Assembly (NCBI GenBank): GCA_947258435.1
Contig: CAMYID010000011.1
Location: 10,833 to 74,832 of the forward strand
Length of the DNA stretch: 64,000 nt
From: an uncultured Alphaproteobacteria bacterium
GTDB taxonomy: Bacteria > Pseudomonadota > Alphaproteobacteria > UBA11222
Reading direction: 5' to 3'
Shown here: positions 1 to 64,000 of the stretch, one piece after another
How the letters are laid out: each line of letters begins with the position of its first letter
Numbering within the stretch: the stretch's first letter is position 1
Made by a program: the position numbers and the translations under genes
Notes under the pieces: model-generated
Seen by the model: the letters and a program-made list of their open reading frames with translations, nothing else
Database searches by the model: none
Told to the model about the DNA's origin: nothing

Positions 1-461
1 TCCACTTTAAATGTCTCCGGATCGATCTGGGCAAGCAGATCGAAATCGATAAAGCTGTCATTTAACGGCGTAACGAGCGTATCGGCATAGCTGTGCGCCG
101 CACGGGACAGGGCGCTGTCGCTGCCGGGACAGTCGACAACGACAAATTCATGCTTCTGGCTGAATTCGGCGATGGCGGCTGCGAGCCGTGTTTCCTCATC
201 CTGCTTGCGCGCTGTGACCGATTCACGGTCGCTGAGTTTAATGAGCCGATGCGTGCTGTGCGGGATTTCAAGCTCTTTCATTTCCGCCCAGTGCCGCCGG
301 TTTTCGACATAGCGCGTCAGGCTGCGCTGCCGGGGGTCCAGATCGATTGTCGCAACCTTGTGCCCCGCCCGCATGATCGCCACAGCAATGTGCATGGCGG
401 TCGTTGTCTTGCCCGATCCGCCTTTTTCGTTACCCACTACCAGAATATGCGTCCCACCCAT
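1..461 (-). CDS. mipZ: MipZ/ParA-family P-loop ATPase, 3' end runs off window. Begins MGGTHILVVGNEKGGSGKTTTAMHIAVAI..IDLDPRQRS..ENRRHW.
   Basis: Reverse-complement translation from the ATG at 461 gives a deviant Walker A (KGGSGKTT) and a ParA-like N-terminus closely resembling Caulobacter MipZ. The ORF is open to position 1. Confidence 0.6.
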   Translation of the reverse strand, partial: MGGTHILVVGNEKGGSGKTTTAMHIAVAIMRAGHKVATIDLDPRQRSLTRYVENRRHWAEMKELEIPHSTHRLIKLSDRESVTARKQDEETRLAAAIAEFSQKHEFVVVDCPGSDSALSRAAHSYADTLVTPLNDSFIDFDLLAQIDPETFKV

Positions 462-632
462 AACCACCATGGCCCCAACCTCAAGAACATCCTGCGATGG
501 CGCATCGTTGCGCCGGAAATTTATCCGTCCGTCCTTAGGCTATTCACGCAGGCGCGTCACCAATCACATTGTCGCCTGCTACCAGTTCGGATAGGTTGCC
601 CCTATTAAAGGTGCTTCCGAAGGTAAAGTTTT

Positions 633-1463
633 ATGACTCTGCGCCGCCTGGCCATAACTGTTTTTACAGCACTAAGTTGCTGTTTGCCGCTGACCGCCCG
701 CCCGGCGCAGGCAATTGAGATGGAAACAGCCTTGCAGGGCGCAGTCTCAGTTCTGCCCGGCGGCGAGCGTGACCTTGAAATCAATCTTGGCCTTGGTCTG
801 TTTCAGCGACCAGAATTTCTAGGCGCGGAAGACTACAAGACTTCTGTCCTGCCGCTTGTCGATATCGAATATCGCGGTCGCCTGTTTGCCAGTACCCAAC
901 GTGGCGCCGGCCTGTTTCTGTTCGACACCGGCAATTTCCGGATCGGCCCGCGGGTAACTTTCGATGAAGGGCGCGATTCAGACGATTACGACCTGATCCG
1001 CACGCTGGCCGATATCGACCCGAGCGCGGAACTGGGTATCTATTTCGAAAGCTATCTGGGCTGGCTGCGCGTGAAGGGCGATATCCGCAAAGGAGTGGGC
1101 GGCGGTCATCAGGGGGCATTGGCCCGGCTGGATGTGGCGACCGCCATCCGCGCAGGTGCGCGCGATACCCTGTTTCTCGGCGCCAATATTACCGCCGCAG
1201 ACGAGAGCTATATGGACGCCTATTTCGGTGTACCGGCGGCGCGCGCCACAGCACAGCTTCCCACATTCAGCGCAAAGGCCGGCCCGCGTGACGCCAATGT
1301 TTACGCAAGCTTCGTGCACAGCTTCCGGGAGGGCTGGTATCTGTCGGTGGACGGCGGGGCGGGACGCCTGCTCGGTGATGCGGAAACAAGCCCGGTCGCC
1401 GGCACGCTGGATCAGGTGCTGACGCAATTCTACCTTGGTACCGTGATCGGCTATCGTTTCTAG
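633..1463 (+). CDS. MipA/OmpV-family outer-membrane protein (MltA-interacting scaffold family)
   Basis: N-terminal signal peptide (LSCCLPLTARPAQA). About 250 aa of Gly/aromatic-rich beta-strand-like sequence. C-terminal ...GYRF typical of OM beta-barrels. Confidence 0.5.
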   Translation: MTLRRLAITVFTALSCCLPLTARPAQAIEMETALQGAVSVLPGGERDLEINLGLGLFQRPEFLGAEDYKTSVLPLVDIEYRGRLFASTQRGAGLFLFDTGNFRIGPRVTFDEGRDSDDYDLIRTLADIDPSAELGIYFESYLGWLRVKGDIRKGVGGGHQGALARLDVATAIRAGARDTLFLGANITAADESYMDAYFGVPAARATAQLPTFSAKAGPRDANVYASFVHSFREGWYLSVDGGAGRLLGDAETSPVAGTLDQVLTQFYLGTVIGYRF

Positions 1464-1566
1464 TTGATGGCGCGCTGCGGGATATAAGACTTTCGCGCGG
1501 CCCCTGATAGGCGCTACCATCCCCCGATAAACATAATCGGGAAAATATATCAGGGGAGGAACAGTA

Positions 1567-2382
1567 ATGAGTGACGGATCCCATGCAGCGCGGCGCGCAC
1601 GCGGCCTTGACGTACTGACCACACTGAGTGGGCGCGACGATGCCGAAGCGCAGGCCCAACGACTCGAAGATACCAATGGCGCGCTTGGTTCATTTGTCGT
1701 CGACTATGCGCTGGGCGATCTTTGGAGCCGACCAGGTCTGAGCCGGCGCGATCGCAGCTTTGTTGTGATTTCGGTGCTGGCCGCCCTTAACCAGACCAAT
1801 CAGTTGAAAATGCACGTACGCGGCGCCATCAACCATGGCATGACGCCCGAAGAAGTTCGCGAAGTCATGACTCATATGTGTGGCTATGCAGGGTTTCCGC
1901 GCGCCCTCGATGCGATGCGGGTGACCAATGAGGTCCTTGAGAAGATGGGCCATGCGCCCGCGGACGGAAAACTGCCACCTGCCGAACGGCTCAGTGATGC
2001 GGAGCGCTGGAAGCGCGGCGCCGAAGGGCTAAGCATCATCACCGGCCGGCCGATCCCCATCGAACGCCCCACCGATGACAGCAAGGGGGCGGTCGGGCTG
2101 GGCCCGCTCGGTGCCGCAGCGGTTGATTTCTGCTTTGGCGATATCTGGGCGCGTTCACAACTGCCCCGTCGCGATCGCAGCCTGCTTGTCGTATCGGTGC
2201 TCGCAGCGCTTGGCCGGCAGGATGAACTGGAAATCCATGTCCCCGCCGCCATCACGAATGGCGTGACGGTCGCCGAGCTTGAAGAGATGATCCTGATGTA
2301 TTCAGCCTATGCCGGTTTCCCCTTTGCGGTGGAGTGCCGCAATGTACTTGCGCGCCATCTCAAAGCGCAGGAAAACAGCTGA
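1567..2382 (+). CDS. Carboxymuconolactone decarboxylase (CMD/AhpD-like) family protein with two tandem CMD domains
   Basis: GGAGG RBS 8 nt upstream. Internal duplication is visible: GDLWSRPGLSRRDRSFVVISVLAALNQ...YAGFPRALDAM versus GDIWARSQLPRRDRSLLVVSVLAALGR...YAGFPFAVEC. Confidence 0.7.
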   Translation: MSDGSHAARRARGLDVLTTLSGRDDAEAQAQRLEDTNGALGSFVVDYALGDLWSRPGLSRRDRSFVVISVLAALNQTNQLKMHVRGAINHGMTPEEVREVMTHMCGYAGFPRALDAMRVTNEVLEKMGHAPADGKLPPAERLSDAERWKRGAEGLSIITGRPIPIERPTDDSKGAVGLGPLGAAAVDFCFGDIWARSQLPRRDRSLLVVSVLAALGRQDELEIHVPAAITNGVTVAELEEMILMYSAYAGFPFAVECRNVLARHLKAQENS

Positions 2383-2408
2383 CCCCAGACCGGTCAGGCG
2401 AATAAAAA

Positions 2409-2434
2409 GGGGCGACAACGCTGTCGCCCCCCCC
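2409..2434 (-). terminator. Rho-independent terminator for the minus-strand gene ending at 2462
   Basis: GC hairpin GGGGCGACA-ACG-CTGTCGCCCC followed, in the minus-strand direction, by TTTTTATT. It sits between convergent genes. Confidence 0.6.
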
Positions 2435-2461
2435 AATCTGCGCAACCGCGTGCAGCCCGGA

Positions 2462-3391
2462 TTATTCTCCGAACATGCCCTTGATATTGTCGAGTGACTT
2501 TTTCGCCTCATCACCTGCATCTTCAAGTTTCCGCATCGTGCCATCGGGCCCGTTCTGCAGCATTTCCTGCATCTGGCCTGCTTCGGCGGGCAGCTTGTCC
2601 TGCAAGGCTTTCTGCAGGTCCTGCGCAAGCTTGCCGCCATCGGCAGTTATGCCCTTCTGCATCAGTGCTGCAAACTCTCCTGCCTGATCGCCCAGCATAC
2701 TGACAAGTTCCGCGGGGTCGATATTGCCTGCCGCCTTGATGATTTCGGGCTTCAGCTCTTCAAGAATCTTGTCGACGAGTTCGGCGCCGGTAAGGCCTTC
2801 GCGGCCTTTGCCGAGATCACGCAGATGCAGATCCGGAAGCGGTACGGAGATTTTCTTGCCCGGAACCGTCGTCGTGCTGACATTCACCGAAGCGTCGCGG
2901 AAATAGAGATGATTGACCATGAGCTTCACGGTCTGCTCATCAGCGGTCGCACCGGCCTGGCTTTCTTCGGCCGGAGTCGCAACCCCGCTTTCGGCAAGAT
3001 AGCGATCGACATTCTGCTGCAGGGCGGCAATATTGCTGCCCTCACGGCCAAGCTCATACCAGATCACCGGGCCATTAATCTCGAATCTGTCGATCACGAC
3101 CTGTTCGGTGCTCAATTTGTCCGTATTCAATGCAAGCGCAATCCTGTCGAGCCGGAAAGTATTGTCGGCGGAAAATCCAGCCGGTGTTCCAATGACGAAT
3201 CCGTCGATTGCAGCCTTGCCAGCGGTGATATCCACTTCCACCGCATCGACTTCGACATCGGTCGCGGTGATATCCGATCCATAGCGTTCAATCGCGGCTT
3301 CGATAGCACTGCCAAGCTGTGTATAGCTGTAATACAGCACGGCACCCACCACGACGATCAATACAACCAAGACCCAAAGCAGCTTTTTCAT
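2462..3391 (-). CDS. Membrane-anchored hypothetical protein (single N-terminal TM helix, acidic/low-complexity C-terminus)
   Basis: Start taken at MKKLLWVLVVLIVVVGAVLYY (hydrophobic anchor). No recognisable catalytic motif. Confidence 0.45.
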   Translation of the reverse strand: MKKLLWVLVVLIVVVGAVLYYSYTQLGSAIEAAIERYGSDITATDVEVDAVEVDITAGKAAIDGFVIGTPAGFSADNTFRLDRIALALNTDKLSTEQVVIDRFEINGPVIWYELGREGSNIAALQQNVDRYLAESGVATPAEESQAGATADEQTVKLMVNHLYFRDASVNVSTTTVPGKKISVPLPDLHLRDLGKGREGLTGAELVDKILEELKPEIIKAAGNIDPAELVSMLGDQAGEFAALMQKGITADGGKLAQDLQKALQDKLPAEAGQMQEMLQNGPDGTMRKLEDAGDEAKKSLDNIKGMFGE

Positions 3392-3527
3392 CAAAATTCC
3401 TTCCTTAAACTGGTGCCATCGCCCCCATGGCGTCACCCATTAAAACAAATCCATGTTCTCAAAATATGGCAAGAATGCGGGGCGATCCGCCCCGCACCTG
3501 TTTTTTTGCTTCGGCAGCGCCTGTCGG

Positions 3528-4625
3528 CTATTCCGCAGCCTGGGCCAGTTCCATCAAAGGCGCGCCGGGCAATTTCTTGACCTCGGGCATTACCTCTTTT
3601 GCAAACAGGCGCATGCTTTTTTCTGCATCTTCGTAAGGCATGCCCGCATAGCTGAACACCGCGTTATAGGCACCCGAGCCTGTGCGCGATGTAAAATCGA
3701 CAATCCGTTTATAGCATTGCTCGGGCGTGCCCCAGACCTGAATGCTCATAAAGAACTCGATCATCGCATTGACGTTCTGGTTCGCCATATCCTGCATGGC
3801 GACGTAACTTTCATAGCCCTTCGTGTTCTTCAGATGGTCACCCTGCATCTCATAATGATCGACGACGGTCTGGTAATAGCCGCCGATATATTTCAGCGCC
3901 ATCTCCTCGGCACGGCCGGCATCCTCGTCACAATAGGTCCAGCCGCCCAGGATCGGCGCCGGGGCTTCCGTCCCGTTCACTTCCCGATAAATCGCGCGGT
4001 AATCGGTAAGTTCGCGTTCCACATGCTCCCAGGGCTTTTGCGGGATGATCAGAATCCCGACCCCGAGTCGCGCCATGATTTTTGACGATTCAGGGGATAC
4101 GGCGGCGGCATAGGTGCGCCCCTTGAAGCTCTTGAACGGACGTGGGCGGATCTCACGCCGCAGCTGCTTGACCAGTCGCCCGTCATATTCGCAAAAGCCG
4201 GTCTCAAGTCCCTCGAGAATCATTTCCGCGGATTCGGTGAAATATTCGCGGCTGTCATTCATGTCGCGGCCAAAACCGTCAAATTCCACCCGGCCAAGTC
4301 CGCGGCCGATCCCCAGGATCATCCGCCCGTTCGACATATTGTCGAGCATGGAAATCTCTTCCGCCACCCGTATCGGATCGTGCCAGGGCAGAACGATAAC
4401 CATCGAACCGAGCAGCAGCTTGTCGCTTTTCGCGGCGAAGTAACTCAGAAACTGAGTCACGTCGGGACACATGGTATAATCCGTAAAGTGGTGTTCCACA
4501 CTCCAGATCGACTGAAAACCAAGCTCTTCGGCCATCATCCCGAGCCGAAGCTCATTCTGATACACATATTGATCGGATTTCGACTGGTCGGTGCCCTGAA
4601 ACACCAATGCGAGGCCCACATCCAT
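3528..4625 (-). CDS. LLM-class (luciferase-like) flavin-dependent monooxygenase
   Basis: 365 aa, MDVGLALVFQG... with typical LLM TIM-barrel blocks (SIWSVEHHF, ISMLDNMSNGRMILGIGRG). Confidence 0.75.
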   Translation of the reverse strand: MDVGLALVFQGTDQSKSDQYVYQNELRLGMMAEELGFQSIWSVEHHFTDYTMCPDVTQFLSYFAAKSDKLLLGSMVIVLPWHDPIRVAEEISMLDNMSNGRMILGIGRGLGRVEFDGFGRDMNDSREYFTESAEMILEGLETGFCEYDGRLVKQLRREIRPRPFKSFKGRTYAAAVSPESSKIMARLGVGILIIPQKPWEHVERELTDYRAIYREVNGTEAPAPILGGWTYCDEDAGRAEEMALKYIGGYYQTVVDHYEMQGDHLKNTKGYESYVAMQDMANQNVNAMIEFFMSIQVWGTPEQCYKRIVDFTSRTGSGAYNAVFSYAGMPYEDAEKSMRLFAKEVMPEVKKLPGAPLMELAQAAE

Positions 4626-4815
4626 CTTGCTACTCCCTTCCCTTTTTTGGTTATGCGCGAAATTGGACCATAGGGTTGCGGCAATTGCCAGGGGTTTTGC
4701 CCGGTCAGACGAACTATGGAGGGCCCGAACGATTTCAGCCCGACGGGGACAGGCCGGGCTGATCGATCTGGTTTATTCTGTGTCCGTACAGGTCAGCGGG
4801 GTTTTGTCAGCCCCC

Positions 4816-6108
4816 TCACTCTGCCGCCCGGGTCGGGTCGTCGCGCACAATGCTGATCCCCGAACCTGAGCGTTGCTCGGGCTCGGTCTGCGCTGCGCCG
4901 CCGCCCTCATCGGTGATCTGCCGACCAAGCGCGATGACATTGGGAATTTCCTCGTCAGTCAGCGCCTTCATGAATTGCTTGCGCGCCAAAGCCTTCTCGA
5001 TATAGGGGGCAAGCTCTTCATTCTTTTTCTTCTCCCGCTCCGCCTCGAACTCGCTGAACTCGGGTTTTACCTCGCGGGCGAACAGTTCCAGCGCCTCGCA
5101 AATATGTTCATGCCTGTTCTTGCCGCCCTGCTGTATGAAGGCGACCTGATCGACGCCGGCATCCTGGAAACCGCGCAGATGATTGCGCAACTGATCGGGT
5201 GTGCCGATACCACGCGCTTCACCTTCTTCGGGCAATGCACTGCGCGCCTGCTCGAAATTTTTCCAGATATCGGTCCGGCCGGGCTTATGCTCACCGAAAA
5301 TATAGTGATGGCCCAGCGCATAACCGAAGAATCGGAAGCCGTCCATGCCCCGGTCTTTTGCAACCTGTGCGTCCGGATGGACCGAAAACCCAGTCACCAT
5401 CGCGATATTGGCATTCACCGTATGGCCGATCGGCACGCATTCTTCAGACTTGATAATGGCATAGTAGTCATCCACCCATTTTTTTGCTTCCTCGGGGTCG
5501 ACGAAGGCAAAAGTCAGCGCGCCAATACCGCACCGTGCGGCAAGTTTGATTGTTTCGCGGTTGGAACAGGCAACCCAGATCGGCGGATGCGGACGCTGTA
5601 CCGGCTTGGGCACGATGTTGCGCGTCGGCATCTCAAAAAATTCGCCCTTGAAGCCGGGATAAGGGTCCATGACCATCATATTGGCGCATTGTTCGACGCA
5701 TTCGCGCCAGGCAGCCCGCTTGCGCGCCACATCGACATTATAGCCGCCAAGCTCAAGCAATGCGGAGGATTCGCCGGTTCCCCACTCAACCCGGCCATTT
5801 GACACCAGGTCAAGCGTGGCAATCCGTTCGGCCACCCGCGCGGGATGATTATAGCCGGGCGGCATCAGGACAATGCCATGCCCCAACCGGATATTTTTCG
5901 TCCGCTGCGAACAGGCGGCAAGAAACACCTCAGGTGCGGAAGAATGTGAATATTCCTCCAGAAAATGATGCTCGACCTCCCAGGCGAATTCGATCCCCAG
6001 ATTGTCGGCAAGCTCCACCTGCTTAAGCGCGTCCTGAAACAGTTGCTGTTCAAGTCCCTCCGTCCACGGACGCGGTAACTGATGCTCATAGAAAGTTCCG
6101 AACTTCAT
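4816..6108 (-). CDS. LLM-class flavin-dependent oxidoreductase (430 aa)
   Basis: MKFGTFYEHQLPRP...AWEVEHHF...IATLDLVSNGRVEWGTGES, a luciferase-like monooxygenase signature. Confidence 0.75.
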   Translation of the reverse strand: MKFGTFYEHQLPRPWTEGLEQQLFQDALKQVELADNLGIEFAWEVEHHFLEEYSHSSAPEVFLAACSQRTKNIRLGHGIVLMPPGYNHPARVAERIATLDLVSNGRVEWGTGESSALLELGGYNVDVARKRAAWRECVEQCANMMVMDPYPGFKGEFFEMPTRNIVPKPVQRPHPPIWVACSNRETIKLAARCGIGALTFAFVDPEEAKKWVDDYYAIIKSEECVPIGHTVNANIAMVTGFSVHPDAQVAKDRGMDGFRFFGYALGHHYIFGEHKPGRTDIWKNFEQARSALPEEGEARGIGTPDQLRNHLRGFQDAGVDQVAFIQQGGKNRHEHICEALELFAREVKPEFSEFEAEREKKKNEELAPYIEKALARKQFMKALTDEEIPNVIALGRQITDEGGGAAQTEPEQRSGSGISIVRDDPTRAAE

Positions 6109-6239
6109 CGCTTAATCGCTCCCTGTTACGTCATCATGCCCATTCACAATAGAAAGCGAGAGTTGTTTCCCCCGTCATATCAGATCTTCAAATTTGCGGC
6201 ACCGGCACCCGGCACCCGGCTCAGCGGGCCGGGCCGCCG

Positions 6240-7106
6240 CTATTTTCCCTGAAGCGCCTTGCTTGCGACAAGTTTGTCAAAACCATCAAGGATTGCGTTA
6301 TACCGCATCTCGACAACCGCACGCATATTGGGATCGGTGAAGATATAGGGCCAGTCGCCTTCCACCCCTTCGCGCACAAGTTCGCCTACAATGCGCGGAT
6401 CGAGACCGCCCTTGATGCCCTGAAGCATCATTTCCTGACGTGCGGCATCTGAATCGTTTTTCGGCGCAACCGGCTCAATCGGACCGCCGAACCGGTCCGG
6501 CCGGTTTCGGCCCGCATTGGTGATGTTTGTATTTACAAAACCGGGACACAGGACCGATGCGCTGATATTGGTTTTTTCAAGCTCCCCTCGCAGCACATCG
6601 CTGATGCCAACGGCTGCAAACTTTGTCGCTGTATAAGGGCCGCCTGTCGCACCCGCCGCGATAATTCCGGCCATGGAGGCAGTGGTCACAAAATGCCCGC
6701 CTTCGCCATGCGCCTTGATATGCGGCAAAAAAGCCTGAATGGCATAAACGATTGCCATCTGGTTGACGCCAACAACCCAGTCCCAATCGGATTGGGGAAT
6801 CTTTTCGATCGGCCCGCCGGCACCAATCCCGGCATTGTTGCAAACGATGTGAATCTTGCCAAACTCATCGAATGCCTTTTGCGCCGCCTCAAAAACCGTC
6901 TCGCGCATCGACACATCGCATAACACACCCGCAACGCGGACATTCGATTCGTCAGCCAGCGACGCAACGGCCTTATCAAGCGCCCCCTGCTCGATATCCG
7001 CGATCATGACATTCATGCCCTGGGCCGCGAATGCCTGGCCCATACCATAGCCAATGCCACTCGCACCGCCCGTTATGAAAGCGGTCTTTCCTGCCAGATC
7101 TTTCAT
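6240..7106 (-). CDS. SDR-family short-chain dehydrogenase/reductase
   Basis: TGGASGIG Rossmann motif, NNAG motif, and catalytic Y-x3-K (YTATK). Confidence 0.85.
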   Translation of the reverse strand: MKDLAGKTAFITGGASGIGYGMGQAFAAQGMNVMIADIEQGALDKAVASLADESNVRVAGVLCDVSMRETVFEAAQKAFDEFGKIHIVCNNAGIGAGGPIEKIPQSDWDWVVGVNQMAIVYAIQAFLPHIKAHGEGGHFVTTASMAGIIAAGATGGPYTATKFAAVGISDVLRGELEKTNISASVLCPGFVNTNITNAGRNRPDRFGGPIEPVAPKNDSDAARQEMMLQGIKGGLDPRIVGELVREGVEGDWPYIFTDPNMRAVVEMRYNAILDGFDKLVASKALQGK

Positions 7107-7112
7107 CCGGAA

Positions 7113-8147
7113 CTACTCCGCCGCCATCCGGCGCTGCTCCAGCGCCTCAAATTCAGCAAACAGCTTTTCGCCCTCAGGCGCAGCCAAAATCTGCTCACGC
7201 AGTGTATCGCGGGTCTGTTCGCGGTTCGCTTCAAAAGCGGTGGTCACATGCCATTCGATCATCGGCGCCCAGAGCGGATCGAACAGATCCTTGCCCGCGA
7301 TGGTGCCGCCATCGACGGTCTTGATCGTCAGCCCACGGAACTCGGACAACATCACCCTAAGGCTCGCCACATGGATATTCTCATCCTGGCGAATGCGGTC
7401 GATCAGCTCTGCCGCGAGTTTCACCCCTTCCGGGTTATTCTGAAAGGTATCGGTTGCACTGACGACGCTTTCATAGAAGCGGAAAGTCGCCTCCGCACGC
7501 ACCTCGATCATTGTGAGATTCATCAGCAGCAGAAGATATTCTTCATGCGCCTGCGGGATCTGCGGCATCAACCGCCCCTGTTCGGGCCGGCCGATCCGTT
7601 CGGGCGGCTCAGGCAGAGGGAACGCCCCTTCCCCGAACAATGCATCGCGCACGGCGAACCACATTTCATCATGCGCCCCGATATCGGTTGCCGGGTTACC
7701 CCCTTCATCCCAGCCATGCGCCACAAGCAGCCCCTTATTGAGATGCCCCAGACACATCTCACTGATATCCTCGACAATGATCTCCTGGAAATCCGGTGCC
7801 GGAAAATCAGCAAGCAGCTTGCCACGCCCTTCGATAATGCCGGCAATCGTCAGTGAGTTCCACAATGTCTGCGCGAAGCCATTACGCAAGAGAAATCGCT
7901 GCTGGTCCGTACTCGGATAATTTCCCATCTTGAGCAAATCCGGGCTGCAATCGATAAGCGGCAGACCCTTGCGCTCCACCTCCGCCTGCCAGGCATGGAT
8001 AGCGGGCCAGCGGTGGAGCGAACGGGGCGGCGTATAAACGCCCTCGGCATCAAAACCGCCATGTAGTTTATGCCCCGCGGCCTCATGAAACTGCGCAAAG
8101 GGATGACTGGCCATGAGTTCATCGGAGGAATAGACAAGCTTTAACAT
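7113..8147 (-). CDS. Uncharacterised 344-aa protein, paralog A of a tandem pair. Family not recognised. Conserved His and acidic residues suggest a metalloenzyme.
   Basis: Shares about 45% identity with the next gene over its full length. Blocks include LHGGFDA, GIIEGRGK, VEDISE..GHLNKGL, DIGAHDEMWF, EVRAE and RIRQDE.IHV. Confidence 0.5.
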   Translation of the reverse strand: MLKLVYSSDELMASHPFAQFHEAAGHKLHGGFDAEGVYTPPRSLHRWPAIHAWQAEVERKGLPLIDCSPDLLKMGNYPSTDQQRFLLRNGFAQTLWNSLTIAGIIEGRGKLLADFPAPDFQEIIVEDISEMCLGHLNKGLLVAHGWDEGGNPATDIGAHDEMWFAVRDALFGEGAFPLPEPPERIGRPEQGRLMPQIPQAHEEYLLLLMNLTMIEVRAEATFRFYESVVSATDTFQNNPEGVKLAAELIDRIRQDENIHVASLRVMLSEFRGLTIKTVDGGTIAGKDLFDPLWAPMIEWHVTTAFEANREQTRDTLREQILAAPEGEKLFAEFEALEQRRMAAE

Positions 8148-8216
8148 CTTACAGTCCTGCGGTTTACAAATCGAAGTTGGTGTTTCTGTCTGAACGGCTT
8201 TGGAGAGCGTCGGCGG

Positions 8217-9254
8217 CTATTCTGCCGCTGCGGCAAGCGGTGTCTCCAGCCGATCGAATTCAGCAATCAGCTTGTCTGAATCCGGCAGTTTTTCAAGCTG
8301 TCTTACGATGCTGCCGCGGGTTTGTTCGCGCGCCGTGTCATAGACCGTAGTCGAATGATAGCCGACCATCCCCTCCCATACGGGATCAAGCAGATCGCTG
8401 CCTTTGATCGTGCCGCCATCGACTGTTTTGAAGGTCAGGGTCCGCATCTCGGACAGCACCGCCTGCAAATAGCCGACATGGATCGCTTCATCCTGCCGGA
8501 TGCGTTCGACCATCTGTGCGGCCTGTTCGGCAACATCGCGGCGGTCGGTGAACATTTCAGGGTCGCGGAACAGCTCACAGCAGAAGGAGAACATTTTCTC
8601 TGCACGCACCTCGACCATCAGGATATTCATATAGATGAGCAGAAATTCCTCGAGCGTCTGCGGGATCTGCGGGAACAGCCGGCCCATCTCGGGCCGCCCG
8701 ATTTCCTCAGGTGCGGTCGGTACGGCATAGGCATCCTTGCCGAACAAAAGATCGCGGACGACAAACCACATCTCATCATGGGCACCGATATCACTGCCAT
8801 CCATGCCGCCTTCATCACGCCCATGTGCATGATGCAACCCCTTGTTCAGATGCCCGATAGCGAGTTCGGAGATATCCTCAACAAAGAATTCCTGAAAGTC
8901 GGGGCCGACAACATCGCTGAAAACCTTGCCGCGGCCTTCGATAATTCCGGTCAGTGTCAGCGAATCCCACAGGGTCTTGCCAAGACCATGCCGCAGCAGA
9001 AACTTCTGCTGCGCATGATTGGGGTAATTATCCCGTTTCAGCAGTTTCTGGCTGGCATCGATCAGCTTGCCGCCCCTGGCTTCAAGATTTTCCGCCCACT
9101 GCGCGACCGCAGGACCGCGATGCAGCATGCGCGGGGAGATGTAATTGCCCGCCGCGTCGAATCCGCCATGCAGCCGCTTGCCCATCACCTCATGGGGTTG
9201 CGCATAATCATGTTCGGCCATGATCTCGTCATAGCTGTAAACATTCTTTGCCAT
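8217..9254 (-). CDS. Uncharacterised 346-aa protein, paralog B of the tandem pair
   Basis: Start taken at MAKNVYSYDE, with an in-frame upstream extension possible. Same conserved blocks as 7113-8147. Confidence 0.5.
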   Translation of the reverse strand: MAKNVYSYDEIMAEHDYAQPHEVMGKRLHGGFDAAGNYISPRMLHRGPAVAQWAENLEARGGKLIDASQKLLKRDNYPNHAQQKFLLRHGLGKTLWDSLTLTGIIEGRGKVFSDVVGPDFQEFFVEDISELAIGHLNKGLHHAHGRDEGGMDGSDIGAHDEMWFVVRDLLFGKDAYAVPTAPEEIGRPEMGRLFPQIPQTLEEFLLIYMNILMVEVRAEKMFSFCCELFRDPEMFTDRRDVAEQAAQMVERIRQDEAIHVGYLQAVLSEMRTLTFKTVDGGTIKGSDLLDPVWEGMVGYHSTTVYDTAREQTRGSIVRQLEKLPDSDKLIAEFDRLETPLAAAAE

Positions 9255-9277
9255 TGTCAGCCTTTCCACCCTTGGTT

Positions 9278-9988
9278 CTACGGATCTTCCACCTTTATGA
9301 CGCCATCCGCATCGGGCCCGTTGACGATCCGCGCCTTGCCGTCGCAATCGGGCGCCGCCAACGCACGGACGACAAATTGCGTTACATTCCGCAGATAATG
9401 TTCCTTATCTTCCTGACTGCCATTGACCGGCATGGTGACCACGCTTGTGATCATCAGGATGACGCGCCCGATAATTTCCGGATCATAATCAGCCCAGGCC
9501 ATGCCGCTGCGCTGCGCATTACGGACTGCGACCGCCCAGGCCTTTGCCCATTCGTCGACAATCGATTCCGAGGAACCGCCATCTTCGCGGCTCATCAGCT
9601 GATGCCCCGCCCAGGCGGCGCGCAAAACACCGGGATTGGATTCGGAATATTCCATTGCGACTTTCAGCGCCGCGTAAACCCGCTCCGCACCATTGCGGCA
9701 TTTCGCAAGTTCAGGCTGCACCAGCGCCTGGATTTCTCCATGGGTCTGCGACACAAATGCCTGAAAACATTCCCGTTTATCTGCAAAATAGAGATAAAAA
9801 GTGCCATAGCCGACCCCTGCCTCGCGGGAGATATCCTGCGGACGGGTTTCATGATAGCCATGTTCGACAAACAGCTTGCGCGCGGCTGTCATCAAGCGTT
9901 CGCGGCTTTCCGCCTTTCGCCGCTCGCGCTTTGACAAGCCGTCTTTCGCCGCTGATTCGACGTGATTTATGTCATTGGTAACAGACAT
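9278..9988 (-). CDS. TetR/AcrR-family transcriptional regulator
   Basis: N-terminal HTH RERLMTAARKLFVEHGYHETRPQDISREAGVGYGTFYLYFADKRECF. AAGGAG RBS upstream of MSVTND. The upstream MTICQ start would swallow the RBS. Confidence 0.8.
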   Translation of the reverse strand: MSVTNDINHVESAAKDGLSKRERRKAESRERLMTAARKLFVEHGYHETRPQDISREAGVGYGTFYLYFADKRECFQAFVSQTHGEIQALVQPELAKCRNGAERVYAALKVAMEYSESNPGVLRAAWAGHQLMSREDGGSSESIVDEWAKAWAVAVRNAQRSGMAWADYDPEIIGRVILMITSVVTMPVNGSQEDKEHYLRNVTQFVVRALAAPDCDGKARIVNGPDADGVIKVEDP

Positions 9989-10010
9989 GTCAGTTATTCT
10001 CCTTTGAGCC

Positions 10011-10023
10011 TGACATATTGTCA
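10011..10023. promoter_or_regulatory. Inverted repeat TGACA-TAT-TGTCA in the tetR promoter region, a candidate TetR operator (autoregulation)
   Basis: Perfect 5-bp arms with a 3-bp spacer, 23-35 bp upstream of the tetR start. On the coding strand the sequence reads TTGACAATATGTCA, overlapping a TTGACA -35-like hexamer. Confidence 0.35.
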
Positions 10024-10278
10024 ATAAAATTACGCGCCACGCGCCGCATTTCCCCCAAACGCATCGTCACGACTCATGGGTGAGTATAGTTAGAATTTAT
10101 GGGAATGGCTGCCCGCAATTGGCGCAGGCAGTGGCGCGCCCCTGTTCATTGCACGGTTATCGCACCGGCAAGGGAGCGTGGAAAATCAGCGCAGGTGGGC
10201 AGCAGACCAGATTAACCGTAGACTGATTTTTCGGAGCTTCAGGCCGAATTTCCGGATTGTCCGCCCGGCGGCTGGCAA

Positions 10279-10530
10279 TCACCCGCCTTTGATCGCAGGC
10301 AAAAAATAGACTTCACTGTTATCTGCAATCGCCTCGAGAAACGGGTCGGAGAAAATTTCGCCATCGATTGCAATCGCAATGCCGTCGGATTGAAGCTCGG
10401 CGCCCAGACCCGGAAACATCTCGTCAAGTGCCCCGATAAGTTTGCGCACATTGACCGCATCCACGTCGAAATGCGTTTGGCCGCCAGCGAACTGGCGGCC
10501 AAGCTCATTGCTCAGAACGACCTGAGCCAT
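10279..10530 (-). CDS. MoaD/ThiS-family ubiquitin-like small sulfur-carrier-type protein (83 aa) with C-terminal Gly-Gly
   Basis: ...SEVYFLPAIKGG at the C-terminus. Size and beta-grasp-like pattern match MoaD. Lies immediately downstream of the Mo-subunit gene, in the same operon. Confidence 0.6.
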   Translation of the reverse strand: MAQVVLSNELGRQFAGGQTHFDVDAVNVRKLIGALDEMFPGLGAELQSDGIAIAIDGEIFSDPFLEAIADNSEVYFLPAIKGG

Positions 10531-10542
10531 ATTTTCTACCTC

Positions 10543-12804
10543 TTAGCTGTCAAGCGCGGAGACGATCGCCGGCGGCGACAGCGGCAGATCCGTCATCCGT
10601 TTGCCGATTGCGTGTGACACTGCATTGGCGGTGGCACCAAGTGGCGGCACGATCGGCACCTCGCCCACACCACGCACACCAAACGGATGTGCGGGGTTCG
10701 GCACCTCGACAATGACCGTATCGATCATCGGCAGATCGGATGCGACAGGCATCCGGTAATCGAGGAAGCCCGGATTCTGCAACCGGCCATCTTCGCCATA
10801 GATATACTCTTCATTGAGAGCCCAGCCGACGCCCTGGGCAACACCGCCCTGCATCTGACCTTCCACATAGCCCGGATGAATGGCCTTGCCCGCGTCCTGC
10901 ACCGCAGTGTAGCGCAGCACCGTCACATGGCCGGTATCGGGATCAACCTCCACATCGCAGATATGGGTGCCAAAACCCGCACCTGCACCGCGTGCGTTGA
11001 TCGCGGCCTTGCCATTGATCGGCCCGCCCGTGCGGCCCGCCTTCGCGGCGATATCGGCAAGCGAAAGCGGCTTGAAGTCACCCGCATTGGCGCTGGCCGG
11101 GCGCGCGAAGCCGTCTTCCCAGACGACTGCGTCCACGCCGATATCCCAGGTCATGGCAGCACGTTCACGCAATTGCTGCACAACATCCTCAGCCGCCTGA
11201 ATAATCGCCATGCCGGTCGCAAAAGTCACGCGGCTGCCGCCGGTCACATCGTTGTAGCCGATACTGGCAGTGTCACCGACAATGATCTTGACCTTGTTAT
11301 AATCGACACCCAGCACTTCGGCCGCCATCATGGCCAGCGAGGCTCGCGAACCGCCAATATCGGGATTGCCGGAGATCACACAGACCGTGCCGTCTTCCGC
11401 CACATTGACCGTCGCGCTCGACTGCATGCCGATATTGAACCAGAAGCCCGAGGCCACACCGCGCCCCTGATTGGGACCAAGCGGGATATTATAGTTCGGA
11501 TGCGCCTTTGCGGCCTCCAGCGTTTCGATATAGCCGATGCTCTTGAACTTCGGCCCATAGGGGGCCTGGGTCCCTTCTTTTGCGGCGTTTTTGAGCCGCA
11601 GATCGATCGGATCCATCCCCAGCTCCTGCGCCAGCTCGTCAATCGCGCTTTCAACCGCAAATGACGCCATGGGCGCACCCGGCGCCCGGTAAGACGCACT
11701 GAGGGGCCGGTTGACGACCACATCGTAGCCGACCGTCTTGACATTCTCGAGCGCATAGGGCGCAAAAGCCGTCATGCAGCCCGGCGCCACCGGCGAACCG
11801 GGATAGGCACCTGCCTGATATTTCAGCTCCGCCTCGGCACCCTGGATCTTGCCATCCCTGGTCGCACCGATTTTGACACGCATGGCTGTCCCCGAGGTCG
11901 GGCCGGTTGCCCGGAATACTTCGTCGCGCGACATGACCATCCGCACCGGACGGTGGGACTTGCGCGACAGGAGTGCGGCAACAGGTTCAAGATAGATCGT
12001 GGTCTTGCCCCCAAAACCACCGCCGATTTCCGCCGGGGTGACACGCACCTGCGCCAGCTCCAGATCGAGCAGCTTGGCTGTGAAGGTCCGGACCATGAAC
12101 TGGCCCTGGCTGGAACACCAGATGCGGCATTCGTCGTTTTCGGTCCATTCGACAACCGCCGCATGCGGCTCGATATAGCCCTGATGAACCGGTTGTGTCG
12201 TATAGTTACGCTCGATCACTACGTCGGACTTTTCATAGCCCGCATCCGGGTCACCGAAACCCATCTGCACCCGCATCACCACATTGGACGGCTTTTCCGG
12301 CTTCGGCTCGACGCCGGCGGTAAAAATCGTATCGTGCAGAACCGGCGCATCGGGTTTCATCGATTCTTCCACGTCGATCACATGTGGCAGAACCTCATAC
12401 TCTACCTCGATCAGGCTCAGCGCCTCATTGGCAACCGCATCGCTGATCGCAGCGACAGCGGCGACCGGATGCCCGTCATACAACACCTTGTCATGTGCCA
12501 TGATATTGTTGGACAGATAGCGGAAATTAACCGCACCTTCACCGGCCTGCGCCATCTCGGACGGCATTTCAGGCATATCCGCACCGGTAACGATCGCCTT
12601 CACGCCCGGCAGCGCGGCCGCCTTGTCCGTGTTGATCGAGACGATTTTTGCATGCGGGTGCGGGCTGCGGAGAATTTTTCCCGTCAGCATCCCGGGCAAG
12701 TTCAGGTCCGCACCGAAATTGGCGCGGCCGGTAACCTTGTCGACCCCATCGGGACGGATCTGACGGGTGCCGACCCACTTCAGTTCTTTATCTTCATATC
12801 CCAT
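10543..12804 (-). CDS. Xanthine-dehydrogenase-family molybdopterin-binding large subunit (CoxL-like), not a true CO dehydrogenase
   Basis: 753 aa. Aldehyde oxidase / XDH Mo-binding blocks are present. The active-site loop reads SYRAPG rather than the AYRCSFR of form-I CODH. Confidence 0.8.
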   Translation of the reverse strand: MGYEDKELKWVGTRQIRPDGVDKVTGRANFGADLNLPGMLTGKILRSPHPHAKIVSINTDKAAALPGVKAIVTGADMPEMPSEMAQAGEGAVNFRYLSNNIMAHDKVLYDGHPVAAVAAISDAVANEALSLIEVEYEVLPHVIDVEESMKPDAPVLHDTIFTAGVEPKPEKPSNVVMRVQMGFGDPDAGYEKSDVVIERNYTTQPVHQGYIEPHAAVVEWTENDECRIWCSSQGQFMVRTFTAKLLDLELAQVRVTPAEIGGGFGGKTTIYLEPVAALLSRKSHRPVRMVMSRDEVFRATGPTSGTAMRVKIGATRDGKIQGAEAELKYQAGAYPGSPVAPGCMTAFAPYALENVKTVGYDVVVNRPLSASYRAPGAPMASFAVESAIDELAQELGMDPIDLRLKNAAKEGTQAPYGPKFKSIGYIETLEAAKAHPNYNIPLGPNQGRGVASGFWFNIGMQSSATVNVAEDGTVCVISGNPDIGGSRASLAMMAAEVLGVDYNKVKIIVGDTASIGYNDVTGGSRVTFATGMAIIQAAEDVVQQLRERAAMTWDIGVDAVVWEDGFARPASANAGDFKPLSLADIAAKAGRTGGPINGKAAINARGAGAGFGTHICDVEVDPDTGHVTVLRYTAVQDAGKAIHPGYVEGQMQGGVAQGVGWALNEEYIYGEDGRLQNPGFLDYRMPVASDLPMIDTVIVEVPNPAHPFGVRGVGEVPIVPPLGATANAVSHAIGKRMTDLPLSPPAIVSALDS

Positions 12805-12805
12805 T

Positions 12806-13282
12806 TTACGATCCTCTCATTTCTGCGGCGACGTCGAGCACCGAACGAATGATCTTGTCATAGCCTGTGCAGCGGCACAGATTGCCCGCAAGCCAGTAAC
12901 GGACTTCGGTTTCCGTCGGATCCGGATTGCGCTCAAGCAGGTTTTTCGCGGCGACCAGAAAGCCTGGAGTGCAGAAGCCGCACTGCAATGCCGCCTCCTC
13001 CAGGAATTTTTGCTGTAGCGGATGCAGCTCATCACCTTCGGCCATACCTTCGATCGTCTCGATCTTCGCGCCGTCCAGTTCAGCACCCAGCGCCAGGCAG
13101 GAACAAACAAGCCGGCCATCAAGGATCACGCTGCACGCCCCGCAGTCACCCGAAGAGCAACCTTCCTTTGTACCCGTCAGGTTCAGCTCATCGCGCAATA
13201 CATCCAGCATAGTCTGTTGCGGGTCGCAAAGATATTCGACCTCTTCACCATTGACTGTCGCAGTTACATGAAATTTAGCCAT
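12806..13282 (-). CDS. (2Fe-2S)-binding small subunit (CoxS-like)
   Basis: CSSGDCGACS and CGFCTPG ... CRCTGY cysteine motifs. Confidence 0.85.
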   Translation of the reverse strand: MAKFHVTATVNGEEVEYLCDPQQTMLDVLRDELNLTGTKEGCSSGDCGACSVILDGRLVCSCLALGAELDGAKIETIEGMAEGDELHPLQQKFLEEAALQCGFCTPGFLVAAKNLLERNPDPTETEVRYWLAGNLCRCTGYDKIIRSVLDVAAEMRGS

Positions 13283-14154
13283 TAGTTACTCCCTGCCCGC
13301 TCAAGCGCAATTTTTGCCGCACGCTGGGCAAGCACCCCGGCGACCTTTTTGCGATATTCAATTGTGCCGCGTTTATCATCAATCGGATTGCACGCGGCGC
13401 TGGCCGCAGCAGCCAGTTTTGTCAGCGCGGCCTCATCAACCTTCGTCCCGACCAGCGCAGCACCGGCATCCTTGACAAGCAGCACGGTCGGCGCAACCGC
13501 CCCCAACGCCACCCGCGCGGCCGTGCAGACGCCCTGATCGTCAAGTGTCAGGTTGACCCCCGCACCAACGATCGCGATATCCATTTCCGTCCGCGGGATC
13601 ATGCGCAAATAGGCATCGCCGGAATGCGCCGGGCGCGGCGGCAGCTTGATCGCCACGACGAATTCACCCTTCGCCAGCGAGGTTTTCCCCGGAGCCGTCG
13701 GAATTTCTTCTACCGGCACTTCGCGGCGGCCATTTGGCCCGGCCACGATACAAACGGCGCCAGCGGCCACAATGCCGGGCACGCTATCGGCGGCAGGCGA
13801 GGCATTGCAAAGATTGCCCCCCAATGACGCGCGTCCCTGTACCTGCGTCGAACCGATCAGATCCATCGCCTCGACCACACCGGGCCATGTTTTGTGCAGG
13901 GCGTCATTTTCGCTGATCGCCTGTCCGCATACCGCAGCGCCGATCAGAAAGCTGCCATCGCTTTCCTGCCTGATAGTATTCAGTTCGTCGATACGCTTGA
14001 TATCGACAACCAGGTCCGGTTTGACGATGCCGGCACGCAACTGCACCAGTAAATCGGTTCCCCCCGCCAGCACGCGGACATTGCCGGCGGCATTCGCCAG
14101 CACACCCACCGCCTCGTCGACCGACGCCGGAGCTTCAAATTGAAATCCGCTCAT
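13282..14154 (-). CDS. FAD-binding subunit of a molybdenum hydroxylase (CoxM-like)
   Basis: Start at MSGFQFEAPASVDEAV. Contains VLAGGTDL FAD-binding motif. Gene order M-S-L with 1-nt start/stop overlaps. Confidence 0.75.
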   Translation of the reverse strand: MSGFQFEAPASVDEAVGVLANAAGNVRVLAGGTDLLVQLRAGIVKPDLVVDIKRIDELNTIRQESDGSFLIGAAVCGQAISENDALHKTWPGVVEAMDLIGSTQVQGRASLGGNLCNASPAADSVPGIVAAGAVCIVAGPNGRREVPVEEIPTAPGKTSLAKGEFVVAIKLPPRPAHSGDAYLRMIPRTEMDIAIVGAGVNLTLDDQGVCTAARVALGAVAPTVLLVKDAGAALVGTKVDEAALTKLAAAASAACNPIDDKRGTIEYRKKVAGVLAQRAAKIALERAGSN

Positions 14155-14345
14155 CTTACTCCCTTGCTCTTCCTCTCGCCGGGCCAGGTTCGGCATGCAT
14201 CGGGTTAACTCAACTGTCCCCGCAACGCGCCTCCTGATGCCGCCATCAGATTATTATTTGCAGACGTGAATTTCCGCATGGCCTGACCAGCCTGCACGAA
14301 TCCACGCATACTTTGATCAATAACTTATCAGAGATTTGCACTTAA

Positions 14346-14396
14346 CGATAACCGTAATAGGACGACGATAACCGTAATTTCCGACGATACCGTAAT
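14346..14396. repeat. Three direct repeats of CGATAACCGTAAT spaced about 19-20 bp apart, in the promoter region of the hydroxylase operon
   Basis: aaCGATAACCGTAATagg acgaCGATAACCGTAATttc cgaCGATACCGTAATggg, read directly from sequence. Confidence 0.6.
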
Positions 14397-14569
14397 GGGC
14401 AGACAGCCGTCGCAGGTATCCCCTTGCCCCTATTTCACTCCGTCAAGCCCAGCCTCGGATCCGAGTATGACGGAAACCGGCGCTGCTGTTCAAGCGCCGA
14501 TACGCCGTTGGCGGTCCGCAAAACAAAGATACAATAAAGATCAGGCACGAATCTGCCGAACATTGACCG

Positions 14570-14613
14570 CCGCTCAATGGGCGCTCAATGGCCGCACAAT
14601 AGGCGCACAATGC
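14570..14613. repeat. Four tandem 11-bp repeats, consensus GCGCWCAATRG
   Basis: ccgctcaatgg gcgctcaatgg ccgcacaatag gcgcacaatgc. Sits in the divergent intergenic region between the NUDIX gene and the hydroxylase operon. Confidence 0.6.
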
Positions 14614-14691
14614 AGACCATCGGGCACGGACACTGGACATCGCCACTGCAACCGGTGCAATCTGCGGCACGCGGGGAGGACGAGAACACAA

Positions 14692-15423
14692 ATGTTACAA
14701 CAAAAAAGCGATAAGCTATTACAACAAAAGAGCGAAAAGCCGCGCCGGGCCGTACGCCCCAAGGATGCGGCGACGCTTATCATCGTAAGGCGCGACCGGT
14801 CGGTACCGGAAATCCTCATGGGACGGCGCAGTGACGGCCATGACTTTCTGCCAAACAAGTTTGTTTTTCCAGGCGGGCGCGTGGACCGTGGCGACAATAT
14901 GGTGAAGCCCCACAGCGGCCTGCGCCCGGAAGTCGAAGCGCGCCTTGTCAGGGGATGCAATTCGACGAAGGCACGGGCGCTCGGTATGGCGGCGGTGCGC
15001 GAAACCTTCGAGGAAACAGGCCTTATCGTCGGGCGGCATATCGGCCGACCAATGGCAACACGTTCAGCCGTCTGGTCGACCTTTTCCCAAAGCGGGGTCG
15101 CGCCGGCACTGGATATAATGAACTATATCGGCCGCGCCATTACCCCGCCTTTCCGGCATAAACGATTTGATGCGCGCTTCTTTATGACAGACGCCGAACA
15201 TATCGCCGGCGATCTGCATGATATCTCTGATGCCTCGGGCGAGTTGCTGGAAATCCACTGGCTGCCTGTCAGCGAAGCAAAGCTGCTCGAATTACAGGGG
15301 ATTACCCTGCTGATGCTCGACGAGGTCGAGCGGCGGCTCAACGTGACTGAAAGAAAAGCGTCCGAGCTTCCCGTTCCTTTCTATTATTTCAGGCACGGCA
15401 AGCGTATCGCCGAGGCGCATTAA
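14692..15423 (+). CDS. NUDIX hydrolase
   Basis: NUDIX box GGRVDRGDNMVKPHSGLRPEVEARLVRGCNSTKARALGMAAVRETFEETGL (GX5EX7REUXEEXGU). Start taken at MLQQKS; the longer upstream ORF is low-complexity. Confidence 0.7.
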   Translation: MLQQKSDKLLQQKSEKPRRAVRPKDAATLIIVRRDRSVPEILMGRRSDGHDFLPNKFVFPGGRVDRGDNMVKPHSGLRPEVEARLVRGCNSTKARALGMAAVRETFEETGLIVGRHIGRPMATRSAVWSTFSQSGVAPALDIMNYIGRAITPPFRHKRFDARFFMTDAEHIAGDLHDISDASGELLEIHWLPVSEAKLLELQGITLLMLDEVERRLNVTERKASELPVPFYYFRHGKRIAEAH

Positions 15424-15467
15424 TGTTGCCACAGGGCAATTGAAATGTTGCCAGGGGGCAATTGAAT
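15423..15467. repeat. Two tandem 22-bp direct repeats, each containing the inverted repeat TTGCC-N4-GGCAA
   Basis: atgttgccacagggcaattgaa / atgttgccagggggcaattgaat, immediately after the NUDIX stop codon and about 190 bp upstream of rpmG. Confidence 0.5.
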
Positions 15468-15585
15468 TTGTGACGCAGCCACAGCCAGATCGCCAAGGAT
15501 AACCCGCAGAAGCGCACGCCAGATGCAGCGGCAGGGGGCGGTGACGTAAAATGCCGGCCCGTTACTGCAGAAAGGCGAAGTTTAC

Positions 15586-15613
15586 TTGACATTGGCGGCG
15601 GCGTGGTTAGTGT
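15586..15613 (+). promoter_or_regulatory. Putative sigma70-type promoter for rpmG
   Basis: -35 TTGACA (15586-15591), 16-bp spacer, -10 TAGTGT (15608-15613), about 40 nt upstream of the rpmG ATG. Confidence 0.3.
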
Positions 15614-15654
15614 GCGCGCTTCTTAGATGACAAGATTATTGGGAGCATGTGGCG

Positions 15655-15822
15655 ATGGCTAAGGCCGCAACCATCAAAATCAAACTGGAAAGCACCGCGG
15701 GCACGGGCTTTTTCTATGTGACGAAAAAGAATTCGCGCACCCAGACCGAAAAGCTTGTCATGCGCAAATATGACCCGGTCGCGCGCAAGCATGTGGATTT
15801 CAAGGAAACGAAAATCAAATAA
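15655..15822 (+). CDS. rpmG: 50S ribosomal protein L33
   Basis: 55-aa [55 protein letters not shown], near-identical to bacterial L33. It is below the 60-aa cutoff of the ORF track. Confidence 0.9.
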
Positions 15823-15845
15823 AAGGGAACGCGGCAAACGCGAAA

Positions 15846-15870
15846 TTGACGCCGCGGCGTTCAGTTTTTC
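15846..15870 (+). terminator. Rho-independent terminator of rpmG
   Basis: Perfect palindrome ACGCCGCGGCGT followed by TCAGTTTTTCC. Confidence 0.6.
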
Positions 15871-16074
15871 CTTTCCCCTGGAGCCGCTACTCCCCCTAAA
15901 GCTGCCGCAACTTGCAGATACGGCACCTGCATCATACAGGATAATTTCAACGGATTGAGCGTCGGCACATTGCGGCCCGGCGCTTTATTTTTGCAGATTG
16001 TCGTGTGATCGGCATATGGCGGTCCGTGCAGCCCACCGGCCCGGCCCAGCAGAACCGACCGGTCTGGAAATATT

Positions 16075-17445
16075 TCAGGAAGCTGCCACGACCACCCGGT
16101 TGCGGCCGTCATTTTTGGCCTGATAGAGCGCCTGATCCGCACGCTTGAGCGTATCCATGGCGCTGGTTTCACCATCCCGGCTGCTGGCGACACCGATACT
16201 CGTGGTAACCGCGATTGTTTCGCCTGCATTCACATGAAACGAAAAACTCTCTGTATATTCGCGAATCCGCTCCGCCACGACGCGCGCGATTGCCGCATCG
16301 GTTTCAGGCATGATCACGACAAATTCCTCCCCCCCATAGCGGCAGGCAAGATCGATACCCCGGATATTACGCGAAATGCCTTTCGCGAACTGCGTCAGCA
16401 CCCGGTCTCCCGCGTCATGTCCCCAGGTATCATTGACCAGTTTGAAGTGATCGATATCAAGCATCATGACCGCGACCGGCCGCGCCTCGGTACCGGAACG
16501 GGAAATCAGGCCATCCAAATGGGTTTCCATATAGCGGCGATTGTAGAGCTGCGTCATCGGGTCCGTGATCGCCAGTTCCATGCTGCATTGCACATTCTGG
16601 CGCAACTGTTCCGCATAACGGCGCCAGCGCAATTGCGTCTGCACTCTGGCGATCAGTTCGTTACGCTCGATCGGGCGCACCAGATAATCATTCACCCCCA
16701 TATCAAGCCCGCGCACCAACCCGTCTGTTTCCGGATCCTCAACGATAATCAGCAACGGCGTCGTACGGGTTTCCTCGCCCGTGCGCATCTGTGAACAAAG
16801 ACGCAGCGGATCATACTCGCTCAAGGAGAGACTGGTGATAATCAGATCGAAATTGTCGTTCCGCGCCAGGGTCAGGGCGTTGACCGCATCCGCTTCCACC
16901 ACAACCCGGTGACCGGCATCCGCCAGGGTTTCCTCGATCCGTTGCGCAGAACGCGGCTGATCGTCAATAACCAGTATCTGTCCCGGGGCGATCATTTCGT
17001 CGTCCCAATTCGGATAATCGATCAGACCAAGATTGCGCCCCGTCACCTCGCGCGCGCGCAATTCATCGGTCATCATTTTCAGACGGACCAGACTGCGAAC
17101 ACGCGGAAAGAGGGGAATGTTCTTGATGGGCTTGCTGATGAAATCATCGGCACCGGCCTCAAGTCCCTGCACGCGGTCGCTTGCCTGGTCGAGTGCGGTG
17201 ATCATCACCACGGGAATATGGCGCAAAGCGGGGTTTTTCTTGATTTCACGGCAGGCGGTAAAACCGTCCATGACGGGCATCATGACATCCATCAGAATGA
17301 TATCGGGCAATTCCTGCGCCGCGACGTCGATTGCCTGCTGCCCGTTTTCGGCCGTCAGAACTTCATAATACTCAGCGCTCAGCTTGGCTTCGAGCAGCTT
17401 TACGTTGGCTGCCACATCATCAACAACTAGCACACGCGCTGTCAT
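16075..17445 (-). CDS. pleD: PleD-type response-regulator diguanylate cyclase (REC-REC-GGDEF)
   Basis: Two receiver domains (VLVVDD...DIILMDVMMP) followed by a GGEEF active site. Located directly downstream of divK. Confidence 0.85.
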   Translation of the reverse strand: MTARVLVVDDVAANVKLLEAKLSAEYYEVLTAENGQQAIDVAAQELPDIILMDVMMPVMDGFTACREIKKNPALRHIPVVMITALDQASDRVQGLEAGADDFISKPIKNIPLFPRVRSLVRLKMMTDELRAREVTGRNLGLIDYPNWDDEMIAPGQILVIDDQPRSAQRIEETLADAGHRVVVEADAVNALTLARNDNFDLIITSLSLSEYDPLRLCSQMRTGEETRTTPLLIIVEDPETDGLVRGLDMGVNDYLVRPIERNELIARVQTQLRWRRYAEQLRQNVQCSMELAITDPMTQLYNRRYMETHLDGLISRSGTEARPVAVMMLDIDHFKLVNDTWGHDAGDRVLTQFAKGISRNIRGIDLACRYGGEEFVVIMPETDAAIARVVAERIREYTESFSFHVNAGETIAVTTSIGVASSRDGETSAMDTLKRADQALYQAKNDGRNRVVVAAS

Positions 17446-17457
17446 AAGAGTTAATCC

Positions 17458-17823
17458 TCAGTCCAGAAACCGCTTAACGGTGTCCAGAAATTCCGTCACT
17501 GAAATGGGCTTTGCGATGTAAGCCTGGCACCCGCCGCTGCGAATCCGGTCTTCATCGCCCTTCATGGCGAATGCGGTAACCGCGATTACCGGAATATCAC
17601 GCAGATCATCATCTTCCTTGATCCACTTGGTAACTTCCAGCCCCGACACCTCAGGTAACTGAATATCCATCAGAATGAGATCCGGGTGATGCGTTCGTGC
17701 CAACTCCATTGCGTCCATTCCGTCAGATGTCTGTACGGTTTCGTATCCATGGGCGGTGAGCAAGTCATGAAACAACTTCATGTTGAGCTCATTATCCTCG
17801 CAAATCAGTACTTTTTTCGCCAT
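17458..17823 (-). CDS. divK: Single-domain cell-cycle response regulator DivK
   Basis: 121 aa, [22 protein letters not shown]...[17 protein letters not shown]...[12 protein letters not shown]. Conserved divK-pleD arrangement. Confidence 0.85.
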
Positions 17824-17892
17824 AACCCAACGATCTCATATTTCTTGATAAAATCTTCTAGGCAATGCGGCATAGATACCATCCGCCTGCTT

Positions 17893-17946
17893 TTGGTTGC
17901 AACCAAGTAATGCTTACCAACCATTCAAATATTAAATGCATTTAAT
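17893..17946. promoter_or_regulatory. Two perfect palindromes in the AT-rich divK upstream region: TTGGTTGCAACCAA (17893-17906) and ATTAAATGCATTTAAT (17931-17946)
   Basis: Both read directly from sequence. The second has a TTAA-N6-TTAA core reminiscent of CtrA-box half-sites. Confidence 0.45.
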
Positions 17947-18028
17947 AATATTACTGTTACAATTGCGTCCAATTGTATTGCTGAATAAAAATAGCCGAAA
18001 AATGTAAGGCAGTGGTTAATTCGACAAA

Positions 18029-18316
18029 ATGACACAGAAAGTTCGCGAATGGGCACAATCCGTAGCGCTTCAGGCCCTGACATTCATTCTGTCGGATACA
18101 GACCATTTGAGCCGCTTCATGGATTTGTCCGGCCTCAGCCCGGCTGATCTGGAAAGCCGTATCGACGATCCCGAACTGCAGGGCGGTATTCTGGACTATC
18201 TGCTGATGAATGAAGCGGATCTGATTAATTTTTGCCAGGCTGCGGAACTGAGTCCGGAGCAACCGGCACAAGCCCGCGCGCAACTGCCGGGCGGACGCTC
18301 TTTTGAGTGGACTTAG
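18029..18316 (+). CDS. Small conserved hypothetical protein (about 95 aa; pattern resembles DUF3572-type proteins found next to divK in alphaproteobacteria)
   Basis: MTQKVREWAQSVALQALTFILSD...LSGLSPADLESRIDDPELQGGILDYLLMNEADLINFCQAAELSPEQPAQAR. Family assignment is from memory, not a search. Confidence 0.35.
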   Translation: MTQKVREWAQSVALQALTFILSDTDHLSRFMDLSGLSPADLESRIDDPELQGGILDYLLMNEADLINFCQAAELSPEQPAQARAQLPGGRSFEWT

Positions 18317-18415
18317 CAGCAGCGCATAATAAAATTCAGCCAGGCCAAAACAGTCAATGTGACTTGCGCAGCATTCGAACCGGCTGCGAACGATGAGAGT
18401 GGCGGTCGCAACCAG

Positions 18416-19126
18416 ATGCCAAAGACATTCAGCCCCAAAGACATCCAGCCTGTGCTGACAGGCGACATACGCGCGCAATTGGAAGCGCTGCCCCTGCAGG
18501 CTGACAGACCCCTCATCGTTACCGATGCGGATGAAGTCATTGCCCAGTTCATCGCGGGCCTTGAAATTTTCCTCACACGCAACGGGTTTTGGCTCGATCT
18601 GCAGAGTTTTGCGATTTCGGGCAATGTAAAGCGGGCCGATGATCATTCGGTGGTCGAACGCGCGGAAGTGCAGGAACTGCTGGCGCACTTCTTTGCTACC
18701 GACACGGAAAACCTGTTGCCCGTGCCGGGCGCGGCCGACGCGCTTGCCGCACTCAGCACACGAACCCAGATCATCGTGCTGAGCAATGTGCCGCAACCCC
18801 AGCGTGCCGCCCGCCAGCGCTGGCTGCGCCAGCATGGTATGGACTATCCGCTGATCGCCAATAGCGGCCCGAAGGGAGCCGCCGTACAGCATTTGCGCAG
18901 CAAAATCGCGGCGCCGGTTTTCTTTCTCGATGATTTGCCGCCAAATCTCACGTCAGTCTCCGAACTGGTCGATGATGCGCATCTGCTGCACTTTATCGCC
19001 GATAGCCGGCTGGCGGCGCTGATAGGCCCCGCGCCCGGTTGCCATTTGCATACAACGAACTGGGATGAGGCCCATGACTATATTGCAAAGGCGCTCGATA
19101 TGGCGGGGTTTGCAGCGGCCGGCTAG
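18416..19126 (+). CDS. Hypothetical protein, HAD-hydrolase-like fold suspected
   Basis: Start MPKTFSPKD (an alternative upstream start exists at 18359). Contains DxD-like LIVTDADEV near the N-terminus. Weak assignment. Confidence 0.3.
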   Translation: MPKTFSPKDIQPVLTGDIRAQLEALPLQADRPLIVTDADEVIAQFIAGLEIFLTRNGFWLDLQSFAISGNVKRADDHSVVERAEVQELLAHFFATDTENLLPVPGAADALAALSTRTQIIVLSNVPQPQRAARQRWLRQHGMDYPLIANSGPKGAAVQHLRSKIAAPVFFLDDLPPNLTSVSELVDDAHLLHFIADSRLAALIGPAPGCHLHTTNWDEAHDYIAKALDMAGFAAAG

Positions 19127-19158
19127 ACGCCCACCCGAAACAGCCTGCAGGATGACCG

Positions 19159-20100
19159 ATGCCGCTTAGCCAGACCGCAGCCGATATCCGCATCGGAATC
19201 GACCTTGGCGGCACCAAGATCGCTGCGGTTGCGATGCGTCGGGACGGCACCGTCTGTGCCGAGCGGCGCAGACCCACGCCCCGGGGCAGCTATCGCAACA
19301 CACTGACCGCAATTGCACAAATTGTGGGTGAGCTGGAAACCGCCGCCAACTGTGCAGGCGCAAGGATCGGTATCGGTGTGCCCGGCGCTGTCTCCGCACT
19401 GACCGGCAGCATCAAGAATGCCAATTCCGAGTGGCTGAACGGGCGCGATCTGCATCATGATCTGGTACAATTGCTCGGCCGACCTGTCCGGCTGGCGAAC
19501 GATGCCGATTGTTTTGCAATGTCAGAGGCGCAGGACGGCGCGGGCGCCGGCAAGGCAACGGTCTTTGGCGTGATTCTGGGCACCGGGTGCGGCGGGGGTA
19601 TCGTCATTGACGGAAAACTGCTGAGCGGCCGGAACGCCATAGCCGGGGAATGGGGCCATAACCCCCTGCCCTGGCCCGATATATCGGCTGAAGCAGGCGA
19701 ACTGCCGGGCCCTGAGTGTTATTGCGGCAGGAGCGGTTGCATTGAGACATTCCTGTCCGGCCCCGGCTTTGCCGCGCGCCATAAGCAATTGTTTGGCCAT
19801 AGCCTGGCCCCGGAACAGATCGTCGCGCGGGCAAGACAGGGCGATTGCGATTGCCGGTGGAGCTTTGAACGCTATATCGACAGGCTGGCACGCGCGACCG
19901 CGACAGTGATCAACATTCTTGACCCGGACTGCATCATTCTGGGCGGCGGCATGTCGAATATTAGCGAACTTGTTACCGCGGTCCCGCCCTTGTGGCCGGG
20001 CTATGTATTTTCCGATCGCGTCGACACGGACCTGTCGGTGGCGCGTCACGGCGATGCAAGCGGCGTGCGCGGCGCCGCCTGGCTTTGGCCCGCCTCATGA
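19159..20100 (+). CDS. ROK-family sugar kinase (N-acetylglucosamine / gluco- / fructokinase-like)
   Basis: IGIDLGGTKI ATP motif, and the ROK zinc signature GEWGHNPLPW...CYCGRSGCIETFLSG. Confidence 0.8.
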   Translation: MPLSQTAADIRIGIDLGGTKIAAVAMRRDGTVCAERRRPTPRGSYRNTLTAIAQIVGELETAANCAGARIGIGVPGAVSALTGSIKNANSEWLNGRDLHHDLVQLLGRPVRLANDADCFAMSEAQDGAGAGKATVFGVILGTGCGGGIVIDGKLLSGRNAIAGEWGHNPLPWPDISAEAGELPGPECYCGRSGCIETFLSGPGFAARHKQLFGHSLAPEQIVARARQGDCDCRWSFERYIDRLARATATVINILDPDCIILGGGMSNISELVTAVPPLWPGYVFSDRVDTDLSVARHGDASGVRGAAWLWPAS

Positions 20101-21383
20101 TGCAGGCGGCAAGAATTCGCGGGATCTGCCGCGATTGCGCAGCCAGGCTGCCGGGCCCTGTTTCCGCCCGCTGTACTGCCTGCAACGGCCCGAGACTTGT
20201 CTGGCATGACGAAATCGAAACCCTTACCGTTGCGCATCTGGATTGCGACGCTTTTTATGCAGCCGTCGAAAAACGCGACAATCCTGCCCTTGCGAACCGG
20301 CCGGTCATTATCGGCGGCGGTCAGCGCGGGGTGGTCGCAACCGCATGTTATATCGCGCGCACCTATGGCGTTCATTCGGCGCAACCAATGTTCAAGGCGC
20401 GGCAGGCCTGCCCCGATGCGGTCATTATCCGACCCGACATGGCGAAATACAGTGCGGTCAGCAAACAGGTCCGGCAACTGATGGAAGAATGGACACCGCT
20501 GATCCAGCCCCTCTCCATCGATGAGGCGTTTCTGGACTTTGCGGGAACAGAACGCCTGCATGGCAAATGCGCCGCCCAATCACTTGCGACCCTTACCATG
20601 CGGATCGAGCAGCAGCTTGGCATTACGGTATCGATCGGGCTGAGCTATAACAAGTCCATGGCCAAACTGGCTTCCGAACTCGACAAGCCGCGCGGCTTTG
20701 CCTGTCTGGGCCAGACCGAAATCACCGCGTTTCTCGCGGACAAACCGGTTTCCTGGATCTGGGGCGTTGGCAAGGCGACGACAGCACGCCTGTACAGGGA
20801 TGGCATTACCCATATCGGCCAGTTGCAGCAACGCACCGAGAACGATCTTGTGGGGCGCTATGGGAAGTTCGGGCACAGACTTTACAAATTCGCACGCGGC
20901 GAGGATTCGCGCCCTGTGGAAACCCGGCGCCAGACGAAATCGATTTCCGCTGAAACGACATTCATGACAGATATCGCAGACCCGGCCGAGCTTGAACGCC
21001 GCCTTTGGCCGCTATGCGAGAAAGTTTCGCACCGGGCAAAGAGTGCAGGCCATTCGGGCACCGGCGTTACCCTGAAACTCAAAAACAAGGATTTCAGAAT
21101 ACGCACCCGCAGCGCACAATTACCCGCGCCCACCAATCTTGCGGCGGAGCTTTTTGAGCGCGCGAAGCCGCTGCTTGCAAAAGAAGCGACCGGGGCGGCA
21201 TTTCGCCTGATCGGGATCGGGCTGACCGGGCTTCAGACGCCCGCACCGTCGCAGCAGCAACCCTTGCTGTCAGTACCGCCACCGCGCCATCACGCCGTGG
21301 AACAGGCGCTTGACAGCATCAGGACCAAGTTCGGCACACATGCCATCGACAAGGGGCGCGGATTCGCCCCGAAGCGGAAATGA
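20097..21383 (+). CDS. dinB: DNA polymerase IV (Y-family) with about 40-aa Cys4 N-terminal extension
   Basis: Core LDCDAFYAAVEKRDNPALANRPVIIGG...SIDEAFLD matches DinB. Start ATGATG overlaps the ROK stop. The extension carries CRDC-x11-CTAC. Confidence 0.8.
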   Translation: MMQAARIRGICRDCAARLPGPVSARCTACNGPRLVWHDEIETLTVAHLDCDAFYAAVEKRDNPALANRPVIIGGGQRGVVATACYIARTYGVHSAQPMFKARQACPDAVIIRPDMAKYSAVSKQVRQLMEEWTPLIQPLSIDEAFLDFAGTERLHGKCAAQSLATLTMRIEQQLGITVSIGLSYNKSMAKLASELDKPRGFACLGQTEITAFLADKPVSWIWGVGKATTARLYRDGITHIGQLQQRTENDLVGRYGKFGHRLYKFARGEDSRPVETRRQTKSISAETTFMTDIADPAELERRLWPLCEKVSHRAKSAGHSGTGVTLKLKNKDFRIRTRSAQLPAPTNLAAELFERAKPLLAKEATGAAFRLIGIGLTGLQTPAPSQQQPLLSVPPPRHHAVEQALDSIRTKFGTHAIDKGRGFAPKRK

Positions 21384-21410
21384 CCGAACAGCTTTGGCCC
21401 GCACGAATGC

Positions 21411-22334
21411 TCAGCAATCGGGAACGGGAAACGCGGTGACTTCCTGCAACTCCCCCGCCAGGACAAATTGCCGGTACCGCATGCTTACATTTTCGGTCAC
21501 ACCATTCGCATACAGATGGAATGACATTTCAAATTGCGGCTCGGCTTCGGGCTGAAACGGGCTGTAGAATGAAATCTGCACCGGCCACCAATGCTGTCCC
21601 GCAGCCCAGCCTTGCGTCATGCCCGTTTCCTGCTTTTGTCCGATTGAGGTGAGCACCTTGTAATATTCCTTGTCCGAGGAGCCATCGAACAAGACAGCCG
21701 CGACATGGCTCTTGCCCCCGGCGGCGGCTTCCAGCACCGCCTCCATGTGCCTGCTGGGGAAAAGGACACTCTCCGGCAGGGATAATTCCGCTGAGGCGGG
21801 CTGCTTGAATATGGCGTGGGCGGTCGTGTCCGCATTACCCGCCTTTGCATCGCCGCGCAGAACTTCCATCAGCTCGTTATCGACAAGCTGCCGCAAATCG
21901 AAACGAAACTCACTGCCATCCAATGCCTCCCAGGACGAGGTGGACACGTCATTCAGACTGACTTTGCCATCTTCCATATCGGTGCGGATAACGATCCGCT
22001 GTTCGGTCAGATACCCCTCGCAGGTCTCACGCCACTCAACGACCATTTTCCCTTCAACACCCGACACTCCCGGGGCGATCGCCTCGCTCAACTGCAATTG
22101 ATAGACAGCACGATGGGACAGTTGCGGCGCGATGCCAGCGGCCTGCAATTCCCCGCCAACAAGCAATCCGAAACAGGCGACAGCCCCCCATTTACCAGCG
22201 TCAGACAGAATTTTTGTGAACTGCAAGACAGTTATCTCCCAACAAGACCGGCCTCTTTGCAAGATAATCCGGACATACCCAATGATCGCACCGGAATTCT
22301 TGCGTATAATGCAGCTTTCATTGCGCCATCGCAA
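21411..22334 (-). CDS. Secreted hypothetical protein (possibly DUF1849/EipB-like periplasmic protein); true start uncertain
   Basis: Signal-peptide-like KWGAVACFGLLVGGELQAAG near the N-terminus. C-terminal Cys. No catalytic motifs. Confidence 0.3.
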   Translation of the reverse strand: MRWRNESCIIRKNSGAIIGYVRIILQRGRSCWEITVLQFTKILSDAGKWGAVACFGLLVGGELQAAGIAPQLSHRAVYQLQLSEAIAPGVSGVEGKMVVEWRETCEGYLTEQRIVIRTDMEDGKVSLNDVSTSSWEALDGSEFRFDLRQLVDNELMEVLRGDAKAGNADTTAHAIFKQPASAELSLPESVLFPSRHMEAVLEAAAGGKSHVAAVLFDGSSDKEYYKVLTSIGQKQETGMTQGWAAGQHWWPVQISFYSPFQPEAEPQFEMSFHLYANGVTENVSMRYRQFVLAGELQEVTAFPVPDC

Positions 22335-22386
22335 TCAGTGACGGACAAATCGTCTGGCATTTGCGACAGGCCTTCGGACGGACAGA

Positions 22387-23376
22387 GTGGATTTCGGTTT
22401 GGCAACAGCTTCTATTTATGTCACCCGCCGGCTTCCGGGAAAGGTGGAACGGAAACTCAGCCAGCTGTTCGACGTCACGCTGAACAGGGATGACAGCCTG
22501 CCATCGACGGACACATTATTGCATGCCGCGCGGAATGCCGACGGATTGCTGGTCACCATAACCGACAGACTTGATGCGGGGCTGATCAACGCCCTTCCCG
22601 ATCGCCTTCGCATTATCGCCACATTTTCGGTTGGCTTCGATCATATCGATGTCGCGGCGGCAACCAAACGCGGGATTACCGTCACCAATACGCCCGGCGT
22701 GCTGACCGATGCGACCGCTGAAATCGCAATGCTGCTGTTGCTGGGCGCGGCAAGGGGGGCGGCAAATGGCGAACATATCATCCGCAAAAACAGCTGGAAC
22801 GCCTGGGCACCGACGGGACTGCTTGGCATACAGCTAACCGGTAAACGGCTTGGCATCTACGGCATGGGGGAGATCGGCCGCGCCGTCGCCGCCCGCGCGC
22901 GACCGTTCGGCATGGAAATCCATTATCACAACCGCAACCGGCTGCCTGCGGAGCTGGAACGGGGTGCGCAGTATCATACCAGCCTGGAATCGCTGCTGCG
23001 CCAGTGTGACATGCTGTCGGTCAATTGCGCATCGACCCCGCAAACACGCGGCAGCCTGAACGCTGAACGGCTTGCGCTGATGAAACCGGGCGCCATACTG
23101 GTCAACACCGCCCGGGGCGATATTCTTGATGAAGAAGCGGTGTTCAACGCGCTGCTGAATAATCGGCTGGGTGCGATCGGACTTGATGTCTACAGCAATG
23201 AGCCCGAAATCGATCCGCGCTTCCAGACATTACCCAACAGCTTCCTGCTGCCCCATCTTGGCAGCGCAACACATGAAACCCGCGAGGCAATGGGGTTTTG
23301 CGCCACCGCGAACCTGGAAGCCTTCTTTGCCGGCCGGATACCACCCAACAAAGTGGCGGTAAAAAGTTCACACTAG
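22387..23376 (+). CDS. D-isomer-specific 2-hydroxyacid dehydrogenase (glyoxylate/hydroxypyruvate reductase-like)
   Basis: NAD-binding GIYGMGEIGRAVA motif. Catalytic region LLRQCDMLSVNCASTPQTRGSLN...ILVNTARG...ALL. GTG start. Confidence 0.8.
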   Translation: MDFGLATASIYVTRRLPGKVERKLSQLFDVTLNRDDSLPSTDTLLHAARNADGLLVTITDRLDAGLINALPDRLRIIATFSVGFDHIDVAAATKRGITVTNTPGVLTDATAEIAMLLLLGAARGAANGEHIIRKNSWNAWAPTGLLGIQLTGKRLGIYGMGEIGRAVAARARPFGMEIHYHNRNRLPAELERGAQYHTSLESLLRQCDMLSVNCASTPQTRGSLNAERLALMKPGAILVNTARGDILDEEAVFNALLNNRLGAIGLDVYSNEPEIDPRFQTLPNSFLLPHLGSATHETREAMGFCATANLEAFFAGRIPPNKVAVKSSH

Positions 23377-23525
23377 GCAATAATTGCCCGGCATTTTCTG
23401 AACCGCGCGGCCGCGCCTGCGTAATTCTTATCAGGAAATCGCGCAAAATTTCTGGCATGGAAGCTGCATCAAGCCGTTCCAGCACGACATTTCTATTGTG
23501 CGTGATGTGTCGGGAAGGAAACGCT

Positions 23526-24242
23526 ATGAACCATAATATTCTCAGGAATAATGCATATACGGCAAACCCGCTGGATGTTGCGCCAATTTCACAAGAGCGG
23601 TTGCGAAAGCTATGCAATGATCTGGGGCTTGCACGGGAACCCGTCGGACAGGCGCTCGTCACGGAAATGCTGAACTTCGCCGCACAGGCAGAGCAACGGA
23701 TCGCCGAACAGGATGCCCGGATCCATCGGCTTGAATCCCTCAGCATGACTGACGAGTTGACAGGCCTGCTCAACCGGCGTGGTTTTTCCTTTGGCCTGAA
23801 CCGCGCCTTGCAGTCAGCCCGTCGTTATAGTGAAGAAGGAATCCTGGCATTCATCGATCTTGATAACTTCAAACCGATCAATGATACCTATGGCCATGAG
23901 GCAGGCGATCTGATCCTCCGCCGCACAGGCGAAATTCTGACTGGCAATGTCCGCAAGACCGATCTTGTCTCACGGCTTGGCGGCGATGAATTCGCGGTGC
24001 TGCTCGTTCATTCCCAGCGCCGCGACGGGCTCGCCCGCATCGCAATCCTGGATGAAAAACTGAACAGCACATTCTATAAATATGGCGATGTGCGCATCCC
24101 CATACGCGCCAGTTTCGGCGCGGCGTATTACTCAGGCTGGTCTGAGTCCGAACTGCTCATGCGCAAAGCGGACCGTGCCATGTACAAGAACAAGATGAGC
24201 CGCCGCCGCAATCTGCATCTGATCAGCCAAACAGCGGATTGA
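23526..24242 (+). CDS. GGDEF-domain diguanylate cyclase (stand-alone, short coiled-coil N-terminus)
   Basis: RGFSF...IDLDNFKPINDTYGHEAGD...RLGGDEFAVLL with an intact GGDEF motif. Confidence 0.8.
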   Translation: MNHNILRNNAYTANPLDVAPISQERLRKLCNDLGLAREPVGQALVTEMLNFAAQAEQRIAEQDARIHRLESLSMTDELTGLLNRRGFSFGLNRALQSARRYSEEGILAFIDLDNFKPINDTYGHEAGDLILRRTGEILTGNVRKTDLVSRLGGDEFAVLLVHSQRRDGLARIAILDEKLNSTFYKYGDVRIPIRASFGAAYYSGWSESELLMRKADRAMYKNKMSRRRNLHLISQTAD

Positions 24243-24248
24243 GCGGGC

Positions 24249-25253
24249 TTATGCTGCAGGCATTTGCTGCGTGATGCAGTGAATGCCACCCCCGCCCGCC
24301 ACAATATCCAGGGCCGGAAGTTGCACGATCCGTCTGTCAGGGAAACAGGCCGCAATCATTTCGTATGCGCGCTCATCAGCCGGATCGTCAAAGCCCGGCA
24401 CGATGACCGCGCCATTCGCGATGTAGAAATTCACATAGCTCAGCGTAAGCCGCGCCCCCGTCTCGTCGTAACGCGGGGCGGGCATTGGCAAGTTGCCGAC
24501 ATCGAACGGCCTGCCATCGCAATCGCGCGCCGCCGTCAGGCGGGCCCGCGCATCGCGCGCAATCGCATAATTGGGGTCTTCACTGTCCGCGCATCCCTGC
24601 AGCAATATCCGCCCCTCACCGGCGAAGCAGCAAAGATTGTCGATATGGCCGTCCGTTTCATCGCCGGCCAGCCCCTCGCCCAACCAGACAAGCTGCCGCA
24701 CGCCAAGCAGGCGGGAAAACTCCGCCTCAATCTGAAGCCGTGACAGCCCCGCATCGCGGTTCGTGTTCAGCAGACATTGTTCGGTCGCAAGCATCGTGCC
24801 CCGCCCATCCACATGGATGGCTCCCCCTTCCATGAACAGCGGGGTCTCAAGCCGCGCAATAGCCAGATCTTCAAGCAGCGAGGATGCAAGCGCGGCATCC
24901 TGCGCATAAGGCGTATATTTGTCGCCCCACCCGTTAAACCGCCAACAGACACCGGCAAGCGCACCGTCGCCGTCGCGCACAAAACTCGGCCCGATATCAC
25001 GCATCCACGAATCATCAAGCGGATAAGCCGCAACACGCACCGCCTCCCCGCAGGATTGTCGCGCCGCCGCCGCATCCTCGGGCCGCGCGATCATCGTTAC
25101 CGGTTCGTAGACCGCGATCGCGCGTGCAACCCGCGCAAAGGCCCGGCGCGCTTTTTCAAGCCCCTCAGCATCGCGCCACAGGCTCTGACGGCATGGCCAG
25201 GCAAGCCAGCAACGCTGATGCGGAGCCCATTCGGCAGGCATCAGATAGTCCAT
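24249..25253 (-). CDS. Agmatine deiminase / Porphyromonas-type peptidyl-arginine deiminase family protein
   Basis: MDYLMPAEWAPHQRCWLAWP ... C-terminal GGGGIHCITQQ (catalytic Cys). Confidence 0.75.
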   Translation of the reverse strand: MDYLMPAEWAPHQRCWLAWPCRQSLWRDAEGLEKARRAFARVARAIAVYEPVTMIARPEDAAAARQSCGEAVRVAAYPLDDSWMRDIGPSFVRDGDGALAGVCWRFNGWGDKYTPYAQDAALASSLLEDLAIARLETPLFMEGGAIHVDGRGTMLATEQCLLNTNRDAGLSRLQIEAEFSRLLGVRQLVWLGEGLAGDETDGHIDNLCCFAGEGRILLQGCADSEDPNYAIARDARARLTAARDCDGRPFDVGNLPMPAPRYDETGARLTLSYVNFYIANGAVIVPGFDDPADERAYEMIAACFPDRRIVQLPALDIVAGGGGIHCITQQMPAA

Positions 25254-25380
25254 GAAAGTGATACTCCAAAAATGCCGTTTGTCTTGCAGAAGATGGATTT
25301 GCCATACATCCTAACCGACATGAGGGTCAGAATGCCTGCTTATCCCTGAATGCCCGTTTTTACCAATGAAAGGACAGAAA

Positions 25381-25851
25381 ATGCCGGGAAAGATCGCGCA
25401 ACGTCTGGAAGAGCTGGGGATCGTCCTGCCAGAACCTGCAGCACCGGCAGCGAACTATACCCCCTTCGTGATTATGGGCAATCAGCTGTTTGTCTCTGGC
25501 CAGGTACCGCTCGGGCCAGCGGGTATCGAATGGCAAGGTAAATGCGGCAGCGACTTCAGTGTCGAAGAGGGGCAGCAGGCAGCCCGGCTATGCGCACTCA
25601 ACCTGCTGGCGCAGGTGCGCGCGGCCTGCGCGGGTGATCTGGACCGGGTGCGCGCCTGCCTGCGTATTGAAGGGTTTGTGAATGCGACTGCCGATTTTCG
25701 CAATCACCCGACGGTCATCAATGGCGCATCCGACCTGCTTGTCGAAGTGCTTGGCCCGATCGGGGTGCATTCGCGTTTTGCCGTCGGCTGCGCCAGCCTG
25801 CCGCTGGGCGTGGCGGTGGAAGTGGGCGGTATTTTCGCCATTTCGGATTGA
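25381..25851 (+). CDS. RidA/YjgF/L-PSP family protein
   Basis: AAGGA RBS 7 nt upstream of MPGKIA. Contains ...FVSGQVP... and ...PARFAVGCASLPLGVAVEV. Confidence 0.7.
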   Translation: MPGKIAQRLEELGIVLPEPAAPAANYTPFVIMGNQLFVSGQVPLGPAGIEWQGKCGSDFSVEEGQQAARLCALNLLAQVRAACAGDLDRVRACLRIEGFVNATADFRNHPTVINGASDLLVEVLGPIGVHSRFAVGCASLPLGVAVEVGGIFAISD

Positions 25852-25862
25852 TCTGATCTGCT

Positions 25863-26642
25863 ATGTCTGACTGGATTACCGATTCCCGCTATGCCCATCG
25901 CGGTTTGCATGAGACAGCGGCGGGTTTGCCTGAAAACAGCCTTGCCGCCTGCCGCGCCGCCGCCGCGCAAGGCTACGGGATTGAGCTTGACGTGCAGCTT
26001 GCCGCCTGCGGCACACCGATGGTCTTTCACGATTTCACATTGGACAGGATGACAGCGGGTTCAGGGCGGCTGAGCAATTTCACCGCGCCAGAACTTGCCG
26101 CATTGCCGCTTGCCGGTACAGCGGAGAAAATCCCGCTTTTGGGCGATATGCTGGCAGAAATCGATGGCAAGGTACCGCTTCTTATCGAACTGAAAGTTGC
26201 ATCGCGACAGAAAATCGGTCCCCTCGAGGGGGCTGTGGCGCGCCTGCTTGCCGCCTATCGCGGCCCGGTTGCGGTGCAATCCTTCACACCTGAAAGTGTG
26301 GGCTGGTTCGCCCTGATGGCCCCCCATTTCACACGCGGTCAGATCGCTGCCGATTTTATTCGCCGCGCCGATCCCGATATGTGCTGGCAGGACCGGCTCG
26401 ACTGGACAAAGCTGTGGCGCAGCGATGTGAGCCGGCCGCATTTCGTTTCCTACAATGTGCGTGACCTGCCCAATCCGGCAAGCCGCGCCGTCCGCCGCGC
26501 AGGCATACCGCTGATCTGCTGGACGGTGAGAGACAAAGCGCAGCTTGCTCAGTCTGAAGATCATGCCGACAGCTATATCTTTGAGGGATTTACGCCGGAC
26601 CCTGTGACCCTTGCCCGGAATCAGGGTAAACTGGGTTCATGA
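25863..26642 (+). CDS. Glycerophosphodiester phosphodiesterase family protein
   Basis: HRG...ENS...ELDVQLAACGTPMVFHD motif of the GDPD family. Confidence 0.75.
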   Translation: MSDWITDSRYAHRGLHETAAGLPENSLAACRAAAAQGYGIELDVQLAACGTPMVFHDFTLDRMTAGSGRLSNFTAPELAALPLAGTAEKIPLLGDMLAEIDGKVPLLIELKVASRQKIGPLEGAVARLLAAYRGPVAVQSFTPESVGWFALMAPHFTRGQIAADFIRRADPDMCWQDRLDWTKLWRSDVSRPHFVSYNVRDLPNPASRAVRRAGIPLICWTVRDKAQLAQSEDHADSYIFEGFTPDPVTLARNQGKLGS

Positions 26643-27853
26643 GTGAGCGTCCTGATATTTCGATCCGCATGGTCCGGCGGATCGATGAAATCGCGGCCGA
26701 TGCGTGGGATGCCTGCGCCAACCCCGCTACCGCCCTGCCTGAATGCGATGTGCCAAGCAACCCGTTTCTCAGCCATGCCTTCCTGAGCGCGCTGGAGGAA
26801 TCGGGTTCAGCAAGCGCGGACACCGGCTGGGCACCGCATCATCTGATCGCGGAAGATACCGCCGGGACCCTGCTTGGTGCGGTGCCGCTTTATCTCAAGA
26901 ACCATTCCCAGGGCGAATATGTGTTCGACCATAGCTGGGCGCATGCATTTGAACGTGCCGGCGGCAATTATTATCCCAAACTTCAGGCCTCTATCCCGTT
27001 TACCCCGGCGACCGGCAGACGGCTGCTTGTGCGCCCGGGAACGGCGGCGGCACAGGTTGAAGCCGGGCTGATCGGCGCGGCGGCCCAGATCGCCGAAAAA
27101 TCCGGCGTGTCGTCGGTTCATTTCACTTTTCTGACCAAACCGGAATGGGAACGGCTGGGACAGGCAGGCTATCTGCTGCGCACCGATCAGCAGTTCCACT
27201 GGGTGAATGAGGGCTATGCGGACTTTGACGCGTTTCTGCAAAGCCTGGCCTCGCGCAAACGCAAGCAGCTCCGCCGTGAACGCCGCGAAGCGGTTGCCGC
27301 GGGCATCGATATAAAGGTTCACACGGGCAGCACACTGACAGAAGCCGATTGGGATGCCTTCTATCTGTTTTATACCGACACCGGCATGCGAAAATGGGGA
27401 CGCCCTTATCTGACCCGCGAATTCTTCAGCCTGATCGGCGAACGCATGGCCGATCAGATCGCACTTGTCCTGTGCTATCGTAACGGGCACCCGATTGCCG
27501 GAGCATTGAACTTCATCGGCAGCGATACATTATTCGGCCGCAACTGGGGGTGTACGGAACACCACCCGTTCCTGCATTTTGAAGCCTGCTATTATCAGGC
27601 GATTGACTTTGCCATCGCACGCGGCCTCAAACGGGTCGAGGCGGGGGCGCAAGGGGCGCATAAGCTCGCACGCGGGTATCTGCCAACCCTCACCTATAGC
27701 GCGCATTGGATCACCGATCCGCGCTTCCGCGACGCGGTCGAGGATTTTCTTGAACAGGAACGGCGGATGGTCGACGCAGACAAACGTCAGCTTGATTCAC
27801 ATTCGCCCTTCCGTCAGACACCTACCGATAGTGGAGGAACGCCCGGAACATGA
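26639..27853 (+). CDS. FemAB-like GNAT-fold acyltransferase (DUF482-type)
   Basis: 404 aa. ATGA overlap with the upstream gene. Pattern WDAC...NPFLSHAFLSALEESGS...FHWVNEGY...RKRKQLRRERRE typical of this family. Confidence 0.55.
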   Translation: MSERPDISIRMVRRIDEIAADAWDACANPATALPECDVPSNPFLSHAFLSALEESGSASADTGWAPHHLIAEDTAGTLLGAVPLYLKNHSQGEYVFDHSWAHAFERAGGNYYPKLQASIPFTPATGRRLLVRPGTAAAQVEAGLIGAAAQIAEKSGVSSVHFTFLTKPEWERLGQAGYLLRTDQQFHWVNEGYADFDAFLQSLASRKRKQLRRERREAVAAGIDIKVHTGSTLTEADWDAFYLFYTDTGMRKWGRPYLTREFFSLIGERMADQIALVLCYRNGHPIAGALNFIGSDTLFGRNWGCTEHHPFLHFEACYYQAIDFAIARGLKRVEAGAQGAHKLARGYLPTLTYSAHWITDPRFRDAVEDFLEQERRMVDADKRQLDSHSPFRQTPTDSGGTPGT

Positions 27854-28266
27854 CCTTCGACCCGAACTGCATTTTCTGCCTTATCGTAAACGGGGATGCC
27901 CCCGCGCAGAAAGTCCATGAAGATGATGACTGTCTGGCTTTTATGGATATCATGCCGCAATCGGACGGCCATGTACTCGTTATCCCCAAACGTCACGCAG
28001 CGCAGATCTTCGACGTGACTGCCGAAGAAGCCGCAAAGCTTATCCGTGTTACCCACAAAGTTGCCGCCGCCGTGCGCACGGCGATGCAGCCCGACGGTGT
28101 TATGCTGGCACAGCTTAACGGCGCAGATGCCGGCCAGACCGTCTTTCATCTGCATTTTCATATCGTACCGCGCTATGCCGGCAAAAAGCTCGCGTTGCAT
28201 GCAAGCGAAATGGCCGATGCGGACACACTCAAAACTCATTGCGAAAAAATTCGCGCCGCGCTCTGA
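27850..28266 (+). CDS. HIT (histidine triad) family hydrolase
   Basis: CIFCLI ... HLHFHIV histidine triad. ATGA overlap with the upstream gene. Confidence 0.85.
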   Translation: MTFDPNCIFCLIVNGDAPAQKVHEDDDCLAFMDIMPQSDGHVLVIPKRHAAQIFDVTAEEAAKLIRVTHKVAAAVRTAMQPDGVMLAQLNGADAGQTVFHLHFHIVPRYAGKKLALHASEMADADTLKTHCEKIRAAL

Positions 28267-28347
28267 AAGAGGCGGCGCCAGGTGATGCAAAACTGATCGA
28301 ATTAGTCAAGAAAGCTTGGCTTGATCAACACAAATGCTGACGTTCAC

Positions 28348-29979
28348 CTAAACCGCAACCCCAAGCAGCGCTTCTTCATAGCTCAGGGTTTCTTCTTTCT
28401 TCGCGGCCAGATCTTCTTCGCCCTGTTCGGTCAGCAGCACTTTCTGTATCACTTCGCCGGAACTGCGATCGACACTTTCCAGGCTGACATTATAACCCCA
28501 CAGGGCGCGGATATACTTCAGCACCTCACTGCGGTCTTTTGGCTCAAGCGGTATGTGATCATGGGCCATATGCTGCACCTGCAGACACCGATCACCGCGC
28601 AGGTCCGCGTCGGCAACCTGAATATCGGGTTCTATCCGGCCCACATCGTAGGAGCGCGCCAGTGCCGCGCGCAATTCACGAAACCCTGCCTCATTGTGAA
28701 TGTGCGAGACCGCGTAATGCGATTTCTTCTCCTCATCCGCAATCAGGAACATCCGGAATTTCCGCATAACCGTCGGGCTGAGATATTGCAGGATAAAGGA
28801 TTCATCGCGGTAATTGGCCCAGGCGTCTTTCAGAACACCGCGCCAGTCGTCGCTGCCGGCAAAAGCGGGGAACCATTCCCGGTCTTCATCGGTCGGATCC
28901 TCGCAGATCCGCCGGATATCCTGCATCATCTCGAAACCCAGCGCGTAAGGGTTGAGACCACTATAGCGCGGATCATCATAATCAGGCTGCATCACGACAT
29001 TTGCATGACTGTGCAGGATTTCGAGCAACGCCCCTTCGGAAATCTTGCCAAGGTCGTAAAGGCGGTTTGCAATGTAATAATGAACAAAGGTCGCACAGCC
29101 TTCATTCATAACCTTGGTCTGCTTCTGCGGGTAGAAATATTGCGCGATCTTACTGACAATATGCAGCAATTCGCATTGCCAGTTCTGTAATACCGGACTG
29201 TGTTTTTCGAGGAAGTAGAGCAGGTTTTCCTGTGGCAGCTGCATAGCCTGCATTCTGGCCTTCCGCTGTTCTTCGGTTTCGGGCGGCAGCTTATCGGCAG
29301 CCTTGCCAGGCAAGGTCCGCCAAAGATCGTTGAACTGACTTTCCTCATATTCCGCGCGTTCGCGACGCCGGCGTTCCTTTTCGCGCACGGAGGGTTTTGG
29401 CGGCCGCCGAAAGCGGAACACCCCGTGATCCATCAGCGCATGCGCGGCATCGAGGATTTCCTCTACCGCCTCGGGTCCGTACTTTTCCTCGCACTGCGCG
29501 ATATAGCTTTTCGCGAATTGCATATATTCAAGAATGCCTTCCGCATCGGTCCATTGCTTGAACAGATAATTATTCTTGAAGAAGTGATTATGCCCGAATG
29601 CCGCATGTGCCATGACAAGGGTCTGCATCGGCATGGTGTTTTCTTCCATATTGTAACTGATGCAGGGGTTGGAATTGATGACGATTTCGTATGCAAGCCC
29701 CTGATACCCTTTCCGGTACATCTGCTCGTCGTGGACGAAACGTTTGCCGAACGACCAATGCTGATACATAAGCGGCATGCCGATGGACGAATAGGCATCA
29801 AGCATCTGCTCGGAAGAAATGATCTCAACCTGATTGGGGTAGACATCAAGACCAAGATCGTCGAGTGCGATTTCCTCAATCGCATGATAGGTTCGCTCCA
29901 GCAGCTCAAAGTTCCAGTCCGACCCATCAAACAGCAATTGGTTTTTTTCGCTGGTCAACTTAGTTCTCCTGTCATTCAT
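28348..29979 (-). CDS. ycgB: SpoVR/YcgB family protein
   Basis: Start MNDRRTKLTSEKNQLLFDGSDWNFELL. Strong full-length similarity pattern to SpoVR. Confidence 0.8.
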   Translation of the reverse strand: MNDRRTKLTSEKNQLLFDGSDWNFELLERTYHAIEEIALDDLGLDVYPNQVEIISSEQMLDAYSSIGMPLMYQHWSFGKRFVHDEQMYRKGYQGLAYEIVINSNPCISYNMEENTMPMQTLVMAHAAFGHNHFFKNNYLFKQWTDAEGILEYMQFAKSYIAQCEEKYGPEAVEEILDAAHALMDHGVFRFRRPPKPSVREKERRRRERAEYEESQFNDLWRTLPGKAADKLPPETEEQRKARMQAMQLPQENLLYFLEKHSPVLQNWQCELLHIVSKIAQYFYPQKQTKVMNEGCATFVHYYIANRLYDLGKISEGALLEILHSHANVVMQPDYDDPRYSGLNPYALGFEMMQDIRRICEDPTDEDREWFPAFAGSDDWRGVLKDAWANYRDESFILQYLSPTVMRKFRMFLIADEEKKSHYAVSHIHNEAGFRELRAALARSYDVGRIEPDIQVADADLRGDRCLQVQHMAHDHIPLEPKDRSEVLKYIRALWGYNVSLESVDRSSGEVIQKVLLTEQGEEDLAAKKEETLSYEEALLGVAV

Positions 29980-30001
29980 CCGCCATCGGATGACAAGTGG
30001 C

Positions 30002-31327
30002 TCAGGCCATCGATTTCTGGCGGTCTTTCTGTGCGAACAGCTCACGAAATACCGGATAGATGTCGGCACGGTTTGCAATGCGTTTCATGGCAAAGTTGCG
30101 CCAATCCGCATTGACTTCCTGATAAGAACGCCACAACGCAGCACCGGAGCGGGAATCCTGGAAAATGTCATACTCACGCTCATCCAGGATTTCGATATAG
30201 GCGTAATATTGCAGCAGCGGCATGATGTCGCTTTGCAACAGCGCATTGCACCGTTCGGAATCGCCGGAAAAGTTTTCCCCGTCCGATGCCTGCGCGGCAT
30301 AGATATTCCATTCACTGGTGGGATAACGCTCGGAAATGATGCGCGACATTTCATCGAGCGCGGTGCTGACGACCGTGCCGCCCGTCTCCGCGCTGTAGAA
30401 GAATGTTTGTTCATCCACTTCCTCGGCGTGATGAGTGTGCCGAATAAATACAATGTCTGTTTTCTCGTAACGTCGCTCGAGAAACAGATGCAGCAGCATG
30501 AAAAAGCGTTTTGCGAGATCTTTTTCGCGCTTGCCCATCGAACCTGAAACGTCCATCAGGCAGAACATCACCGCGCGGCTGTTGGACGAGGGCTGATTTT
30601 CAAAACGCCGGTAGCGAATATCCACCGGATCGATAAAGGGCACAGCCCGGATCCGGCGACGAATACGCTCCAGCTCTTCACGCAGGCGGATTGCCTCGGC
30701 ATCCGCCCCTTCGCTTGTTTCAGCCCGCGCCTCAACCTCGGCAAGCTGCGTTTCAAGCGCCCTTATCTTCTCCGATGACGGCCGGCCAAGCGCAATCCGC
30801 CTGCCATAGGCATTCCGCATCGTGCGAATAACGCTGAGATTACTATGGTTGCCCGATGCCGAGTGCCCTGCGCGCTGGCGCTTGAAGGTATTCACTTCGC
30901 GCAAGGAGGTCTTGACCAGATCAGGCAGTTCCAGATCCTCGAAAAAAAGATCGAGGAATTCCTCGCGCGACAGGGCAAAACGAAATGCATCCTCACCCTC
31001 GCCGCCATCGGACCCTTCTTTGCCGCCTTTGCCGCCACCGCCCGATTTCGGCTTTTCCAACTCATCGCCGGGCACGAACTCCCGATTGCCGGTGAAGACG
31101 CGCGACCGGTCACCACCCGTTGAAGAATGGCGGATGCGTGGCTCTTCTATTCCCTTGGTGGGAATGGTGACGACCTCACCATTCCCGATATCTGAAATGT
31201 TCCGGTCCTGAATGGATTTGTTCACCTCTTCCTTGATACGCGCCCTCGCTCGCCTCAGGAACCGTTGCCGGTTGCCCAGACTCTTGTCCTTCGGGTTTAT
31301 GCGCCGGTCAATAAAGTGGTGATGCAT
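30002..31327 (-). CDS. yeaH: YeaH/YhbH family protein (DUF444, vWA-like)
   Basis: MHHHFIDRRINPKDKSLGNRQRFLRRARARIKEEV matches the YeaH N-terminus. Gly-rich acidic linker and C-terminal vWA-like region. Confidence 0.8.
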   Translation of the reverse strand: MHHHFIDRRINPKDKSLGNRQRFLRRARARIKEEVNKSIQDRNISDIGNGEVVTIPTKGIEEPRIRHSSTGGDRSRVFTGNREFVPGDELEKPKSGGGGKGGKEGSDGGEGEDAFRFALSREEFLDLFFEDLELPDLVKTSLREVNTFKRQRAGHSASGNHSNLSVIRTMRNAYGRRIALGRPSSEKIRALETQLAEVEARAETSEGADAEAIRLREELERIRRRIRAVPFIDPVDIRYRRFENQPSSNSRAVMFCLMDVSGSMGKREKDLAKRFFMLLHLFLERRYEKTDIVFIRHTHHAEEVDEQTFFYSAETGGTVVSTALDEMSRIISERYPTSEWNIYAAQASDGENFSGDSERCNALLQSDIMPLLQYYAYIEILDEREYDIFQDSRSGAALWRSYQEVNADWRNFAMKRIANRADIYPVFRELFAQKDRQKSMA

Positions 31328-31354
31328 GATTTTTCTCCGAAACTCCCGGTTACA

Positions 31355-33301
31355 CTACCCCGCCTTGTTGACCCTGATGTACCATTCAACCAGGCGGCGG
31401 ACCTGACGCTGGGTGTACCCGCGTTCCTGCATACGCCGCACAAATTCGGTATGCTTTGCGTCAAGGTCTCCATCTTTCTTCGCGCCGAAGCTGATAACCG
31501 GCAACAGATCTTCCACCTGCCCGAACATCCGCTTCTCAATCACTTCGCGAAGCTTTTCATAGCTCGTCCAGGACGGGTTCCTGCCTTCATTGGCAGCCCG
31601 CGCACGCAAGGCAAACTTCACAACCTCATTTCTGAAGTCCTTGGGGTTTGCAATTCCGGCGGGCTTCTCAATTTTTGACATCTCCATATCCAGGACCGCC
31701 CGATCAAAGATCTGGCCTGTATCCGGGTCCTTGAAATCCTCATCCTCGATCCAGGCATCCGCATATGCGATATAGCGGTCGAACAGGTTTTGTCCGTAAT
31801 CGGAATATGATTCCAGATATGCTTTCTGAATTTCATTGCCGATAAATTCGGCATAGCGGGGCGACAGCTCCGTCTTCAAAAACTCAAGATATTTGGATTC
31901 GACATCATCAGAGAACTGTTCACGACGCACCGCCTGCTCCAGCACATACATGAGGTGAACCGGGTCGGCGGCAACTTCGTCTGTGTCGTAATTGAATGTT
32001 TCCGACAGCACCTTGAAAGCGAAACGCGTGCTGACACCGTTCATACCTTCATCGACACCGGCGACGTCGCGGTACTCCTGAACCGATTTCGCCTTCGGAT
32101 CGACATCTTTCAGGTTTTCACCGTCATAGACCCGCATTTTCGAGTAGAGGGTCGAATTCTCATGCTCACGCAAGCGGGTCAGCGTGCTGAACCGCGCCAG
32201 CATTTCGAGTGTATCGGGCGCGCATTGCGCATCGCCCAACTCACTCTCGCGCAGCAGCTTTTCATAGATCTTCGCCTCGTCCGACCAGCGCAGGCAATAA
32301 GGCACCTTCACAACGCAGATCCGGTCGAGAAATGCTTCATTGTTCTTGTTGGACTTGAATTGCTGCCATTCCGCCTCGTTTGAATGCGCCAGGATGACAC
32401 CTTCAAACGGGAAAGCCCCGAAATTCTCCGTCCCAAGATAATTTTCCTCCTGCGTCGCGGTCAGCAGGGGATGCAGCACCTTGATCGGCGCTTTGAACAT
32501 CTCGACAAATTCCAGCATACCCTGGGTTGCCCGGTTCAGACCGCCGCAATAGGCATAGGCATCGGGATCGTTCTGACTGAAATGTTCAAGCTTACGAATA
32601 TCGACCTTGCCGACCAGCGATGAGATATCCTGATTATTGTCATCGCCCGGCTCGGTCTTGGCGATACCGATCTGGCGCAATTTGGAAGGATACAGCTTGG
32701 CGACCGAGAATTTCGAAATATCGCCGTCAAATTCATCAAGCCGCTTGACAGCCCATGGCGACATCAAACCATTCAACCGCCGCTTGGGAATGCCGTATTT
32801 ATCATCCAGCAGATCGCCCATCCGCTCCGGATTGAACAAGCCAAGCGGTGATTCAAACACCGGGCTGACCTCATCGCCGGCCTGCAGCACATAGATCGGT
32901 CGTTCTTCCATCAGCCGCTTCAGCCGCTCAGCCAGCGAGGACTTGCCACCGCCCACCGGGCCGAGCAGATACAGAACCTGCTTGCGTTCTTCCAGTCCCT
33001 GAGCGGCATAACGGAAATAACCGACGATACGTTCGACCGTATCTTCCATGCCGAAGAACTGGCTGAATGCGGGATAACGTTTAATTGTGCGATTTTGAAA
33101 AATGCGGCCCAATCGAGGGTCAGCGCTTGTATCGATCAACTCGGGTTCACCAATCGCGTCGATCATGCGTTCGGCGGCGGTCGCGAAAAAATCAGGATGG
33201 TCTCGGCAACTGAGCAGATAATCCTGTAGGCTCATTCGCTCCTGTTTCTCACGCGAATATGCCTCGTTAAAGAGATCGAAGACATCGTTCATTGCGTTCA
33301 T
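31355..33301 (-). CDS. yeaG: PrkA/YeaG family serine protein kinase (AAA-like N-terminus)
   Basis: LYLLGPVGGGKSSLAERLKRL Walker A. Start MNAMNDVF. About 650 aa. Confidence 0.85.
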   Translation of the reverse strand: MNAMNDVFDLFNEAYSREKQERMSLQDYLLSCRDHPDFFATAAERMIDAIGEPELIDTSADPRLGRIFQNRTIKRYPAFSQFFGMEDTVERIVGYFRYAAQGLEERKQVLYLLGPVGGGKSSLAERLKRLMEERPIYVLQAGDEVSPVFESPLGLFNPERMGDLLDDKYGIPKRRLNGLMSPWAVKRLDEFDGDISKFSVAKLYPSKLRQIGIAKTEPGDDNNQDISSLVGKVDIRKLEHFSQNDPDAYAYCGGLNRATQGMLEFVEMFKAPIKVLHPLLTATQEENYLGTENFGAFPFEGVILAHSNEAEWQQFKSNKNNEAFLDRICVVKVPYCLRWSDEAKIYEKLLRESELGDAQCAPDTLEMLARFSTLTRLREHENSTLYSKMRVYDGENLKDVDPKAKSVQEYRDVAGVDEGMNGVSTRFAFKVLSETFNYDTDEVAADPVHLMYVLEQAVRREQFSDDVESKYLEFLKTELSPRYAEFIGNEIQKAYLESYSDYGQNLFDRYIAYADAWIEDEDFKDPDTGQIFDRAVLDMEMSKIEKPAGIANPKDFRNEVVKFALRARAANEGRNPSWTSYEKLREVIEKRMFGQVEDLLPVISFGAKKDGDLDAKHTEFVRRMQERGYTQRQVRRLVEWYIRVNKAG

Positions 33302-33857
33302 GGCGTAGTCCTTTGAGGTTATCTGACTTACACCCCCCCGCATCAATTTACTTCGGCAATCTCCCCCTGCACTTCGGTGTGATCTTAAATCCTTTCAATC
33401 CTGCCCTTGCGTTTGGTCACGCAATTTTTATCGGGCTATCCACATATTCAAACAAACAGATAACGATTCAACCAAACAACGAATTTCTGTTTATTTTCAA
33501 AAACATAGTAAGAAAATCTGTTTATCTGCCTTCATACAGTAACGTGATTCGCCAGGCGTTTGTATTTTTTTCCGTTCGCGGATTATCCTAGGAGTGACAA
33601 GGTTACCAAACTCTTAAATCTTTCAAATGCTTGCGTAACACTTTGTACTGCCTGTTACAGAAGCCAAAACGCAGCACCAACGCCCTGTGGCGCCACTTTC
33701 GGCCGAACCGCGCATGTTGGATGCGCGCTTTTGTTACAAATAACAAAGCAATTATTACGCCACTTTTTCGCCAAGCTGGCCTGGTCATTCGGTTCCGGCG
33801 ACCTGAGCGTCTCAGATATTTGTGACAGCCAACTCATCCAACAACAAAAAGTCGTGC

Positions 33858-35243
33858 CTATTCATCGACATAAGGGTTGGAGCGCCGCCGCATGCGCAAC
33901 CGTATTGGCACACCGGGCAAATCGAAATCCGCCCGCAACCCGTTGATCAAATAACGTGCATAGGCACCGGGCAGTTCCTGCCCCTTGGGTGAAAAAACGG
34001 CAAAAGTAGGCGGTCGTGTCGATACCTGCGTCATGTAGCGCAATTTGATCCGCCGGCCTTGCGACAATGGCGGCGGGTGACGTTCGGTCATTTCCGACAA
34101 CCATTCATTTAATATGGCTGTCCCGATCCGTTTGTTCCAGACCGCGTTCATTTTCGCAACTGCCGGCAGCAGCTTCTCCACTCCCTTGCCGCTCAGCGCG
34201 GATAATGTGATCAAGGGTACACCCCTGATCTGGGGCAGAGCTTCATCAAGCTGGTTACGCAATGCCTTCAGCCACTCTTGCGGATAATCGATCAGATCCC
34301 ACTTGTTGACCGCAATCACCATTGCGCGCCCTTCGCGCGCGATCATGTCCGCAATATGCAGATCCTGCTTTTCAAATGGCGCTGTTGCGTCGATAAGCAA
34401 GATCACACTCTCTGCAAAGCCCATTGCGCGCTTGGCATCCGCCACGGCCAGTTTTTCAAGTTTTCCGCTGACCCGTGCCCGTTTTCGCATGCCCGCTGTG
34501 TCAAAAAGCCGCACCGGTCTGCCGGACCATTCCCACTCGACAGCGATTGAATCGCGCGTCAGCCCGGCTTCTGGACCGGCCAGCAGACGCTCCTCGCCGA
34601 TCAACTGATTGATCAGTGTCGATTTGCCGGCATTCGGCCGACCGACGATGGCAATTTTCAGGGGGCGGTCCGGCGTATCCTCGTTGTCATCACCTTCAAT
34701 CGCCACGGGCACAGGCTCGCCCGGCCCTTCATCGACTGCTGCCGCGTTCCGTGCTTCCTGAAATTCTGCCAGTGCGTCATACAGCTCCCCAAGTCCCTGA
34801 CCATGTTCGGCAGACAGGGCAATCGGTTCACCAAGCCCCAGCGCATAGGCATCGATCAGCCCTTGCTGCCCGGCGCCGCCTTCGCATTTGTTTGCAGCCA
34901 GCAGAACCGGCGTTTCTCCCTTGCGCAAAAGGCGGGCAAAATGCGTATCAAGCGGCGTCAGGCCGGCGCGCGCATCGATCAGCAACAGGCAGAGATCGGC
35001 CTGCTCAACCGCGCGGTCCGTCTGCTCGCGCATGCGGCGTTGCAGATCTCCGTCGCCCGGCTCTTCCAGCCCGGCAGTATCGATGATGCGGAACGACAGA
35101 TCCGCAAGCCGCGCATCGCCTTCGCGCCGGTCGCGGGTAACGCCGGGGGTATCGTCGACAAGCGCGATGCGTTTACCGATCAGCCGGTTAAACAGCGTCG
35201 ACTTACCGACATTCGGACGTCCAACAATAGCCAGGGTGAACAT
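33858..35243 (-). CDS. der: Ribosome-biogenesis GTPase Der (EngA), tandem GTPase domains
   Basis: IVGRPNVGKSTLFN and a second IVGRPNAGKSTLIN G1 motif. Confidence 0.9.
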   Translation of the reverse strand: MFTLAIVGRPNVGKSTLFNRLIGKRIALVDDTPGVTRDRREGDARLADLSFRIIDTAGLEEPGDGDLQRRMREQTDRAVEQADLCLLLIDARAGLTPLDTHFARLLRKGETPVLLAANKCEGGAGQQGLIDAYALGLGEPIALSAEHGQGLGELYDALAEFQEARNAAAVDEGPGEPVPVAIEGDDNEDTPDRPLKIAIVGRPNAGKSTLINQLIGEERLLAGPEAGLTRDSIAVEWEWSGRPVRLFDTAGMRKRARVSGKLEKLAVADAKRAMGFAESVILLIDATAPFEKQDLHIADMIAREGRAMVIAVNKWDLIDYPQEWLKALRNQLDEALPQIRGVPLITLSALSGKGVEKLLPAVAKMNAVWNKRIGTAILNEWLSEMTERHPPPLSQGRRIKLRYMTQVSTRPPTFAVFSPKGQELPGAYARYLINGLRADFDLPGVPIRLRMRRRSNPYVDE

Positions 35244-35284
35244 GATAACGCACCAGATAGCCTGCCCTCTGACAGGCGGAATGC

Positions 35285-36700
35285 TTAGCGGTAGACCAGC
35301 AATTCGCTGCCATCGGTCAGCAGATAGAGGGACTGGTCCGCCACAACAGGCGGAACATATGTCCCCGCGGGAATTTTTATATAACCCAGAACTTCGCCAT
35401 CATACGGGGAAATTGCAATGACATGCCCCAGATTCGATACCGCGATCAGCCGATCACCCGCCAGAACCGGACCGCTCCATTCAAGGCGCCCTTCCCGTTC
35501 TTCCTGATCCTTGTAGCGGCGTAACTGCCGAACCCAGCGAACGCGCCCGTCCCGCCGTGAAACAGCAGCAAGTTCCGCATCAAGCGTCAGAACAAAAATA
35601 AAATCACCCGCCACCCAGGGGGTCTGTACACCGGCGATATTGCGGGTCCACACCCGCTCTCCGGTGCGTAAATCAATAGAGACAAGATTACCCGAATGGC
35701 TGATCGCAAACACCCTGCCGCGGTCGATTACCGGACGCCCGGCAATGTCGTTCAATTCCGATATCGCGGTAACACGCCCCGCGCGCGTCAACGTATCTGT
35801 CCAGACAGTACGGCCATTCTCGACACGCAATGCCACAAGCTCGCCGGAGGTGAACGGCACAACCACCGTATCGCCGGCCACTGCGGGGGCCGCACTACCC
35901 AGAACACCCGCACTTTCCACAAGCCCCTGATGGGTCCACAGGACGCGCCCGTCATCGGCTGCCAGCACATAAAGCTGATTATCATGGGTGATGGCGAAGA
36001 CCCGTCCGCCATTTACCGTCGGCGCTGATCTGACCGGCACCTCAACCTCGGTGCGCCATAATTCCTGCCCGGTTTCAGCATTGAAAGCGGCAATAAATCC
36101 GTAGCCGCTTCCCAGAAACACACGGCCATCGGCAAACGCCAGTCCACCGCCGAATGCGGCACTCGGGTTTTCGACCTGATCGCCGGCGAAGAAGGGAAAA
36201 TGCGGCGGCCAGACGGAAAAATCGAAATCCGTTTCACCTGTCGGCCGCGGTTCGGCACGCCATAATCTTTTGCCATTGCCAGCCGCAAGCGCGCTGATAC
36301 CGCCTTGTGCGTCCAGGACAAAGACGCGGCCATCGGCAATGACCGGTTCGGCCAGAAGCTCGGTATCCGCGTCGGCTCCCTTGCCGGCCTTCTGTTGCCA
36401 GGCCACAGCCAGTTGCGGCGGCAAAGCCAGATGATGCATCGCATGATCGGCATATCCCCCCGGCTGCGGCCAGTCACGATTGACATAAGGACGTGGCAGC
36501 ATCACCTGCAAATCGCTGATCCGCGGATCAGACTCAAGGCTTTTGTCAAGCGCAAGGACCGATATGCGCTCACCCTCCAGCTTCGGCCCCGTCGCGGGCT
36601 TGAAAATATCACAGCCGCCAAGCATTCCGCTCATAAGCGTCAGCAACACCAGCGGCAGCAGCGGCGCAGGCCGGTTCACGCCCGCTCTCGGCGACATCAT
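35285..36700 (-). CDS. bamB: Outer-membrane assembly lipoprotein BamB (PQQ-like beta-propeller)
   Basis: Lipobox LMSGMLGGC. Repeated GRVF/GELVALR/TGERVW propeller blades. Sits between the TPR protein and der. Its start overlaps the upstream gene by about 60 nt. Confidence 0.75.
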   Translation of the reverse strand: MMSPRAGVNRPAPLLPLVLLTLMSGMLGGCDIFKPATGPKLEGERISVLALDKSLESDPRISDLQVMLPRPYVNRDWPQPGGYADHAMHHLALPPQLAVAWQQKAGKGADADTELLAEPVIADGRVFVLDAQGGISALAAGNGKRLWRAEPRPTGETDFDFSVWPPHFPFFAGDQVENPSAAFGGGLAFADGRVFLGSGYGFIAAFNAETGQELWRTEVEVPVRSAPTVNGGRVFAITHDNQLYVLAADDGRVLWTHQGLVESAGVLGSAAPAVAGDTVVVPFTSGELVALRVENGRTVWTDTLTRAGRVTAISELNDIAGRPVIDRGRVFAISHSGNLVSIDLRTGERVWTRNIAGVQTPWVAGDFIFVLTLDAELAAVSRRDGRVRWVRQLRRYKDQEEREGRLEWSGPVLAGDRLIAVSNLGHVIAISPYDGEVLGYIKIPAGTYVPPVVADQSLYLLTDGSELLVYR

Positions 36701-36758
36701 GCCCGCTCTGGGCGATATGAAGGAAAATCGCGCCCCCACGTTATTCAACCCTCGCACC

Positions 36759-37475
36759 TTATTGCCCCATTGCATCGGCAGACGGGGTTGCGGTTCCGGG
36801 TTCGGTTTCGGTTTCGGGCGCGACTGCGGGCGCCGGCAGCCCCTCAAGCATTTGCGCCGCCCGCGCACGCATACCCTGCGGCGCTGTCAGATCATCCGCC
36901 AGAACCCGGAATGTAGCCGCGGCATCCGGTTTTCGCCCCTCGCGCAAGGCAAGGAATGCAAGCGCCTCGCGCGCGGAATGGCGAAACGGATGCCCCTCCC
37001 CCGTAAACGGGGAAAGCCGAAGCTTCAGCTCATCACCACTGGCGCTGTCTGACAACAGCAACGCAGCCTTGAGCGCGGCCAAATCGCGCCAAAGCTGATC
37101 AGCCTCACTGTCCATAGCAAGCTGATCCAACACCGCAACCGCCTGCGGCCGCTCCCCCGCAGCGAGCAAGGAAGCCGCCTGCTTCATCCGGGCAACCGCA
37201 ATGTAACCCGCCGAGCCGCCTTCACGCGCCAGTGCGGCAAAATTCTCCGCCGCCGCTGTCGCATCGCCATCAAGCAGCAGTTGTTCCCCTTCAAGAAACG
37301 CAATAGCTGCTTCGGCCTGCCGGTCGCGTGCGTAATTCTGCCAGAAGGCCCAGCCCGCGACGCTCAGGACAAGCAGGACGATCGCGCTGATGACCAGCAG
37401 GCCATAGCGATCCCATAATGATTTCAGTTGTTCATTGCGAATGTCATCTGAGACTTCGCGAAAAATATCGCTCAA
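36759..37475 (-). CDS. YfgM-like TPR membrane protein
   Basis: N-terminal TM helix (LLVISAIVLLVLSVAGWAFW) followed by Ala-rich TPR-like helices. Conserved position upstream of bamB-der. Confidence 0.55.
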   Translation of the reverse strand: MSDIFREVSDDIRNEQLKSLWDRYGLLVISAIVLLVLSVAGWAFWQNYARDRQAEAAIAFLEGEQLLLDGDATAAAENFAALAREGGSAGYIAVARMKQAASLLAAGERPQAVAVLDQLAMDSEADQLWRDLAALKAALLLSDSASGDELKLRLSPFTGEGHPFRHSAREALAFLALREGRKPDAAATFRVLADDLTAPQGMRARAAQMLEGLPAPAVAPETETEPGTATPSADAMGQ

Positions 37476-37553
37476 AAGCCTTTCACTCCGCCGCTAACCA
37501 CGAATCCCACAACGCGCAACCCGCGCGCCGCATACAATATCGTGTCTTTGAGT

Positions 37554-39101
37554 TTATTCCCACTCGATCGTGCCGGGTGGTTTTGAGGTGATGTCATAGA
37601 CGACCCGGTTGATGCCGCGCACTTCATTGATGATACGGGTTGCCACCTGCCCGAGGAAGGCATGTTCAAACGGAAAGTAATCCGCCGTCATCCCGTCGGT
37701 CGAAGTGACAGCGCGCAGCGCGCAGACATAGTCATAGGAGCGTTCATCGCCCATGACGCCAACGGTTTTGACCGGCAGCAGCACGGCAAAGGCCTGCCAG
37801 ATTTCGTCATAAAGCTCCGCCTGTCTGATCGCGTCGATATAGATCGCATCCGCCTGACGCAGAATATCAAGCTTGTCGGCCGTAATCTCACCGGGGATAC
37901 GGATCGCCAGGCCCGGGCCGGGAAAGGGGTGGCGGCCCACGAATATCTCAGGCAGGCCCAGCTCGCGGCCAAGGGCGCGCACCTCATCCTTGAACAGCTC
38001 GCGCAGCGGCTCAACCAGGGCCATATTCATCCGCTCGGGCAGACCGCCGACATTGTGATGCGATTTGATCGTAACGCTGGGGCCCCCATCGAATGACACG
38101 CTTTCGATGACATCGGGATAAAGCGTGCCCTGCGCCAGAAAATCCGCCCCGCCGATCTTGGCCGCCTCTTCCTCGAAGACATCGATAAAAGCCGCGCCGA
38201 TTATCTTGCGTTTCTGCTCGGGGTCGGTAACCCCGGCAAGCCTGGACAGAAACAGCTCGGATGCGTCCCGATGCACAAGATGGATGTTATAGTGGCCGCG
38301 AAACAAGCTGACGACCTGTTCCGCTTCGCCTGCGCGCATCATGCCGGTATCGACAAAGACACAGGTGAGCTGATCGCCCAGCGCCTCATGCAGCAGCACC
38401 GCCACCACGGAGCTGTCGACCCCGCCTGACAGACCGCAGATCACACGCCCCTCACCCACCTGATCGCGAACCTTGGCAATTTCGGTTTCGCGGAAAGCGG
38501 CCATTGTCCAGTCGCCGGCACATTGCGCGATCTTGCAGGTAAAATTCTCAAGCAGCCGCGCCCCGGCGGGCGTATGAACGACTTCCGGATGAAACTGCAC
38601 ACCGTAGAACCGCCTTTGCTCATCCGCTATGGCGGCAAATGGCGCATGATCGCTGACCGCAACAGGGCTGAACCCCGGTGGCAGGGAGACAACCCTGTCC
38701 CCGTGGCTCATCCACACCTGATCGCTTGTCCCGACCGGCCAGACCCCGTCAAACAGCCGGCATTCATCGGTCACCTTCAGAATTGCGCGACCGAATTCCC
38801 GCTTGTCCGAAACCGCAACCTCACCGCCAAGCTGGGCGCACATCGTCTGCTCGCCATAACAGATACCAAGTACGGGCACCCCCATCGTAAACACCCTGTC
38901 CGGCACACGCGGGGTGCCGGCATGGGTCACACTGGCTGGCCCGCCGGATAAAATAATGCCCTTGGGCGCAAACTCATCAAGGACTTCTTCCGATCTGTTG
39001 TAGGGCACGATCTCGCAATAGACGTTGCTTTCACGCACACGGCGGGCAATCAGCTGCGTGACCTGCGAACCAAAATCGATGATCAGAATGCGATCGGACA
39101 T
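37554..39101 (-). CDS. guaA: GMP synthase (glutamine-hydrolysing)
   Basis: [24 protein letters not shown]...; GATase catalytic Cys region and [10 protein letters not shown]-loop. Confidence 0.95.
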
Positions 39102-39122
39102 GGGCTTTTGCGGCTTCCTTTC

Positions 39123-39626
39123 CTAATTCGCCCCGGCGGACGCGGCACCGGCTTCACGCATTGCCCGCGTCAATGCAAGGGTCTGCGAACATGTTGCACC
39201 ACACAGAACTGTCAACCGGCGCAATTTTTCCTGCGCCGCCGCAGTTTCACCTTTCGCAATATCGGATTTGCCGACCATCAGTAAAATCTGCGGATCATCG
39301 GGGCTGATACTCAGGGCGGTGTTAAAGTACTTTTCCGAAATTGCCAAATTGCCCAGACCGGCATGCGCCTGACCAAGCCAGGCAACCGCCCGCGCATTTT
39401 TCGGATCCGCCACTATCGCCAGTTCCAGGGCCCGCCGCGCCGCGTCGAAATCACCCTTTTCGACCAACTGCGCACCGCGCGCGCGATGCCGCTCTGAAAG
39501 GGGGGACTCAGCGGTGACCCCATGCAGTATGCCGGTCAGCATCATCAACAGGATCACCATAACCGCCCCGCCATAAAGAGGGTGGCGACTCGCGATCGAA
39601 GGTAAGATTCGGTAATCCATAGTCAT
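39123..39626 (-). CDS. TPR-repeat hypothetical protein with N-terminal TM segment
   Basis: Hydrophobic N-terminus, then TPR-like repeats (GDFDAARRALELAIVADPKNARAVAWLGQA...). Confidence 0.45.
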   Translation of the reverse strand: MTMDYRILPSIASRHPLYGGAVMVILLMMLTGILHGVTAESPLSERHRARGAQLVEKGDFDAARRALELAIVADPKNARAVAWLGQAHAGLGNLAISEKYFNTALSISPDDPQILLMVGKSDIAKGETAAAQEKLRRLTVLCGATCSQTLALTRAMREAGAASAGAN

Positions 39627-39641
39627 TATGTGTTAGCACGC

Positions 39642-42411
<2,770 letters not shown>

Positions 42412-42513
42412 TTATGGGCGCGGAATATGATCATCCAGACGGCTTGTGTCAATCCGCCATATCAATTTTCTGCGCGATTCATACACCACCTGGCCTGGAT
42501 AGCGGACCGCGCC

Positions 42514-43224
42514 TCAGCTCGTTTCCGCCTCATTTTCAAAGTCGCGATAATCACCCAGAGGGGATTGGCCCGATACTTCTTCTATCGATCGGCCATAAGC
42601 TTCCATGGTGGCCTGACGCATCTGTTCAAGCGGCAGATCAAAGAACGTACCGCGCTGCTGCAGATATTCCATATGCTTGCGCCCCTCCTTGTCGAAGGGG
42701 TGGTAGATTGAATCGTTCACCCCATCAAAATCGAGCGGCAAAATGCCGACTTTTTCGCACAAGGTGAGATTGAACGCGGGTGTCGCTTTCACCCATTTGC
42801 CGCGCAGATAGATATCTGTGTAACCGTGAAACACAAACACATCGGTTCCCATGGACTGGCGCAGTTTCGCAGACGTCAGATGGTTGCGCACATCGGCAAA
42901 GCCAAGCCGCGCAGGCACCCCGGCCGCCCGACAGGCCGCCGCGAGCAAAACCGCCTTCGGCACGCAATAGCCATAGCGCTTCTCAAGACAGACACTTGCC
43001 TTATAAGCATCGTCGCGCCGGTCGATGTTATACGGGTCATAAAAAATTTCATCGCGGACGGCGTAATAAATCGCAAGCGCCTTTTCCAGCGGATCGACCA
43101 TCCCCCGGGTTTTCCGGGCGGCATATGCGATTATTTCGGGATGATCGCTATCGACGAAATGCCCCGGCTTCAGACAATCATCCGGATTATCGGCTGATAA
43201 TGCAGATATATTGGCGATATTCAT
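42514..43224 (-). CDS. Transglutaminase-like cysteine-protease superfamily protein
   Basis: Catalytic GYCVPKAVLLAAACRAAGVPARL (Cys), FHGYTD (His) and a downstream Asp. Confidence 0.6.
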   Translation of the reverse strand: MNIANISALSADNPDDCLKPGHFVDSDHPEIIAYAARKTRGMVDPLEKALAIYYAVRDEIFYDPYNIDRRDDAYKASVCLEKRYGYCVPKAVLLAAACRAAGVPARLGFADVRNHLTSAKLRQSMGTDVFVFHGYTDIYLRGKWVKATPAFNLTLCEKVGILPLDFDGVNDSIYHPFDKEGRKHMEYLQQRGTFFDLPLEQMRQATMEAYGRSIEEVSGQSPLGDYRDFENEAETS

Positions 43225-43266
43225 CGTTCTACTCTCCCGATATCCCCGTAACAGGTTTGTCGCAGC

Positions 43267-44013
43267 CTAGCGGTCCTTGAAGCCGGTTGCCACAACGTAA
43301 ATTTCCTTTGAATCGGACCGGCTCGATTCAGGTTTGTAATGGCGAACTTCGCTGAATTCCTGTTTCAGGCGGTTGAGAATTTCCGTATCCGCCCCGCCGC
43401 GCAAAACTTTCGCGCAGAAGGCGCCGCCCACCGCCAGCACCTCGATCGCAAAAAGCAGGGCTACCTCACACAACGCCATCACCCGCAGATGATCGGTCGC
43501 CCTGTGTCCTGTCGCCGGGGCCGCCATATCGGACAGAATGACATCCGCCTGCCCGCCAAGCGCCTGTTTAACCAGAGCCGGCGCATCGTTGTCGAGAAAA
43601 TCAAGCTGCAGGAAGCGTGCGCCGGCCACAGGCTCCATCTCATTGATATCCACCGCGACGACAATGCCGCGATCACCTGACGCATCCGCAGGCACCGACG
43701 CCCCGAACACACGTTCGACGCAGACCTGCGTCCACCCGCCCGGTGCCGATCCGAGATCAACCACCCGCGCATTTTTTTTCAGAAACCGGAACCGGTCGTC
43801 AATTTCGCGCAATTTATAGGCGGCACGCGAGCGATAGCCGTCCCTTTTCGCGGCCGCGACATAGGGGTCATTGAGCTGCCGTTCCAACCAGCGCGTCGAG
43901 GAGTTGGAACGCCCGCGCGCGGTTTTGACACGCTGGCGCGGCTCACGGCTGCCCGCGATGCCGCCTGTTCCCTTGCCGCGCTTCTGGCGCTTGTCTGTCT
44001 GTCGTTTACGCAT
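43267..44013 (-). CDS. rlmE: 23S rRNA (uridine2552-2'-O)-methyltransferase RlmE (FtsJ) with basic N-terminal extension
   Basis: WLERQLNDPYVAAAKRDGYRSRAAYKLREIDD...VVDLGSAPGGWTQV. Confidence 0.85.
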   Translation of the reverse strand: MRKRQTDKRQKRGKGTGGIAGSREPRQRVKTARGRSNSSTRWLERQLNDPYVAAAKRDGYRSRAAYKLREIDDRFRFLKKNARVVDLGSAPGGWTQVCVERVFGASVPADASGDRGIVVAVDINEMEPVAGARFLQLDFLDNDAPALVKQALGGQADVILSDMAAPATGHRATDHLRVMALCEVALLFAIEVLAVGGAFCAKVLRGGADTEILNRLKQEFSEVRHYKPESSRSDSKEIYVVATGFKDR

Positions 44014-44046
44014 AACTGTATATCGGTGGTCCTGTATCTCTGGCCG

Positions 44047-45018
44047 CTAACGCAGTGATTGCCGGACCTCTTCATCCTGCCGCATCAGCGTTGTCAGAAT
44101 GCCTTCACGCAAGCCGCGATCGGCAACCCGCACCCGTTCAGCAGGCCAGATATCGGTGATAGCCTCCAATATGGCACAGCCGGCCACGACAAGATCTGCC
44201 CGTTCAGGTCCCACGCATGGATTGGCGACCCGATCACGATGCTGCATCGTTGTAATCCTGCGCGACACCTCGCGCAGATCCTGAAGCATCATCCATGCGC
44301 CATCGACACGGGAACGATCATAGCGGCGCAGCCCCATATGCACGCCGGCCAGCGTTGTCACGGTACCCGACATGCCAAGCATCTGCACACCTTTACCGGT
44401 CGCGAAATAACGCTGCAAATTGTTCTGCAGCTCAAAATCGCGCAACTGACCGGCCACATCATCCACCATCGCCGCATAGGCGGACGGGCTGATCTCGATC
44501 CCGCCATGCTTTTCTGACAGCGTCACGACACCGTGGCGCATACTGGTCCAGCTGATGATTTCAGGATCGCGCACATTCGCCAGATCAAGCCAGATCAGTT
44601 CGGTACTGCCCCCACCGACATCGAATACCAGCGCATTGCCGCATTGCGAGTCGAGCAGCGGCAAACAGCCGGCAACGGCGAAATTCGCTTCCTCACGGGT
44701 GCTGATGACCGTCAGCTCAATACCGGTCTCCGCCCGGACCCGTTCGACAAACTGATCGCCATTCTCCGCCAGACGGCAGGCTTCGGTCGCGACATTCAGG
44801 GCCCGTGAAACACGGTGACGACGCATCTTGCGCGCGCACACCCGCAGCGCTGAAATCGCGCGGTCCATCGCGGCATCGGACAAACGCCCGGTCTGCCCCA
44901 GCCCTTCCCCCAAACGCACAATCCGGGAAAAGGCATCCACAACCCGAAAACCCCGGCGGGTCGGACGGGCGACAAGCAGCCGGCAATTATTTGTTCCCAG
45001 GTCCAAGGCGCTATACAT
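44047..45018 (-). CDS. ppx: Ppx/GppA-family exopolyphosphatase / guanosine pentaphosphate phosphohydrolase
   Basis: Start MYSALDLGTNNCRLLVA (actin-like ATPase phosphate-1 motif). Confidence 0.75.
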   Translation of the reverse strand: MYSALDLGTNNCRLLVARPTRRGFRVVDAFSRIVRLGEGLGQTGRLSDAAMDRAISALRVCARKMRRHRVSRALNVATEACRLAENGDQFVERVRAETGIELTVISTREEANFAVAGCLPLLDSQCGNALVFDVGGGSTELIWLDLANVRDPEIISWTSMRHGVVTLSEKHGGIEISPSAYAAMVDDVAGQLRDFELQNNLQRYFATGKGVQMLGMSGTVTTLAGVHMGLRRYDRSRVDGAWMMLQDLREVSRRITTMQHRDRVANPCVGPERADLVVAGCAILEAITDIWPAERVRVADRGLREGILTTLMRQDEEVRQSLR

Positions 45019-45307
45019 CTGCGGTCGGTGATTGACCGAACGCAGATAGGAATCACCTGCCCGCATCTTCAGACCTGCGGCTGAGTTTTTGCACGCAATC
45101 CTCTACGGTCCGTCCCTCACTCTTTCGGGTTCGATTCGCGGCACCGCTCCCAATTTCCGATCCGGCAAGCATAGCAAGAAACAGATGCGCCGTCACCGCG
45201 CACATGCGATGTCAACCAATTGGAAATCACGAGTTGACATAATGGGGTCTGGATTACTAGTTTCCACGCGCTCCACAGCACGGTCGGAATGCAGGCCCTG
45301 CGGCGAA

Positions 45308-45381
45308 TGGGGGATAGTTTAGCGGTAGAACTCTCGGCTCTGACCCGAGCAGCCCTGGTTCGAATCCAGGTCCCCCAGCCA
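45308..45381 (+). tRNA. tRNA-Gln (anticodon CUG), CCA encoded
   Basis: Cloverleaf TGGGGGA/TCCCCCA acceptor with U1-A72 and G73 discriminator as in bacterial tRNA-Gln. Anticodon loop CTCTGAC. T-arm GGTTCGAATCC. Confidence 0.85.
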
Positions 45382-45414
45382 GCAACCGTTTGCCGATACG
45401 CTGCCCACGGCAGT

Positions 45415-45960
45415 TCAGGCGGCAATGACAGGATCTGATTGGGCGACCGGTGTCCCTGCTCCCAGATCGATGAAAGATACCTTGTGCAACTGATCAAGTG
45501 AGCAGGCGCGTTCAGTCTGCCTGTCATATTCGCGCAGCATATTCGCCGACCCGATAAGCTGGGTGATTTTGCCGCGCCGGTCGCGCAGTGGCAAATAGAG
45601 ACATTCAAGCACCACAGCCGCGCCATATTTGGTCCGTATTGCGCGATGCACGCACATCCCGCAAGGGGTGGCCAGCACCTCGCGGTAGCGGGCAGCCGTC
45701 TGCAGGCGGCGGGTCTGCGGCACGATATCAAGATGGCACAGGCCGGTGAAATCGGTGCCCAGCTGATCAACGATAGCGTTGCCGATCAGACGGTATATCA
45801 GCGCGCCTTGCCCCTGATATTCAAGCAGCATCAGATGTGACAGCAATTCGGGGATATCCGCCGGCCTGAACGCCGCGCGATCGGGCACAACCGCATCATC
45901 CCTGATGGCAAGCCAGTAATCCAGCAATGCCTGATTTGCCGGTTCCAGTGTCTTTGTCAC
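45415..45960 (-). CDS. Hypothetical protein, PAS-like fold suspected
   Basis: 181 aa, no clear motifs. Assignment is tentative. Confidence 0.3.
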   Translation of the reverse strand: MTKTLEPANQALLDYWLAIRDDAVVPDRAAFRPADIPELLSHLMLLEYQGQGALIYRLIGNAIVDQLGTDFTGLCHLDIVPQTRRLQTAARYREVLATPCGMCVHRAIRTKYGAAVVLECLYLPLRDRRGKITQLIGSANMLREYDRQTERACSLDQLHKVSFIDLGAGTPVAQSDPVIAA

Positions 45961-46076
45961 CAGAACTTCCCCACTTTATTCACAATTTTATCCACAGTCT
46001 GGAATAATTGTTCGCGCACCCTTAACAATGCGTTAAGGACGATAGAGCGTCATGTTGGAGATTGCAGAAGAGTGCT

Positions 46077-47483
46077 ATGGCTGAGCTGAACCGATCGGAT
46101 CCTTTGCATATCGTGGGCGGCGGCCTGGCCGGTTGTGAAGCCGCGTGGCAAGCCGCGCGCGCGGGCATGTCGGTCATCTTGCATGAAATGCGCCCCCTGC
46201 GGCAGACCGCAGCACATGAGACCGACCAGCTGGCGGAACTGGTCTGTTCAAATTCATTGCGCTCGGACGACCACCAAAGCAACGCAGTGGGATTACTGCA
46301 TGAAGAATTGCGGCGCGCAGGCTCACTGATCATGCACGCAGCCGACCGGAACAAAATCCCCGCCGGGACGGCACTGGCCGTCGACCGGCAGGGCTTTTCG
46401 GCCGAAATTCAGGCGACGCTGGAAAGCCTGCCCAATGTGAGCATTATCCGCGAAACGGTTGAAACCATCCCGGCAGACGAGTGGCAGGACGTCATTGTCG
46501 CAACCGGCCCCCTGACCTCAGACGGGCTTGCCGCCTGGATCGGCGCTTTGACCGATGAGGCGGCCCTGGCCTTTTTCGACGCGATTGCGCCGGTTGTCTA
46601 CACAGACAGCATCGATTTTGATAAAGCCTGGTTTCAGTCGCGCTACGACAAATCGAGCAGCGACGGAAACGGCAAAGACTATATCAACTGCCCGCTTGAC
46701 GAATCTCAATACAACATATTTATCAACAATTTACTTGATGGTGATAAAGTCCCGTTTAAAGAATGGGAACGGGACACACCCTATTTTGAGGGCTGTCTGC
46801 CCATTGAAGTGATGGCTGAGCGCGGACCGGAAACCCTGCGCTATGGGCCGCTGAAACCCGTTGGCCTGACAAACCCGCATGCGGCGGAAAAGCCCTATGC
46901 GGTGGTGCAGCTTCGCCAGGATAACGCCCTGGGCAGCCTGTATAATATGGTCGGCTTCCAGACCAAGCTGACCCATGGCGAACAAACCCGCATCTTCCGC
47001 ACATTGCCGGGGCTTGAAAATGCTCGCTTTGCACGGCTGGGCGGCATCCATCGCAATACGTTCCTGAACAGCCCGCGCCTGCTGGACCGCACATTACGGC
47101 TCAAAGCTGCACCACATCTGCGTTTTGCGGGGCAGATCACAGGTGTGGAAGGCTATGTCGAGAGCGCCGCGACGGGCTTGCTGGCAGGCCGTTTTGCCAC
47201 CGCCGGCAGGTTGGGCCACAGGCTGCCGATGCCGCCGGCCACGACCGCGCTGGGCGCGTTGCTGAATCACATTACCGGCGATGCCAATACCGACTGCTTC
47301 CAGCCGATGAATATCAATTTCGGCCTGTTTCCCCCCCTGGCGGCGGAACATCGGCCGCAAACGGGCAAGCGGCTGAAGCGCGGCGAACGCAAGCTGGCGC
47401 GCAAGGCAGGGCTTTGCCTGCGCGCGCTGGAAGAGATCGGGCAGTGGCTGCAATTGCCGGAGAATGCGGCCTGGCGGTCATAA
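46077..47483 (+). CDS. trmFO: Methylenetetrahydrofolate--tRNA-(uracil54-C5)-methyltransferase TrmFO
   Basis: FAD motif [16 protein letters not shown] ... CSNSLR; length and blocks match TrmFO/Gid. Confidence 0.9.
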
Positions 47484-48380
47484 CCCGTGCGCGAGCTTTC
47501 GGGGCCGCAGGAGCTGGCGCATCAGCCATATCTGCCGCCGGTAGACAGGCACCTGCATGGATTTGTCAAACGGGTCGAACTTCGCACGCGACAGCAAGCG
47601 AAGATAGCCCGCACACAAGCTGATCAGCCAGCCAAGCGGCCGCATCTGTTGTTCAAGAAACAGTGGTTCGCCTGCGGCACAGTGCAGCCTTTCACGTGCC
47701 GTTACCGCCATTTCTTCCGTCATGCGCATGACCGCATCGTGATTTTCGGCTGTCCGCAAACCGGTGCGCCGTAACCCGTAAGCGGCAAGCCAGGATGGCG
47801 CGATCCTGAGTATCTGACTGCCCGATGCGTAATCGCCGAGCGACAGGATCTGCAATATGAGCTGATACCCCTCAGACAGCGCACCGATGGCGGACCGGGC
47901 GGATACGGCAGGCGGCACCGGCAGCTCCCCGCTGGCACGATCACCGGCAAGCGCCGTGGCTGCAAGATCGAAGGCGGCAGAAAGGCCCGGAAATGGCGGT
48001 GCATCCGCCTGTCCTTCCGCCGCGGCGGCAAAGTCCGCAGAAAAGCCGTCAATCAGGCTGTCCAAGCCTGCGCGCGGTATATGCTGACCGGTAATCGCCT
48101 GGATAAGCGGTGCCGATAATGGGTGCATGTTCTGACCATGCCCCGACGCAATCGCATCGATCAGTTCACGCCACCATTGCAGGCGAATCTCCCCGAGCAT
48201 CGGTTCGGACACAAGGTCCGGAATCCGTGCCAGTTCGAATTCAAGCGCATATATGGTGAACAGGGTCCGGCGTTTTTCCGGCGACGCAAAAAGCCCGGTC
48301 AGAAACCGGTCACGATCCCCCTGCCGCACACGCTGCGTTAACTCAGCGATCTGCCGCGCTTCCAGTTCGGCACCTACCAT
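47478..48380 (-). CDS. Squalene/phytoene-synthase-family protein
   Basis: [29 protein letters not shown], typical of the SQS/PSY family. Confidence 0.5.
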
Positions 48381-48576
48381 GCCGCACCGAAATTCAAAAC
48401 AAGGTTCTCACCGGGGCTTAAATTCATTATCCTCTAACCAGGCTGACCGTTATGGTGAATAGATGCAAATTCCATAGGGTGCTGAAAAACTGCACCCAGG
48501 GGTGGCCGAGCGCGGCATAATACCGCAAGCTAAGTTTCAACAATATCGATTCGTAAGGGGGAAGGGGAGCAAACCA

Positions 48577-49281
48577 ATGGCAGCAATTTTAACTTCTCTG
48601 CAAAATACGGTGATCGCGGGCCTGGTCCTGGCTGCGATCTTGTTCGCAATCGCGATCGGCTCGTTCGGGGTCGGCGTGGATCAGGCATTCTGGGCTTTTG
48701 TGTTCCGTTGGTTCCATGTCCTGTCAGGTGTGATGTGGATCGGCCTGCTGTGGTACTTCAACTTTGTCCAGATTCCCAACATGCCAAATATCCCGGACGA
48801 GCAGAAGCCGGCAATTGGCAAGGTCATCGCACCGGCCGCGCTGTTCTGGTTCCGCTGGGGCGCCATGGCGACAATCGTCACCGGCCTCATTCTGGCTCAC
48901 CTGAACGGTTATCTGGTTGACGCCCTGACGCTGAGCCTTGCTGGTGGCGGCGACATGCCCGCCGCTCTGGAAGGTGCCGGCAAGATGATGTCCGAAGCTG
49001 GTGCCGCCGCGGGAATGGATAGCGGTATTCTTGATGGCATTGTCGAGAAGAACTTCGTGATCGGCATTGGCATGTGGCTGGGCACGATCATGTGGTTCAA
49101 TGTCTGGTTCATCATCTGGCCGAGCCAGCAAAAAGCATTGAATATCGACAACAAATATCCCGATATTGATGCAGACTCCAAAGCAGCCGCGGCACGGCGC
49201 GCAATGCTGTTCTCACGGACGAACACATTGCTGTCGATCCCGATGCTGTTCTGCATGGTTGCGGCTCAGAACCTGTTCTGA
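48577..49281 (+). CDS. Integral membrane protein (COG3748 / PuuD-N-terminal-domain-like), function unknown
   Basis: Strong GGGAAGGGGAG RBS. Four or five TM helices. HVLSGVMWIGLLWYFNF motif. Confidence 0.4.
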   Translation: MAAILTSLQNTVIAGLVLAAILFAIAIGSFGVGVDQAFWAFVFRWFHVLSGVMWIGLLWYFNFVQIPNMPNIPDEQKPAIGKVIAPAALFWFRWGAMATIVTGLILAHLNGYLVDALTLSLAGGGDMPAALEGAGKMMSEAGAAAGMDSGILDGIVEKNFVIGIGMWLGTIMWFNVWFIIWPSQQKALNIDNKYPDIDADSKAAAARRAMLFSRTNTLLSIPMLFCMVAAQNLF

Positions 49282-49317
49282 GCCTGCGTCCAGATAACGC
49301 ATCACCGTCACCGCAGA

Positions 49318-49350
49318 GGGCCGGCTTCTTCCGAAGCCGGCCCTTTTTTA
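49318..49350 (+). terminator. Rho-independent terminator
   Basis: GGGCCGGCTTC-TTCC-GAAGCCGGCCC hairpin followed by TTTTTTAT. Confidence 0.7.
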
Positions 49351-49438
49351 TGTTTGCGGACAGAAATCAGGACAAAAAAATCCCGGCAACCATGCAGTGC
49401 CGGGATTCGGAAATACGCCAGCGAAACTTGCTACACCG

Positions 49439-50770
49439 CTATCCCTCGAACTTGATATGTTTGAGGGCATCGCGATCCACGACCGGATCACGCTGCACGC
49501 CGCTTGTCAGTTTCTGCTTGCCCGGCAGGCGGGTGAACGGATCCTTGAGGCCGATTTCCTTCGCATAGTCGCGAATTGCGGGGACGACATGTTCACCCAG
49601 CAGCCGCAGGCTGGTCATGCGGTCTTCATTGCCAACCGGCCCCTGAACCGCAAAGAAGGTGAACACGCCGGGCCGGATGACGTCCAGGATCTGTTTGACC
49701 TTGGGGATAACCGTATCGGGCGTACCGATCAGAATCTGGTGATTTCGCTGCGCCTTCTCAAAGCCTGCGACCAGTTTCTTACGCACCTCATCGTAATTCA
49801 CATCTTCGGTGGCGGCACCGCCTTCGGCATTGATTTTCTCCCGACTGATACCAAGCCAGCTGCCGCCCGGCTGCTTTGCCAGCATGCGAATGGCGTTCTT
49901 GGAATTATATCCCGGCGGCAATGTATGCTCGGGCCGGGAAAATGCGCCCTGCCCGCCGCCATAAACAAAGTTCCGGCCAAGCTCCTGCGCCTTTTCCTCC
50001 GTCTCGGCCAGGAATGTCGGAATAAGATAACCGAAATTCTCTGACCCGGCCTGATAGCCATGCTTGGCAGCCTGGTCAGCATAAAAATCCCACAGATCCG
50101 CCGTCGGCCCGAGCGAGGTGCCAAGCCCGATATAGGGATAGGCATGATCGGCACACCACAGAACCGTTTCCGGGCTCAATACCCCCGGAATCCACATTTG
50201 CGGATAGGGTTTCTGATAGGGCAAAGCCCACGGATTTACATGCCGATAGTGGAAATGTTTCCCCTCATAACGCCATGGGCCGGGGCGCGTCCATGCCTGC
50301 ACGATGAAGTCATGCGCTTCATTGAACATCTCGCGGTTATAGGCGGGGTTTGCGTTATTGAAGAACTGCTCGCTGCCCGCGCCGCGCACCCAACCGGTGA
50401 CCAGCCGACCGCGAGAAATCAGGTCGATTTCCGCAAGCTCTTCCGCCATACGCAGCGGATGTTTGATAACAGGCAGCGGATTGCCGATCAGCACGATCTT
50501 TACCTTTCTGGTAATCCGCGCCAGGATCGCCGCCTCCACATTCATCACGCTGCCCATGCAAAACGGGTTGCCATGGTGTTCATTCAATGCGACAGCATCA
50601 AAGCCGAGTTCTTCGGCATAACACGCTTCGTCAAGAAAATAGTTGTAATCATCGGCCGCCTTCTCGCGATCGAACTGTGCATTTGAAACCGCAAAAAAAG
50701 CCCTGTTTTTGAGAACTTCCTCTTCCTTTACCCAACGGTAGGGACGCTCTGTGAAGTAGCCTAGCTTCAT
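49439..50770 (-). CDS. LLM-class flavin-dependent oxidoreductase (third in the window)
   Basis: Start MKLGYFTERPY... with LLM blocks (ALNEHHGNPF, LISRGRLVTGWVRG). Confidence 0.7.
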   Translation of the reverse strand: MKLGYFTERPYRWVKEEEVLKNRAFFAVSNAQFDREKAADDYNYFLDEACYAEELGFDAVALNEHHGNPFCMGSVMNVEAAILARITRKVKIVLIGNPLPVIKHPLRMAEELAEIDLISRGRLVTGWVRGAGSEQFFNNANPAYNREMFNEAHDFIVQAWTRPGPWRYEGKHFHYRHVNPWALPYQKPYPQMWIPGVLSPETVLWCADHAYPYIGLGTSLGPTADLWDFYADQAAKHGYQAGSENFGYLIPTFLAETEEKAQELGRNFVYGGGQGAFSRPEHTLPPGYNSKNAIRMLAKQPGGSWLGISREKINAEGGAATEDVNYDEVRKKLVAGFEKAQRNHQILIGTPDTVIPKVKQILDVIRPGVFTFFAVQGPVGNEDRMTSLRLLGEHVVPAIRDYAKEIGLKDPFTRLPGKQKLTSGVQRDPVVDRDALKHIKFEG

Positions 50771-50824
50771 TGTTCTTATCCTTCGTATCCAATTCCGAAC
50801 CGGTCCTGCCATCCGAGCGGACGC

Positions 50825-51691
50825 TCAATCGGCAAGAAACCCCTTCACCGCCCTGATAAAGGCGTCCGGATTTTCGATTTCGGGCCGATGGCCCGCTTCG
50901 GGAATTTCCGCAATCTGCGCGGACGGAATTGCTTTCTTGTACGCCTCGATACAGCCGCGCGGTGTAAAGTCATCCCTAAGCCCCCAGACAAGCAACGTTC
51001 CGGTATCGGTTACCCCTTGCAGCAAATGCCCAAGACTTGGATTGAACATATAAGGTTCCCAGCCAAGGCGCGCGGTCTCCGAACGGGCATCCTCGAACAA
51101 CTCAAACTGCTCCGGCGACATATCGCCACCATAAATCTTCGCAAATTCAGGAGCTTCCGTATTCCACACCGTGAGGACAAGATGCGTGCGGATCGTCTTG
51201 TCGAACATATCCATGATTTGGCCGTCTTCAGGCTTCAGCCCCATCGGCCCGACCAGTACCATCTTGCCGAATATGTCCGGATTGGAGGCTGCCATCTCAG
51301 CCGCGATGAAAGCGCCGGCTGAAAAACCGATCACATCCACCTGGCCTAAATTCATGTCGCGCAGCACACGCTGATAGAACCCGCCCAGATCGCGATAATT
51401 CATGATCCAGTCGAGGCGCGGCGTCTTGCCGAACCCCGGCTGCAGGGGAATGATCAGCTCCCGCTCCGCAGCCAGCGCCTCATTCCAGCCCATCCAGCCT
51501 GTATAGCCAAGCTCATCATGGAAAATGACAAGCGGACGACCGCTGCCGCCCCGCACCAGTGTAAGTTCGGTGCCCCCCGCCTTTATGGTCTGTTCTGTTT
51601 CCTGAGCCAATGACGAATCCTCCCCGGCGTTGCCAATATTGTCGCACCCACCTGATGGCAAATCGGCATCGGTGAGACCACCGGCAGGCAT
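50825..51691 (-). CDS. Alpha/beta-hydrolase-fold protein
   Basis: Nucleophile elbow GFSAG. Start possibly internal to the listed ORF. Confidence 0.6.
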   Translation of the reverse strand: MPAGGLTDADLPSGGCDNIGNAGEDSSLAQETEQTIKAGGTELTLVRGGSGRPLVIFHDELGYTGWMGWNEALAAERELIIPLQPGFGKTPRLDWIMNYRDLGGFYQRVLRDMNLGQVDVIGFSAGAFIAAEMAASNPDIFGKMVLVGPMGLKPEDGQIMDMFDKTIRTHLVLTVWNTEAPEFAKIYGGDMSPEQFELFEDARSETARLGWEPYMFNPSLGHLLQGVTDTGTLLVWGLRDDFTPRGCIEAYKKAIPSAQIAEIPEAGHRPEIENPDAFIRAVKGFLAD

Positions 51692-51889
51692 TATTGTTAC
51701 ACCCGGCCATTCAGATGGTAAGCGACCACAATCTCTTATACGGAATTGAACCTGCCTTCGCGGCTTTGTTCAAGTCCATTCAGTGTGAATTGAGATGATT
51801 TTAAAGCGACCGATCGCCGCGCCCCTGACAGGAGGCTGGTGGCGCACGCCACGCCGCACCACGCTGCGAATTGGCGCTGTTCCGCTCTG

Positions 51890-52840
51890 TCAGCCGGCTT
51901 TCTTGCCGCCAGCACCGGCCGGCTGCAGCCCGGACCAGTCACGCTTTACACCCAGAACCAACAAAAGGGGCGCGGCTATAAAGATTGAGGAATAGGTCCC
52001 CACAACAACCCCCCAGATCATCGCAAAGGTAAAACCGCGAATGACCTCACCCCCGAAGATATAAAGCGCCAGCAGCGCAAGCAAAGTCGTCAGGGAGGTC
52101 ATGGCCGTACGCGCCAGGGTTTCATTCACAGACAGGTTCAAAAGGTCCTGCAGCGGCATTTTCTTGTATTTGCGCAGATTTTCACGCACCCGGTCGTAAA
52201 CCACCACCGTGTCATTCATCGAATAGCCCACAATGGTAAGAATGGCTGCAATGATCGACAGGTTGAATTCAAGCTGCAGCAGCGAAAAGATACCGATCGT
52301 CAGCACCACATCGTGTAACAGCGCCACCACCGCGCCAACGCTGAACTGCCATTCGAAGCGGAACCAGATATAGACCAGCATCGCAATCACCGCGAGAACC
52401 ACAGCAAGGGTCCCCGCCTCCACCAGCTCACCGCTGATTTTCGGCCCGACGACTTCGACCCGGCGATAGTTGATCGGGCTGCCATATTCCTGATCGAGCG
52501 CGGCTTTCAGGGTTGCCACCACAGCCTGCTGCGCCTTTTCGCCACCGCTTTGCTGTTCTACCCGGATCAGCACATCTTCTGGCTGACCGAAGGACTGCAC
52601 CTGTACATCGCCAAGCTCGAGTGCGGATGCAATTGCACGAATTCGCGTCAGATCCGCTGGCCCCTGGGTCCCGATTTCAACCATCGTGCCGCCCCGGAAA
52701 TCAATCCCGTAATTCAGCCCCGCAACCGCAAATAGCAGCAAAGAGCCAACCGCAAACAGCGTCGATAGCAGAAAACTCGCCTTCCGGAAGGCGATAAACT
52801 TGATAGTGGTGGTTTCGGGGACAAGTTTCAGGCGAAACAT
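51890..52840 (-). CDS. secF: Protein translocase subunit SecF
   Basis: Start MFRLKLVPETTT. Six TM helices. Conserved SecF blocks. Confidence 0.9.
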   Translation of the reverse strand: MFRLKLVPETTTIKFIAFRKASFLLSTLFAVGSLLLFAVAGLNYGIDFRGGTMVEIGTQGPADLTRIRAIASALELGDVQVQSFGQPEDVLIRVEQQSGGEKAQQAVVATLKAALDQEYGSPINYRRVEVVGPKISGELVEAGTLAVVLAVIAMLVYIWFRFEWQFSVGAVVALLHDVVLTIGIFSLLQLEFNLSIIAAILTIVGYSMNDTVVVYDRVRENLRKYKKMPLQDLLNLSVNETLARTAMTSLTTLLALLALYIFGGEVIRGFTFAMIWGVVVGTYSSIFIAAPLLLVLGVKRDWSGLQPAGAGGKKAG

Positions 52841-52874
52841 CCGCACTGTCCTTTTCGTTTCTGAGCAGAATGGC

Positions 52875-54491
52875 CTAAAGCGCGATTGCCGAAGGTCGTT
52901 TGCGGCGCAGATAATAAACAACCAGCAACCGTGTCAGCGTTACCGCTGTAAAGACCGAGGTCAGAATACCGATTGCAAGCGTCACAGAAAATCCACGCAC
53001 CGGCCCCGAACCGATCTGAAACAGAATGATCGCGGCGATGAAGGTTGTGATATTCGCATCAAGGATCGTGCCGTAAGCGCGCTGATAACCGGTATCCACC
53101 GCATTAAGCGGCGACTTGCCATTGCGCAGCTCTTCCCGGATCCGTTCGAAGATCAACACATTGGCATCAACCGCCATACCGACTGTCAGCACGATACCCG
53201 CGATCCCGGGCAGGGTTAGCGTTGCCTGCAACAGCGACAAAGCACCGGCAATCATCACAAGATTGACAAGCAATGCCAGATTGGCAAACAGCCCGAACAA
53301 TCCATATGACAAGGCGATATAGATCAGCACGGCAACCAGTCCGATGATCGCGGCGATCTCCCCGGCGCGGACAGAATCGGCACCCAGTTCAGCCCCCACC
53401 GTCCGTTCCTCAATTATGTTCAGCGGCGCAGGCAGCGCCCCCGCGCGCAGCAGGATGGCAAGGTCATTGGCTTCCTGAAACGTGAAATTACCGCTGATCT
53501 GACCCGAGCCACCCAGAATGGCGGTACGGATGACCGGCGCGCTGACAACCTTGCCATCCAGCACAATGGCAAAGGGGCGACCGACATTTTCTTTTGTGAC
53601 ATCGGCAAACTTCTTGCCCCCCGCCGCGTCGAAACGAAACAGCACAACCGGTTCATTTGTCTGGGAATCCGTCGAGGGTTGCGCATCGACCAGATTTTCG
53701 CCGCTGACCATGATTTTCTTGCGCACCACATAGCTCGATACCCCCGCTTCTTCCGAAGGCAGCAGTTCAGAGCCGGCAGGCACCCGCCCCTGCAAAGCTT
53801 CAGCGGTCGTAACGCTCAGATCGACGAGACGAAATGCGAGTTTTGCGGTCTGGCCCAGCAGCTCTTTCAGACGCTGCGGATCATCGAGCCCGGGCACCTG
53901 CACAAGAATACGGTCCCCGCCCTGGCGCTGAATGGTCGGTTCACGCGTGCCGAGCTCGTCGATCCGGCGCCGCACGATTTCGATCGACTGCTGGACCGCC
54001 GCACTATGCATGGAGTCGAGCGCGCGCGGGGTGAGCCTGACAAGCAGCAACCCCTCTTCGGGGTTCTCGACATCAAATTCGGGCCCCGATCCGCCGAGCA
54101 AGTTCAACGGATTGGCAGTTGCATCCGCCGCCCCGAGCTCGGCGATCAAAGCCTGCGCCTGCGCAACCTTGTCGGTCTCGCGAATGCGCACTGTCATCGC
54201 GCCGTCCTGCACCCCAAGCTTGCGATAGCCGATGCGTTCCTTTCTGAGCACGGCACGCGTTTCCTCGGTCAGCGCTTCCAGCCGCTCCCGCTCCACGGCA
54301 GCGACATCGACCTCAAGCAACAGATGCGAGCCGCCCTGAAGATCAAGGCCAAGATTGATCCGGTCGGACGGCATCCACTCCGGCAGTCCCGCAAGTGTGC
54401 GCTCGGAAAAAAGATTGGGCGCGGCAAAAACGAAACCGGCCAGGACAGTCAGAAGGATCGTGACGATTTTCCAACGGGCGAAATGCAGCAT
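52875..54491 (-). CDS. secD: Protein translocase subunit SecD
   Basis: MLHFARWKIVTILLTVLAG...; periplasmic P1 domain and TM bundle. Confidence 0.9.
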   Translation of the reverse strand: MLHFARWKIVTILLTVLAGFVFAAPNLFSERTLAGLPEWMPSDRINLGLDLQGGSHLLLEVDVAAVERERLEALTEETRAVLRKERIGYRKLGVQDGAMTVRIRETDKVAQAQALIAELGAADATANPLNLLGGSGPEFDVENPEEGLLLVRLTPRALDSMHSAAVQQSIEIVRRRIDELGTREPTIQRQGGDRILVQVPGLDDPQRLKELLGQTAKLAFRLVDLSVTTAEALQGRVPAGSELLPSEEAGVSSYVVRKKIMVSGENLVDAQPSTDSQTNEPVVLFRFDAAGGKKFADVTKENVGRPFAIVLDGKVVSAPVIRTAILGGSGQISGNFTFQEANDLAILLRAGALPAPLNIIEERTVGAELGADSVRAGEIAAIIGLVAVLIYIALSYGLFGLFANLALLVNLVMIAGALSLLQATLTLPGIAGIVLTVGMAVDANVLIFERIREELRNGKSPLNAVDTGYQRAYGTILDANITTFIAAIILFQIGSGPVRGFSVTLAIGILTSVFTAVTLTRLLVVYYLRRKRPSAIAL

Positions 54492-54577
54492 CAGCTAAAC
54501 CTATTTTGGGCACCCTTGCTCAGGGCCGGGCGTTCGACCCGCCAACCCGGGCAGATCCCGGACAGAACAGGCGGCTC

Positions 54578-54955
54578 CTATTTGTCGTTACCGGTATCGC
54601 CCTTATCGTCATTGGCAGGCTTTTTACCGTCAGCAGGCACCGGTTCGCTTTTCGAACGGACATCGCTGAGCGTGCTTGCCACCACGCGGACACGCACATT
54701 GTCGGCAATCTCCACCATCACCTCAGCACCATCTTCAAGCACCTTGGTCACCTTGCCGATGACACCTCCGGCCGTCACGACAGTATCGCCACGCCGCACA
54801 TTGGACACCATTTCGCGATGTTGTTTGACACGCTTCTGCTGTGGGCGAATGAGAAAAAAGTACAAAATCACAAAAACCAGGACGAGCGGTATGACCGCAT
54901 CGAAGAAAGAAGGCGCAGCACCCGCTGCCTGGGCATATGCCGGTGAAATAAACAT
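54578..54955 (-). CDS. yajC: Preprotein translocase subunit YajC
   Basis: Single TM helix followed by RPQQKR...GDTVVTAGGVIGKV, typical of YajC. Confidence 0.85.
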   Translation of the reverse strand: MFISPAYAQAAGAAPSFFDAVIPLVLVFVILYFFLIRPQQKRVKQHREMVSNVRRGDTVVTAGGVIGKVTKVLEDGAEVMVEIADNVRVRVVASTLSDVRSKSEPVPADGKKPANDDKGDTGNDK

Positions 54956-55114
54956 GAACGACTCCAGAAGGTTGCAACCTGTTGGCGCGAAGACCGCAGG
55001 ACTATAGCGGCGATAGCGGGGATTGGAAACAGCAGGTTGACGATGATTTCGGGCATGCTAGTTTTGCCGCCGCCCCGCACCGGCCAACCGCCGCACATGA
55101 TCCGGAGAGCTCCG

Positions 55115-55984
55115 ATGCCACAGGAAGAAAAGCAATTTGCGCCGCTGCTCACACGGATCGCGGAAGCACTGGAACGCCTTGGCCCCAGGCCCGATGTTCC
55201 CCTGAAACTCGATGATATGGGTGCATTTGTCTGGCATGCGGGGCAAAAGCGATTACAGCCGGTTCCGCGGGTGAACCATGTCCCGCTTGAGCTGCTATGC
55301 GGTATTGATCACGTCCGTGATCAACTGCTTGCCAATACCCGAAGATTCGCCGCCGGACTGCCTGCAAATAACGTTCTGTTGTGGGGCGCGCGCGGTATGG
55401 GGAAAAGCTCGCTTGTGAAAGCAGCCCATGCCGCAGTCAATCACGCGACCCCGAACGCACTGACCCTCATTGAAATCCACCGCGAGGATATCGATTCCCT
55501 GCCCGATCTGATGACGCGCCTGCGCGATGTCGGTCGCCAATGTCTGATCTTTTGCGACGATCTGTCATTCGATAATGACGATACAAGCTACAAGTCGCTG
55601 AAAGCCGTTCTTGAAGGCGGTATTGAAGGCCGTCCGGACAATATCCTGTTCTATGCGACATCCAATCGCCGTCATCTGATGCCGCGCGACATGATGGAAA
55701 ATGAACGCTCAACCGCGATCAACCCGTCAGAAGCGGTGGAAGAGAAGGTTTCCCTCTCAGACAGGTTCGGGCTATGGCTTGGCTTCCACGCCTGCAGTCA
55801 GCAGGATTACCTCGATATGGTCGCGGGATATATCAGTCATTTCAGCCTGCCGATCGAGGAGGCGCAGTGGCGTGCCGAAGCGATCGAATGGAGTGCCACA
55901 CGCGGTGCCCGCTCAGGCCGGGTGGCCTGGCAGTTCATACAGGATCTGGCCGGTCGGCTTGGGCATACCCTGCCGGTTCGCTGA
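55115..55984 (+). CDS. DUF815-type ATP-binding protein (AAA-like)
   Basis: GGAGAG RBS upstream of MPQEEK. Walker A LLWGARGMGKSSLVKA and Walker B LIFCDDLSF. Confidence 0.65.
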   Translation: MPQEEKQFAPLLTRIAEALERLGPRPDVPLKLDDMGAFVWHAGQKRLQPVPRVNHVPLELLCGIDHVRDQLLANTRRFAAGLPANNVLLWGARGMGKSSLVKAAHAAVNHATPNALTLIEIHREDIDSLPDLMTRLRDVGRQCLIFCDDLSFDNDDTSYKSLKAVLEGGIEGRPDNILFYATSNRRHLMPRDMMENERSTAINPSEAVEEKVSLSDRFGLWLGFHACSQQDYLDMVAGYISHFSLPIEEAQWRAEAIEWSATRGARSGRVAWQFIQDLAGRLGHTLPVR

Positions 55985-56021
55985 ATATTGATCACTGCCC
56001 CCTCGCCTGCACGGCAAACCG

Positions 56022-57020
56022 TCAGCCTGACGGCAGATATTTGATCGGATTGACAGGCGTCGCCCCCTTGCGGATTTCGAAATGCAGTTGCGGCCGCCTG
56101 ACGCCGCCCGTATCGCCGGCATGGGCGATCAGCTGCCCCTTTGCAATCTTGTCGCCGCGCGAGACAAGCAGTTTCCGGTTATGGGCATAGGCGGTAATCC
56201 AACCGCCCGCATGCTGCACCAGCAGAAGATTGCCATAGCCGCGCAACTCGTTGCCGGCATAGGACACAACACCGTTCTCAGCGGCAAATACGGGCGTCCC
56301 GGCCGAGGCGGCGATATTGATCCCGTCATTATGGTAGCCACCCTGTTTGGGGCCGAACCCTGAAATGATTTTACCCTGTACAGGCCAGGAAAAGCTCTTC
56401 CCGCTACGCGGGGGTGGCGCGGGCACCGGTTGTTTTCTGGCGGCGCGTCGCGGTTTTTTTACCTGGAGCGGGCTGGTTGCCGCTGTCGCCTTCGGCGCGG
56501 TCGCTTGTGCATTTGCCGGGGTATTTGTGGTGAGGCCTGGTCCCGTTTCTGCCATCCTGGTGCGCCCCTGACCACCGGACCCGGGAATTACAAGCTGCTG
56601 TCCGACTGCGATTGTAAATGGCGGCCCGAGCCGGTTGACCCGCGCAAGGTCCGACATATTCACGCCATAGCGGCGCGAAATACTGAAAACGGTGTCGCCC
56701 TTTGCCACCCTGTGAAGCCGCGCACGCGGCAGGACGAGTGTCTGCCCTGGCACGATCAGATAGGGCGGCTGCAGATTATTTGCCGCAATCAGCGCGCGCA
56801 GGCTGACCCCCTGGCGGCGGGAAATTGCATAAAGCGTGTCGTTCTGACGCACGGTGACGCTTTGCCCCGCCTCACCCCGGCGCGCGTCCCCGTTGCTTGC
56901 ACCATGATAGGTGACCGGCGCCGGGGTAACCGGCGCACAACCCGTTAATACACCAAGCGCAATCGCCACAATCGCCCCGACGGCACACCAGGCACAGAAA
57001 CTGTCTGCCTTGCGTCTCAC
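56022..57020 (-). CDS. nlpD: LysM-domain / M23-family peptidase lipoprotein (NlpD-like)
   Basis: Lipobox LTGC. Two LysM repeats (VTVRQNDTLYAISRRQGVSL; HRVAKGDTVFSISRRYGVNM). M23 domain with HxxxD ... HLHFE. Confidence 0.8.
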   Translation of the reverse strand: MRRKADSFCAWCAVGAIVAIALGVLTGCAPVTPAPVTYHGASNGDARRGEAGQSVTVRQNDTLYAISRRQGVSLRALIAANNLQPPYLIVPGQTLVLPRARLHRVAKGDTVFSISRRYGVNMSDLARVNRLGPPFTIAVGQQLVIPGSGGQGRTRMAETGPGLTTNTPANAQATAPKATAATSPLQVKKPRRAARKQPVPAPPPRSGKSFSWPVQGKIISGFGPKQGGYHNDGINIAASAGTPVFAAENGVVSYAGNELRGYGNLLLVQHAGGWITAYAHNRKLLVSRGDKIAKGQLIAHAGDTGGVRRPQLHFEIRKGATPVNPIKYLPSG

Positions 57021-57688
57021 CGGCCACCCCCTGCGCCATTCTTACCCGCGCCGCGTTCCACACCGGGCAACATGGGTACGAACCGGACAGGCAGGAGCGC
57101 CTCTGTTTCGGTTCCTGTTTCAGTTCGGGTAATACGCTGTATCTGTTGCCCTTCCCGTTGCGCGCCGACCGGAATCAGCATGAACCCGCCAACCGCCAAT
57201 TGTGCAATCAGCGTTTCAGGCGGTTCGGGTGCCGCCGCCGTCACAACGATACGGTCAAAGGGGGCCGATTCCGGCCACCCTTTGTACCCATCCCCCACGC
57301 GGGTAGTGATGTTATGGAGGCCGCATGCGCGAAACCGGGCTTCGGCTTCACGCATCAGGGGGCGGTGACGTTCGATCGTATAAACCCGGCGACACAGCCG
57401 CGACAGCACCGCGGCCTGATAGCCCGATCCCGTGCCGATCTCCAGTACGACCATCGATTTGTTGAGCTGGAGATGCTGCGTCATGAAGGCGACGATATAG
57501 GGTTGGCTGATGGTTTGTTCGCACCCGATCGGCAGGGGCTGATTATCATAGGCCTGCACGCGTTGAGCGGGCGCCACGAATTCCTCACGCGGCGTATTTT
57601 CAATCGCTTTCAGCGCCGCAGCATCGGTGATGCCCTGACTGCGCAGCTCCATAATCAGTTTGATTTTGGCTGTATCAAGCGGGTCCAA
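57017..57688 (-). CDS. pcm: Protein-L-isoaspartate O-methyltransferase
   Basis: QTISQPYIVAFM ... VLEIGTGSGYQAAVLS SAM motif. Confidence 0.9.
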   Translation of the reverse strand: MDPLDTAKIKLIMELRSQGITDAAALKAIENTPREEFVAPAQRVQAYDNQPLPIGCEQTISQPYIVAFMTQHLQLNKSMVVLEIGTGSGYQAAVLSRLCRRVYTIERHRPLMREAEARFRACGLHNITTRVGDGYKGWPESAPFDRIVVTAAAPEPPETLIAQLAVGGFMLIPVGAQREGQQIQRITRTETGTETEALLPVRFVPMLPGVERGAGKNGAGGGR

Positions 57689-57736
57689 GGAGATCTGACC
57701 TCCCGTAAGTCACCGGGTAATTCTCGCACAGCCTGC

Positions 57737-58522
57737 TCACTTGCCGAAGTTTTTTCTCAATGCCCGCAAGGCGGATTCATGGCTCAGATTCATATGCAGC
57801 GGCGTCACGGAAATATTGCCCGCATAGATCGCGTGCAGATCCGTCTCCTGCACGGGATTGCTGCGCACCCGCTTGAAGCCGGTCCAGTAGTAAGGGATCC
57901 CGCGCCGGTCGATGCGCGCATCGATTTCAAGCAAAGACTGATCACGCCGCCCCTGCCGCGTCAGCTCCACCTGCCCGACATCATCGGCCCGCACATCCGG
58001 GAAATTGATGTTGATCAGCACATCGCTCGCCCAGCCGGCATCACACAGCTTGCGGATCAGCCCGGGCGCATGCTTTTCGGCGGTTGCCCATTTGACCGAA
58101 CCGCCGCTTTCAAAGCCGTAGGTCTGGCTGAGCGCAATCGACGGGATACCCAGCACCGTTCCTTCCATCGCCGCAGCAATCGTTCCCGAATAGGTCACAT
58201 CGTCGGCCAGATTGGAACCGCGATTGACCCCGGACAGCAACAGATCGGGGGGATTGTCCTTCATCACCTCGACAACCGCCAAAACGACACAATCGGTCGG
58301 CGTTCCCTGAACGGCATATTTCCGTTTTGAAATCTGCCGCAAGCGCAGCGGATGATGCAGCGTCAGCGAATGCGATGCGCCGCTTTGTTCGGTTTCGGGC
58401 GCGACGATCCAGATATCATCGGTCAACTGCTTTGCAATACGGTGCAGACATTTCAGACCGGGCGCGTTTATGCCGTCATCATTTGACAGCAGGATGCGCG
58501 GTTTCCACTCATTCTCAGCCAT
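57737..58522 (-). CDS. surE: 5'/3'-nucleotidase SurE
   Basis: [16 protein letters not shown]-terminus. Confidence 0.9.
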
Positions 58523-59798
58523 CTGCGCCGATCACCTCCATACCGCCCAGATAGGGGCGCAAGACATCGGGCACAGCAACAGCTCCGCCTTCCTGCTGAT
58601 AATTTTCAAGGATCGCGACCATCGTCCGCCCGACCGCGAGCCCTGAACCGTTCAGCGTATGCACAAATTGCGGGTTTTTCGAATTTGCGGACCGAAAACG
58701 TGCCTGCATACGCCGGGCCTGAAAATCACCGCAATAAGAACAGCTTGAAATCTCGCGATAGGCGCTCTGCCCCGGCAACCAGACTTCCAGATCATAGGTC
58801 TTGCGCGCGGCGAACCCCATATCGCCACTGCTGAGCAACATGACCCGGTAGGGAAGCTCAAGCCGTTTGAGCACCTCTTCAGCGCAGCTTGTCAGCCGCT
58901 CAAGCTCATCGAGGCCTTTTTCGGGGGTCACGATGCTGACCAGCTCGACCTTGGGAAACTGATGCAGCCGGATCATGCCCCGCGTGTCGCGCCCGGCCGC
59001 CCCCGCTTCTGCCCGGAAGCAGGGGGTGAACGCCGTGAAGCGCAGGGGCAGTTCGGCTTCTGCCAGAATTTCTTCGCGCACAAGATTGGTGAGCGGCACT
59101 TCGGCGGTCGGGATCAGCCAATGTTCGTCGCCCGCGCGAAACTGATCCTCGGCGAATTTGGGTAGCTGGGCGGTCCCGAACATCGCCGCATCGCGAACAA
59201 GCAATGGCGGAGACACCTCGATATAGCCGAATTCGCTGGTATGCAGATCAAGCATGAAGGACGCCAGCGCCCGTTCCAACCGGGCCAGCGCACCGCGCAG
59301 TGTCAGAAAGCGCGATCCCGACATACGCGCCGCACGCTCAAAATCAAGCAGGCCCAAAGCCTCGCCCAAATCGAAATGTTCCTGCGGCGCAAAGGCGAAT
59401 TCAGACGGCACGCCCACGGTCCGAATTTCCCGATTGGCAGTTTCGTCGGGACCGACCGGCACATCGTCGAGCGGCAGATTGGGGATCGCCGCCAGTTCCG
59501 CATCGAGCGCCGCCTGCAATTGCCGCTCCTCATCCTCGCCGTCCTGAATACGCTGCTTCAGATCGGCGACTTCATCGATCAATTGCCGCGCGCGGGCCTC
59601 ATCCCCCTGCCCTTTCGCAGCGCCAATCTGTTTTGATGCCTCATTGCGCGCCTTCTGCAACTCCTGCAGCGACGTCACGCAGGCGCGGCGTGCCGCATCC
59701 ATCTCATTCAGTTTTTGTGCATGCGGCGGCAATCCACGGGTCTTGAGGGCCGCATCGAACGCTTCAGGCGCTTCTCGAACAAGTTTCAGATCATGCAT
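58515..59798 (-). CDS. serS: Serine--tRNA ligase
   Basis: N-terminal coiled coil. Class II motifs ([21 protein letters not shown]; [18 protein letters not shown]). Confidence 0.95.
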
Positions 59799-59941
59799 TT
59801 GCGATTATTCCCGGACATCAGGACCGACGACCAGAAACACCGCCGGCAGAACCGATTCACTTTGAAATACAGCCCCGAAAGCTATACGCGCCCGCTCGGG
59901 CAACGTCCAGCCATGGGCATCTCCGGCAAGCCGCAGGGCTG

Positions 59942-60712
59942 TCACGGCTCAACGGACGGGCGGCGTTTCTCAATCAGACGCACCGCCCAGATCGATGCCT
60001 CGTAAAGAACAAGAATAGGGAGAGCAAGGCCGATCTGGCTGACAGGGTCAGGCGGCGTCAGGATGGCCGCCGCAGCGAATACGGCGACGACCGCATATTT
60101 CCGCTTGCGCCGCAGCCCCTCGCTTGTCGCAAGCCCGGCCCGCCCCAGCAGGGTCAGCAAAACCGGCAACTGAAAACACAGCCCGAAAGCAAAAATCAGC
60201 GTCATCACAAGACCGAGATACTCGTTCACCTTTGCTTCGAGCTGGATAGGCAATCCACCGCCCGCCCCGCTGCGCTCAAACCCCAGGAAAAACTCGGTCG
60301 CAAGCGGCATGATGAGATAATAAACAAGCGCGCCCCCGGCGATGAACAACAGCGGCGTCGCAATCAGAAAAGGCAGAAATGCCGACCGCTCATTGCGGTA
60401 GAGCCCGGGCGCGACAAAGGCGTAAATCTGCGCCGCGACAATCGGGAACGCCAGACACAACGCCCCGAACATCGCAACCTTGATGTAGGAAAAGAAAACT
60501 TCCTGCAATGCGGTAGCGATAAGGCGGCGATCCTCGCCCGCGACGGCATTGGCATAGGGTTCAACAAGAAACGCATAGATTTGTTCGGCGAAATAAAAGC
60601 AAATCGCAAATGCAACCGCAAACGCGATCAGGGATTTGATCAGCCGGCCGCGCAGCTCTATCAGATGATCAAGCAAGGGGGCACTGCTTGCATCAATATC
60701 TTCCTGGCTCAC
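59942..60712 (-). CDS. tatC: Twin-arginine translocase subunit TatC
   Basis: LIELRGRLIKSLIAFAVAF...; six TM helices. Confidence 0.9.
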   Translation of the reverse strand: MSQEDIDASSAPLLDHLIELRGRLIKSLIAFAVAFAICFYFAEQIYAFLVEPYANAVAGEDRRLIATALQEVFFSYIKVAMFGALCLAFPIVAAQIYAFVAPGLYRNERSAFLPFLIATPLLFIAGGALVYYLIMPLATEFFLGFERSGAGGGLPIQLEAKVNEYLGLVMTLIFAFGLCFQLPVLLTLLGRAGLATSEGLRRKRKYAVVAVFAAAAILTPPDPVSQIGLALPILVLYEASIWAVRLIEKRRPSVEP

Positions 60713-61068
60713 TGGCTGCCTGTTCCTGACCGTGATGCACGCTCTTGCTCGCTGATCTGATCGGGCAGGGGCATCGTGGTTTCATCCGGCAAGGAAGACA
60801 TCGCGACACCCCCATGGATCGCCGCCGCTTCCGGGTCGGCGCCGGTTGGATCCGACGTGCCGATCTCATCGATCGAACGGCGCAGATTCTCAAGCTCGGT
60901 CTCATGCGCCAGATCATCCATGCTGCGCTGGAAGTCGGTGGCCATCGCCCGGGCGCGCCCGACCCATCGCCCGACAGTCCGCATCAGCAGCGGCAACTCC
61001 CTGGGGCCCACCACGATAATGGCGATTGCACCGATGATGAGTAATTCCTGCCAACCAATGTCAGGCAT
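60709..61068 (-). CDS. tatB: Twin-arginine translocase subunit TatB
   Basis: MPDIGWQELLIIGAIAIIVVGPRELP... TatA/B-family N-terminus with long acidic tail. Confidence 0.85.
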   Translation of the reverse strand: MPDIGWQELLIIGAIAIIVVGPRELPLLMRTVGRWVGRARAMATDFQRSMDDLAHETELENLRRSIDEIGTSDPTGADPEAAAIHGGVAMSSLPDETTMPLPDQISEQERASRSGTGSQ

Positions 61069-61151
61069 GTGCTCGGTCCTGAAACGCGGCGACTATCGGT
61101 CGGAGGCGGGCAGGCGACAGCATGCCGCCCCGGACAAATTTGACTGATCGG

Positions 61152-61367
61152 TCAATTTTTCGCCGCCCGGTCGCTTGTGTCATTACTGGATTGCTGTTTG
61201 CCATTATCGATCTGGGGCGGCGTTTCAGTATCCTGTTCCGACATACCCTGACGGAAGCTTTTTATGCCTTTCGCGACATCGCCCATGAGTTCGGAAATCT
61301 TGCCACGCCCGAACAGCAGCACAACAAGCACCACAACAATCATGATCTGCCAGATACTAAGGCCCAT
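61152..61367 (-). CDS. tatA: Twin-arginine translocase subunit TatA
   Basis: [39 protein letters not shown]. Confidence 0.9.
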
Positions 61368-61590
61368 TAGGCTTGCTCCTCATTGACGGCCGGTTGGCGG
61401 CGACAGTCTGTTAGCTGCACGGTGGCCGTATCAACGGCACCCGGGGCAAATTCCCGGAACAGGGGTCCCGTTGCAGGGCACCGGTTCCAGATTACCCAAA
61501 TCAGATCGCACTCATAACAAACCGGAAACAGGATTTCATCTGTTCGGATCACATCTGATCTGGTCTTATTCTGTCAGAATGCAATCCCCC

Positions 61591-61634
61591 GCGCAACGCG
61601 GTGGCAACACGCTGGCAACGCGATGGCAACGCGG
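61591..61634. repeat. Four tandem 11-bp repeats TGGCAACGCGN in the tatA upstream region
   Basis: gcgcaacgcgg tggcaacacgc tggcaacgcga tggcaacgcgg, read directly from sequence. Confidence 0.6.
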
Positions 61635-61649
61635 CGGCTTTGTCATATT

Positions 61650-62777
61650 TCAGGGCGCCGATTCATGCCGGCAGGGAAACATCATCATCTGCGACAAGAT
61701 GACCTTGACCCCGACCTCCGCCCCCGTTGCGGGGCAATCCTCATAGGGCAGGCGGACACGCACACTGGAATTATCTTCACATAACCGCAGTTGCAGCAGC
61801 CGTTCACCGCCAAGCGGGCTGCAGCGTTCCACGACCGCGCGCGGCAGATCGTCCCGCGCCGCCGCACCCAACCGGACCTGCTCGGGCCGGAACAGCACCT
61901 CCACGCCCGCCCCCTCGGCAAAGCCGCTTGCCGGTAAATCCCCCCACGGGGTCGCGACCACGCCGCCTGTCACATGGGCATGAATCCGGTTGAGCTGGCA
62001 GAAAAATTCCGCCACGTCGGCGTCAACCGGATGAAAATAAAGCTCATCAGACGTCCCGATCTGCACAAGTTTTCCCGCGCGCATCAGCGCGATCCGGTCG
62101 GCAATGCTCAATGCCTCTTCCGGATCGTGGGTCACCATCAGCACCGCTGCGCCCGCCTGCCGCAATATTCCGACGGTTTCCTCACGCACCTCGTCGCGCA
62201 AACGCCGGTCAAGGCCGGAAAACGGTTCATCCATCAGGATAATCGAAGGCTGCGGCGCCAATGCCCGCGCCAGCGCCACCCGCTGCTGCTGCCCGCCGGA
62301 CAGGGTATGGGGAAAGGCGTCCGCATAAGGCTCCATCCCGACGATACGCAGCGCCTGCATGACAATCCTGTCGCGTTCGGCGCGCGAAACGCCGGAGACG
62401 CCAAACCCCACATTCCGGGCGACGCTCAAATGTGGAAACAGCGCATAGTCCTGAAACATCAGCCCCACGCCGCGCTTTTCAGGAGGAACGAAGCAGCCCT
62501 CCCCGACTACTTCGGTGCCGTCGATAAACACCTGCCCGGCATAAGGTTTCTCAAGTCCCGCAGCGATCCGCAAAGTCGTCGACTTGCCGCAGCCGGAAGG
62601 GCCAAGCAGACAGACAAGTTCTCCCGCCGCAACCTCAAGAGAAACATCATCGACCGCGACGATATCGCCATAGCGATGCGACACATGCGACAATGCAAGT
62701 CGCGGCACGGGCTTTCCAGCCACCGATTCCTGCTCCGTTCTATTTGCGCCCGCACCGAATGCGACAGAATTCGACAT
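61650..62777 (-). CDS. ABC-transporter ATP-binding protein of PotA/FbpC/ModC importer type, with C-terminal TOBE-like regulatory domain
   Basis: Walker A LLGPSGCGKST, signature LSGGQQQRVALAR, Walker B ILMDEPFSGLD, H-loop. No permease or substrate-binding gene adjacent. Confidence 0.8.
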   Translation of the reverse strand: MSNSVAFGAGANRTEQESVAGKPVPRLALSHVSHRYGDIVAVDDVSLEVAAGELVCLLGPSGCGKSTTLRIAAGLEKPYAGQVFIDGTEVVGEGCFVPPEKRGVGLMFQDYALFPHLSVARNVGFGVSGVSRAERDRIVMQALRIVGMEPYADAFPHTLSGGQQQRVALARALAPQPSIILMDEPFSGLDRRLRDEVREETVGILRQAGAAVLMVTHDPEEALSIADRIALMRAGKLVQIGTSDELYFHPVDADVAEFFCQLNRIHAHVTGGVVATPWGDLPASGFAEGAGVEVLFRPEQVRLGAAARDDLPRAVVERCSPLGGERLLQLRLCEDNSSVRVRLPYEDCPATGAEVGVKVILSQMMMFPCRHESAP

Positions 62778-62977
62778 TCCGGCAACCATCATGACTTAAC
62801 TTATACATTGCAGCACGGCCCGAACAGGCTCAATCCGGCAACTGCGAGTAATTCTTAACATTCAACCCGCATGTAGCCATAGCATGCGGCAGATTGAAAG
62901 CATTTAGATCGCGCGTCCGGATTATGGCCAGACCGGGACCGGCTCCCGTAATCGGCTTTCGCAGTCAGCTTTCATCA

Positions 62978-63814
62978 CTAACTTTCGGGGGGTTCCTGCC
63001 CGTTCTCCTTCTCGGATGCAAGCCCGGCCACGCCTGGCCCGGCCACGACATTGTCGCGCTGTCCGGTCAGCGCTTCATCATCGGGGGCCAGCGGCTCTTC
63101 ATCGTCGCGCGGGCTGTCAGGGTCGGGCAAGTCCAGCCGGAAATCGGGCGGCAACTGGGCATTGAGCAGCCCCGCGGCCTTCAGCTCATCAAGGCCGGGT
63201 AAATCCCTGATATTTTCAAGACCGAAATGATCCTCAAACTGCTTGGTCGTGCCGAAGGTCAGAGGCCGGCCCGGTGTCCTGCGTCGACCGCGCGGCCGTA
63301 TCCACTCAGTCTCAAGCAGCACATCCAGGGTCCCGCGACTGACCGAGACGCCGCGAATTTCCTCGATCTCGCTGCGGGTCACCGGCTGGTGATAGGCAAT
63401 GATGGCAAGCGTTTCGACCGCTGCGGCTGATAATTTCCGCTCCCGCGTTACCTCTTCGCGCAGCAGAAATGCCAGATCCGACGCGGTACGGAACGCCCAT
63501 CCCCCGGCAATCCGGATCAGATTTACCCCCCGCCCCGCATAGTTTTCCACCAGCTCTTCAAGCAACGCGGGCACATCCACACCGGCGGGCAGCTTGGCGG
63601 CAAGGCTTGCCTCATCAAGCGGTTCGGCAGCGGCGAACAACAAGGCTTCCAGCATCCGCCGATGCTGCGCCGCATCCGGATACAGCATTGCGATATTTGA
63701 AACATCGGGAGTGCCGTCGGGAGTGCTGTCGGATGACGGCTGAGAAGGCTGAGGCGCATCCGTGTTCGCCTTGCTTGCCTGTTCCTCCTCGCCCGGGGGT
63801 GTTTCATCACTCAT
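62978..63814 (-). CDS. scpB: Segregation and condensation protein B
   Basis: Conserved ALLFAAAEPL ... AGGWAFRT ... RSEIEEIRGVSVSRGTLDVLLETEWIRP winged-helix blocks. Acidic tail. Confidence 0.85.
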   Translation of the reverse strand: MSDETPPGEEEQASKANTDAPQPSQPSSDSTPDGTPDVSNIAMLYPDAAQHRRMLEALLFAAAEPLDEASLAAKLPAGVDVPALLEELVENYAGRGVNLIRIAGGWAFRTASDLAFLLREEVTRERKLSAAAVETLAIIAYHQPVTRSEIEEIRGVSVSRGTLDVLLETEWIRPRGRRRTPGRPLTFGTTKQFEDHFGLENIRDLPGLDELKAAGLLNAQLPPDFRLDLPDPDSPRDDEEPLAPDDEALTGQRDNVVAGPGVAGLASEKENGQEPPES

Positions 63815-64000
63815 GTGTCTTGTCTCTCCGGCGAAATATCGTCTGCTTCGGGCTCACCCTCACGCGCGCGCAGATAGATCGGGGCGAATGTGTCATGTTG
63901 CTGCATTTCCGCCTGGCCGCGGCGCACCATTTCCAGCGCCGCAACAAAGGTGCTGGCGACGGCGGACCGGACCGCATTGCCCTCTGTCTGCCCCGCAAGA
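63811..64000 (-). CDS. scpA: Segregation and condensation protein A, C-terminal end only (5' end off window)
   Basis: Reverse-frame translation ...AVRSAVASTFVAALEMVRRGQAEMQQHDTFAPIYLRAR... matches the ScpA C-terminus. Its stop overlaps the scpB ATG (ACATGAGT). Confidence 0.65.
   Translation of the reverse strand, partial: LAGQTEGNAVRSAVASTFVAALEMVRRGQAEMQQHDTFAPIYLRAREGEPEADDISPERQDT

Follow-up and report, generated by a model that had tools for sequence, protein, structure and literature searches.

Ten genes lie co-oriented on the minus strand of the 64-kb window (the whole stretch of DNA that was analysed), encoding a molybdenum hydroxylase, a regulator, two paralogs of no recognised family (UnkA and UnkB), a short-chain dehydrogenase (SDR) and two luciferase-like monooxygenases (LLMs). 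Do they form one pathway or several units, and what would these do? In the first-pass annotation they were read as a single pathway built around the hydroxylase and acting on an N-heterocyclic or aromatic compound. Homology and profile searches agreed with that annotation on all ten gene calls, their domain content and their families and, as it had stated, matched no characterised pathway; they also gave no close homologue with an assigned substrate. The minus strand holds two juxtaposed, independent transcription units, not one pathway: unit 1 (FAD-FeS-Mo-ThiS, 14154 to 10279) and unit 2 (TetR, UnkA, UnkB, SDR, LLM1, LLM2; about 10024 to 3528).

13282..14154, minus: FAD-binding (CoxM/XdhB-like) subunit, xanthine-oxidase family (Pfam FAD_binding_5 1.8e-40, CO_deh_flav_C 1.3e-25)
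12806..13282, minus: [2Fe-2S] subunit (Fer2_2 2.5e-31, Fer2 7e-9)
10543..12804, minus: molybdopterin-binding catalytic subunit, 753 aa (Ald_Xan_dh_C, MoCoBD_1, MoCoBD_2)
10279..10530, minus: ThiS/MoaD-like ubiquitin-fold protein, 83 aa, ending AIKGG (ThiS, 29.6 bits; cut-off 22.5)
9996..10278, minus: unit 2 intergenic control region, promoter-like site and palindrome (promoter scan, motif count)
9278..9988, minus: TetR-family regulator, about 236 aa (TetR_N 1.1e-14)
8217..9254, minus: UnkA, ferritin-like putative di-metal-carboxylate oxygenase with the conserved residue set, 56% identical to UnkB
7113..8147, minus: UnkB, UnkA paralog sharing its predicted fold and conserved residues
6240..7106, minus: classical SDR (adh_short 6e-44)
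4816..6108, minus: LLM1, luciferase-like flavin monooxygenase, 430 aa, with a charged C-terminal extension (Bac_luciferase 1.6e-48)
3528..4625, minus: LLM2, LuxA-like flavin monooxygenase, 365 aa (Bac_luciferase 6e-57)
3476..3496, no strand assigned: GC-rich, terminator-like hairpin separating LLM2 from the next gene (9 pairs, 8 of them G-C)

A stand-alone hydroxylase operon and a separately controlled cassette

Unit 1 is predicted from its domains to be a complete xanthine-oxidase-family hydroxylase or oxidoreductase. Although the reading frame of the FAD subunit is open up to 14196, translation probably begins at the ATG at 14154 (preceded by AAGGGAG), as first annotated, because homologues are 286-289 aa long. 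The catalytic subunit carries GGGFGGK and GVGEVP and has an active-site loop (SASYRAPGAP) that, as previously noted, is not of the CO-dehydrogenase type. Its best PDB match is the alpha subunit of 4-hydroxybenzoyl-CoA reductase (1rm6_A; 347 bits, 3e-102), every NCBIfam equivalog cut-off is missed, and the names given to its thousands of homologues (about 68-72% identity) go no further than 'xanthine dehydrogenase family protein'. Neither an XdhC/CoxF-type protein nor a flavin reductase was found among window ORFs of at least 100 aa scanned against Pfam, consistent with their reported absence. The order and spacing of the four genes are kept in three unrelated genomes (enzyme subunits about 62-84% identical, ThiS 45-58%), where the flanking regions share nothing, indicating a stand-alone operon; in L086, L087 and L088 the [2Fe-2S] subunit is 78-84% identical and a ThiS-like gene (82 aa) occupies the same place after the Mo subunit gene. 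This four-gene arrangement is inherited as a stand-alone unit in many Alpha- and Gammaproteobacteria.

The gaps within the cluster had been described as short, which does not hold for the 131 nt before LLM1, the 190 nt before LLM2 or the 254-290 nt between the ThiS-like stop codon and the start of TetR. The last of these contains a sigma70-like promoter (TTGACA-17-GAGAAT, 10024 to 9996; 10/12 positions matched), the best promoter-like site within 2300-14600. Overlapping its -35 hexamer is a 13-bp palindrome, TGACAATATGTCA (TGACA-N3-TGTCA; 10011-10023), which occurs once in the window and was not found upstream of the Mo operon. The same motif lies within -160 to +30 of the TetR start in 51/73 related loci, and across 1.2 Mb of loci 51 of its 52 occurrences fall in such TetR-start stretches; it is most likely the operator of TetR, as judged from this distribution. 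The regulator itself (ORF 9278-10024) likely starts at the ATG at 9988, just after AAAGGAG. Possession by the cassette of its own conserved putative operator and promoter-like site speaks against one ten-gene pathway, although, since no clear terminator was found after the ThiS-like gene, transcription of unit 1 may run on into unit 2.

Unit 2 belongs to a cassette (287 genome matches) with a conserved TetR-Unk-SDR core and an optional LLM. In a survey of 80 loci anchored on Unk, a TetR gene was located on the same strand and within 2.5 kb upstream of Unk in 71/78 loci, the SDR gene directly downstream in 61/75, and either an SDR or an LLM gene adjoining Unk in 62/67; an LLM gene was found within 2.5 kb in 28/67. 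A search anchored on LLM1 recovered the same TetR-Unk-SDR-LLM1 array. In the closest relatives (L002-L009 and L084), TetR-UnkA-UnkB-SDR-LLM2 is bordered by dksA/flagellar genes on one side and purM/purN on the other, the flagellar and dksA genes being found where the window has the Mo operon. The cassette lies amid housekeeping genes, in a synteny conserved in Parvibaculaceae and Micropepsaceae, and appears to be vertically inherited. Nothing supports the Sphingomonadales setting assumed earlier; the closest contig in public data bears no label finer than 'Alphaproteobacteria'.

A single ten-gene pathway, in which the Mo enzyme would first hydroxylate an N-heterocycle or aromatic compound and the diiron proteins, SDR and LLMs would then process the ring, is contradicted by the independent occurrence of unit 1, by cassettes without the hydroxylase and by the cassette's own control region, and we consider it unlikely. 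All ten genes are co-oriented with no strong terminator between ThiS and TetR, and L001 has the identical layout. However, L001 is the only one of the 80 loci in which units 1 and 2 co-occur, with FeS and FAD genes beside the cassette, and it is not an independent observation, being of the same species as the window (85-99% identity). The next relatives (Unk 71-76% identical) have no Mo enzyme nearby, while the Mo operon stands alone in unrelated contexts in 3/3 independent genomes examined. Genes typical of N-heterocycle pathways, such as those for an amidase or a ring-cleavage dioxygenase, are also absent. A different gene for a xanthine-oxidase-family Mo subunit lies within 7 kb upstream of TetR-Unk in 43/57 Parvibaculaceae and Rhizomicrobium loci, sometimes only ~130 nt from TetR, which implies that adjacency of a Mo enzyme to the cassette arose or was kept in two separate lineages. 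This orphan, CoxL-like gene is not orthologous to that of unit 1, and the presence of a Mo gene beside the cassette in both lineages may be functional and not accidental. The orphan gene is, however, just 28-31% identical, lacks FeS or FAD partners nearby and sits with glpK, GlcD-like and class II aldolase genes in what looks like a separate aldehyde/sugar unit.

The UnkA/UnkB family

UnkA and UnkB (56% identity over 337 aa; UnkA starting at MAKNVYSY by alignment with homologues) had been described as two paralogs of no recognised family, and searches with their sequences gave no match in Pfam, NCBIfam or PDB. The AF2 model (pLDDT 90) was compared using Foldseek, which placed UndA, PolF, HrmI and MiaE in the top ranks, none significant. 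Among 29 sequences with identity down to 27%, H135, D147, H159 and H259 (UnkB numbering) are invariant, conservation reaches at least 90% for E106, H144, E148, E215 and D255, and E256 is usually conserved, below 90%; UnkA retains all ten. These residues map to predicted core helices (93-114, 133-149, 199-229 and 239-271). The helix-B motif is H-x-x-D-E, in contrast to E-x-x-H in canonical di-metal carboxylate proteins, making the ligand geometry putative. On the basis of the model, UnkA and UnkB are putatively assigned to a previously unrecognised family within the ferritin-like di-metal-carboxylate superfamily, probably with a di-iron centre. The family is conserved across many Alphaproteobacteria. 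In a distant sister subfamily the gene next downstream of Unk encodes an ABC1/UbiB-like kinase in 46/46 loci, whereas no ABC1 gene was found within 10 kb of the subfamily-1 loci or in the window.

Proposed chemistry of unit 2

The SDR gene either overlaps the Unk gene or lies right next to it, and the product has TGGASGIG (TGxxxGxG), YTATK (YxxxK) and an Asp ending beta-2 (MIADIE); this acidic residue suggests that the enzyme is probably NAD-dependent. LLM1 is 73-87% identical to proteins in Parvibaculum, Rhizomicrobium and related loci, encoded by the third gene after Unk-SDR, while LLM2 is the LLM partner in the closest relatives listed above and resembles LuxA over its full length (PDB 1brl_A, 3e-34; Enhygromyxa LuxA 8cbb_A, 3e-33). 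Both LLMs keep an EHHF motif.

From these features we infer the metal content, catalytic roles, step order and substrate class of a repressor-controlled, O2-dependent oxidation cassette. TetR would bind the palindrome over its own promoter until the substrate, or a small molecule akin to it, causes its release. A di-iron (or Mn/Fe) centre in Unk would then activate O2 and hydroxylate an unactivated carbon of a lipophilic, alkyl- or isoprenoid-like substrate, and the SDR would turn the new alcohol into a ketone or aldehyde. Finally, the FMNH2-dependent LLMs, with reduced flavin supplied by a reductase encoded elsewhere, would add oxygen at the carbonyl, either in a LuxA-type conversion of aldehyde to acid or a Baeyer-Villiger-type conversion of ketone to ester; this last step is not universal, as many loci carry just TetR-Unk-SDR. 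No evidence supports the N-heterocyclic or aromatic substrate proposed earlier. Structural and neighbourhood hints point instead to lipid-like compounds: many top structural neighbours of Unk use isoprenoid or fatty-chain substrates, LLM2 retains EHHF and has its closest similarity to the long-chain aldehyde monooxygenase LuxA, and the sister subfamily precedes its ABC1/UbiB-like gene. As encoded, the pathway is incomplete, since neither the cassette nor the window has a reductase or ferredoxin for the di-iron hydroxylase, a flavin reductase, an esterase or a transporter. Taken jointly, two independent units, with unit 2 as an oxidation cassette of this chemistry built on a novel di-metal family, are to our minds slightly favoured over not.

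Alternatively, the Unk family might be a functional analogue of COQ7 acting on a prenylated quinone or other membrane isoprenoid lipid, with the cassette modifying or turning over this cofactor or lipid, not a growth substrate. COQ9, which has a TetR-like fold, binds COQ7; the TetR-fold protein, encoded just before Unk in most loci, might similarly present a lipid, and the sister subfamily's UbiB-like partner would take the role of COQ8. The consistent position of that partner, the housekeeping context and apparent vertical inheritance of the cassette and the ferritin-like fold all fit, the best (non-significant) match, MiaE, being an isoprenoid-chain hydroxylase and COQ7 relative. Against this, searches at a threshold as lax as E = 1 linked Unk to neither the COQ7 nor the MiaE Pfam family, the normal helix-turn-helix of TetR (TetR_N 1e-14) and conserved palindrome fit a genuine repressor, ABC1 genes are lacking around subfamily-1 loci and ubiquinone biosynthesis has no counterpart of the SDR and LLM steps, making such a role improbable.

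An aldehyde-centred unit 2, in which a long-chain aldehyde is either the product of the SDR or consumed by both an ADO-like Unk (an aldehyde-deformylating-type oxygenase, not a hydroxylase) and the LuxA-like LLMs, serving to detoxify or convert fatty or lipid-peroxidation aldehydes, would suit the EHHF motifs and the full-length resemblance of LLM2 to LuxA (alkanal monooxygenase) but seems quite improbable, as neither an acyl-CoA or acyl-ACP reductase to supply the aldehyde nor the external reducing system needed by ADO is encoded, Unk is just ~13% identical to ADO-like proteins (similarity at fold level only) and likeness to LuxA leaves the substrate unfixed, LLM2 scoring 145 bits against an NCBIfam luciferase-alpha cut-off of 600.

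The oxidation cassette favoured here probably ends at the hairpin at 3476-3496 (AAAAAAACAGG-TGCGGGGCGGATCGCCCCGCA-TTCTTGCCATATTTTG as read on the minus strand). An A-run and a T-rich stretch border this hairpin, which may therefore terminate transcription in both directions. The two-domain CMD gene (1567-2382), previously described as converging on the cluster, instead converges on a DUF748-like gene (2462-3436).

Gene content and neighbourhoods of the cluster

Sequence comparison and structure prediction identify the two 'unknown' genes of the minus-strand cluster, UnkA and UnkB, as members of a large unannotated family of di-metal oxygenase-like proteins with conserved partners and a putative operator. 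ORF listing and Pfam/NCBIfam scans recovered all ten co-oriented genes of the first-pass annotation, here divided into unit 1, a Mo hydroxylase operon (14154->10279), and unit 2, a cassette running from about 10024 to 3528 that includes two luciferase-like monooxygenases (LLM1 and LLM2).

Genes of the cluster, with coordinates, strand and assignment
13282-14154 (ORF open to 14196), minus: FAD subunit; FAD_binding_5 and CO_deh_flav_C
12806-13282, minus: 2Fe-2S subunit; Fer2 and Fer2_2
10543-12804, minus: Mo-pterin subunit; Ald_Xan_dh_C and MoCoBD_1/2
10279-10530, minus: ThiS/MoaD-like protein, 83 aa, ending KGG; PF02597
9278-9988, minus: TetR regulator; TetR_N
8217-9254, minus: UnkA, paralog of UnkB, outside Pfam/NCBIfam families
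7113-8147, minus: UnkB, paralog of UnkA, outside Pfam/NCBIfam families
6240-7106, minus: SDR; adh_short
4816-6108, minus: LLM1, 430 aa; PF00296
3528-4625, minus: LLM2, 365 aa; PF00296

The family assignments made at first pass stand, as does the reported absence of a flavin reductase and of XdhC/CoxF, neither being found among window ORFs of at least 100 aa scanned against Pfam. The short gaps described do not extend throughout (254-290 nt separate the ThiS and TetR genes, and gaps of 131 and 190 nt precede LLM1 and LLM2, respectively), and the CMD gene converges on a DUF748-like gene rather than on the cluster as stated. The CMD/AhpD-like and DUF748-like genes were rejected as members, co-occurring with the cluster only in L001, a locus from the same species as the window (85-99% identity). 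The rest of the window is housekeeping in content, including guaA, guaB, der, bamB, secDF, serS, tatC and a PrkA - DUF444 (YeaH-like) - SpoVR-like trio (28348-33346, minus), a widespread, stress-related module of poorly known function.

A search anchored on Unk returned 287 relatives in species-representative genomes, and 80 loci were examined. A same-strand TetR gene lies upstream of Unk in 71 of 78 loci and an SDR gene directly 3' in 61 of 75 (SDR or LLM, 62/67); an LLM gene is found within 2.5 kb in 28/67 (LLM1 type in 21, LLM2 type in 8), and two Unk paralogs are present in 9/80. FeS or FAD subunit genes occur near Unk at one locus only, L001, and the cluster is thus a composite whose TetR-Unk-SDR core otherwise recurs without them. 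The next relatives (Unk 71-76% identical) carry TetR-UnkA-UnkB-SDR-LLM2 between flagellar/dksA genes and purM/purN, and a search anchored on LLM1 rather than Unk recovered the same TetR-Unk-SDR-LLM1 array. Unit 2 groups enzymes of familiar classes with a ferritin-like family not recognised before; a literature search found no description of the Unk family or of a TetR-Unk-SDR-LLM cassette.

The single ten-gene pathway for an N-heterocycle proposed at first pass is not supported by these neighbourhoods, in which units 1 and 2 occur apart. That all ten genes form one pathway with the Mo enzyme is unlikely, although an XOR-family gene adjoins the cassette in two lineages, which may reflect a functional link. 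The gene upstream of TetR in Parvibaculaceae, Rhodobiaceae and Rhizomicrobium loci (43/57) is a different, orphan CoxL-like gene, sometimes separated from TetR by other genes and with no FeS or FAD genes nearby. Its 770-780 aa product is 28-31% identical to the window Mo subunit and closest to CoxL (8uem) and an archaeal glyceraldehyde dehydrogenase model. In its block (L010-L083, L089, L090, L171, L172) the CoxL-like gene follows glpK (glycerol kinase equivalog), a class II aldolase gene and, in some loci, a gene for a GlcD-like FAD oxidase; the whole has the appearance of a distinct aldehyde or sugar unit that synteny has preserved. In L086, a unit 1 homologue context from a genome of 6.5 Mb, a few kb separate the four-gene Mo operon from the rod-binding/flgI/fliX/dksA genes also seen beside the TetR-Unk cassette of L084; adjacency of the two units in the window may therefore stem from loss of intervening genes.

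The Unk family

UnkA and UnkB are 56% identical and, as the first reading had it, belong to no recognised family: neither Pfam nor NCBIfam contains one for them, there is no Pfam match at E <= 0.01 (window proteins) or E <= 1 (ten distant members), COQ7 and MiaE included, and single-sequence and profile searches of the PDB returned no match. The family numbers 1533 or more clusters at the 90% identity level, every one 'hypothetical', and profile searching gave 620 representatives at 50% identity. A large unnamed family, with no Pfam model or annotation, thus gains a fold placement and candidate ligand residues.

The AlphaFold2 model of UnkB (pLDDT 90.1, pTM 0.88) predicts a four-helix-bundle core that superposes as expected for the ferritin-like superfamily, although Foldseek matches to the PDB were non-significant (best E 0.17; top ranks UndA, PolF, HrmI and MiaE). 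Across 29 sequences down to 27% identity, H135, D147, H159, H259 and E269 (UnkB numbering) are invariant, conservation reaches 90% or more at H29, E106, H144, E148, E215 and D255, and E256 is usually kept (<90%). These residues are placed by the model on core helices 93-114, 133-149, 199-229 and 239-271, and every one is retained in both UnkA and UnkB. E106, E215 and E256-x-x-H259 would fit the ferritin E...E-x-x-H pattern, while helix 2 reads H144-x-x-D147-E148 rather than E-x-x-H. Taken together, alignment and model place Unk as a new family within the ferritin-like di-metal-carboxylate superfamily, with a putative metal site for which these residues are candidate ligands; its members are very probably O2-activating enzymes. 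Compared with MiaE, cyanobacterial aldehyde-deformylating oxygenase, R2lox, CADD, UndA and HrmI, sequence identity is 9-13%, and Unk proteins (~345 aa) differ in a conserved 90-residue N-terminal extension (HGG...G.Y.PR...W), in H-x-x-D-E on helix 2 and in two extra invariant His, H135 and H159.

Metagenome loci (L091-L170) yielded a sister subfamily that shares about 35% identity with the window proteins. Here a same-strand ABC1/UbiB-like atypical-kinase gene (PF03109) is next downstream in all 46 loci with enough flank (median gap ~60 nt) and an AlgH-like gene lies upstream in 12; none has TetR, SDR or LLM neighbours. An apparent '327-aa downstream family' in these loci was an artefact, read out of frame across the ABC1 gene. 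UbiB/COQ8 proteins are linked with the handling of prenyl-quinones and lipids, and in the COQ7/COQ8/COQ9 module a hydroxylase of di-iron-type fold is likewise accompanied by a TetR-fold partner (as in the window subfamily) or an ABC1/UbiB-like partner (as in the sister subfamily). However, Unk has no detectable sequence relation to COQ7, the unit 2 TetR, unlike COQ9, resembles a genuine DNA-binding repressor and has a conserved putative operator, and ubiquinone synthesis offers no counterpart of the SDR and LLM partners.

Much new chemistry has come in recent years from di-iron oxygenases and heme-oxygenase-like oxidases, and new oxygenase chemistry is a realistic outcome here also; a new branch associated with flavin monooxygenases might provide a new route for lipid or hydrocarbon oxidation. 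Host bacteria are known for hydrocarbon and surfactant degradation, and cultivable hosts of the family include Parvibaculum indicum, P. sedimenti and Tepidicaulis marinus. Since the partners are conserved (TetR, SDR and LLM for the window subfamily, a UbiB-like kinase for its sister), together with the putative operator, experiments can be designed directly.

Partner enzymes, control region and proposed chemistry of the cassette

Both LLM1 and LLM2 belong to the LLM superfamily (PF00296, 166 and 194 bits; cut-off 27.9). LLM2 matches the LuxA proteins of Vibrio and Enhygromyxa along its entire length (about 1e-33) and keeps the catalytic EHHF motif, but falls outside LuxA itself (NCBIfam luciferase_Alph, 145 bits against a cut-off of 600), and the window has no luxB/luxCDE partner genes. 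LLM1 is a distant paralog (25% identical to LLM2) with a charged C-terminal extension of 80 residues absent from LuxA. An F420-dependent type was rejected, no NCBIfam F420 family reaching its cut-off. Across lineages (L010-L077) LLM1 is 73-87% identical (69% in L065), against 52-60% for the adjacent Unk, 44-52% for SDR and 32-45% for TetR; by sequence, this conservation is unusually strong for an accessory monooxygenase. A third luciferase-like monooxygenase (457 aa; 49439-50812, minus), directly 3' of a gene for a 288-aa alpha/beta hydrolase (50825-51691), is only weakly related to LLM1 and was not accepted as part of the system; nor was the hydrolase accepted as a missing esterase, being non-homologous to the hydrolase adjoining Unk-SDR in L089. 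The SDR is a classical member of its family (TGGASGIG and YTATK; adh_short, 150 bits), and an Asp after beta-2 indicates NAD and hence the oxidative direction.

Four products of unit 2 end in -AAE: LLM2 (3528-3536), LLM1 (4816-4824), UnkB (7113-7121) and UnkA (8217-8225). The ends read …AQAAE, …TRAAE, …RMAAE and …AAAAE, while none of the 54 other window ORFs of at least 100 aa ends in this way. In related loci (L001-L080) Unk ends in -AAE, -KAA, -RAA or -VAA, LLM1 in -AAE, -SAD, -GAD or -SGD and LLM2 in -AAE, with variation in the residues just before; SDR and the sister subfamily of Unk have no tail of this type. The tail may serve for docking or, alternatively, as a degron.

The best sigma70-like site within 2300-14600 lies just 5' of the TetR start (minus strand, 10024->9996), its -35 hexamer overlapped by the palindrome TGACAATATGTCA (10011-10023). 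In 51 of 73 related loci the motif TGACA-N3-TGTCA is found between -160 and +30 relative to the TetR start, and 51 of its 52 occurrences in 1.2 Mb of locus DNA fall inside these 190-nt stretches, although they cover 1.2% of that DNA; a variant, TGACGG-N2-CCGTCA, is seen in several loci of Rhizomicrobium type. TGACA-N3-TGTCA occurs once in the 64-kb window and is absent upstream of the Mo operon. With a TetR_N domain (54 bits), its HTH and the conserved palindrome, the regulator has the predicted features of a TetR-family repressor, and TGACA-N3-TGTCA is a conserved putative operator of an autoregulated TetR operon. Weak best matches of the TetR protein are to regulators that bind lipids or butyrolactones. 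A second palindrome, TAACAGACATGTCAGTTA (9979-9996), spans the TetR start codon and may be a second operator half-site or influence translation initiation. A GC-rich hairpin (3476-3496) lies 3' of LLM2; no convincing terminator was seen 3' of the ThiS gene, so read-through from unit 1 into unit 2 is possible.

We favour a lipophilic substrate for unit 2, an inference drawn from the UbiB-like partner of the sister subfamily, the structural neighbours, the likeness of LLM2 to LuxA, the SDR and the TetR matches taken together; many top-ranked structural neighbours of Unk (non-significant Foldseek ranks) act on isoprenoid or fatty chains. The substrate would be hydroxylated, the resulting alcohol then oxidised, and oxygen then inserted in a flavin-dependent step. 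The camphor and sub-terminal alkane routes follow the same hydroxylation-dehydrogenation-oxygen insertion logic. In the camphor pathway a hydroxylase, a dehydrogenase and a luciferase-like Baeyer-Villiger monooxygenase act in turn, and CamR is the repressor. The order oxygenase-dehydrogenase-LLM under a TetR-type repressor mirrors this arrangement, but the first oxygenase of unit 2 is a ferritin-like protein where that of the cam pathway is a P450, and unit 2 encodes no lactone or ester hydrolase. Diketocamphane monooxygenases were not among the PDB matches of LLM2 at E <= 1e-5, no reductase, esterase or transporter is encoded in unit 2 or the window, and many loci are without an LLM.

A more specific reading, to which we attach a low probability, would make UnkA and UnkB founders of a new di-metal oxygenase family that needs no electron-transfer partner of its own to hydroxylate substrates of membrane or lipid type, and that works with lipid-handling proteins, namely a TetR-fold protein in Alphaproteobacteria or a UbiB/ABC1-type protein in the sister clade. 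This would be a bacterial parallel to COQ7-COQ9-COQ8 acting on another substrate, with the A-A-(E/D) C-terminus of Unk, LLM1 and LLM2 as a docking tag assembling one complex.

The molybdenum hydroxylase operon

All subunit domains of unit 1 exceed Pfam gathering scores and give the three-subunit architecture of the xanthine-oxidase family (XOR). The Mo subunit carries AEIGGGFGGKT and a C-terminal FGVRGVGEVP with a catalytic-type Glu, aligned with FGAKGLGEI (7dqx) and FGAKEASEG (1rm6). Its loop, SASYRAPG, is not of the CO-dehydrogenase type, as had been noted at first pass: the VAYRCSFR loop of form I CoxL is absent, and the score for aerobic CO dehydrogenase (TIGR02416) is 301 bits against a cut-off of 991. 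Scores also fell below the cut-offs for 4-hydroxybenzoyl-CoA reductase (alpha, 493 vs 995; beta, 127 vs 405, in two stretches; gamma, 166 vs 258) and XdhA (445 vs 780), and no NCBIfam equivalog cut-off was reached in unit 1. The Mo subunit has a very large number of homologues at about 68-72% identity, which carry generic names only.

The fourth gene is, as proposed, predicted to encode a MoaD-like GG protein (PF02597, ThiS, 29.6 bits against 22.5; C-terminus ...AIKGG). FAD-FeS-Mo-ThiS was found with equal spacing in 3/3 independent contexts examined, and this recurrence of four identically ordered and spaced genes amid unrelated flanks makes unit 1 a self-contained operon. It is, by its sequence features, an XOR-family hydroxylase whose sole unusual feature is the constant MoaD/ThiS-like fourth gene; an annotation trap is thereby corrected, the neighbouring Mo hydroxylase being an unrelated, separately conserved operon with its own MoaD-like partner.

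HcrCAB of Thauera aromatica (1rm6), Kdh, quinoline oxidoreductase and CoxMSL likewise consist of FAD, 2Fe-2S and Mo-pterin subunits. HcrA is the closest solved relative of the Mo subunit (end-to-end alignment, 3e-102), but has GAMRGHG at the position of SYRAPG, and the 82-83-aa ThiS/MoaD-like GG protein is an invariable fourth gene of unit 1; we know of no such gene with any of these four systems. A literature search for an XDH-family enzyme with a MoaD or ThiS partner found nothing relevant. An Rfam search of 2300-15500 (E <= 1) gave two chance miRNA-model matches only; the Mo operon is not preceded by a Moco riboswitch.

Between the FAD-subunit gene and a divergent NUDIX gene (14395-15423, plus), ACGATAACCGTAAT is present in two exact copies at 14345-14358 and 14365-14378, spaced by 20 nt (0.03 matches expected in the window), and a third, degenerate copy abuts the NUDIX start codon (repeat region 14345-14396). 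The repeats probably form an array of binding sites for a regulator of either the NUDIX gene or the Mo operon.

Follow-up and report, generated by a model that had tools for sequence, protein, structure and literature searches.

A tandem pair of paralogous genes from an unnamed, predicted ferritin-like protein family in a TetR-associated, putative oxidation operon of an uncultured alphaproteobacterium

The window, which is the whole stretch of 64,000 nucleotides that was analysed, comes from an uncultured alphaproteobacterium, and the genes considered here follow one another on its minus strand (Table 1). A TetR-family regulator gene is followed by two genes that we call XB and XA, by an SDR-family dehydrogenase gene and by the genes of two luciferase-like (LLM-class) flavin-dependent monooxygenases. 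The intergenic gaps are 23 nt between the TetR gene and XB, 69 nt between XB and XA, and 6 nt between XA and the SDR gene.

Table 1. Genes and candidate regulatory features at the locus (positions in the window)
Feature	Position	Strand	Remarks
365-aa LuxA-like LLM-class monooxygenase	3528..4625	(-)	Pfam Bac_luciferase, E 6e-57
430-aa luciferase-like (LLM-class) flavin-dependent monooxygenase	4816..6108	(-)	Pfam Bac_luciferase, E 1.6e-48
SDR-family dehydrogenase	6240..7106	(-)	Pfam adh_short, E 6e-44
XA, 344-aa extra paralogue	7113..8147	(-)	Only in the window's clade
XB, 345-aa member of an unnamed, predicted ferritin-like family	8217..9254	(-)	ORF and translation, ATG at 9254
TetR-family regulator, at the head of the operon	9278..9988	(-)	Pfam TetR_N, E 1.1e-14
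Second near-palindrome	9979-9996		Covers the start codon of TetR
Sigma-70-like promoter TTGACA-17-GAGAAT	9996..10024	(-)	10/12, best promoter-like site in the region
Perfect palindrome TGACA-ATA-TGTCA, candidate TetR operator	10011-10023		Contains the promoter -35 box
Mo-hydroxylase genes (CoxMSL-like)	10543-14196		Adjacent to the operon

A sequence-only reading of the window had described XA and XB as a tandem pair of paralogues of about 345 aa, and this description holds for their position, their common strand and their lengths of 344 and 345 aa. The nine sequence blocks that it quoted as shared are all found in the two translations. Its estimate of about 45% identity was too low, as BLASTP aligns the two proteins without gaps at 191/343 identities (56%, E 4e-141). 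For XB a longer ORF starting from TTG would extend to 9347, with an overlap into the TetR gene, and gene calls on related contigs give a length of 345 aa. Both are genuine coding genes under purifying selection, with dN/dS of 0.11 for XA and 0.08 for XB over nine species-level orthologues.

The duplication is limited to the clade of the window, and about 70 of 80 genomes have one copy. Which of the two genes, then, corresponds to this single copy? The single-copy genes are 54-60% identical to the pair and usually nearer to XB, and in the NJ tree XB clusters with them, so that XB is the orthologue of the single-copy gene in other Alphaproteobacteria. XB has its own clade-specific changes (L141H, A165V, L208Y and I214V). 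Of the changes fixed in one paralogue, XA has A257N, and XB has L141H and I214V, beside candidate metal ligands.

Our comparison with known families gave almost nothing. Neither XA nor XB matched any Pfam-A or NCBIfam model even at E<=1, sequence searches of PDB returned zero matches, and the source names of family members are all 'hypothetical protein'; the pair had been said to have no recognisable family, and at the level of sequence search this is upheld. An exhaustive profile search gathered 620 representative clusters, every one of them a family member or a fragment, and revealed no bridge to a known family. The X family is thus isolated in sequence space. When 37 diverse members were scanned against Pfam at E<=10, one matched Ferritin_2 (1.3e-3) and one matched Ribonuc_red_sm (PF00268, 0.21), while the models of MiaE (PF06175), ADO (PF11266) and AurF (PF11583) matched none of the 37. 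Direct assignment to the MiaE, ADO, AurF or RNR small subunit families was rejected, no model being above its gathering threshold. It counts roughly 5,000 members, spread over two phyla, without a Pfam or NCBIfam model and without a name. We found no literature description of the family or of a tetR-X operon, and no carriage of X genes on plasmids.

The predicted model of X has a ferritin-like fold, with a four-helix-bundle core as in R2, ADO, MiaE or bacterioferritin. A Foldseek search of PDB returned nothing significant (best E 0.42). The structural alignments cover about 190-205 residues with enzyme-type bundles against 130-145 with mini-ferritins. Distant sequence links point in the same direction. 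Through the motif I-R-x-D-E-x-x-H-V the family profile matches a de novo diiron protein and, with E 0.022, bacterioferritin; hhalign places this motif on E127/H130 of E. coli Bfr, with an alignment of helix D alone. Profile-profile comparison with the AurF-family (PF11583) alignment in local mode gives a probability of 65% and E 6e-5 with the N-terminal half unreliable, and it matches E215 with the Glu of helix C, and E256/H259 with the ExxH of helix D; the same comparison with hhalign -glob gives nothing.

The next level of comparison was that of individual residues, whose conservation was counted over 279 full-length members from two phyla. Five residues are identical in all of them (H135, D147, H159, W163 and R167), ten are conserved in 98-99.6% (H29, E106, E148, D168, E202, E215, D255, E256, H259 and E269) and H144 is conserved in 96%. 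The N-terminal part carries in addition an invariant block, HGG...Y.SPR...PA..W. The E-x-x-H that the sequence-only reading had noticed in the C-terminal third is E256-N-I-H259, and its suggestion that these could be metal ligands withstood the count, E256 being kept in 99% and H259 in 99.6% of members. The H-D-E block that it also named is H159-D160-E161, where H159 is invariant but D160 (48%) and E161 (6%) are not conserved. Together with E215 (99%), taken as the helix-C Glu, the helix-D pair E256 and H259 gives the C-terminal half of a ferritin-type site. The canonical N-terminal half, a helix-A Glu with a helix-B E-x-x-H, is missing. Here E106 (99%) sits on helix 93-114, and helix 133-147 has no ExxH and carries H135 ... 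H144-x-x-D147-E148, followed by H159. Leu occupies the position three residues before H144 in almost every member, and His does so in XB. A non-canonical N-terminal half-site is possible. Helix position and phase suggest that H144, D147 and E148 would share one helix face, and that H135 would lie about 13 A away, near E202 and E269.

How stable is the surrounding of the X gene? We compared 80 related loci, a sample biased to Alphaproteobacteria, together with five actinobacterial contexts. The TetR gene lies upstream of X on the same strand in 77/80 loci (median distance 46 nt), and the SDR gene directly downstream in 65/80 (median 3 nt). The 430-aa LLM gene follows X or the SDR gene in about 25 of the 80, with 69-87% protein identity (mostly 76-81%), and a homologue of the 365-aa LLM lies downstream in L009-L017 (76-96% identity); in the clade of the window this gene is part of the module. 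Of the five actinobacterial loci, two have a divergent adjacent TetR gene and two have LLM genes directly flanking X. In L010 the module stands alone amid housekeeping genes. Unbiased ORF clustering over the 80 loci detected no conserved ferredoxin or reductase partner near X. The palindrome TGACA-ATA-TGTCA, the putative operator, has a single match in the 64-kb window, where 0.21 is expected, and recurs upstream of the TetR homologue in 49/74 loci, where the background rate is 0.016 per 360 bp. The conserved module is thus tetR-X-SDR(-luciferase-like monooxygenase) with a TGACA-N3-TGTCA operator. As for the enzymes themselves, the SDR is closest among solved structures to an uncharacterised SDR from Novosphingobium and to C-alpha-dehydrogenases of the LigD/L/N type (E 1e-46 to 1e-53), and the 365-aa LLM to the alpha subunit of bacterial luciferase (E 3e-34); no neighbouring enzyme passes a curated cut-off for function.

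Among the closest known systems are the MiaE-like aldehyde-deformylating ferritin-fold proteins (PDB 8fhc) and the cyanobacterial aldehyde-deformylating oxygenase (5ux2, 5uwz), to which X is 12-14% identical. X, however, matches neither of the Pfam models for MiaE and ADO, is about 130 residues longer, has its own conserved N-terminal module and lacks the first ExxH. The AurF/CmlI-type diiron N-oxygenases are also among the closest; AurF has a canonical E...ExxH first half and an extra His, whereas the first half of X is not reliably alignable to it, and the gene context of X gives no hint of an arylamine. From R2lox and the class I RNR R2 proteins, whose model made the single weak match given above, X differs in its ligand pattern, and no radical-site Tyr context was identified in it. 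The heme-oxygenase-like diiron oxidases or HDOs (UndA, HrmI, SznF-HDO, BesC, CADD) carry a three-His/three-carboxylate site with the signature H-x3-D/E-x2-H on the third core helix. This signature is missing in X, which has a ferritin-type D-E-x-x-H instead and whose sequence links all lead to ferritin-like proteins.

With a predicted fold like that of iron-dependent O2-activating enzymes and a place in a conserved repressor-controlled oxidation operon, X is a good candidate for an enzyme not yet described. Diiron and Mn/Fe carboxylate enzymes perform very hard oxidations, among them the hydroxylation of alkanes and aromatics, N-oxygenation, desaturation and deformylation. We consider it fairly probable that XA and XB are diverged copies from a new, isolated family of the ferritin-like dimetal-carboxylate (diiron-type) superfamily, for which we infer metal binding, and that they activate O2 within a TetR-controlled oxidative pathway. 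Each copy would then most likely hold a two-metal centre (Fe/Fe or Mn/Fe) inside the helical bundle, with its C-terminal ligands (E215 and E256-x-x-H259) supplied by the two long core helices of the C-terminal half and with a non-canonical N-terminal half-site drawn from E106, H135, H144, D147/E148 and H159. With such a centre the enzyme would activate O2 for the oxidation of a small substrate, probably a lipophilic one. The genes tetR-X(-X)-SDR-LLM would form a self-contained, TetR-autoregulated operon with the X gene at its core, the repressor sitting on TGACA-N3-TGTCA at the -35 box and being released by the substrate or by an effector related to it. X would hydroxylate or oxidise the substrate, the SDR would turn the resulting alcohol into a carbonyl, and one or more flavin-dependent LLM proteins would oxygenate this carbonyl in Baeyer-Villiger fashion or convert an aldehyde to an acid; we infer this order of steps and the substrate class from gene content alone. 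In the lineage of the window, tandem duplication could have given copies with two substrate specificities or a heterodimer, as is suggested by two proteins that are both catalytically equipped and differ at core positions.

Put together, these elements would describe a new class of soluble dimetal oxygenase, with a rearranged first half-site (H...H-x-x-D-E...H for E...E-x-x-H), maybe another group of invariant His and Glu residues (H135, E202, E269) at an end of the bundle, and no dedicated reductase. With the SDR and LLM enzymes it would make up an unrecognised three-enzyme O2-dependent oxidation pathway common to Parvibaculaceae/Rhizomicrobium and Acidimicrobiia, served in the lineage of the window by two specialised or heterodimeric copies. 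This complete picture is tentative, and we would sooner expect some part of it to fail than all of it to hold.

Could X do without metal or without catalysis? It might be an enzyme or binding protein with a helical bundle but no metal, of the heme-oxygenase-like, TenA or PqqC type, where the invariant His, Arg and Trp would bind and transform an anionic substrate; we regard this as unlikely. Slightly less likely still is a non-catalytic ferritin-like protein with a dimetal site acting on iron or peroxide and not on an organic substrate, whether in iron storage, as a ferroxidase, in rubrerythrin- or Dps-like peroxide detoxification or as a lipid-binding protein like R2lox. Against it stand the longer alignment with enzyme-type bundles than with mini-ferritins, the roughly 150 extra and highly conserved residues of X that include the invariant N-terminal block, and a tight operonic association with TetR, SDR and flavin monooxygenase genes rather than with iron or oxidative-stress genes. 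The same low probability applies to an obligate heterodimer of XA and XB with catalysis confined to one subunit and a structural or regulatory role for its partner, on the pattern of PaaA/PaaC or of the alpha and beta subunits in multicomponent monooxygenases. In its favour, the two genes have stayed together in tandem in at least nine species-level genomes, and each copy has fixed changes at positions elsewhere invariant in the family; however, 14/14 candidate active-site residues are kept in both copies over 18 orthologues and the constraint is equally strong on both, whereas in PaaC and comparable structural subunits the ligands have disappeared. The prevalence of single-copy genomes also counts against a heterodimer, since it indicates that the ancestral form works as a homomer.

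The position of the pair between the SDR gene and the TetR and Mo-hydroxylase genes had been taken by the sequence-only reading as a sign of a dedicated catalytic step, and the comparison of loci bears out its TetR and SDR links and not the one to the Mo-hydroxylase genes. That the pair should serve the pathway of the Mo-hydroxylase with a dedicated step, handling for example an N-heterocycle or aldehyde that this enzyme takes up or releases, seems to us very improbable. The Mo genes do directly adjoin in the window and in its species-level relative L009, and a different, stand-alone 779-aa MoCo-binding protein is encoded a median of 1.6 kb upstream of X in 57/80 loci. L009 is, however, the only other locus with the three-subunit enzyme beside the pair, as the proposed check of co-occurrence with CoxMSL-like genes showed; the sister clade L010-L017 has the tandem pair with housekeeping genes in place of this enzyme, so the Mo-hydroxylase was rejected as a conserved partner. 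The upstream MoCo protein of other loci shares only 26-31% identity with the window's large subunit, and further genes stand between it and tetR-X. In the window the promoter with its operator and a terminator-like hairpin lie between the Mo genes and tetR, and a Mo enzyme of this family was unseen in the actinobacterial contexts (n=5).

New diiron-type families have repeatedly yielded new chemistry. The preferred reading of X as a dimetal enzyme is directly testable, because the family combines a sharp invariant set of His, Glu, Asp, Arg and Trp residues with a fixed context of repressor, dehydrogenase and flavin monooxygenase. The operator and the repressor offer a handle on the inducer, which may be the substrate, and the family merits at least a database model and a name. 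Cultured hosts for such work are on hand, as members are present in Parvibaculum indicum DSM 25305, P. sedimenti HXT-9 and Tepidicaulis marinus MA2; Parvibaculum is a hydrocarbon- and surfactant-degrading genus. An example of a single-copy orthologue is WP_167089754.1 of Parvibaculum indicum.

The two genes XA and XB form a tandem pair on one strand, found where the sequence-only reading had placed it, and all the shared blocks quoted there occur in both proteins. BLASTP aligned them without a gap at 191/343 identities (56%, E 4e-141), so the earlier figure of about 45% was an underestimate. In the mechanical ORF list XB also has an alternative TTG ORF reaching 9347, which runs into the TetR gene lying before it; the gene calls on related contigs give the 345 aa version and leave the TTG start unused. 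The same list (region 7054-9398) contains antisense "shadow" ORFs opposite XA and XB at 7248-7856 and 8322-9398 on the + strand. Antisense shadow ORFs also came out as "conserved" across loci in ORF clustering (clusters c2, c5, and c6), but the ORFs and their apparent conservation are artefacts of GC-rich coding sequence.

Features of the XA/XB region (window coordinates)
Feature	Position	Strand	Remark
CoxM/S/L-like Mo-hydroxylase	13282-14196, 12806-13282, 10543-12804	-	
ThiS/MoaD-like 83-aa ORF	10279-10530	-	PF02597 in related contigs
Sigma-70-like promoter TTGACA-17-GAGAAT	10024-9996	-	best in region
Perfect palindrome TGACA-ATA-TGTCA	10011-10023	-	-35 box inside it
Near-palindrome TAACTGACATGTCTGTTA	9979-9996	-	second; spans TetR start codon
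TetR	9278-9988	-	between ThiS/MoaD-like ORF and XB
XB	8217-9254	-	345 aa ORF, ATG at 9254
XA	7113-8147	-	344 aa ORF
SDR-family dehydrogenase (SDR)	6240-7106	-	next after XA
LLM430 (luciferase-like monooxygenase, 430 aa)	4816-6108	-	next after SDR
LLM365 (luciferase-like monooxygenase, 365 aa)	3528-4625	-	next after LLM430

No Pfam-A or NCBIfam model matches XA or XB, even at E<=1, which bears out the earlier description of a pair with no recognisable family. A phmmer search of all PDB chains with both queries gave noise only. Every public copy, a RefSeq entry of Parvibaculum indicum among them, goes by the name "hypothetical protein", and no paper describing the family (hereafter X) was found in the literature. 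A word-indexed search detected 1,533 XA relatives at 90% clustering, mostly from Parvibaculum, Rhizomicrobium, and other Alphaproteobacteria, and a second branch, 30% identical, of at least 3,455 clusters in Actinomycetota/Acidimicrobiales; no relative in either branch carries a name or a Pfam domain. The exhaustive HMMER profile search over 1.84 billion representatives returned nothing but family members or fragments: only 620 clusters at E<=1e-3, with 118 remaining at E<=1e-30. In a scan of one genome per species X was present in 287 species. By these sequence searches X is a real family of moderate size that stands isolated in sequence space.

Conservation was measured over 279 full-length members from both phyla. 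Residues P41, A49, W53, P78, H135, D147, H159, W163, and R167 are 100% conserved, and H29, Y38, R46, E106, E148, D168, E202, E215, D255, E256, H259, and E269 reach 98-99.6%, while H144 is found in 96% and replaced by Gln in the rest. From the "H-D-E block" of the sequence-only reading only H159 is conserved in these members; its D and E positions are not.

The AlphaFold2 model of XA (32-sequence alignment; pLDDT 87, pTM 0.87) is all-helical, with long helices at 93-114, 133-147, 159-171, 199-229, 239-271, and 285-321. Its structural scores were 10.4 with CmlI, 10.3 with sMMO, and 10.1 with AurF; heme-oxygenase-like and TenA/PqqC bundles score 9-11 too, and therefore structure alone does not fully split these two helical-bundle superfamilies. 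Foldseek gave no significant match, indicating a distant member of this fold class. The X profile weakly matches bacterioferritins (best E 0.022) and a de novo designed diiron protein. Both matches pass through I-R-x-D-E-x-x-H-V-x-Y-L, that is, D255-E256-x-x-H259, which hhalign placed onto the E127/H130 ligands of E. coli bacterioferritin. With a single AurF-domain sequence from the actinobacterial metagenome contig L093, helices C and D align at E 0.0026 (hhalign). When an alignment of 118 relatives of this protein (PF11583) was compared with the 279-member X profile, hhalign gave a probability of 65% and E 6e-5, with E215 on the helix-C Glu and E256/H259 on the helix-D ExxH. X thus has the C-terminal half-site of canonical diiron proteins, and has it in register.

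The N-terminal half-site is non-canonical, and X failed the canonical first-half-site test. Helix 133-147 has no ExxH; three residues before H144 stands Leu, or His in XB. In place of the first ExxH we see the conserved pattern H135 ... H144-x-x-D147-E148, then H159. In the model, E106 on helix 93-114 could serve as a helix-A-type Glu. Judging by helix length and phase, H144, D147, and E148 would be on the same helix face, and H135 would lie ~13 Å away at the bundle end, as do E202 and E269, which hints at a possible second conserved polar cluster (H135, E202, E269).

X very probably belongs to the ferritin-like superfamily. In mode of working it would resemble the soluble single-subunit ferritin-like oxygenases MiaE, ADO, AurF/CmlI, and R2lox, but the sequence models of these families place it in none of them. 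The most fitting classification is a new family in a known superfamily, distinguished by its rearranged set of ligands and by an additional conserved module at the N terminus. The earlier idea of an undescribed putative non-heme diiron enzyme is supported as far as computation can go, and X is a well-defined, testable target for enzyme discovery rather than a conceptual surprise.

How far have the two copies diverged? In the NJ tree the XB clade joins single-copy genes of other genomes, while XA is a separate clade of only L009-L017 (nine loci from other genomes) plus the window. Purifying selection acts on both (NG86 dN/dS 0.11 for XA, 0.08 for XB), and they keep all 14 candidate active-site residues in 18/18 orthologues. 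At otherwise near-invariant sites XA has fixed S40P, R74M, L212T, and A257N, the last inside its E256-x-x-H259 motif (window 7377-7379); XB has fixed L141H, A165V, L208Y, and I214V. Here L141H turns residues 141-144 of the putative ligand helix (window 8820-8831) into H-H-A-H, and I214V adjoins E215. Several of these substitutions adjoin candidate ligands, and positions 141 and 257 are >=96% invariant in single-copy members. The pattern fits either a pair of catalytically competent enzymes whose pockets have changed, or a heterodimer of co-adapted subunits; a degenerate structural subunit does not match it.

The intergenic gaps are 23 nt (TetR-XB), 69 nt (XB-XA), and 6 nt (XA-SDR). We compared 80 species-level loci by tblastn with the window proteins and by unbiased ORF clustering. 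X occurs in 80/80 loci, with a TetR gene upstream on the same strand in 77 (median 46 nt), an SDR downstream in 65 (median 3 nt), and LLM430 next in ~25 (identity 69-87%, mostly 76-81%). Neither method detected a conserved ferredoxin or reductase near X in these loci; AurF, ADO, and MiaE likewise depend on generic electron donors. The sequence-only reading had tied the pair to the Mo-hydroxylase, and this connection finds no support: outside the window, L009, in essence a member of the same species, is the only locus where the three-subunit enzyme lies beside the pair. Window genes beyond the module and the Mo genes are housekeeping. In L010-L017, a sister clade with the same tandem pair, tetR-XB-XA-SDR-LLM stands alone among housekeeping genes (RelA, PdxJ, LepB, Rnc, Era, RecO, and CtaA on one side, PurM and PurN on the other), and therefore the module is self-contained.

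In 57/80 loci the region upstream of X (median distance 1.6 kb) encodes a separate stand-alone 779-aa MoCo-binding protein, 26-31% identical to the window's Mo large subunit. Other genes intervene between it and tetR-X, and its position probably reflects synteny among related genera. Together with a class II aldolase (46/80), a GlcD-like FAD-linked oxidase (32/80), and an FGGY kinase (29/80), it makes up a recurrent block that many genomes of Parvibaculaceae and Rhizomicrobium (L018-L088) carry upstream of X, at 1.6-6 kb; no FeS or FAD subunits were found near this block in L018-L088. In the window, the ThiS/MoaD-like ORF begins 13 nt past the stop of the Mo-hydroxylase large subunit. It is unusual to find such a sulfur-carrier-like protein fused into an operon of the CoxMSL type, and it might have a role in Mo cofactor maturation.

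The promoter lies ~8 nt before the TetR start codon (9988). TGACA-N0-4-TGTCA has a single match across the 64-kb window, the palindrome of the tetR promoter, and this palindrome precedes the TetR homologue in 49/74 related loci versus a background of 0.016 per 360 bp. We regard this palindrome, which overlaps the -35 box of the tetR promoter, as a strong TetR operator candidate; it implies that the whole module is autoregulated and inducible by an effector.

X would be a ferritin-like dimetal (Fe/Fe or Mn/Fe) oxidase or oxygenase, and O2 activation by such a metalloenzyme is a reasonably probable function. Its substrate may be a small, probably lipophilic molecule that would also release TetR repression. 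After oxygenation by X, the SDR would turn the alcohol into a carbonyl, and the LLM(s) would perform a flavin-dependent oxygenation of Baeyer-Villiger type or from aldehyde to acid. Gene content suggests this specific order, which we consider doubtful. The nearest solved relatives of the SDR are secondary-alcohol (C-alpha) dehydrogenases, and LLM365 is LuxA-like. LLM430, which continues for ~80 aa at its C terminus past the LLM domain, scores below every curated NCBIfam cut-off. Its identity is 69-87% (mostly 76-81%) across genera where X shows 52-60% and SDR 44-52% (L018-L085); it is far more constrained than these operon partners.

Among the five actinobacterial loci, a small sample, TetR is divergently adjacent to X in two, and two have luciferase-like genes ahead of X or on its flanks. 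Other genes close by encode SDRs, an acyl-CoA synthetase, and a hydrolase. Judged by these five loci, the association of X with TetR and LLM/SDR genes therefore recurs across phyla. In L093, ~3.4 kb downstream of the X homologue, there is a TetR gene and, after it, a diiron oxygenase whose AurF domain is joined to an SCP2 sterol/lipid-carrier domain (10487-12465); thus two distinct ferritin-like oxygenases, each near a TetR, share one neighbourhood. The AurF-SCP2 fusion family has many members in Acidimicrobiales. Directly after X in 2/5 loci stands a MauE/DoxX-like membrane protein gene (L092 7134-7655, L093 7122-7652), followed in both by unannotated ORFs; it is possibly a branch-specific partner of X.

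Follow-up and report, generated by a model that had tools for sequence, protein, structure and literature searches.

Several described systems come close to the repeats found between divergently transcribed genes in the DNA considered here. Operators of dimeric helix-turn-helix repressors (TetR, MarR and GntR type) are palindromes that lie upstream of catabolic-type operons, and they stand out as discrete conserved footprints between diverged flanks; a TetR-family operator is expected to be an inverted repeat of about 12-30 bp. Rho-independent terminators have a hairpin with a stable GC-rich stem, located 3' of a co-oriented gene and followed by a T-rich tract. Direct-repeat arrays, such as response-regulator or AraC-type boxes and plasmid iterons, carry motif copies in one orientation about two helical turns apart, and a cooperative array should show a fixed centre-to-centre spacing and stronger constraint on the motif than on the spacers. 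Finally, bacterial VNTRs (slipped-strand minisatellites as in MLVA, and contingency-locus promoter repeats) are spacer-free, head-to-tail units whose copy number differs between close relatives.

The 537-bp divergent intergenic region analysed here (14155-14691 of the window, which is the entire 64-kb stretch of DNA that was studied) has points in common with all of these systems. An initial annotation had drawn attention to a palindrome, a set of direct repeats and a set of tandem 11-mers, and had treated them together as periodic regulatory arrays. Comparison with related lineages leads to a simpler view, in which the region is an ordinary divergent regulatory spacer whose repeats have recently expanded, rather than an operator array designed to be periodic. 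The spacer appears to carry at least two conserved candidate binding elements and one conserved block that is unexplained. The explanation that we favour, and that we consider fairly probable as a whole, is that the region would serve as a divergent promoter and leader common to a molybdenum-hydroxylase operon and a NUDIX-rpmG unit, with the palindrome as an operator, a 14-nt motif as a cis-element, 11-mers made by slippage, and a neighbouring TetR that is not the likely regulator. The initial annotation had itself named the absence of the repeats from the orthologous regions of relatives as the finding that would count against it: the palindrome came through that comparison, the direct repeat came through by half, and the 11-mer array did not.

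The spacer, its flanking genes and its relatives

The genes first proposed to flank the region are borne out. On the minus strand lies the molybdenum-hydroxylase operon, which encodes an enzyme of the xanthine-dehydrogenase family in the order FAD subunit (13282-14154; Pfam FAD_binding_5 and CO_deh_flav_C), 2Fe-2S subunit (12806-13282), molybdopterin subunit (10543-12804) and then a ThiS-like protein; no NCBIfam equivalog scored above its cut-off for this operon. On the plus strand, a gene for a 243-aa NUDIX protein is followed by rpmG, with pleD and divK next on the opposite strand, a neighbourhood that identifies the DNA as alphaproteobacterial. None of the small ORFs within the region is kept across lineages.

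The NUDIX start codon deserves some comment. The ATG at 14692 (plus strand; 14674-14694 with its Shine-Dalgarno sequence, GGGGAGG) is taken as the correct start because the closest homologues are 241-247 aa long. Nearly all of the 120 best homologues listed measure 230-260 aa, and a 342-aa ORF that opens at 14395 (14395-15423) was therefore rejected as a spurious NUDIX extension; its frame is stopped or shifted in relatives. This ORF reaches 99 codons upstream through the repeats and would mislead a simple longest-ORF gene caller, and P0004, a homologue in the database whose called length of 294 aa exceeds that of the others by about 50 residues, may be over-extended in a similar way. The closest named homologues come from Parvibaculaceae and Rhodobiaceae MAGs at 56% identity. 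A role as an NrtR-type regulator was also rejected, the sole structural relative being a plain NUDIX hydrolase (3qsj). The gene contains a 24-bp in-frame tandem duplication over codons 2-17 (14695-14740; LQQKSDKL/LQQKSEKP), which is shared by the window and L081, missing in L179 (with a 235-aa NUDIX protein) and different in L001.

The order of hydroxylase operon, spacer and NUDIX gene is common to four other lineages: L081-83 (Logan contigs, NUDIX 92% identical), L179/L183 (FAD subunit 96% identical), L001 with L168-177 (MAGs, NUDIX 87% identical), and L173, a divergent lineage. Four-fold sites provide the neutral yardstick. The window differs from L081 or L179 at 0.19-0.23 of these sites, the three being nearly equidistant, and from L001 at 0.42-0.48. 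Given a neutral divergence of 0.19-0.48, stretches of 21 or 64 nt with almost no variation must be constrained.

The spacer was initially described as long, and for the window this holds: a crude gene call gives only about two other gaps of at least 500 bp in 64 kb. Its length in relatives is 440-455 bp versus 537 bp here, and 81 bp of the present spacer come from three insertions. NUDIX homologues at 68-72% identity have different upstream genes and short spacers, so that the long spacer belongs to a small clade. When the region and its conserved blocks were compared with some 180 fetched loci and with the remainder of the window (blastn, nhmmer), nothing was found outside the close clade, apart from one weak match in L178 that is described below. 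There was no match among 72,556 plasmids (blastn), and a metagenome (JGI) scan with the FAD subunit returned only orthologues of at most 74% identity, none with either motif. The four-gene operon itself (FAD, 2Fe-2S, Mo and ThiS-like) is widespread in metagenomes, at 59-74% identity. Among the loci L088-L167, one subgroup (for example L130, L136, L139, L145 and L161-163) has an upstream GGCTGTTCCAA-N13-CGTGTAG motif, and another (L096, L098, L109, L114 and L121) has, some 85 nt before the FAD-subunit gene, CGATCGCATAACC; these motifs may be promoters or regulator sites.

The palindrome upstream of the hydroxylase operon

The palindrome CTGATG-CCGC-CATCAG is present at 14234-14249, as first noted, and forms part of a 21-nt footprint, TCCTGATGCCGCCATCAGATT (14232-14252, no strand assigned), whose centre is 87 nt from the start codon of the hydroxylase operon, on its upstream side. 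TCCTGATGCCGCCATCAGATT is a strictly conserved element, invariant in five lineages, and the alignments show both of its sides to be strongly diverged, most of all in L001 and L173. Within it, CTGATGCCGCCATCAG is a perfect 6-4-6 palindrome and falls in the size range of TetR-family inverted repeats. The significance of the palindrome comes from conservation only, because a 6-bp inverted repeat by itself is unremarkable by chance: for a sequence of 537 bp, chance predicts about 1.4 perfect inverted repeats of 6 bp with a loop of 0-10, compared to five observed, a number that 3.4% of shuffles reach. The five lineages on which the case is built include three that are close and nearly equidistant.

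Because the palindrome and the 14-nt motif (see below) are conserved far beyond the neutral expectation, both are plausible protein-binding sites. The palindrome probably binds a protein, and the footprint would most likely be an operator through which a dimeric transcription factor regulates the hydroxylase operon. Its likeness to the operators of dimeric repressors lies in the perfect 16-bp palindrome upstream of a catabolic-type operon and in the discrete conserved footprint with diverged flanks. It is unlike them in that no cognate regulator was found, the sole nearby regulator gene being tetR, 4.2 kb off and separately transcribed.

Could the palindrome act as RNA instead? In one version it would be a weak intrinsic terminator, ending a short antisense plus-strand transcript with its start over the hydroxylase gene's 5' end; in another it would form a hairpin in the 5' leader of the hydroxylase mRNA, beside GGAGG. 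An A/T-rich tract, ATTATTATTT (14250-14259, plus strand), does follow the palindrome, and hairpin and tract together give a weak terminator-like score on the plus strand of the window, L081 and L001. The sequence of the tail changes among these relatives and its T-richness stays, which is the main likeness to Rho-independent terminators, and on the minus strand the hairpin directly adjoins AGGAGG. The hairpin is weak, however, with 6 pairs (3 GC), energies of -6.4 and -7.9 kcal/mol and z-scores of -1.05 and -0.65. Moreover, there is no plus-strand gene upstream of the palindrome; a terminator, by contrast, has a stable GC-rich stem, not a short one, and lies 3' of a co-oriented gene. There is no covariation to test, and a short minus-strand ORF after AGGAGG, which might encode an upstream peptide, is not conserved. 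A protein site fits better than a hairpin because the loop and flanking bases are as invariant as the stem, again unlike a terminator. A small hairpin is therefore graded less probable, and we regard an RNA role as unlikely and rate it below protein binding.

The 14-nt motif and the conserved block

The three direct repeats were confirmed on the plus strand at 14345-14396. Copy 1 (14345-14358) and copy 2 (14365-14378) of ACGATAACCGTAAT are identical at 14/14 positions, and copy 3 (14384-14396), ACGATA-CCGTAAT, has lost one A through a 1-nt deletion; copies 2 and 3 share a 16-mer bar the one deleted base. At least one good copy of the motif occurs in every lineage, and copy 2 lies inside a 38-nt insertion relative to L081. 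A decayed relic copy, CAGACAGCCGTCGC (7/14), is found at 14400-14413, and in the multi-lineage alignments, which are ambiguous here, it aligns with the second good copy of L001 and L173 (12/14) and with a 9/14 relic in L081.

The repeats had been described as lying in a two-helical-turn register, and it is this register that is not conserved, since the four relatives L081, L179, L001 and L173 have 1, 1, 2 and 2 good copies (L081 and L179 each with a decayed relic as well) and a 17-bp spacing in L001 and L173, where there are two. The window, with start-to-start spacings of 20 and 19 bp, has three good copies, which is the most. The motif is another matter. Spacers of 3-6 nt between the copies (AGGACG, TTCCG and GGGCAG) differ at almost every position, whereas the motif is the more strongly constrained part among the window copies and is present in all lineages. 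This contrast between spacer and motif argues against a recent simple duplication with neutral decay, and suggests that the motif itself is constrained or that the array arose in a more complex way. Because the alignment across the direct repeats is ambiguous, the direction of copy gain or loss is unsettled; an expansion on the terminal branch would be difficult to reconcile with spacers that have diverged completely.

On the strength of these alignments, ACGATAACCGTAAT is best regarded as a conserved cis-element under sequence constraint, with a labile copy number and spacing. Its copy number would shift over evolution by unit gain and loss, between one and three good copies at a spacing of 17-20 bp, and the copies probably bind one common putative factor without exact helical phasing. 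With a 14-nt motif in one orientation, repeated at about two helical turns and better conserved than its spacers, the set resembles response-regulator or AraC-type boxes and plasmid iterons. It differs from them in that copy number (1-3) and spacing (17, 19 and 20 bp) vary among close relatives, so that the fixed centre-to-centre spacing of a cooperative array is absent, and in that none of the adjacent genes encodes a replication initiator, a response-regulator DNA-binding protein or an AraC-type protein. The neighbours of the region encode the hydroxylase subunits, the ThiS-like protein, TetR, NUDIX, L33, PleD and DivK, and no candidate for a DNA-binding protein cognate to the direct repeat was found among these genes.

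Two short islands of invariant alignment columns, neither assigned to a strand, lie on the hydroxylase side of the repeats: CGAATCCA, with a GANTC site, at 14297-14304, and AACTTATCAGAGA at 14322-14334, just upstream of copy 1. The most conserved block of the region, which the initial annotation did not flag, is on the other side. It comprises 64 nt (14440-14503, no strand assigned) with about 6 variable columns in the multi-lineage alignment, and it contains the nested inverted repeats TCCGTCA...TGACGGA, CTCGGATCCGAG and GGCGCT...AGCGCC. Across the five lineages, whose neutral sites differ by 0.19-0.48, the block is more conserved than the flanking coding DNA.

Candidate promoters can be placed in the conserved segments with low confidence. 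On the minus strand, TTGAAC-18-CATACT (14464-14493) might be the hydroxylase promoter; it matches at 8/12 positions, under the 9/12 threshold of the scan tool. Both hexamers are invariant, and most substitutions of the 64-nt block fall in the spacer between them. On the plus strand, TGGACA-16-TGCAAT (14634-14661) is a comparable candidate for the NUDIX promoter, with invariant hexamers and a varying spacer, and with a TGCAAT hexamer that has no A at position 2. Both candidates were read by eye and are below or outside the criteria of the scan tool. The NUDIX-proximal invariant block (14629-14679 in the multi-lineage alignment) has a weak nhmmer match upstream of the NUDIX gene in L178 (E 0.031). 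The only sigma-70 site that the scan returned in the region (14508-14535) was rejected: it lies in an unconserved segment, and none was found in L081 or L001. Inspection of the region by eye revealed no convincing sigma-54, EcfG, FixK, CtrA, Fur or IHF-like match.

A bolder reading, and one that we think decidedly unlikely, is that the region may hold two clade-specific regulatory elements. One would be the 64-nt block, as a new structured RNA or a composite promoter-operator, and the other the 14-nt site, turning over by tandem gain and loss and re-amplified to three copies after the decay of an older copy (the relic at 14400-14413). If true, this would be a case of bacterial binding-site turnover by local duplication, tuning the Mo-hydroxylase or the NUDIX promoter.

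It is also improbable that the long spacer exists for a small RNA or cis-regulatory RNA centred on 14440-14503, with the repeats as bystanders. The block is the most conserved sequence of the region and folds into two hairpins, with z-scores of -2.5 (plus strand) and -2.8 (minus strand). However, its loops are as conserved as its stems, there are no compensatory changes, and the single stem substitution breaks a pair. No terminator follows the block on either strand, and no homologue of the block was found outside the clade. Searching the region against Rfam 15 gave no match at the gathering threshold, and with E up to 10 only two chance-level eukaryotic matches appeared.

Tandem 11-mers, spacer growth and the TetR question

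The four 11-mers were also found as described, on the plus strand at 14570-14613, where CCGCTCAATGG, GCGCTCAATGG, CCGCACAATAG and GCGCACAATGC (consensus SCGCWCAATRG) follow one another head-to-tail; TRF reports a period of 11, 3.8 copies, no indels and 83% matches. Of these units, relatives have a counterpart by descent to the last (14603-14613) only. One unit each is present in L081-83, L179, L001, L168 and L173 versus four in the window, and the three extra units amount to a 33-nt insertion relative to L081, beginning at 14571. In L081 the single unit is TATACAATGCG, which makes a small inverted repeat together with the CATTG before it. Within the L001 lineage, nine of ten contigs are separated from L001 by a few substitutions only and match it in repeat copy number (2 for the direct repeat and 1 for the 11-mer); the tenth is the divergent L173. 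For the window genome, no sequence from a conspecific was found.

The 11-mer array looks like a slipped-strand expansion and, among the lineages aligned, is private to this genome. A single ancestral 11-mer would have been expanded without conserved function. The -35 element of the candidate NUDIX promoter follows 21 nt downstream of the array, which may alter promoter geometry in this strain. Like bacterial VNTRs, it consists of spacer-free, head-to-tail intergenic units, four here versus one in close relatives, and lineage-specific duplications of 16-38 bp occur in neighbouring spacers. It is unlike them in that its units have already diverged, to the 83% matches given above, and in that it has no link to a phase-variable surface gene.

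Are such arrays exceptional in this genome? The TRF scores are 71 for the direct repeat and 56/67 for the 11-mer array, and the window has 8 TRF rows scoring at least 56, compared to a mean of 0.25 in 40 dinucleotide shuffles. A global alignment with L081 over 11.4 kb (91% identity) contains only 8 indels of at least 4 bp, 6 of which are insertions in the window. Intergenic tandem duplications make up four of these six (+38 at 14351, +33 at 14571, +22 at 15433 and +16 at 18419), and among the five insertions of at least 10 bp other than the 11-mer array, three are slippage-like. Tandem duplication appears to be the usual way in which spacers grow in this genome, which would account for the clustering of the top four TRF arrays of the window at 14345-15466. 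For the most part, the periodicity of the region seems to be due to slippage that added units; this accounts for all of it in the 11-mers and for some of it in the 14-nt motif.

Other duplications of this kind were seen along the way. A 22-bp tandem repeat in two copies, AATGTTGCCACAGGGCAATTGA, lies over the NUDIX stop codon, and a 90-bp insertion is found at 15481 (15422-15570 for the two); both are in the NUDIX-rpmG spacer and both are missing in L081. A 16-bp tandem duplication in two copies, CCAAAGACATCCAGCC (18419-18450), is likewise missing in L081 and apparently falls in the spacer after a DUF3572 gene, its position being judged from the offset to genes called in L081. At 61593-61633 there is a further tandem array with an 11-bp unit, GCAACGCGATG, with 3.7 copies and a TRF score of 61.

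On the reading of the initial annotation, here taken with the cluster TetR as the prime candidate and with joint control of the divergent genes, all three features would have evolved as arrays in helical phase, to which a regulator binds cooperatively. The repeats are indeed real and beyond chance, their periods of 20 and 11 bp are near two or one helical turns, and the direct-repeat copies are more conserved than their spacers. In addition, an exact copy of the 10-mer CGATAACCGT, the core of the direct-repeat motif, is found upstream of tetR at 10153-10162 (minus strand). Nevertheless, the 11-mer array is missing in all four related lineages, and the direct repeat has elsewhere only one or two copies, at the 17-bp spacing already described. 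The 10-mer near tetR was rejected as a shared site, being mutated in both L183 (CGAGAGCCGT) and L001, and is for that reason probably a chance match. With this unconserved 10-mer excepted, neither array motif recurs above chance in the 64-kb window.

The TetR part of the proposal can be judged from the organization of the tetR locus. The gene (9278-9988, minus strand) is 4.2 kb from the region, downstream of the ThiS-like gene and separated from it by a gap of about 290 bp. A terminator-like hairpin (10049-10032, minus strand) lies at the end of this gap, followed by a 10/12 sigma-70-like site, TTGACA-17-GAGAAT (10024-9996, minus strand), that ends 7 nt before the tetR ATG; with the promoter-like site so close, the tetR transcript may be leaderless. 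In L183, two uncharacterised genes and an SDR gene begin 24 nt after tetR. Because tetR has its own promoter-like site, a preceding terminator-like hairpin and further genes directly after it, it heads the next operon.

The sites at the tetR promoter are also of a different kind. Two conserved palindromes, TGACAATATGTCA and AACTGACATGTCTGTT, overlap the promoter-like site, and neither has a match in 14155-14691 with up to 2 mismatches; nor does the palindrome at 14234-14249 have a match near tetR with up to 3 mismatches. Moreover, a homologue of this TetR (tblastn, E<1e-8) was found in the fetched flank, up to 6 kb, of 0 of 80 orthologous FAD-FeS-Mo(-ThiS) operons (59-74% identity), and it is solely within the close clade that tetR and the hydroxylase genes occur together. 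Since tetR is transcribed separately, has different palindromes and is not linked to the orthologous operons, the proposal of the cluster TetR as regulator is unsupported, and the neighbouring TetR is likely not the regulator of the hydroxylase operon. We consider the cooperative arrays as a whole very doubtful: what stands of the claim is the divergent regulatory spacer with its conserved palindrome and 14-nt motif, and what falls is the periodic arrays as such.

The opposite extreme, that all three features are functionless, neutral by-products of slippage and chance in an unconstrained spacer, is hardly credible: tandem duplication is indeed the dominant insertion type in the intergenic DNA of this genome, a 6-bp palindrome is expected by chance and the 11-mer array is private to this genome, but the footprint of the palindrome and the 14-nt motif show little or no variation among lineages with a neutral-site divergence of 0.19-0.48, and the contrast between motif and spacer within the window array also speaks against it.

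The wider significance of these results is small. They correct an over-reading, in that an intergenic periodic repeat is not necessarily an operator that evolved for cooperative binding, and they indicate that the neighbouring TetR should not be presumed to be the regulator of the operon. For the FAD-FeS-Mo-ThiS-like hydroxylase operon, which is uncharacterised and widely conserved, the 21-nt footprint, the 14-nt motif and the 64-nt block provide candidate cis-elements.
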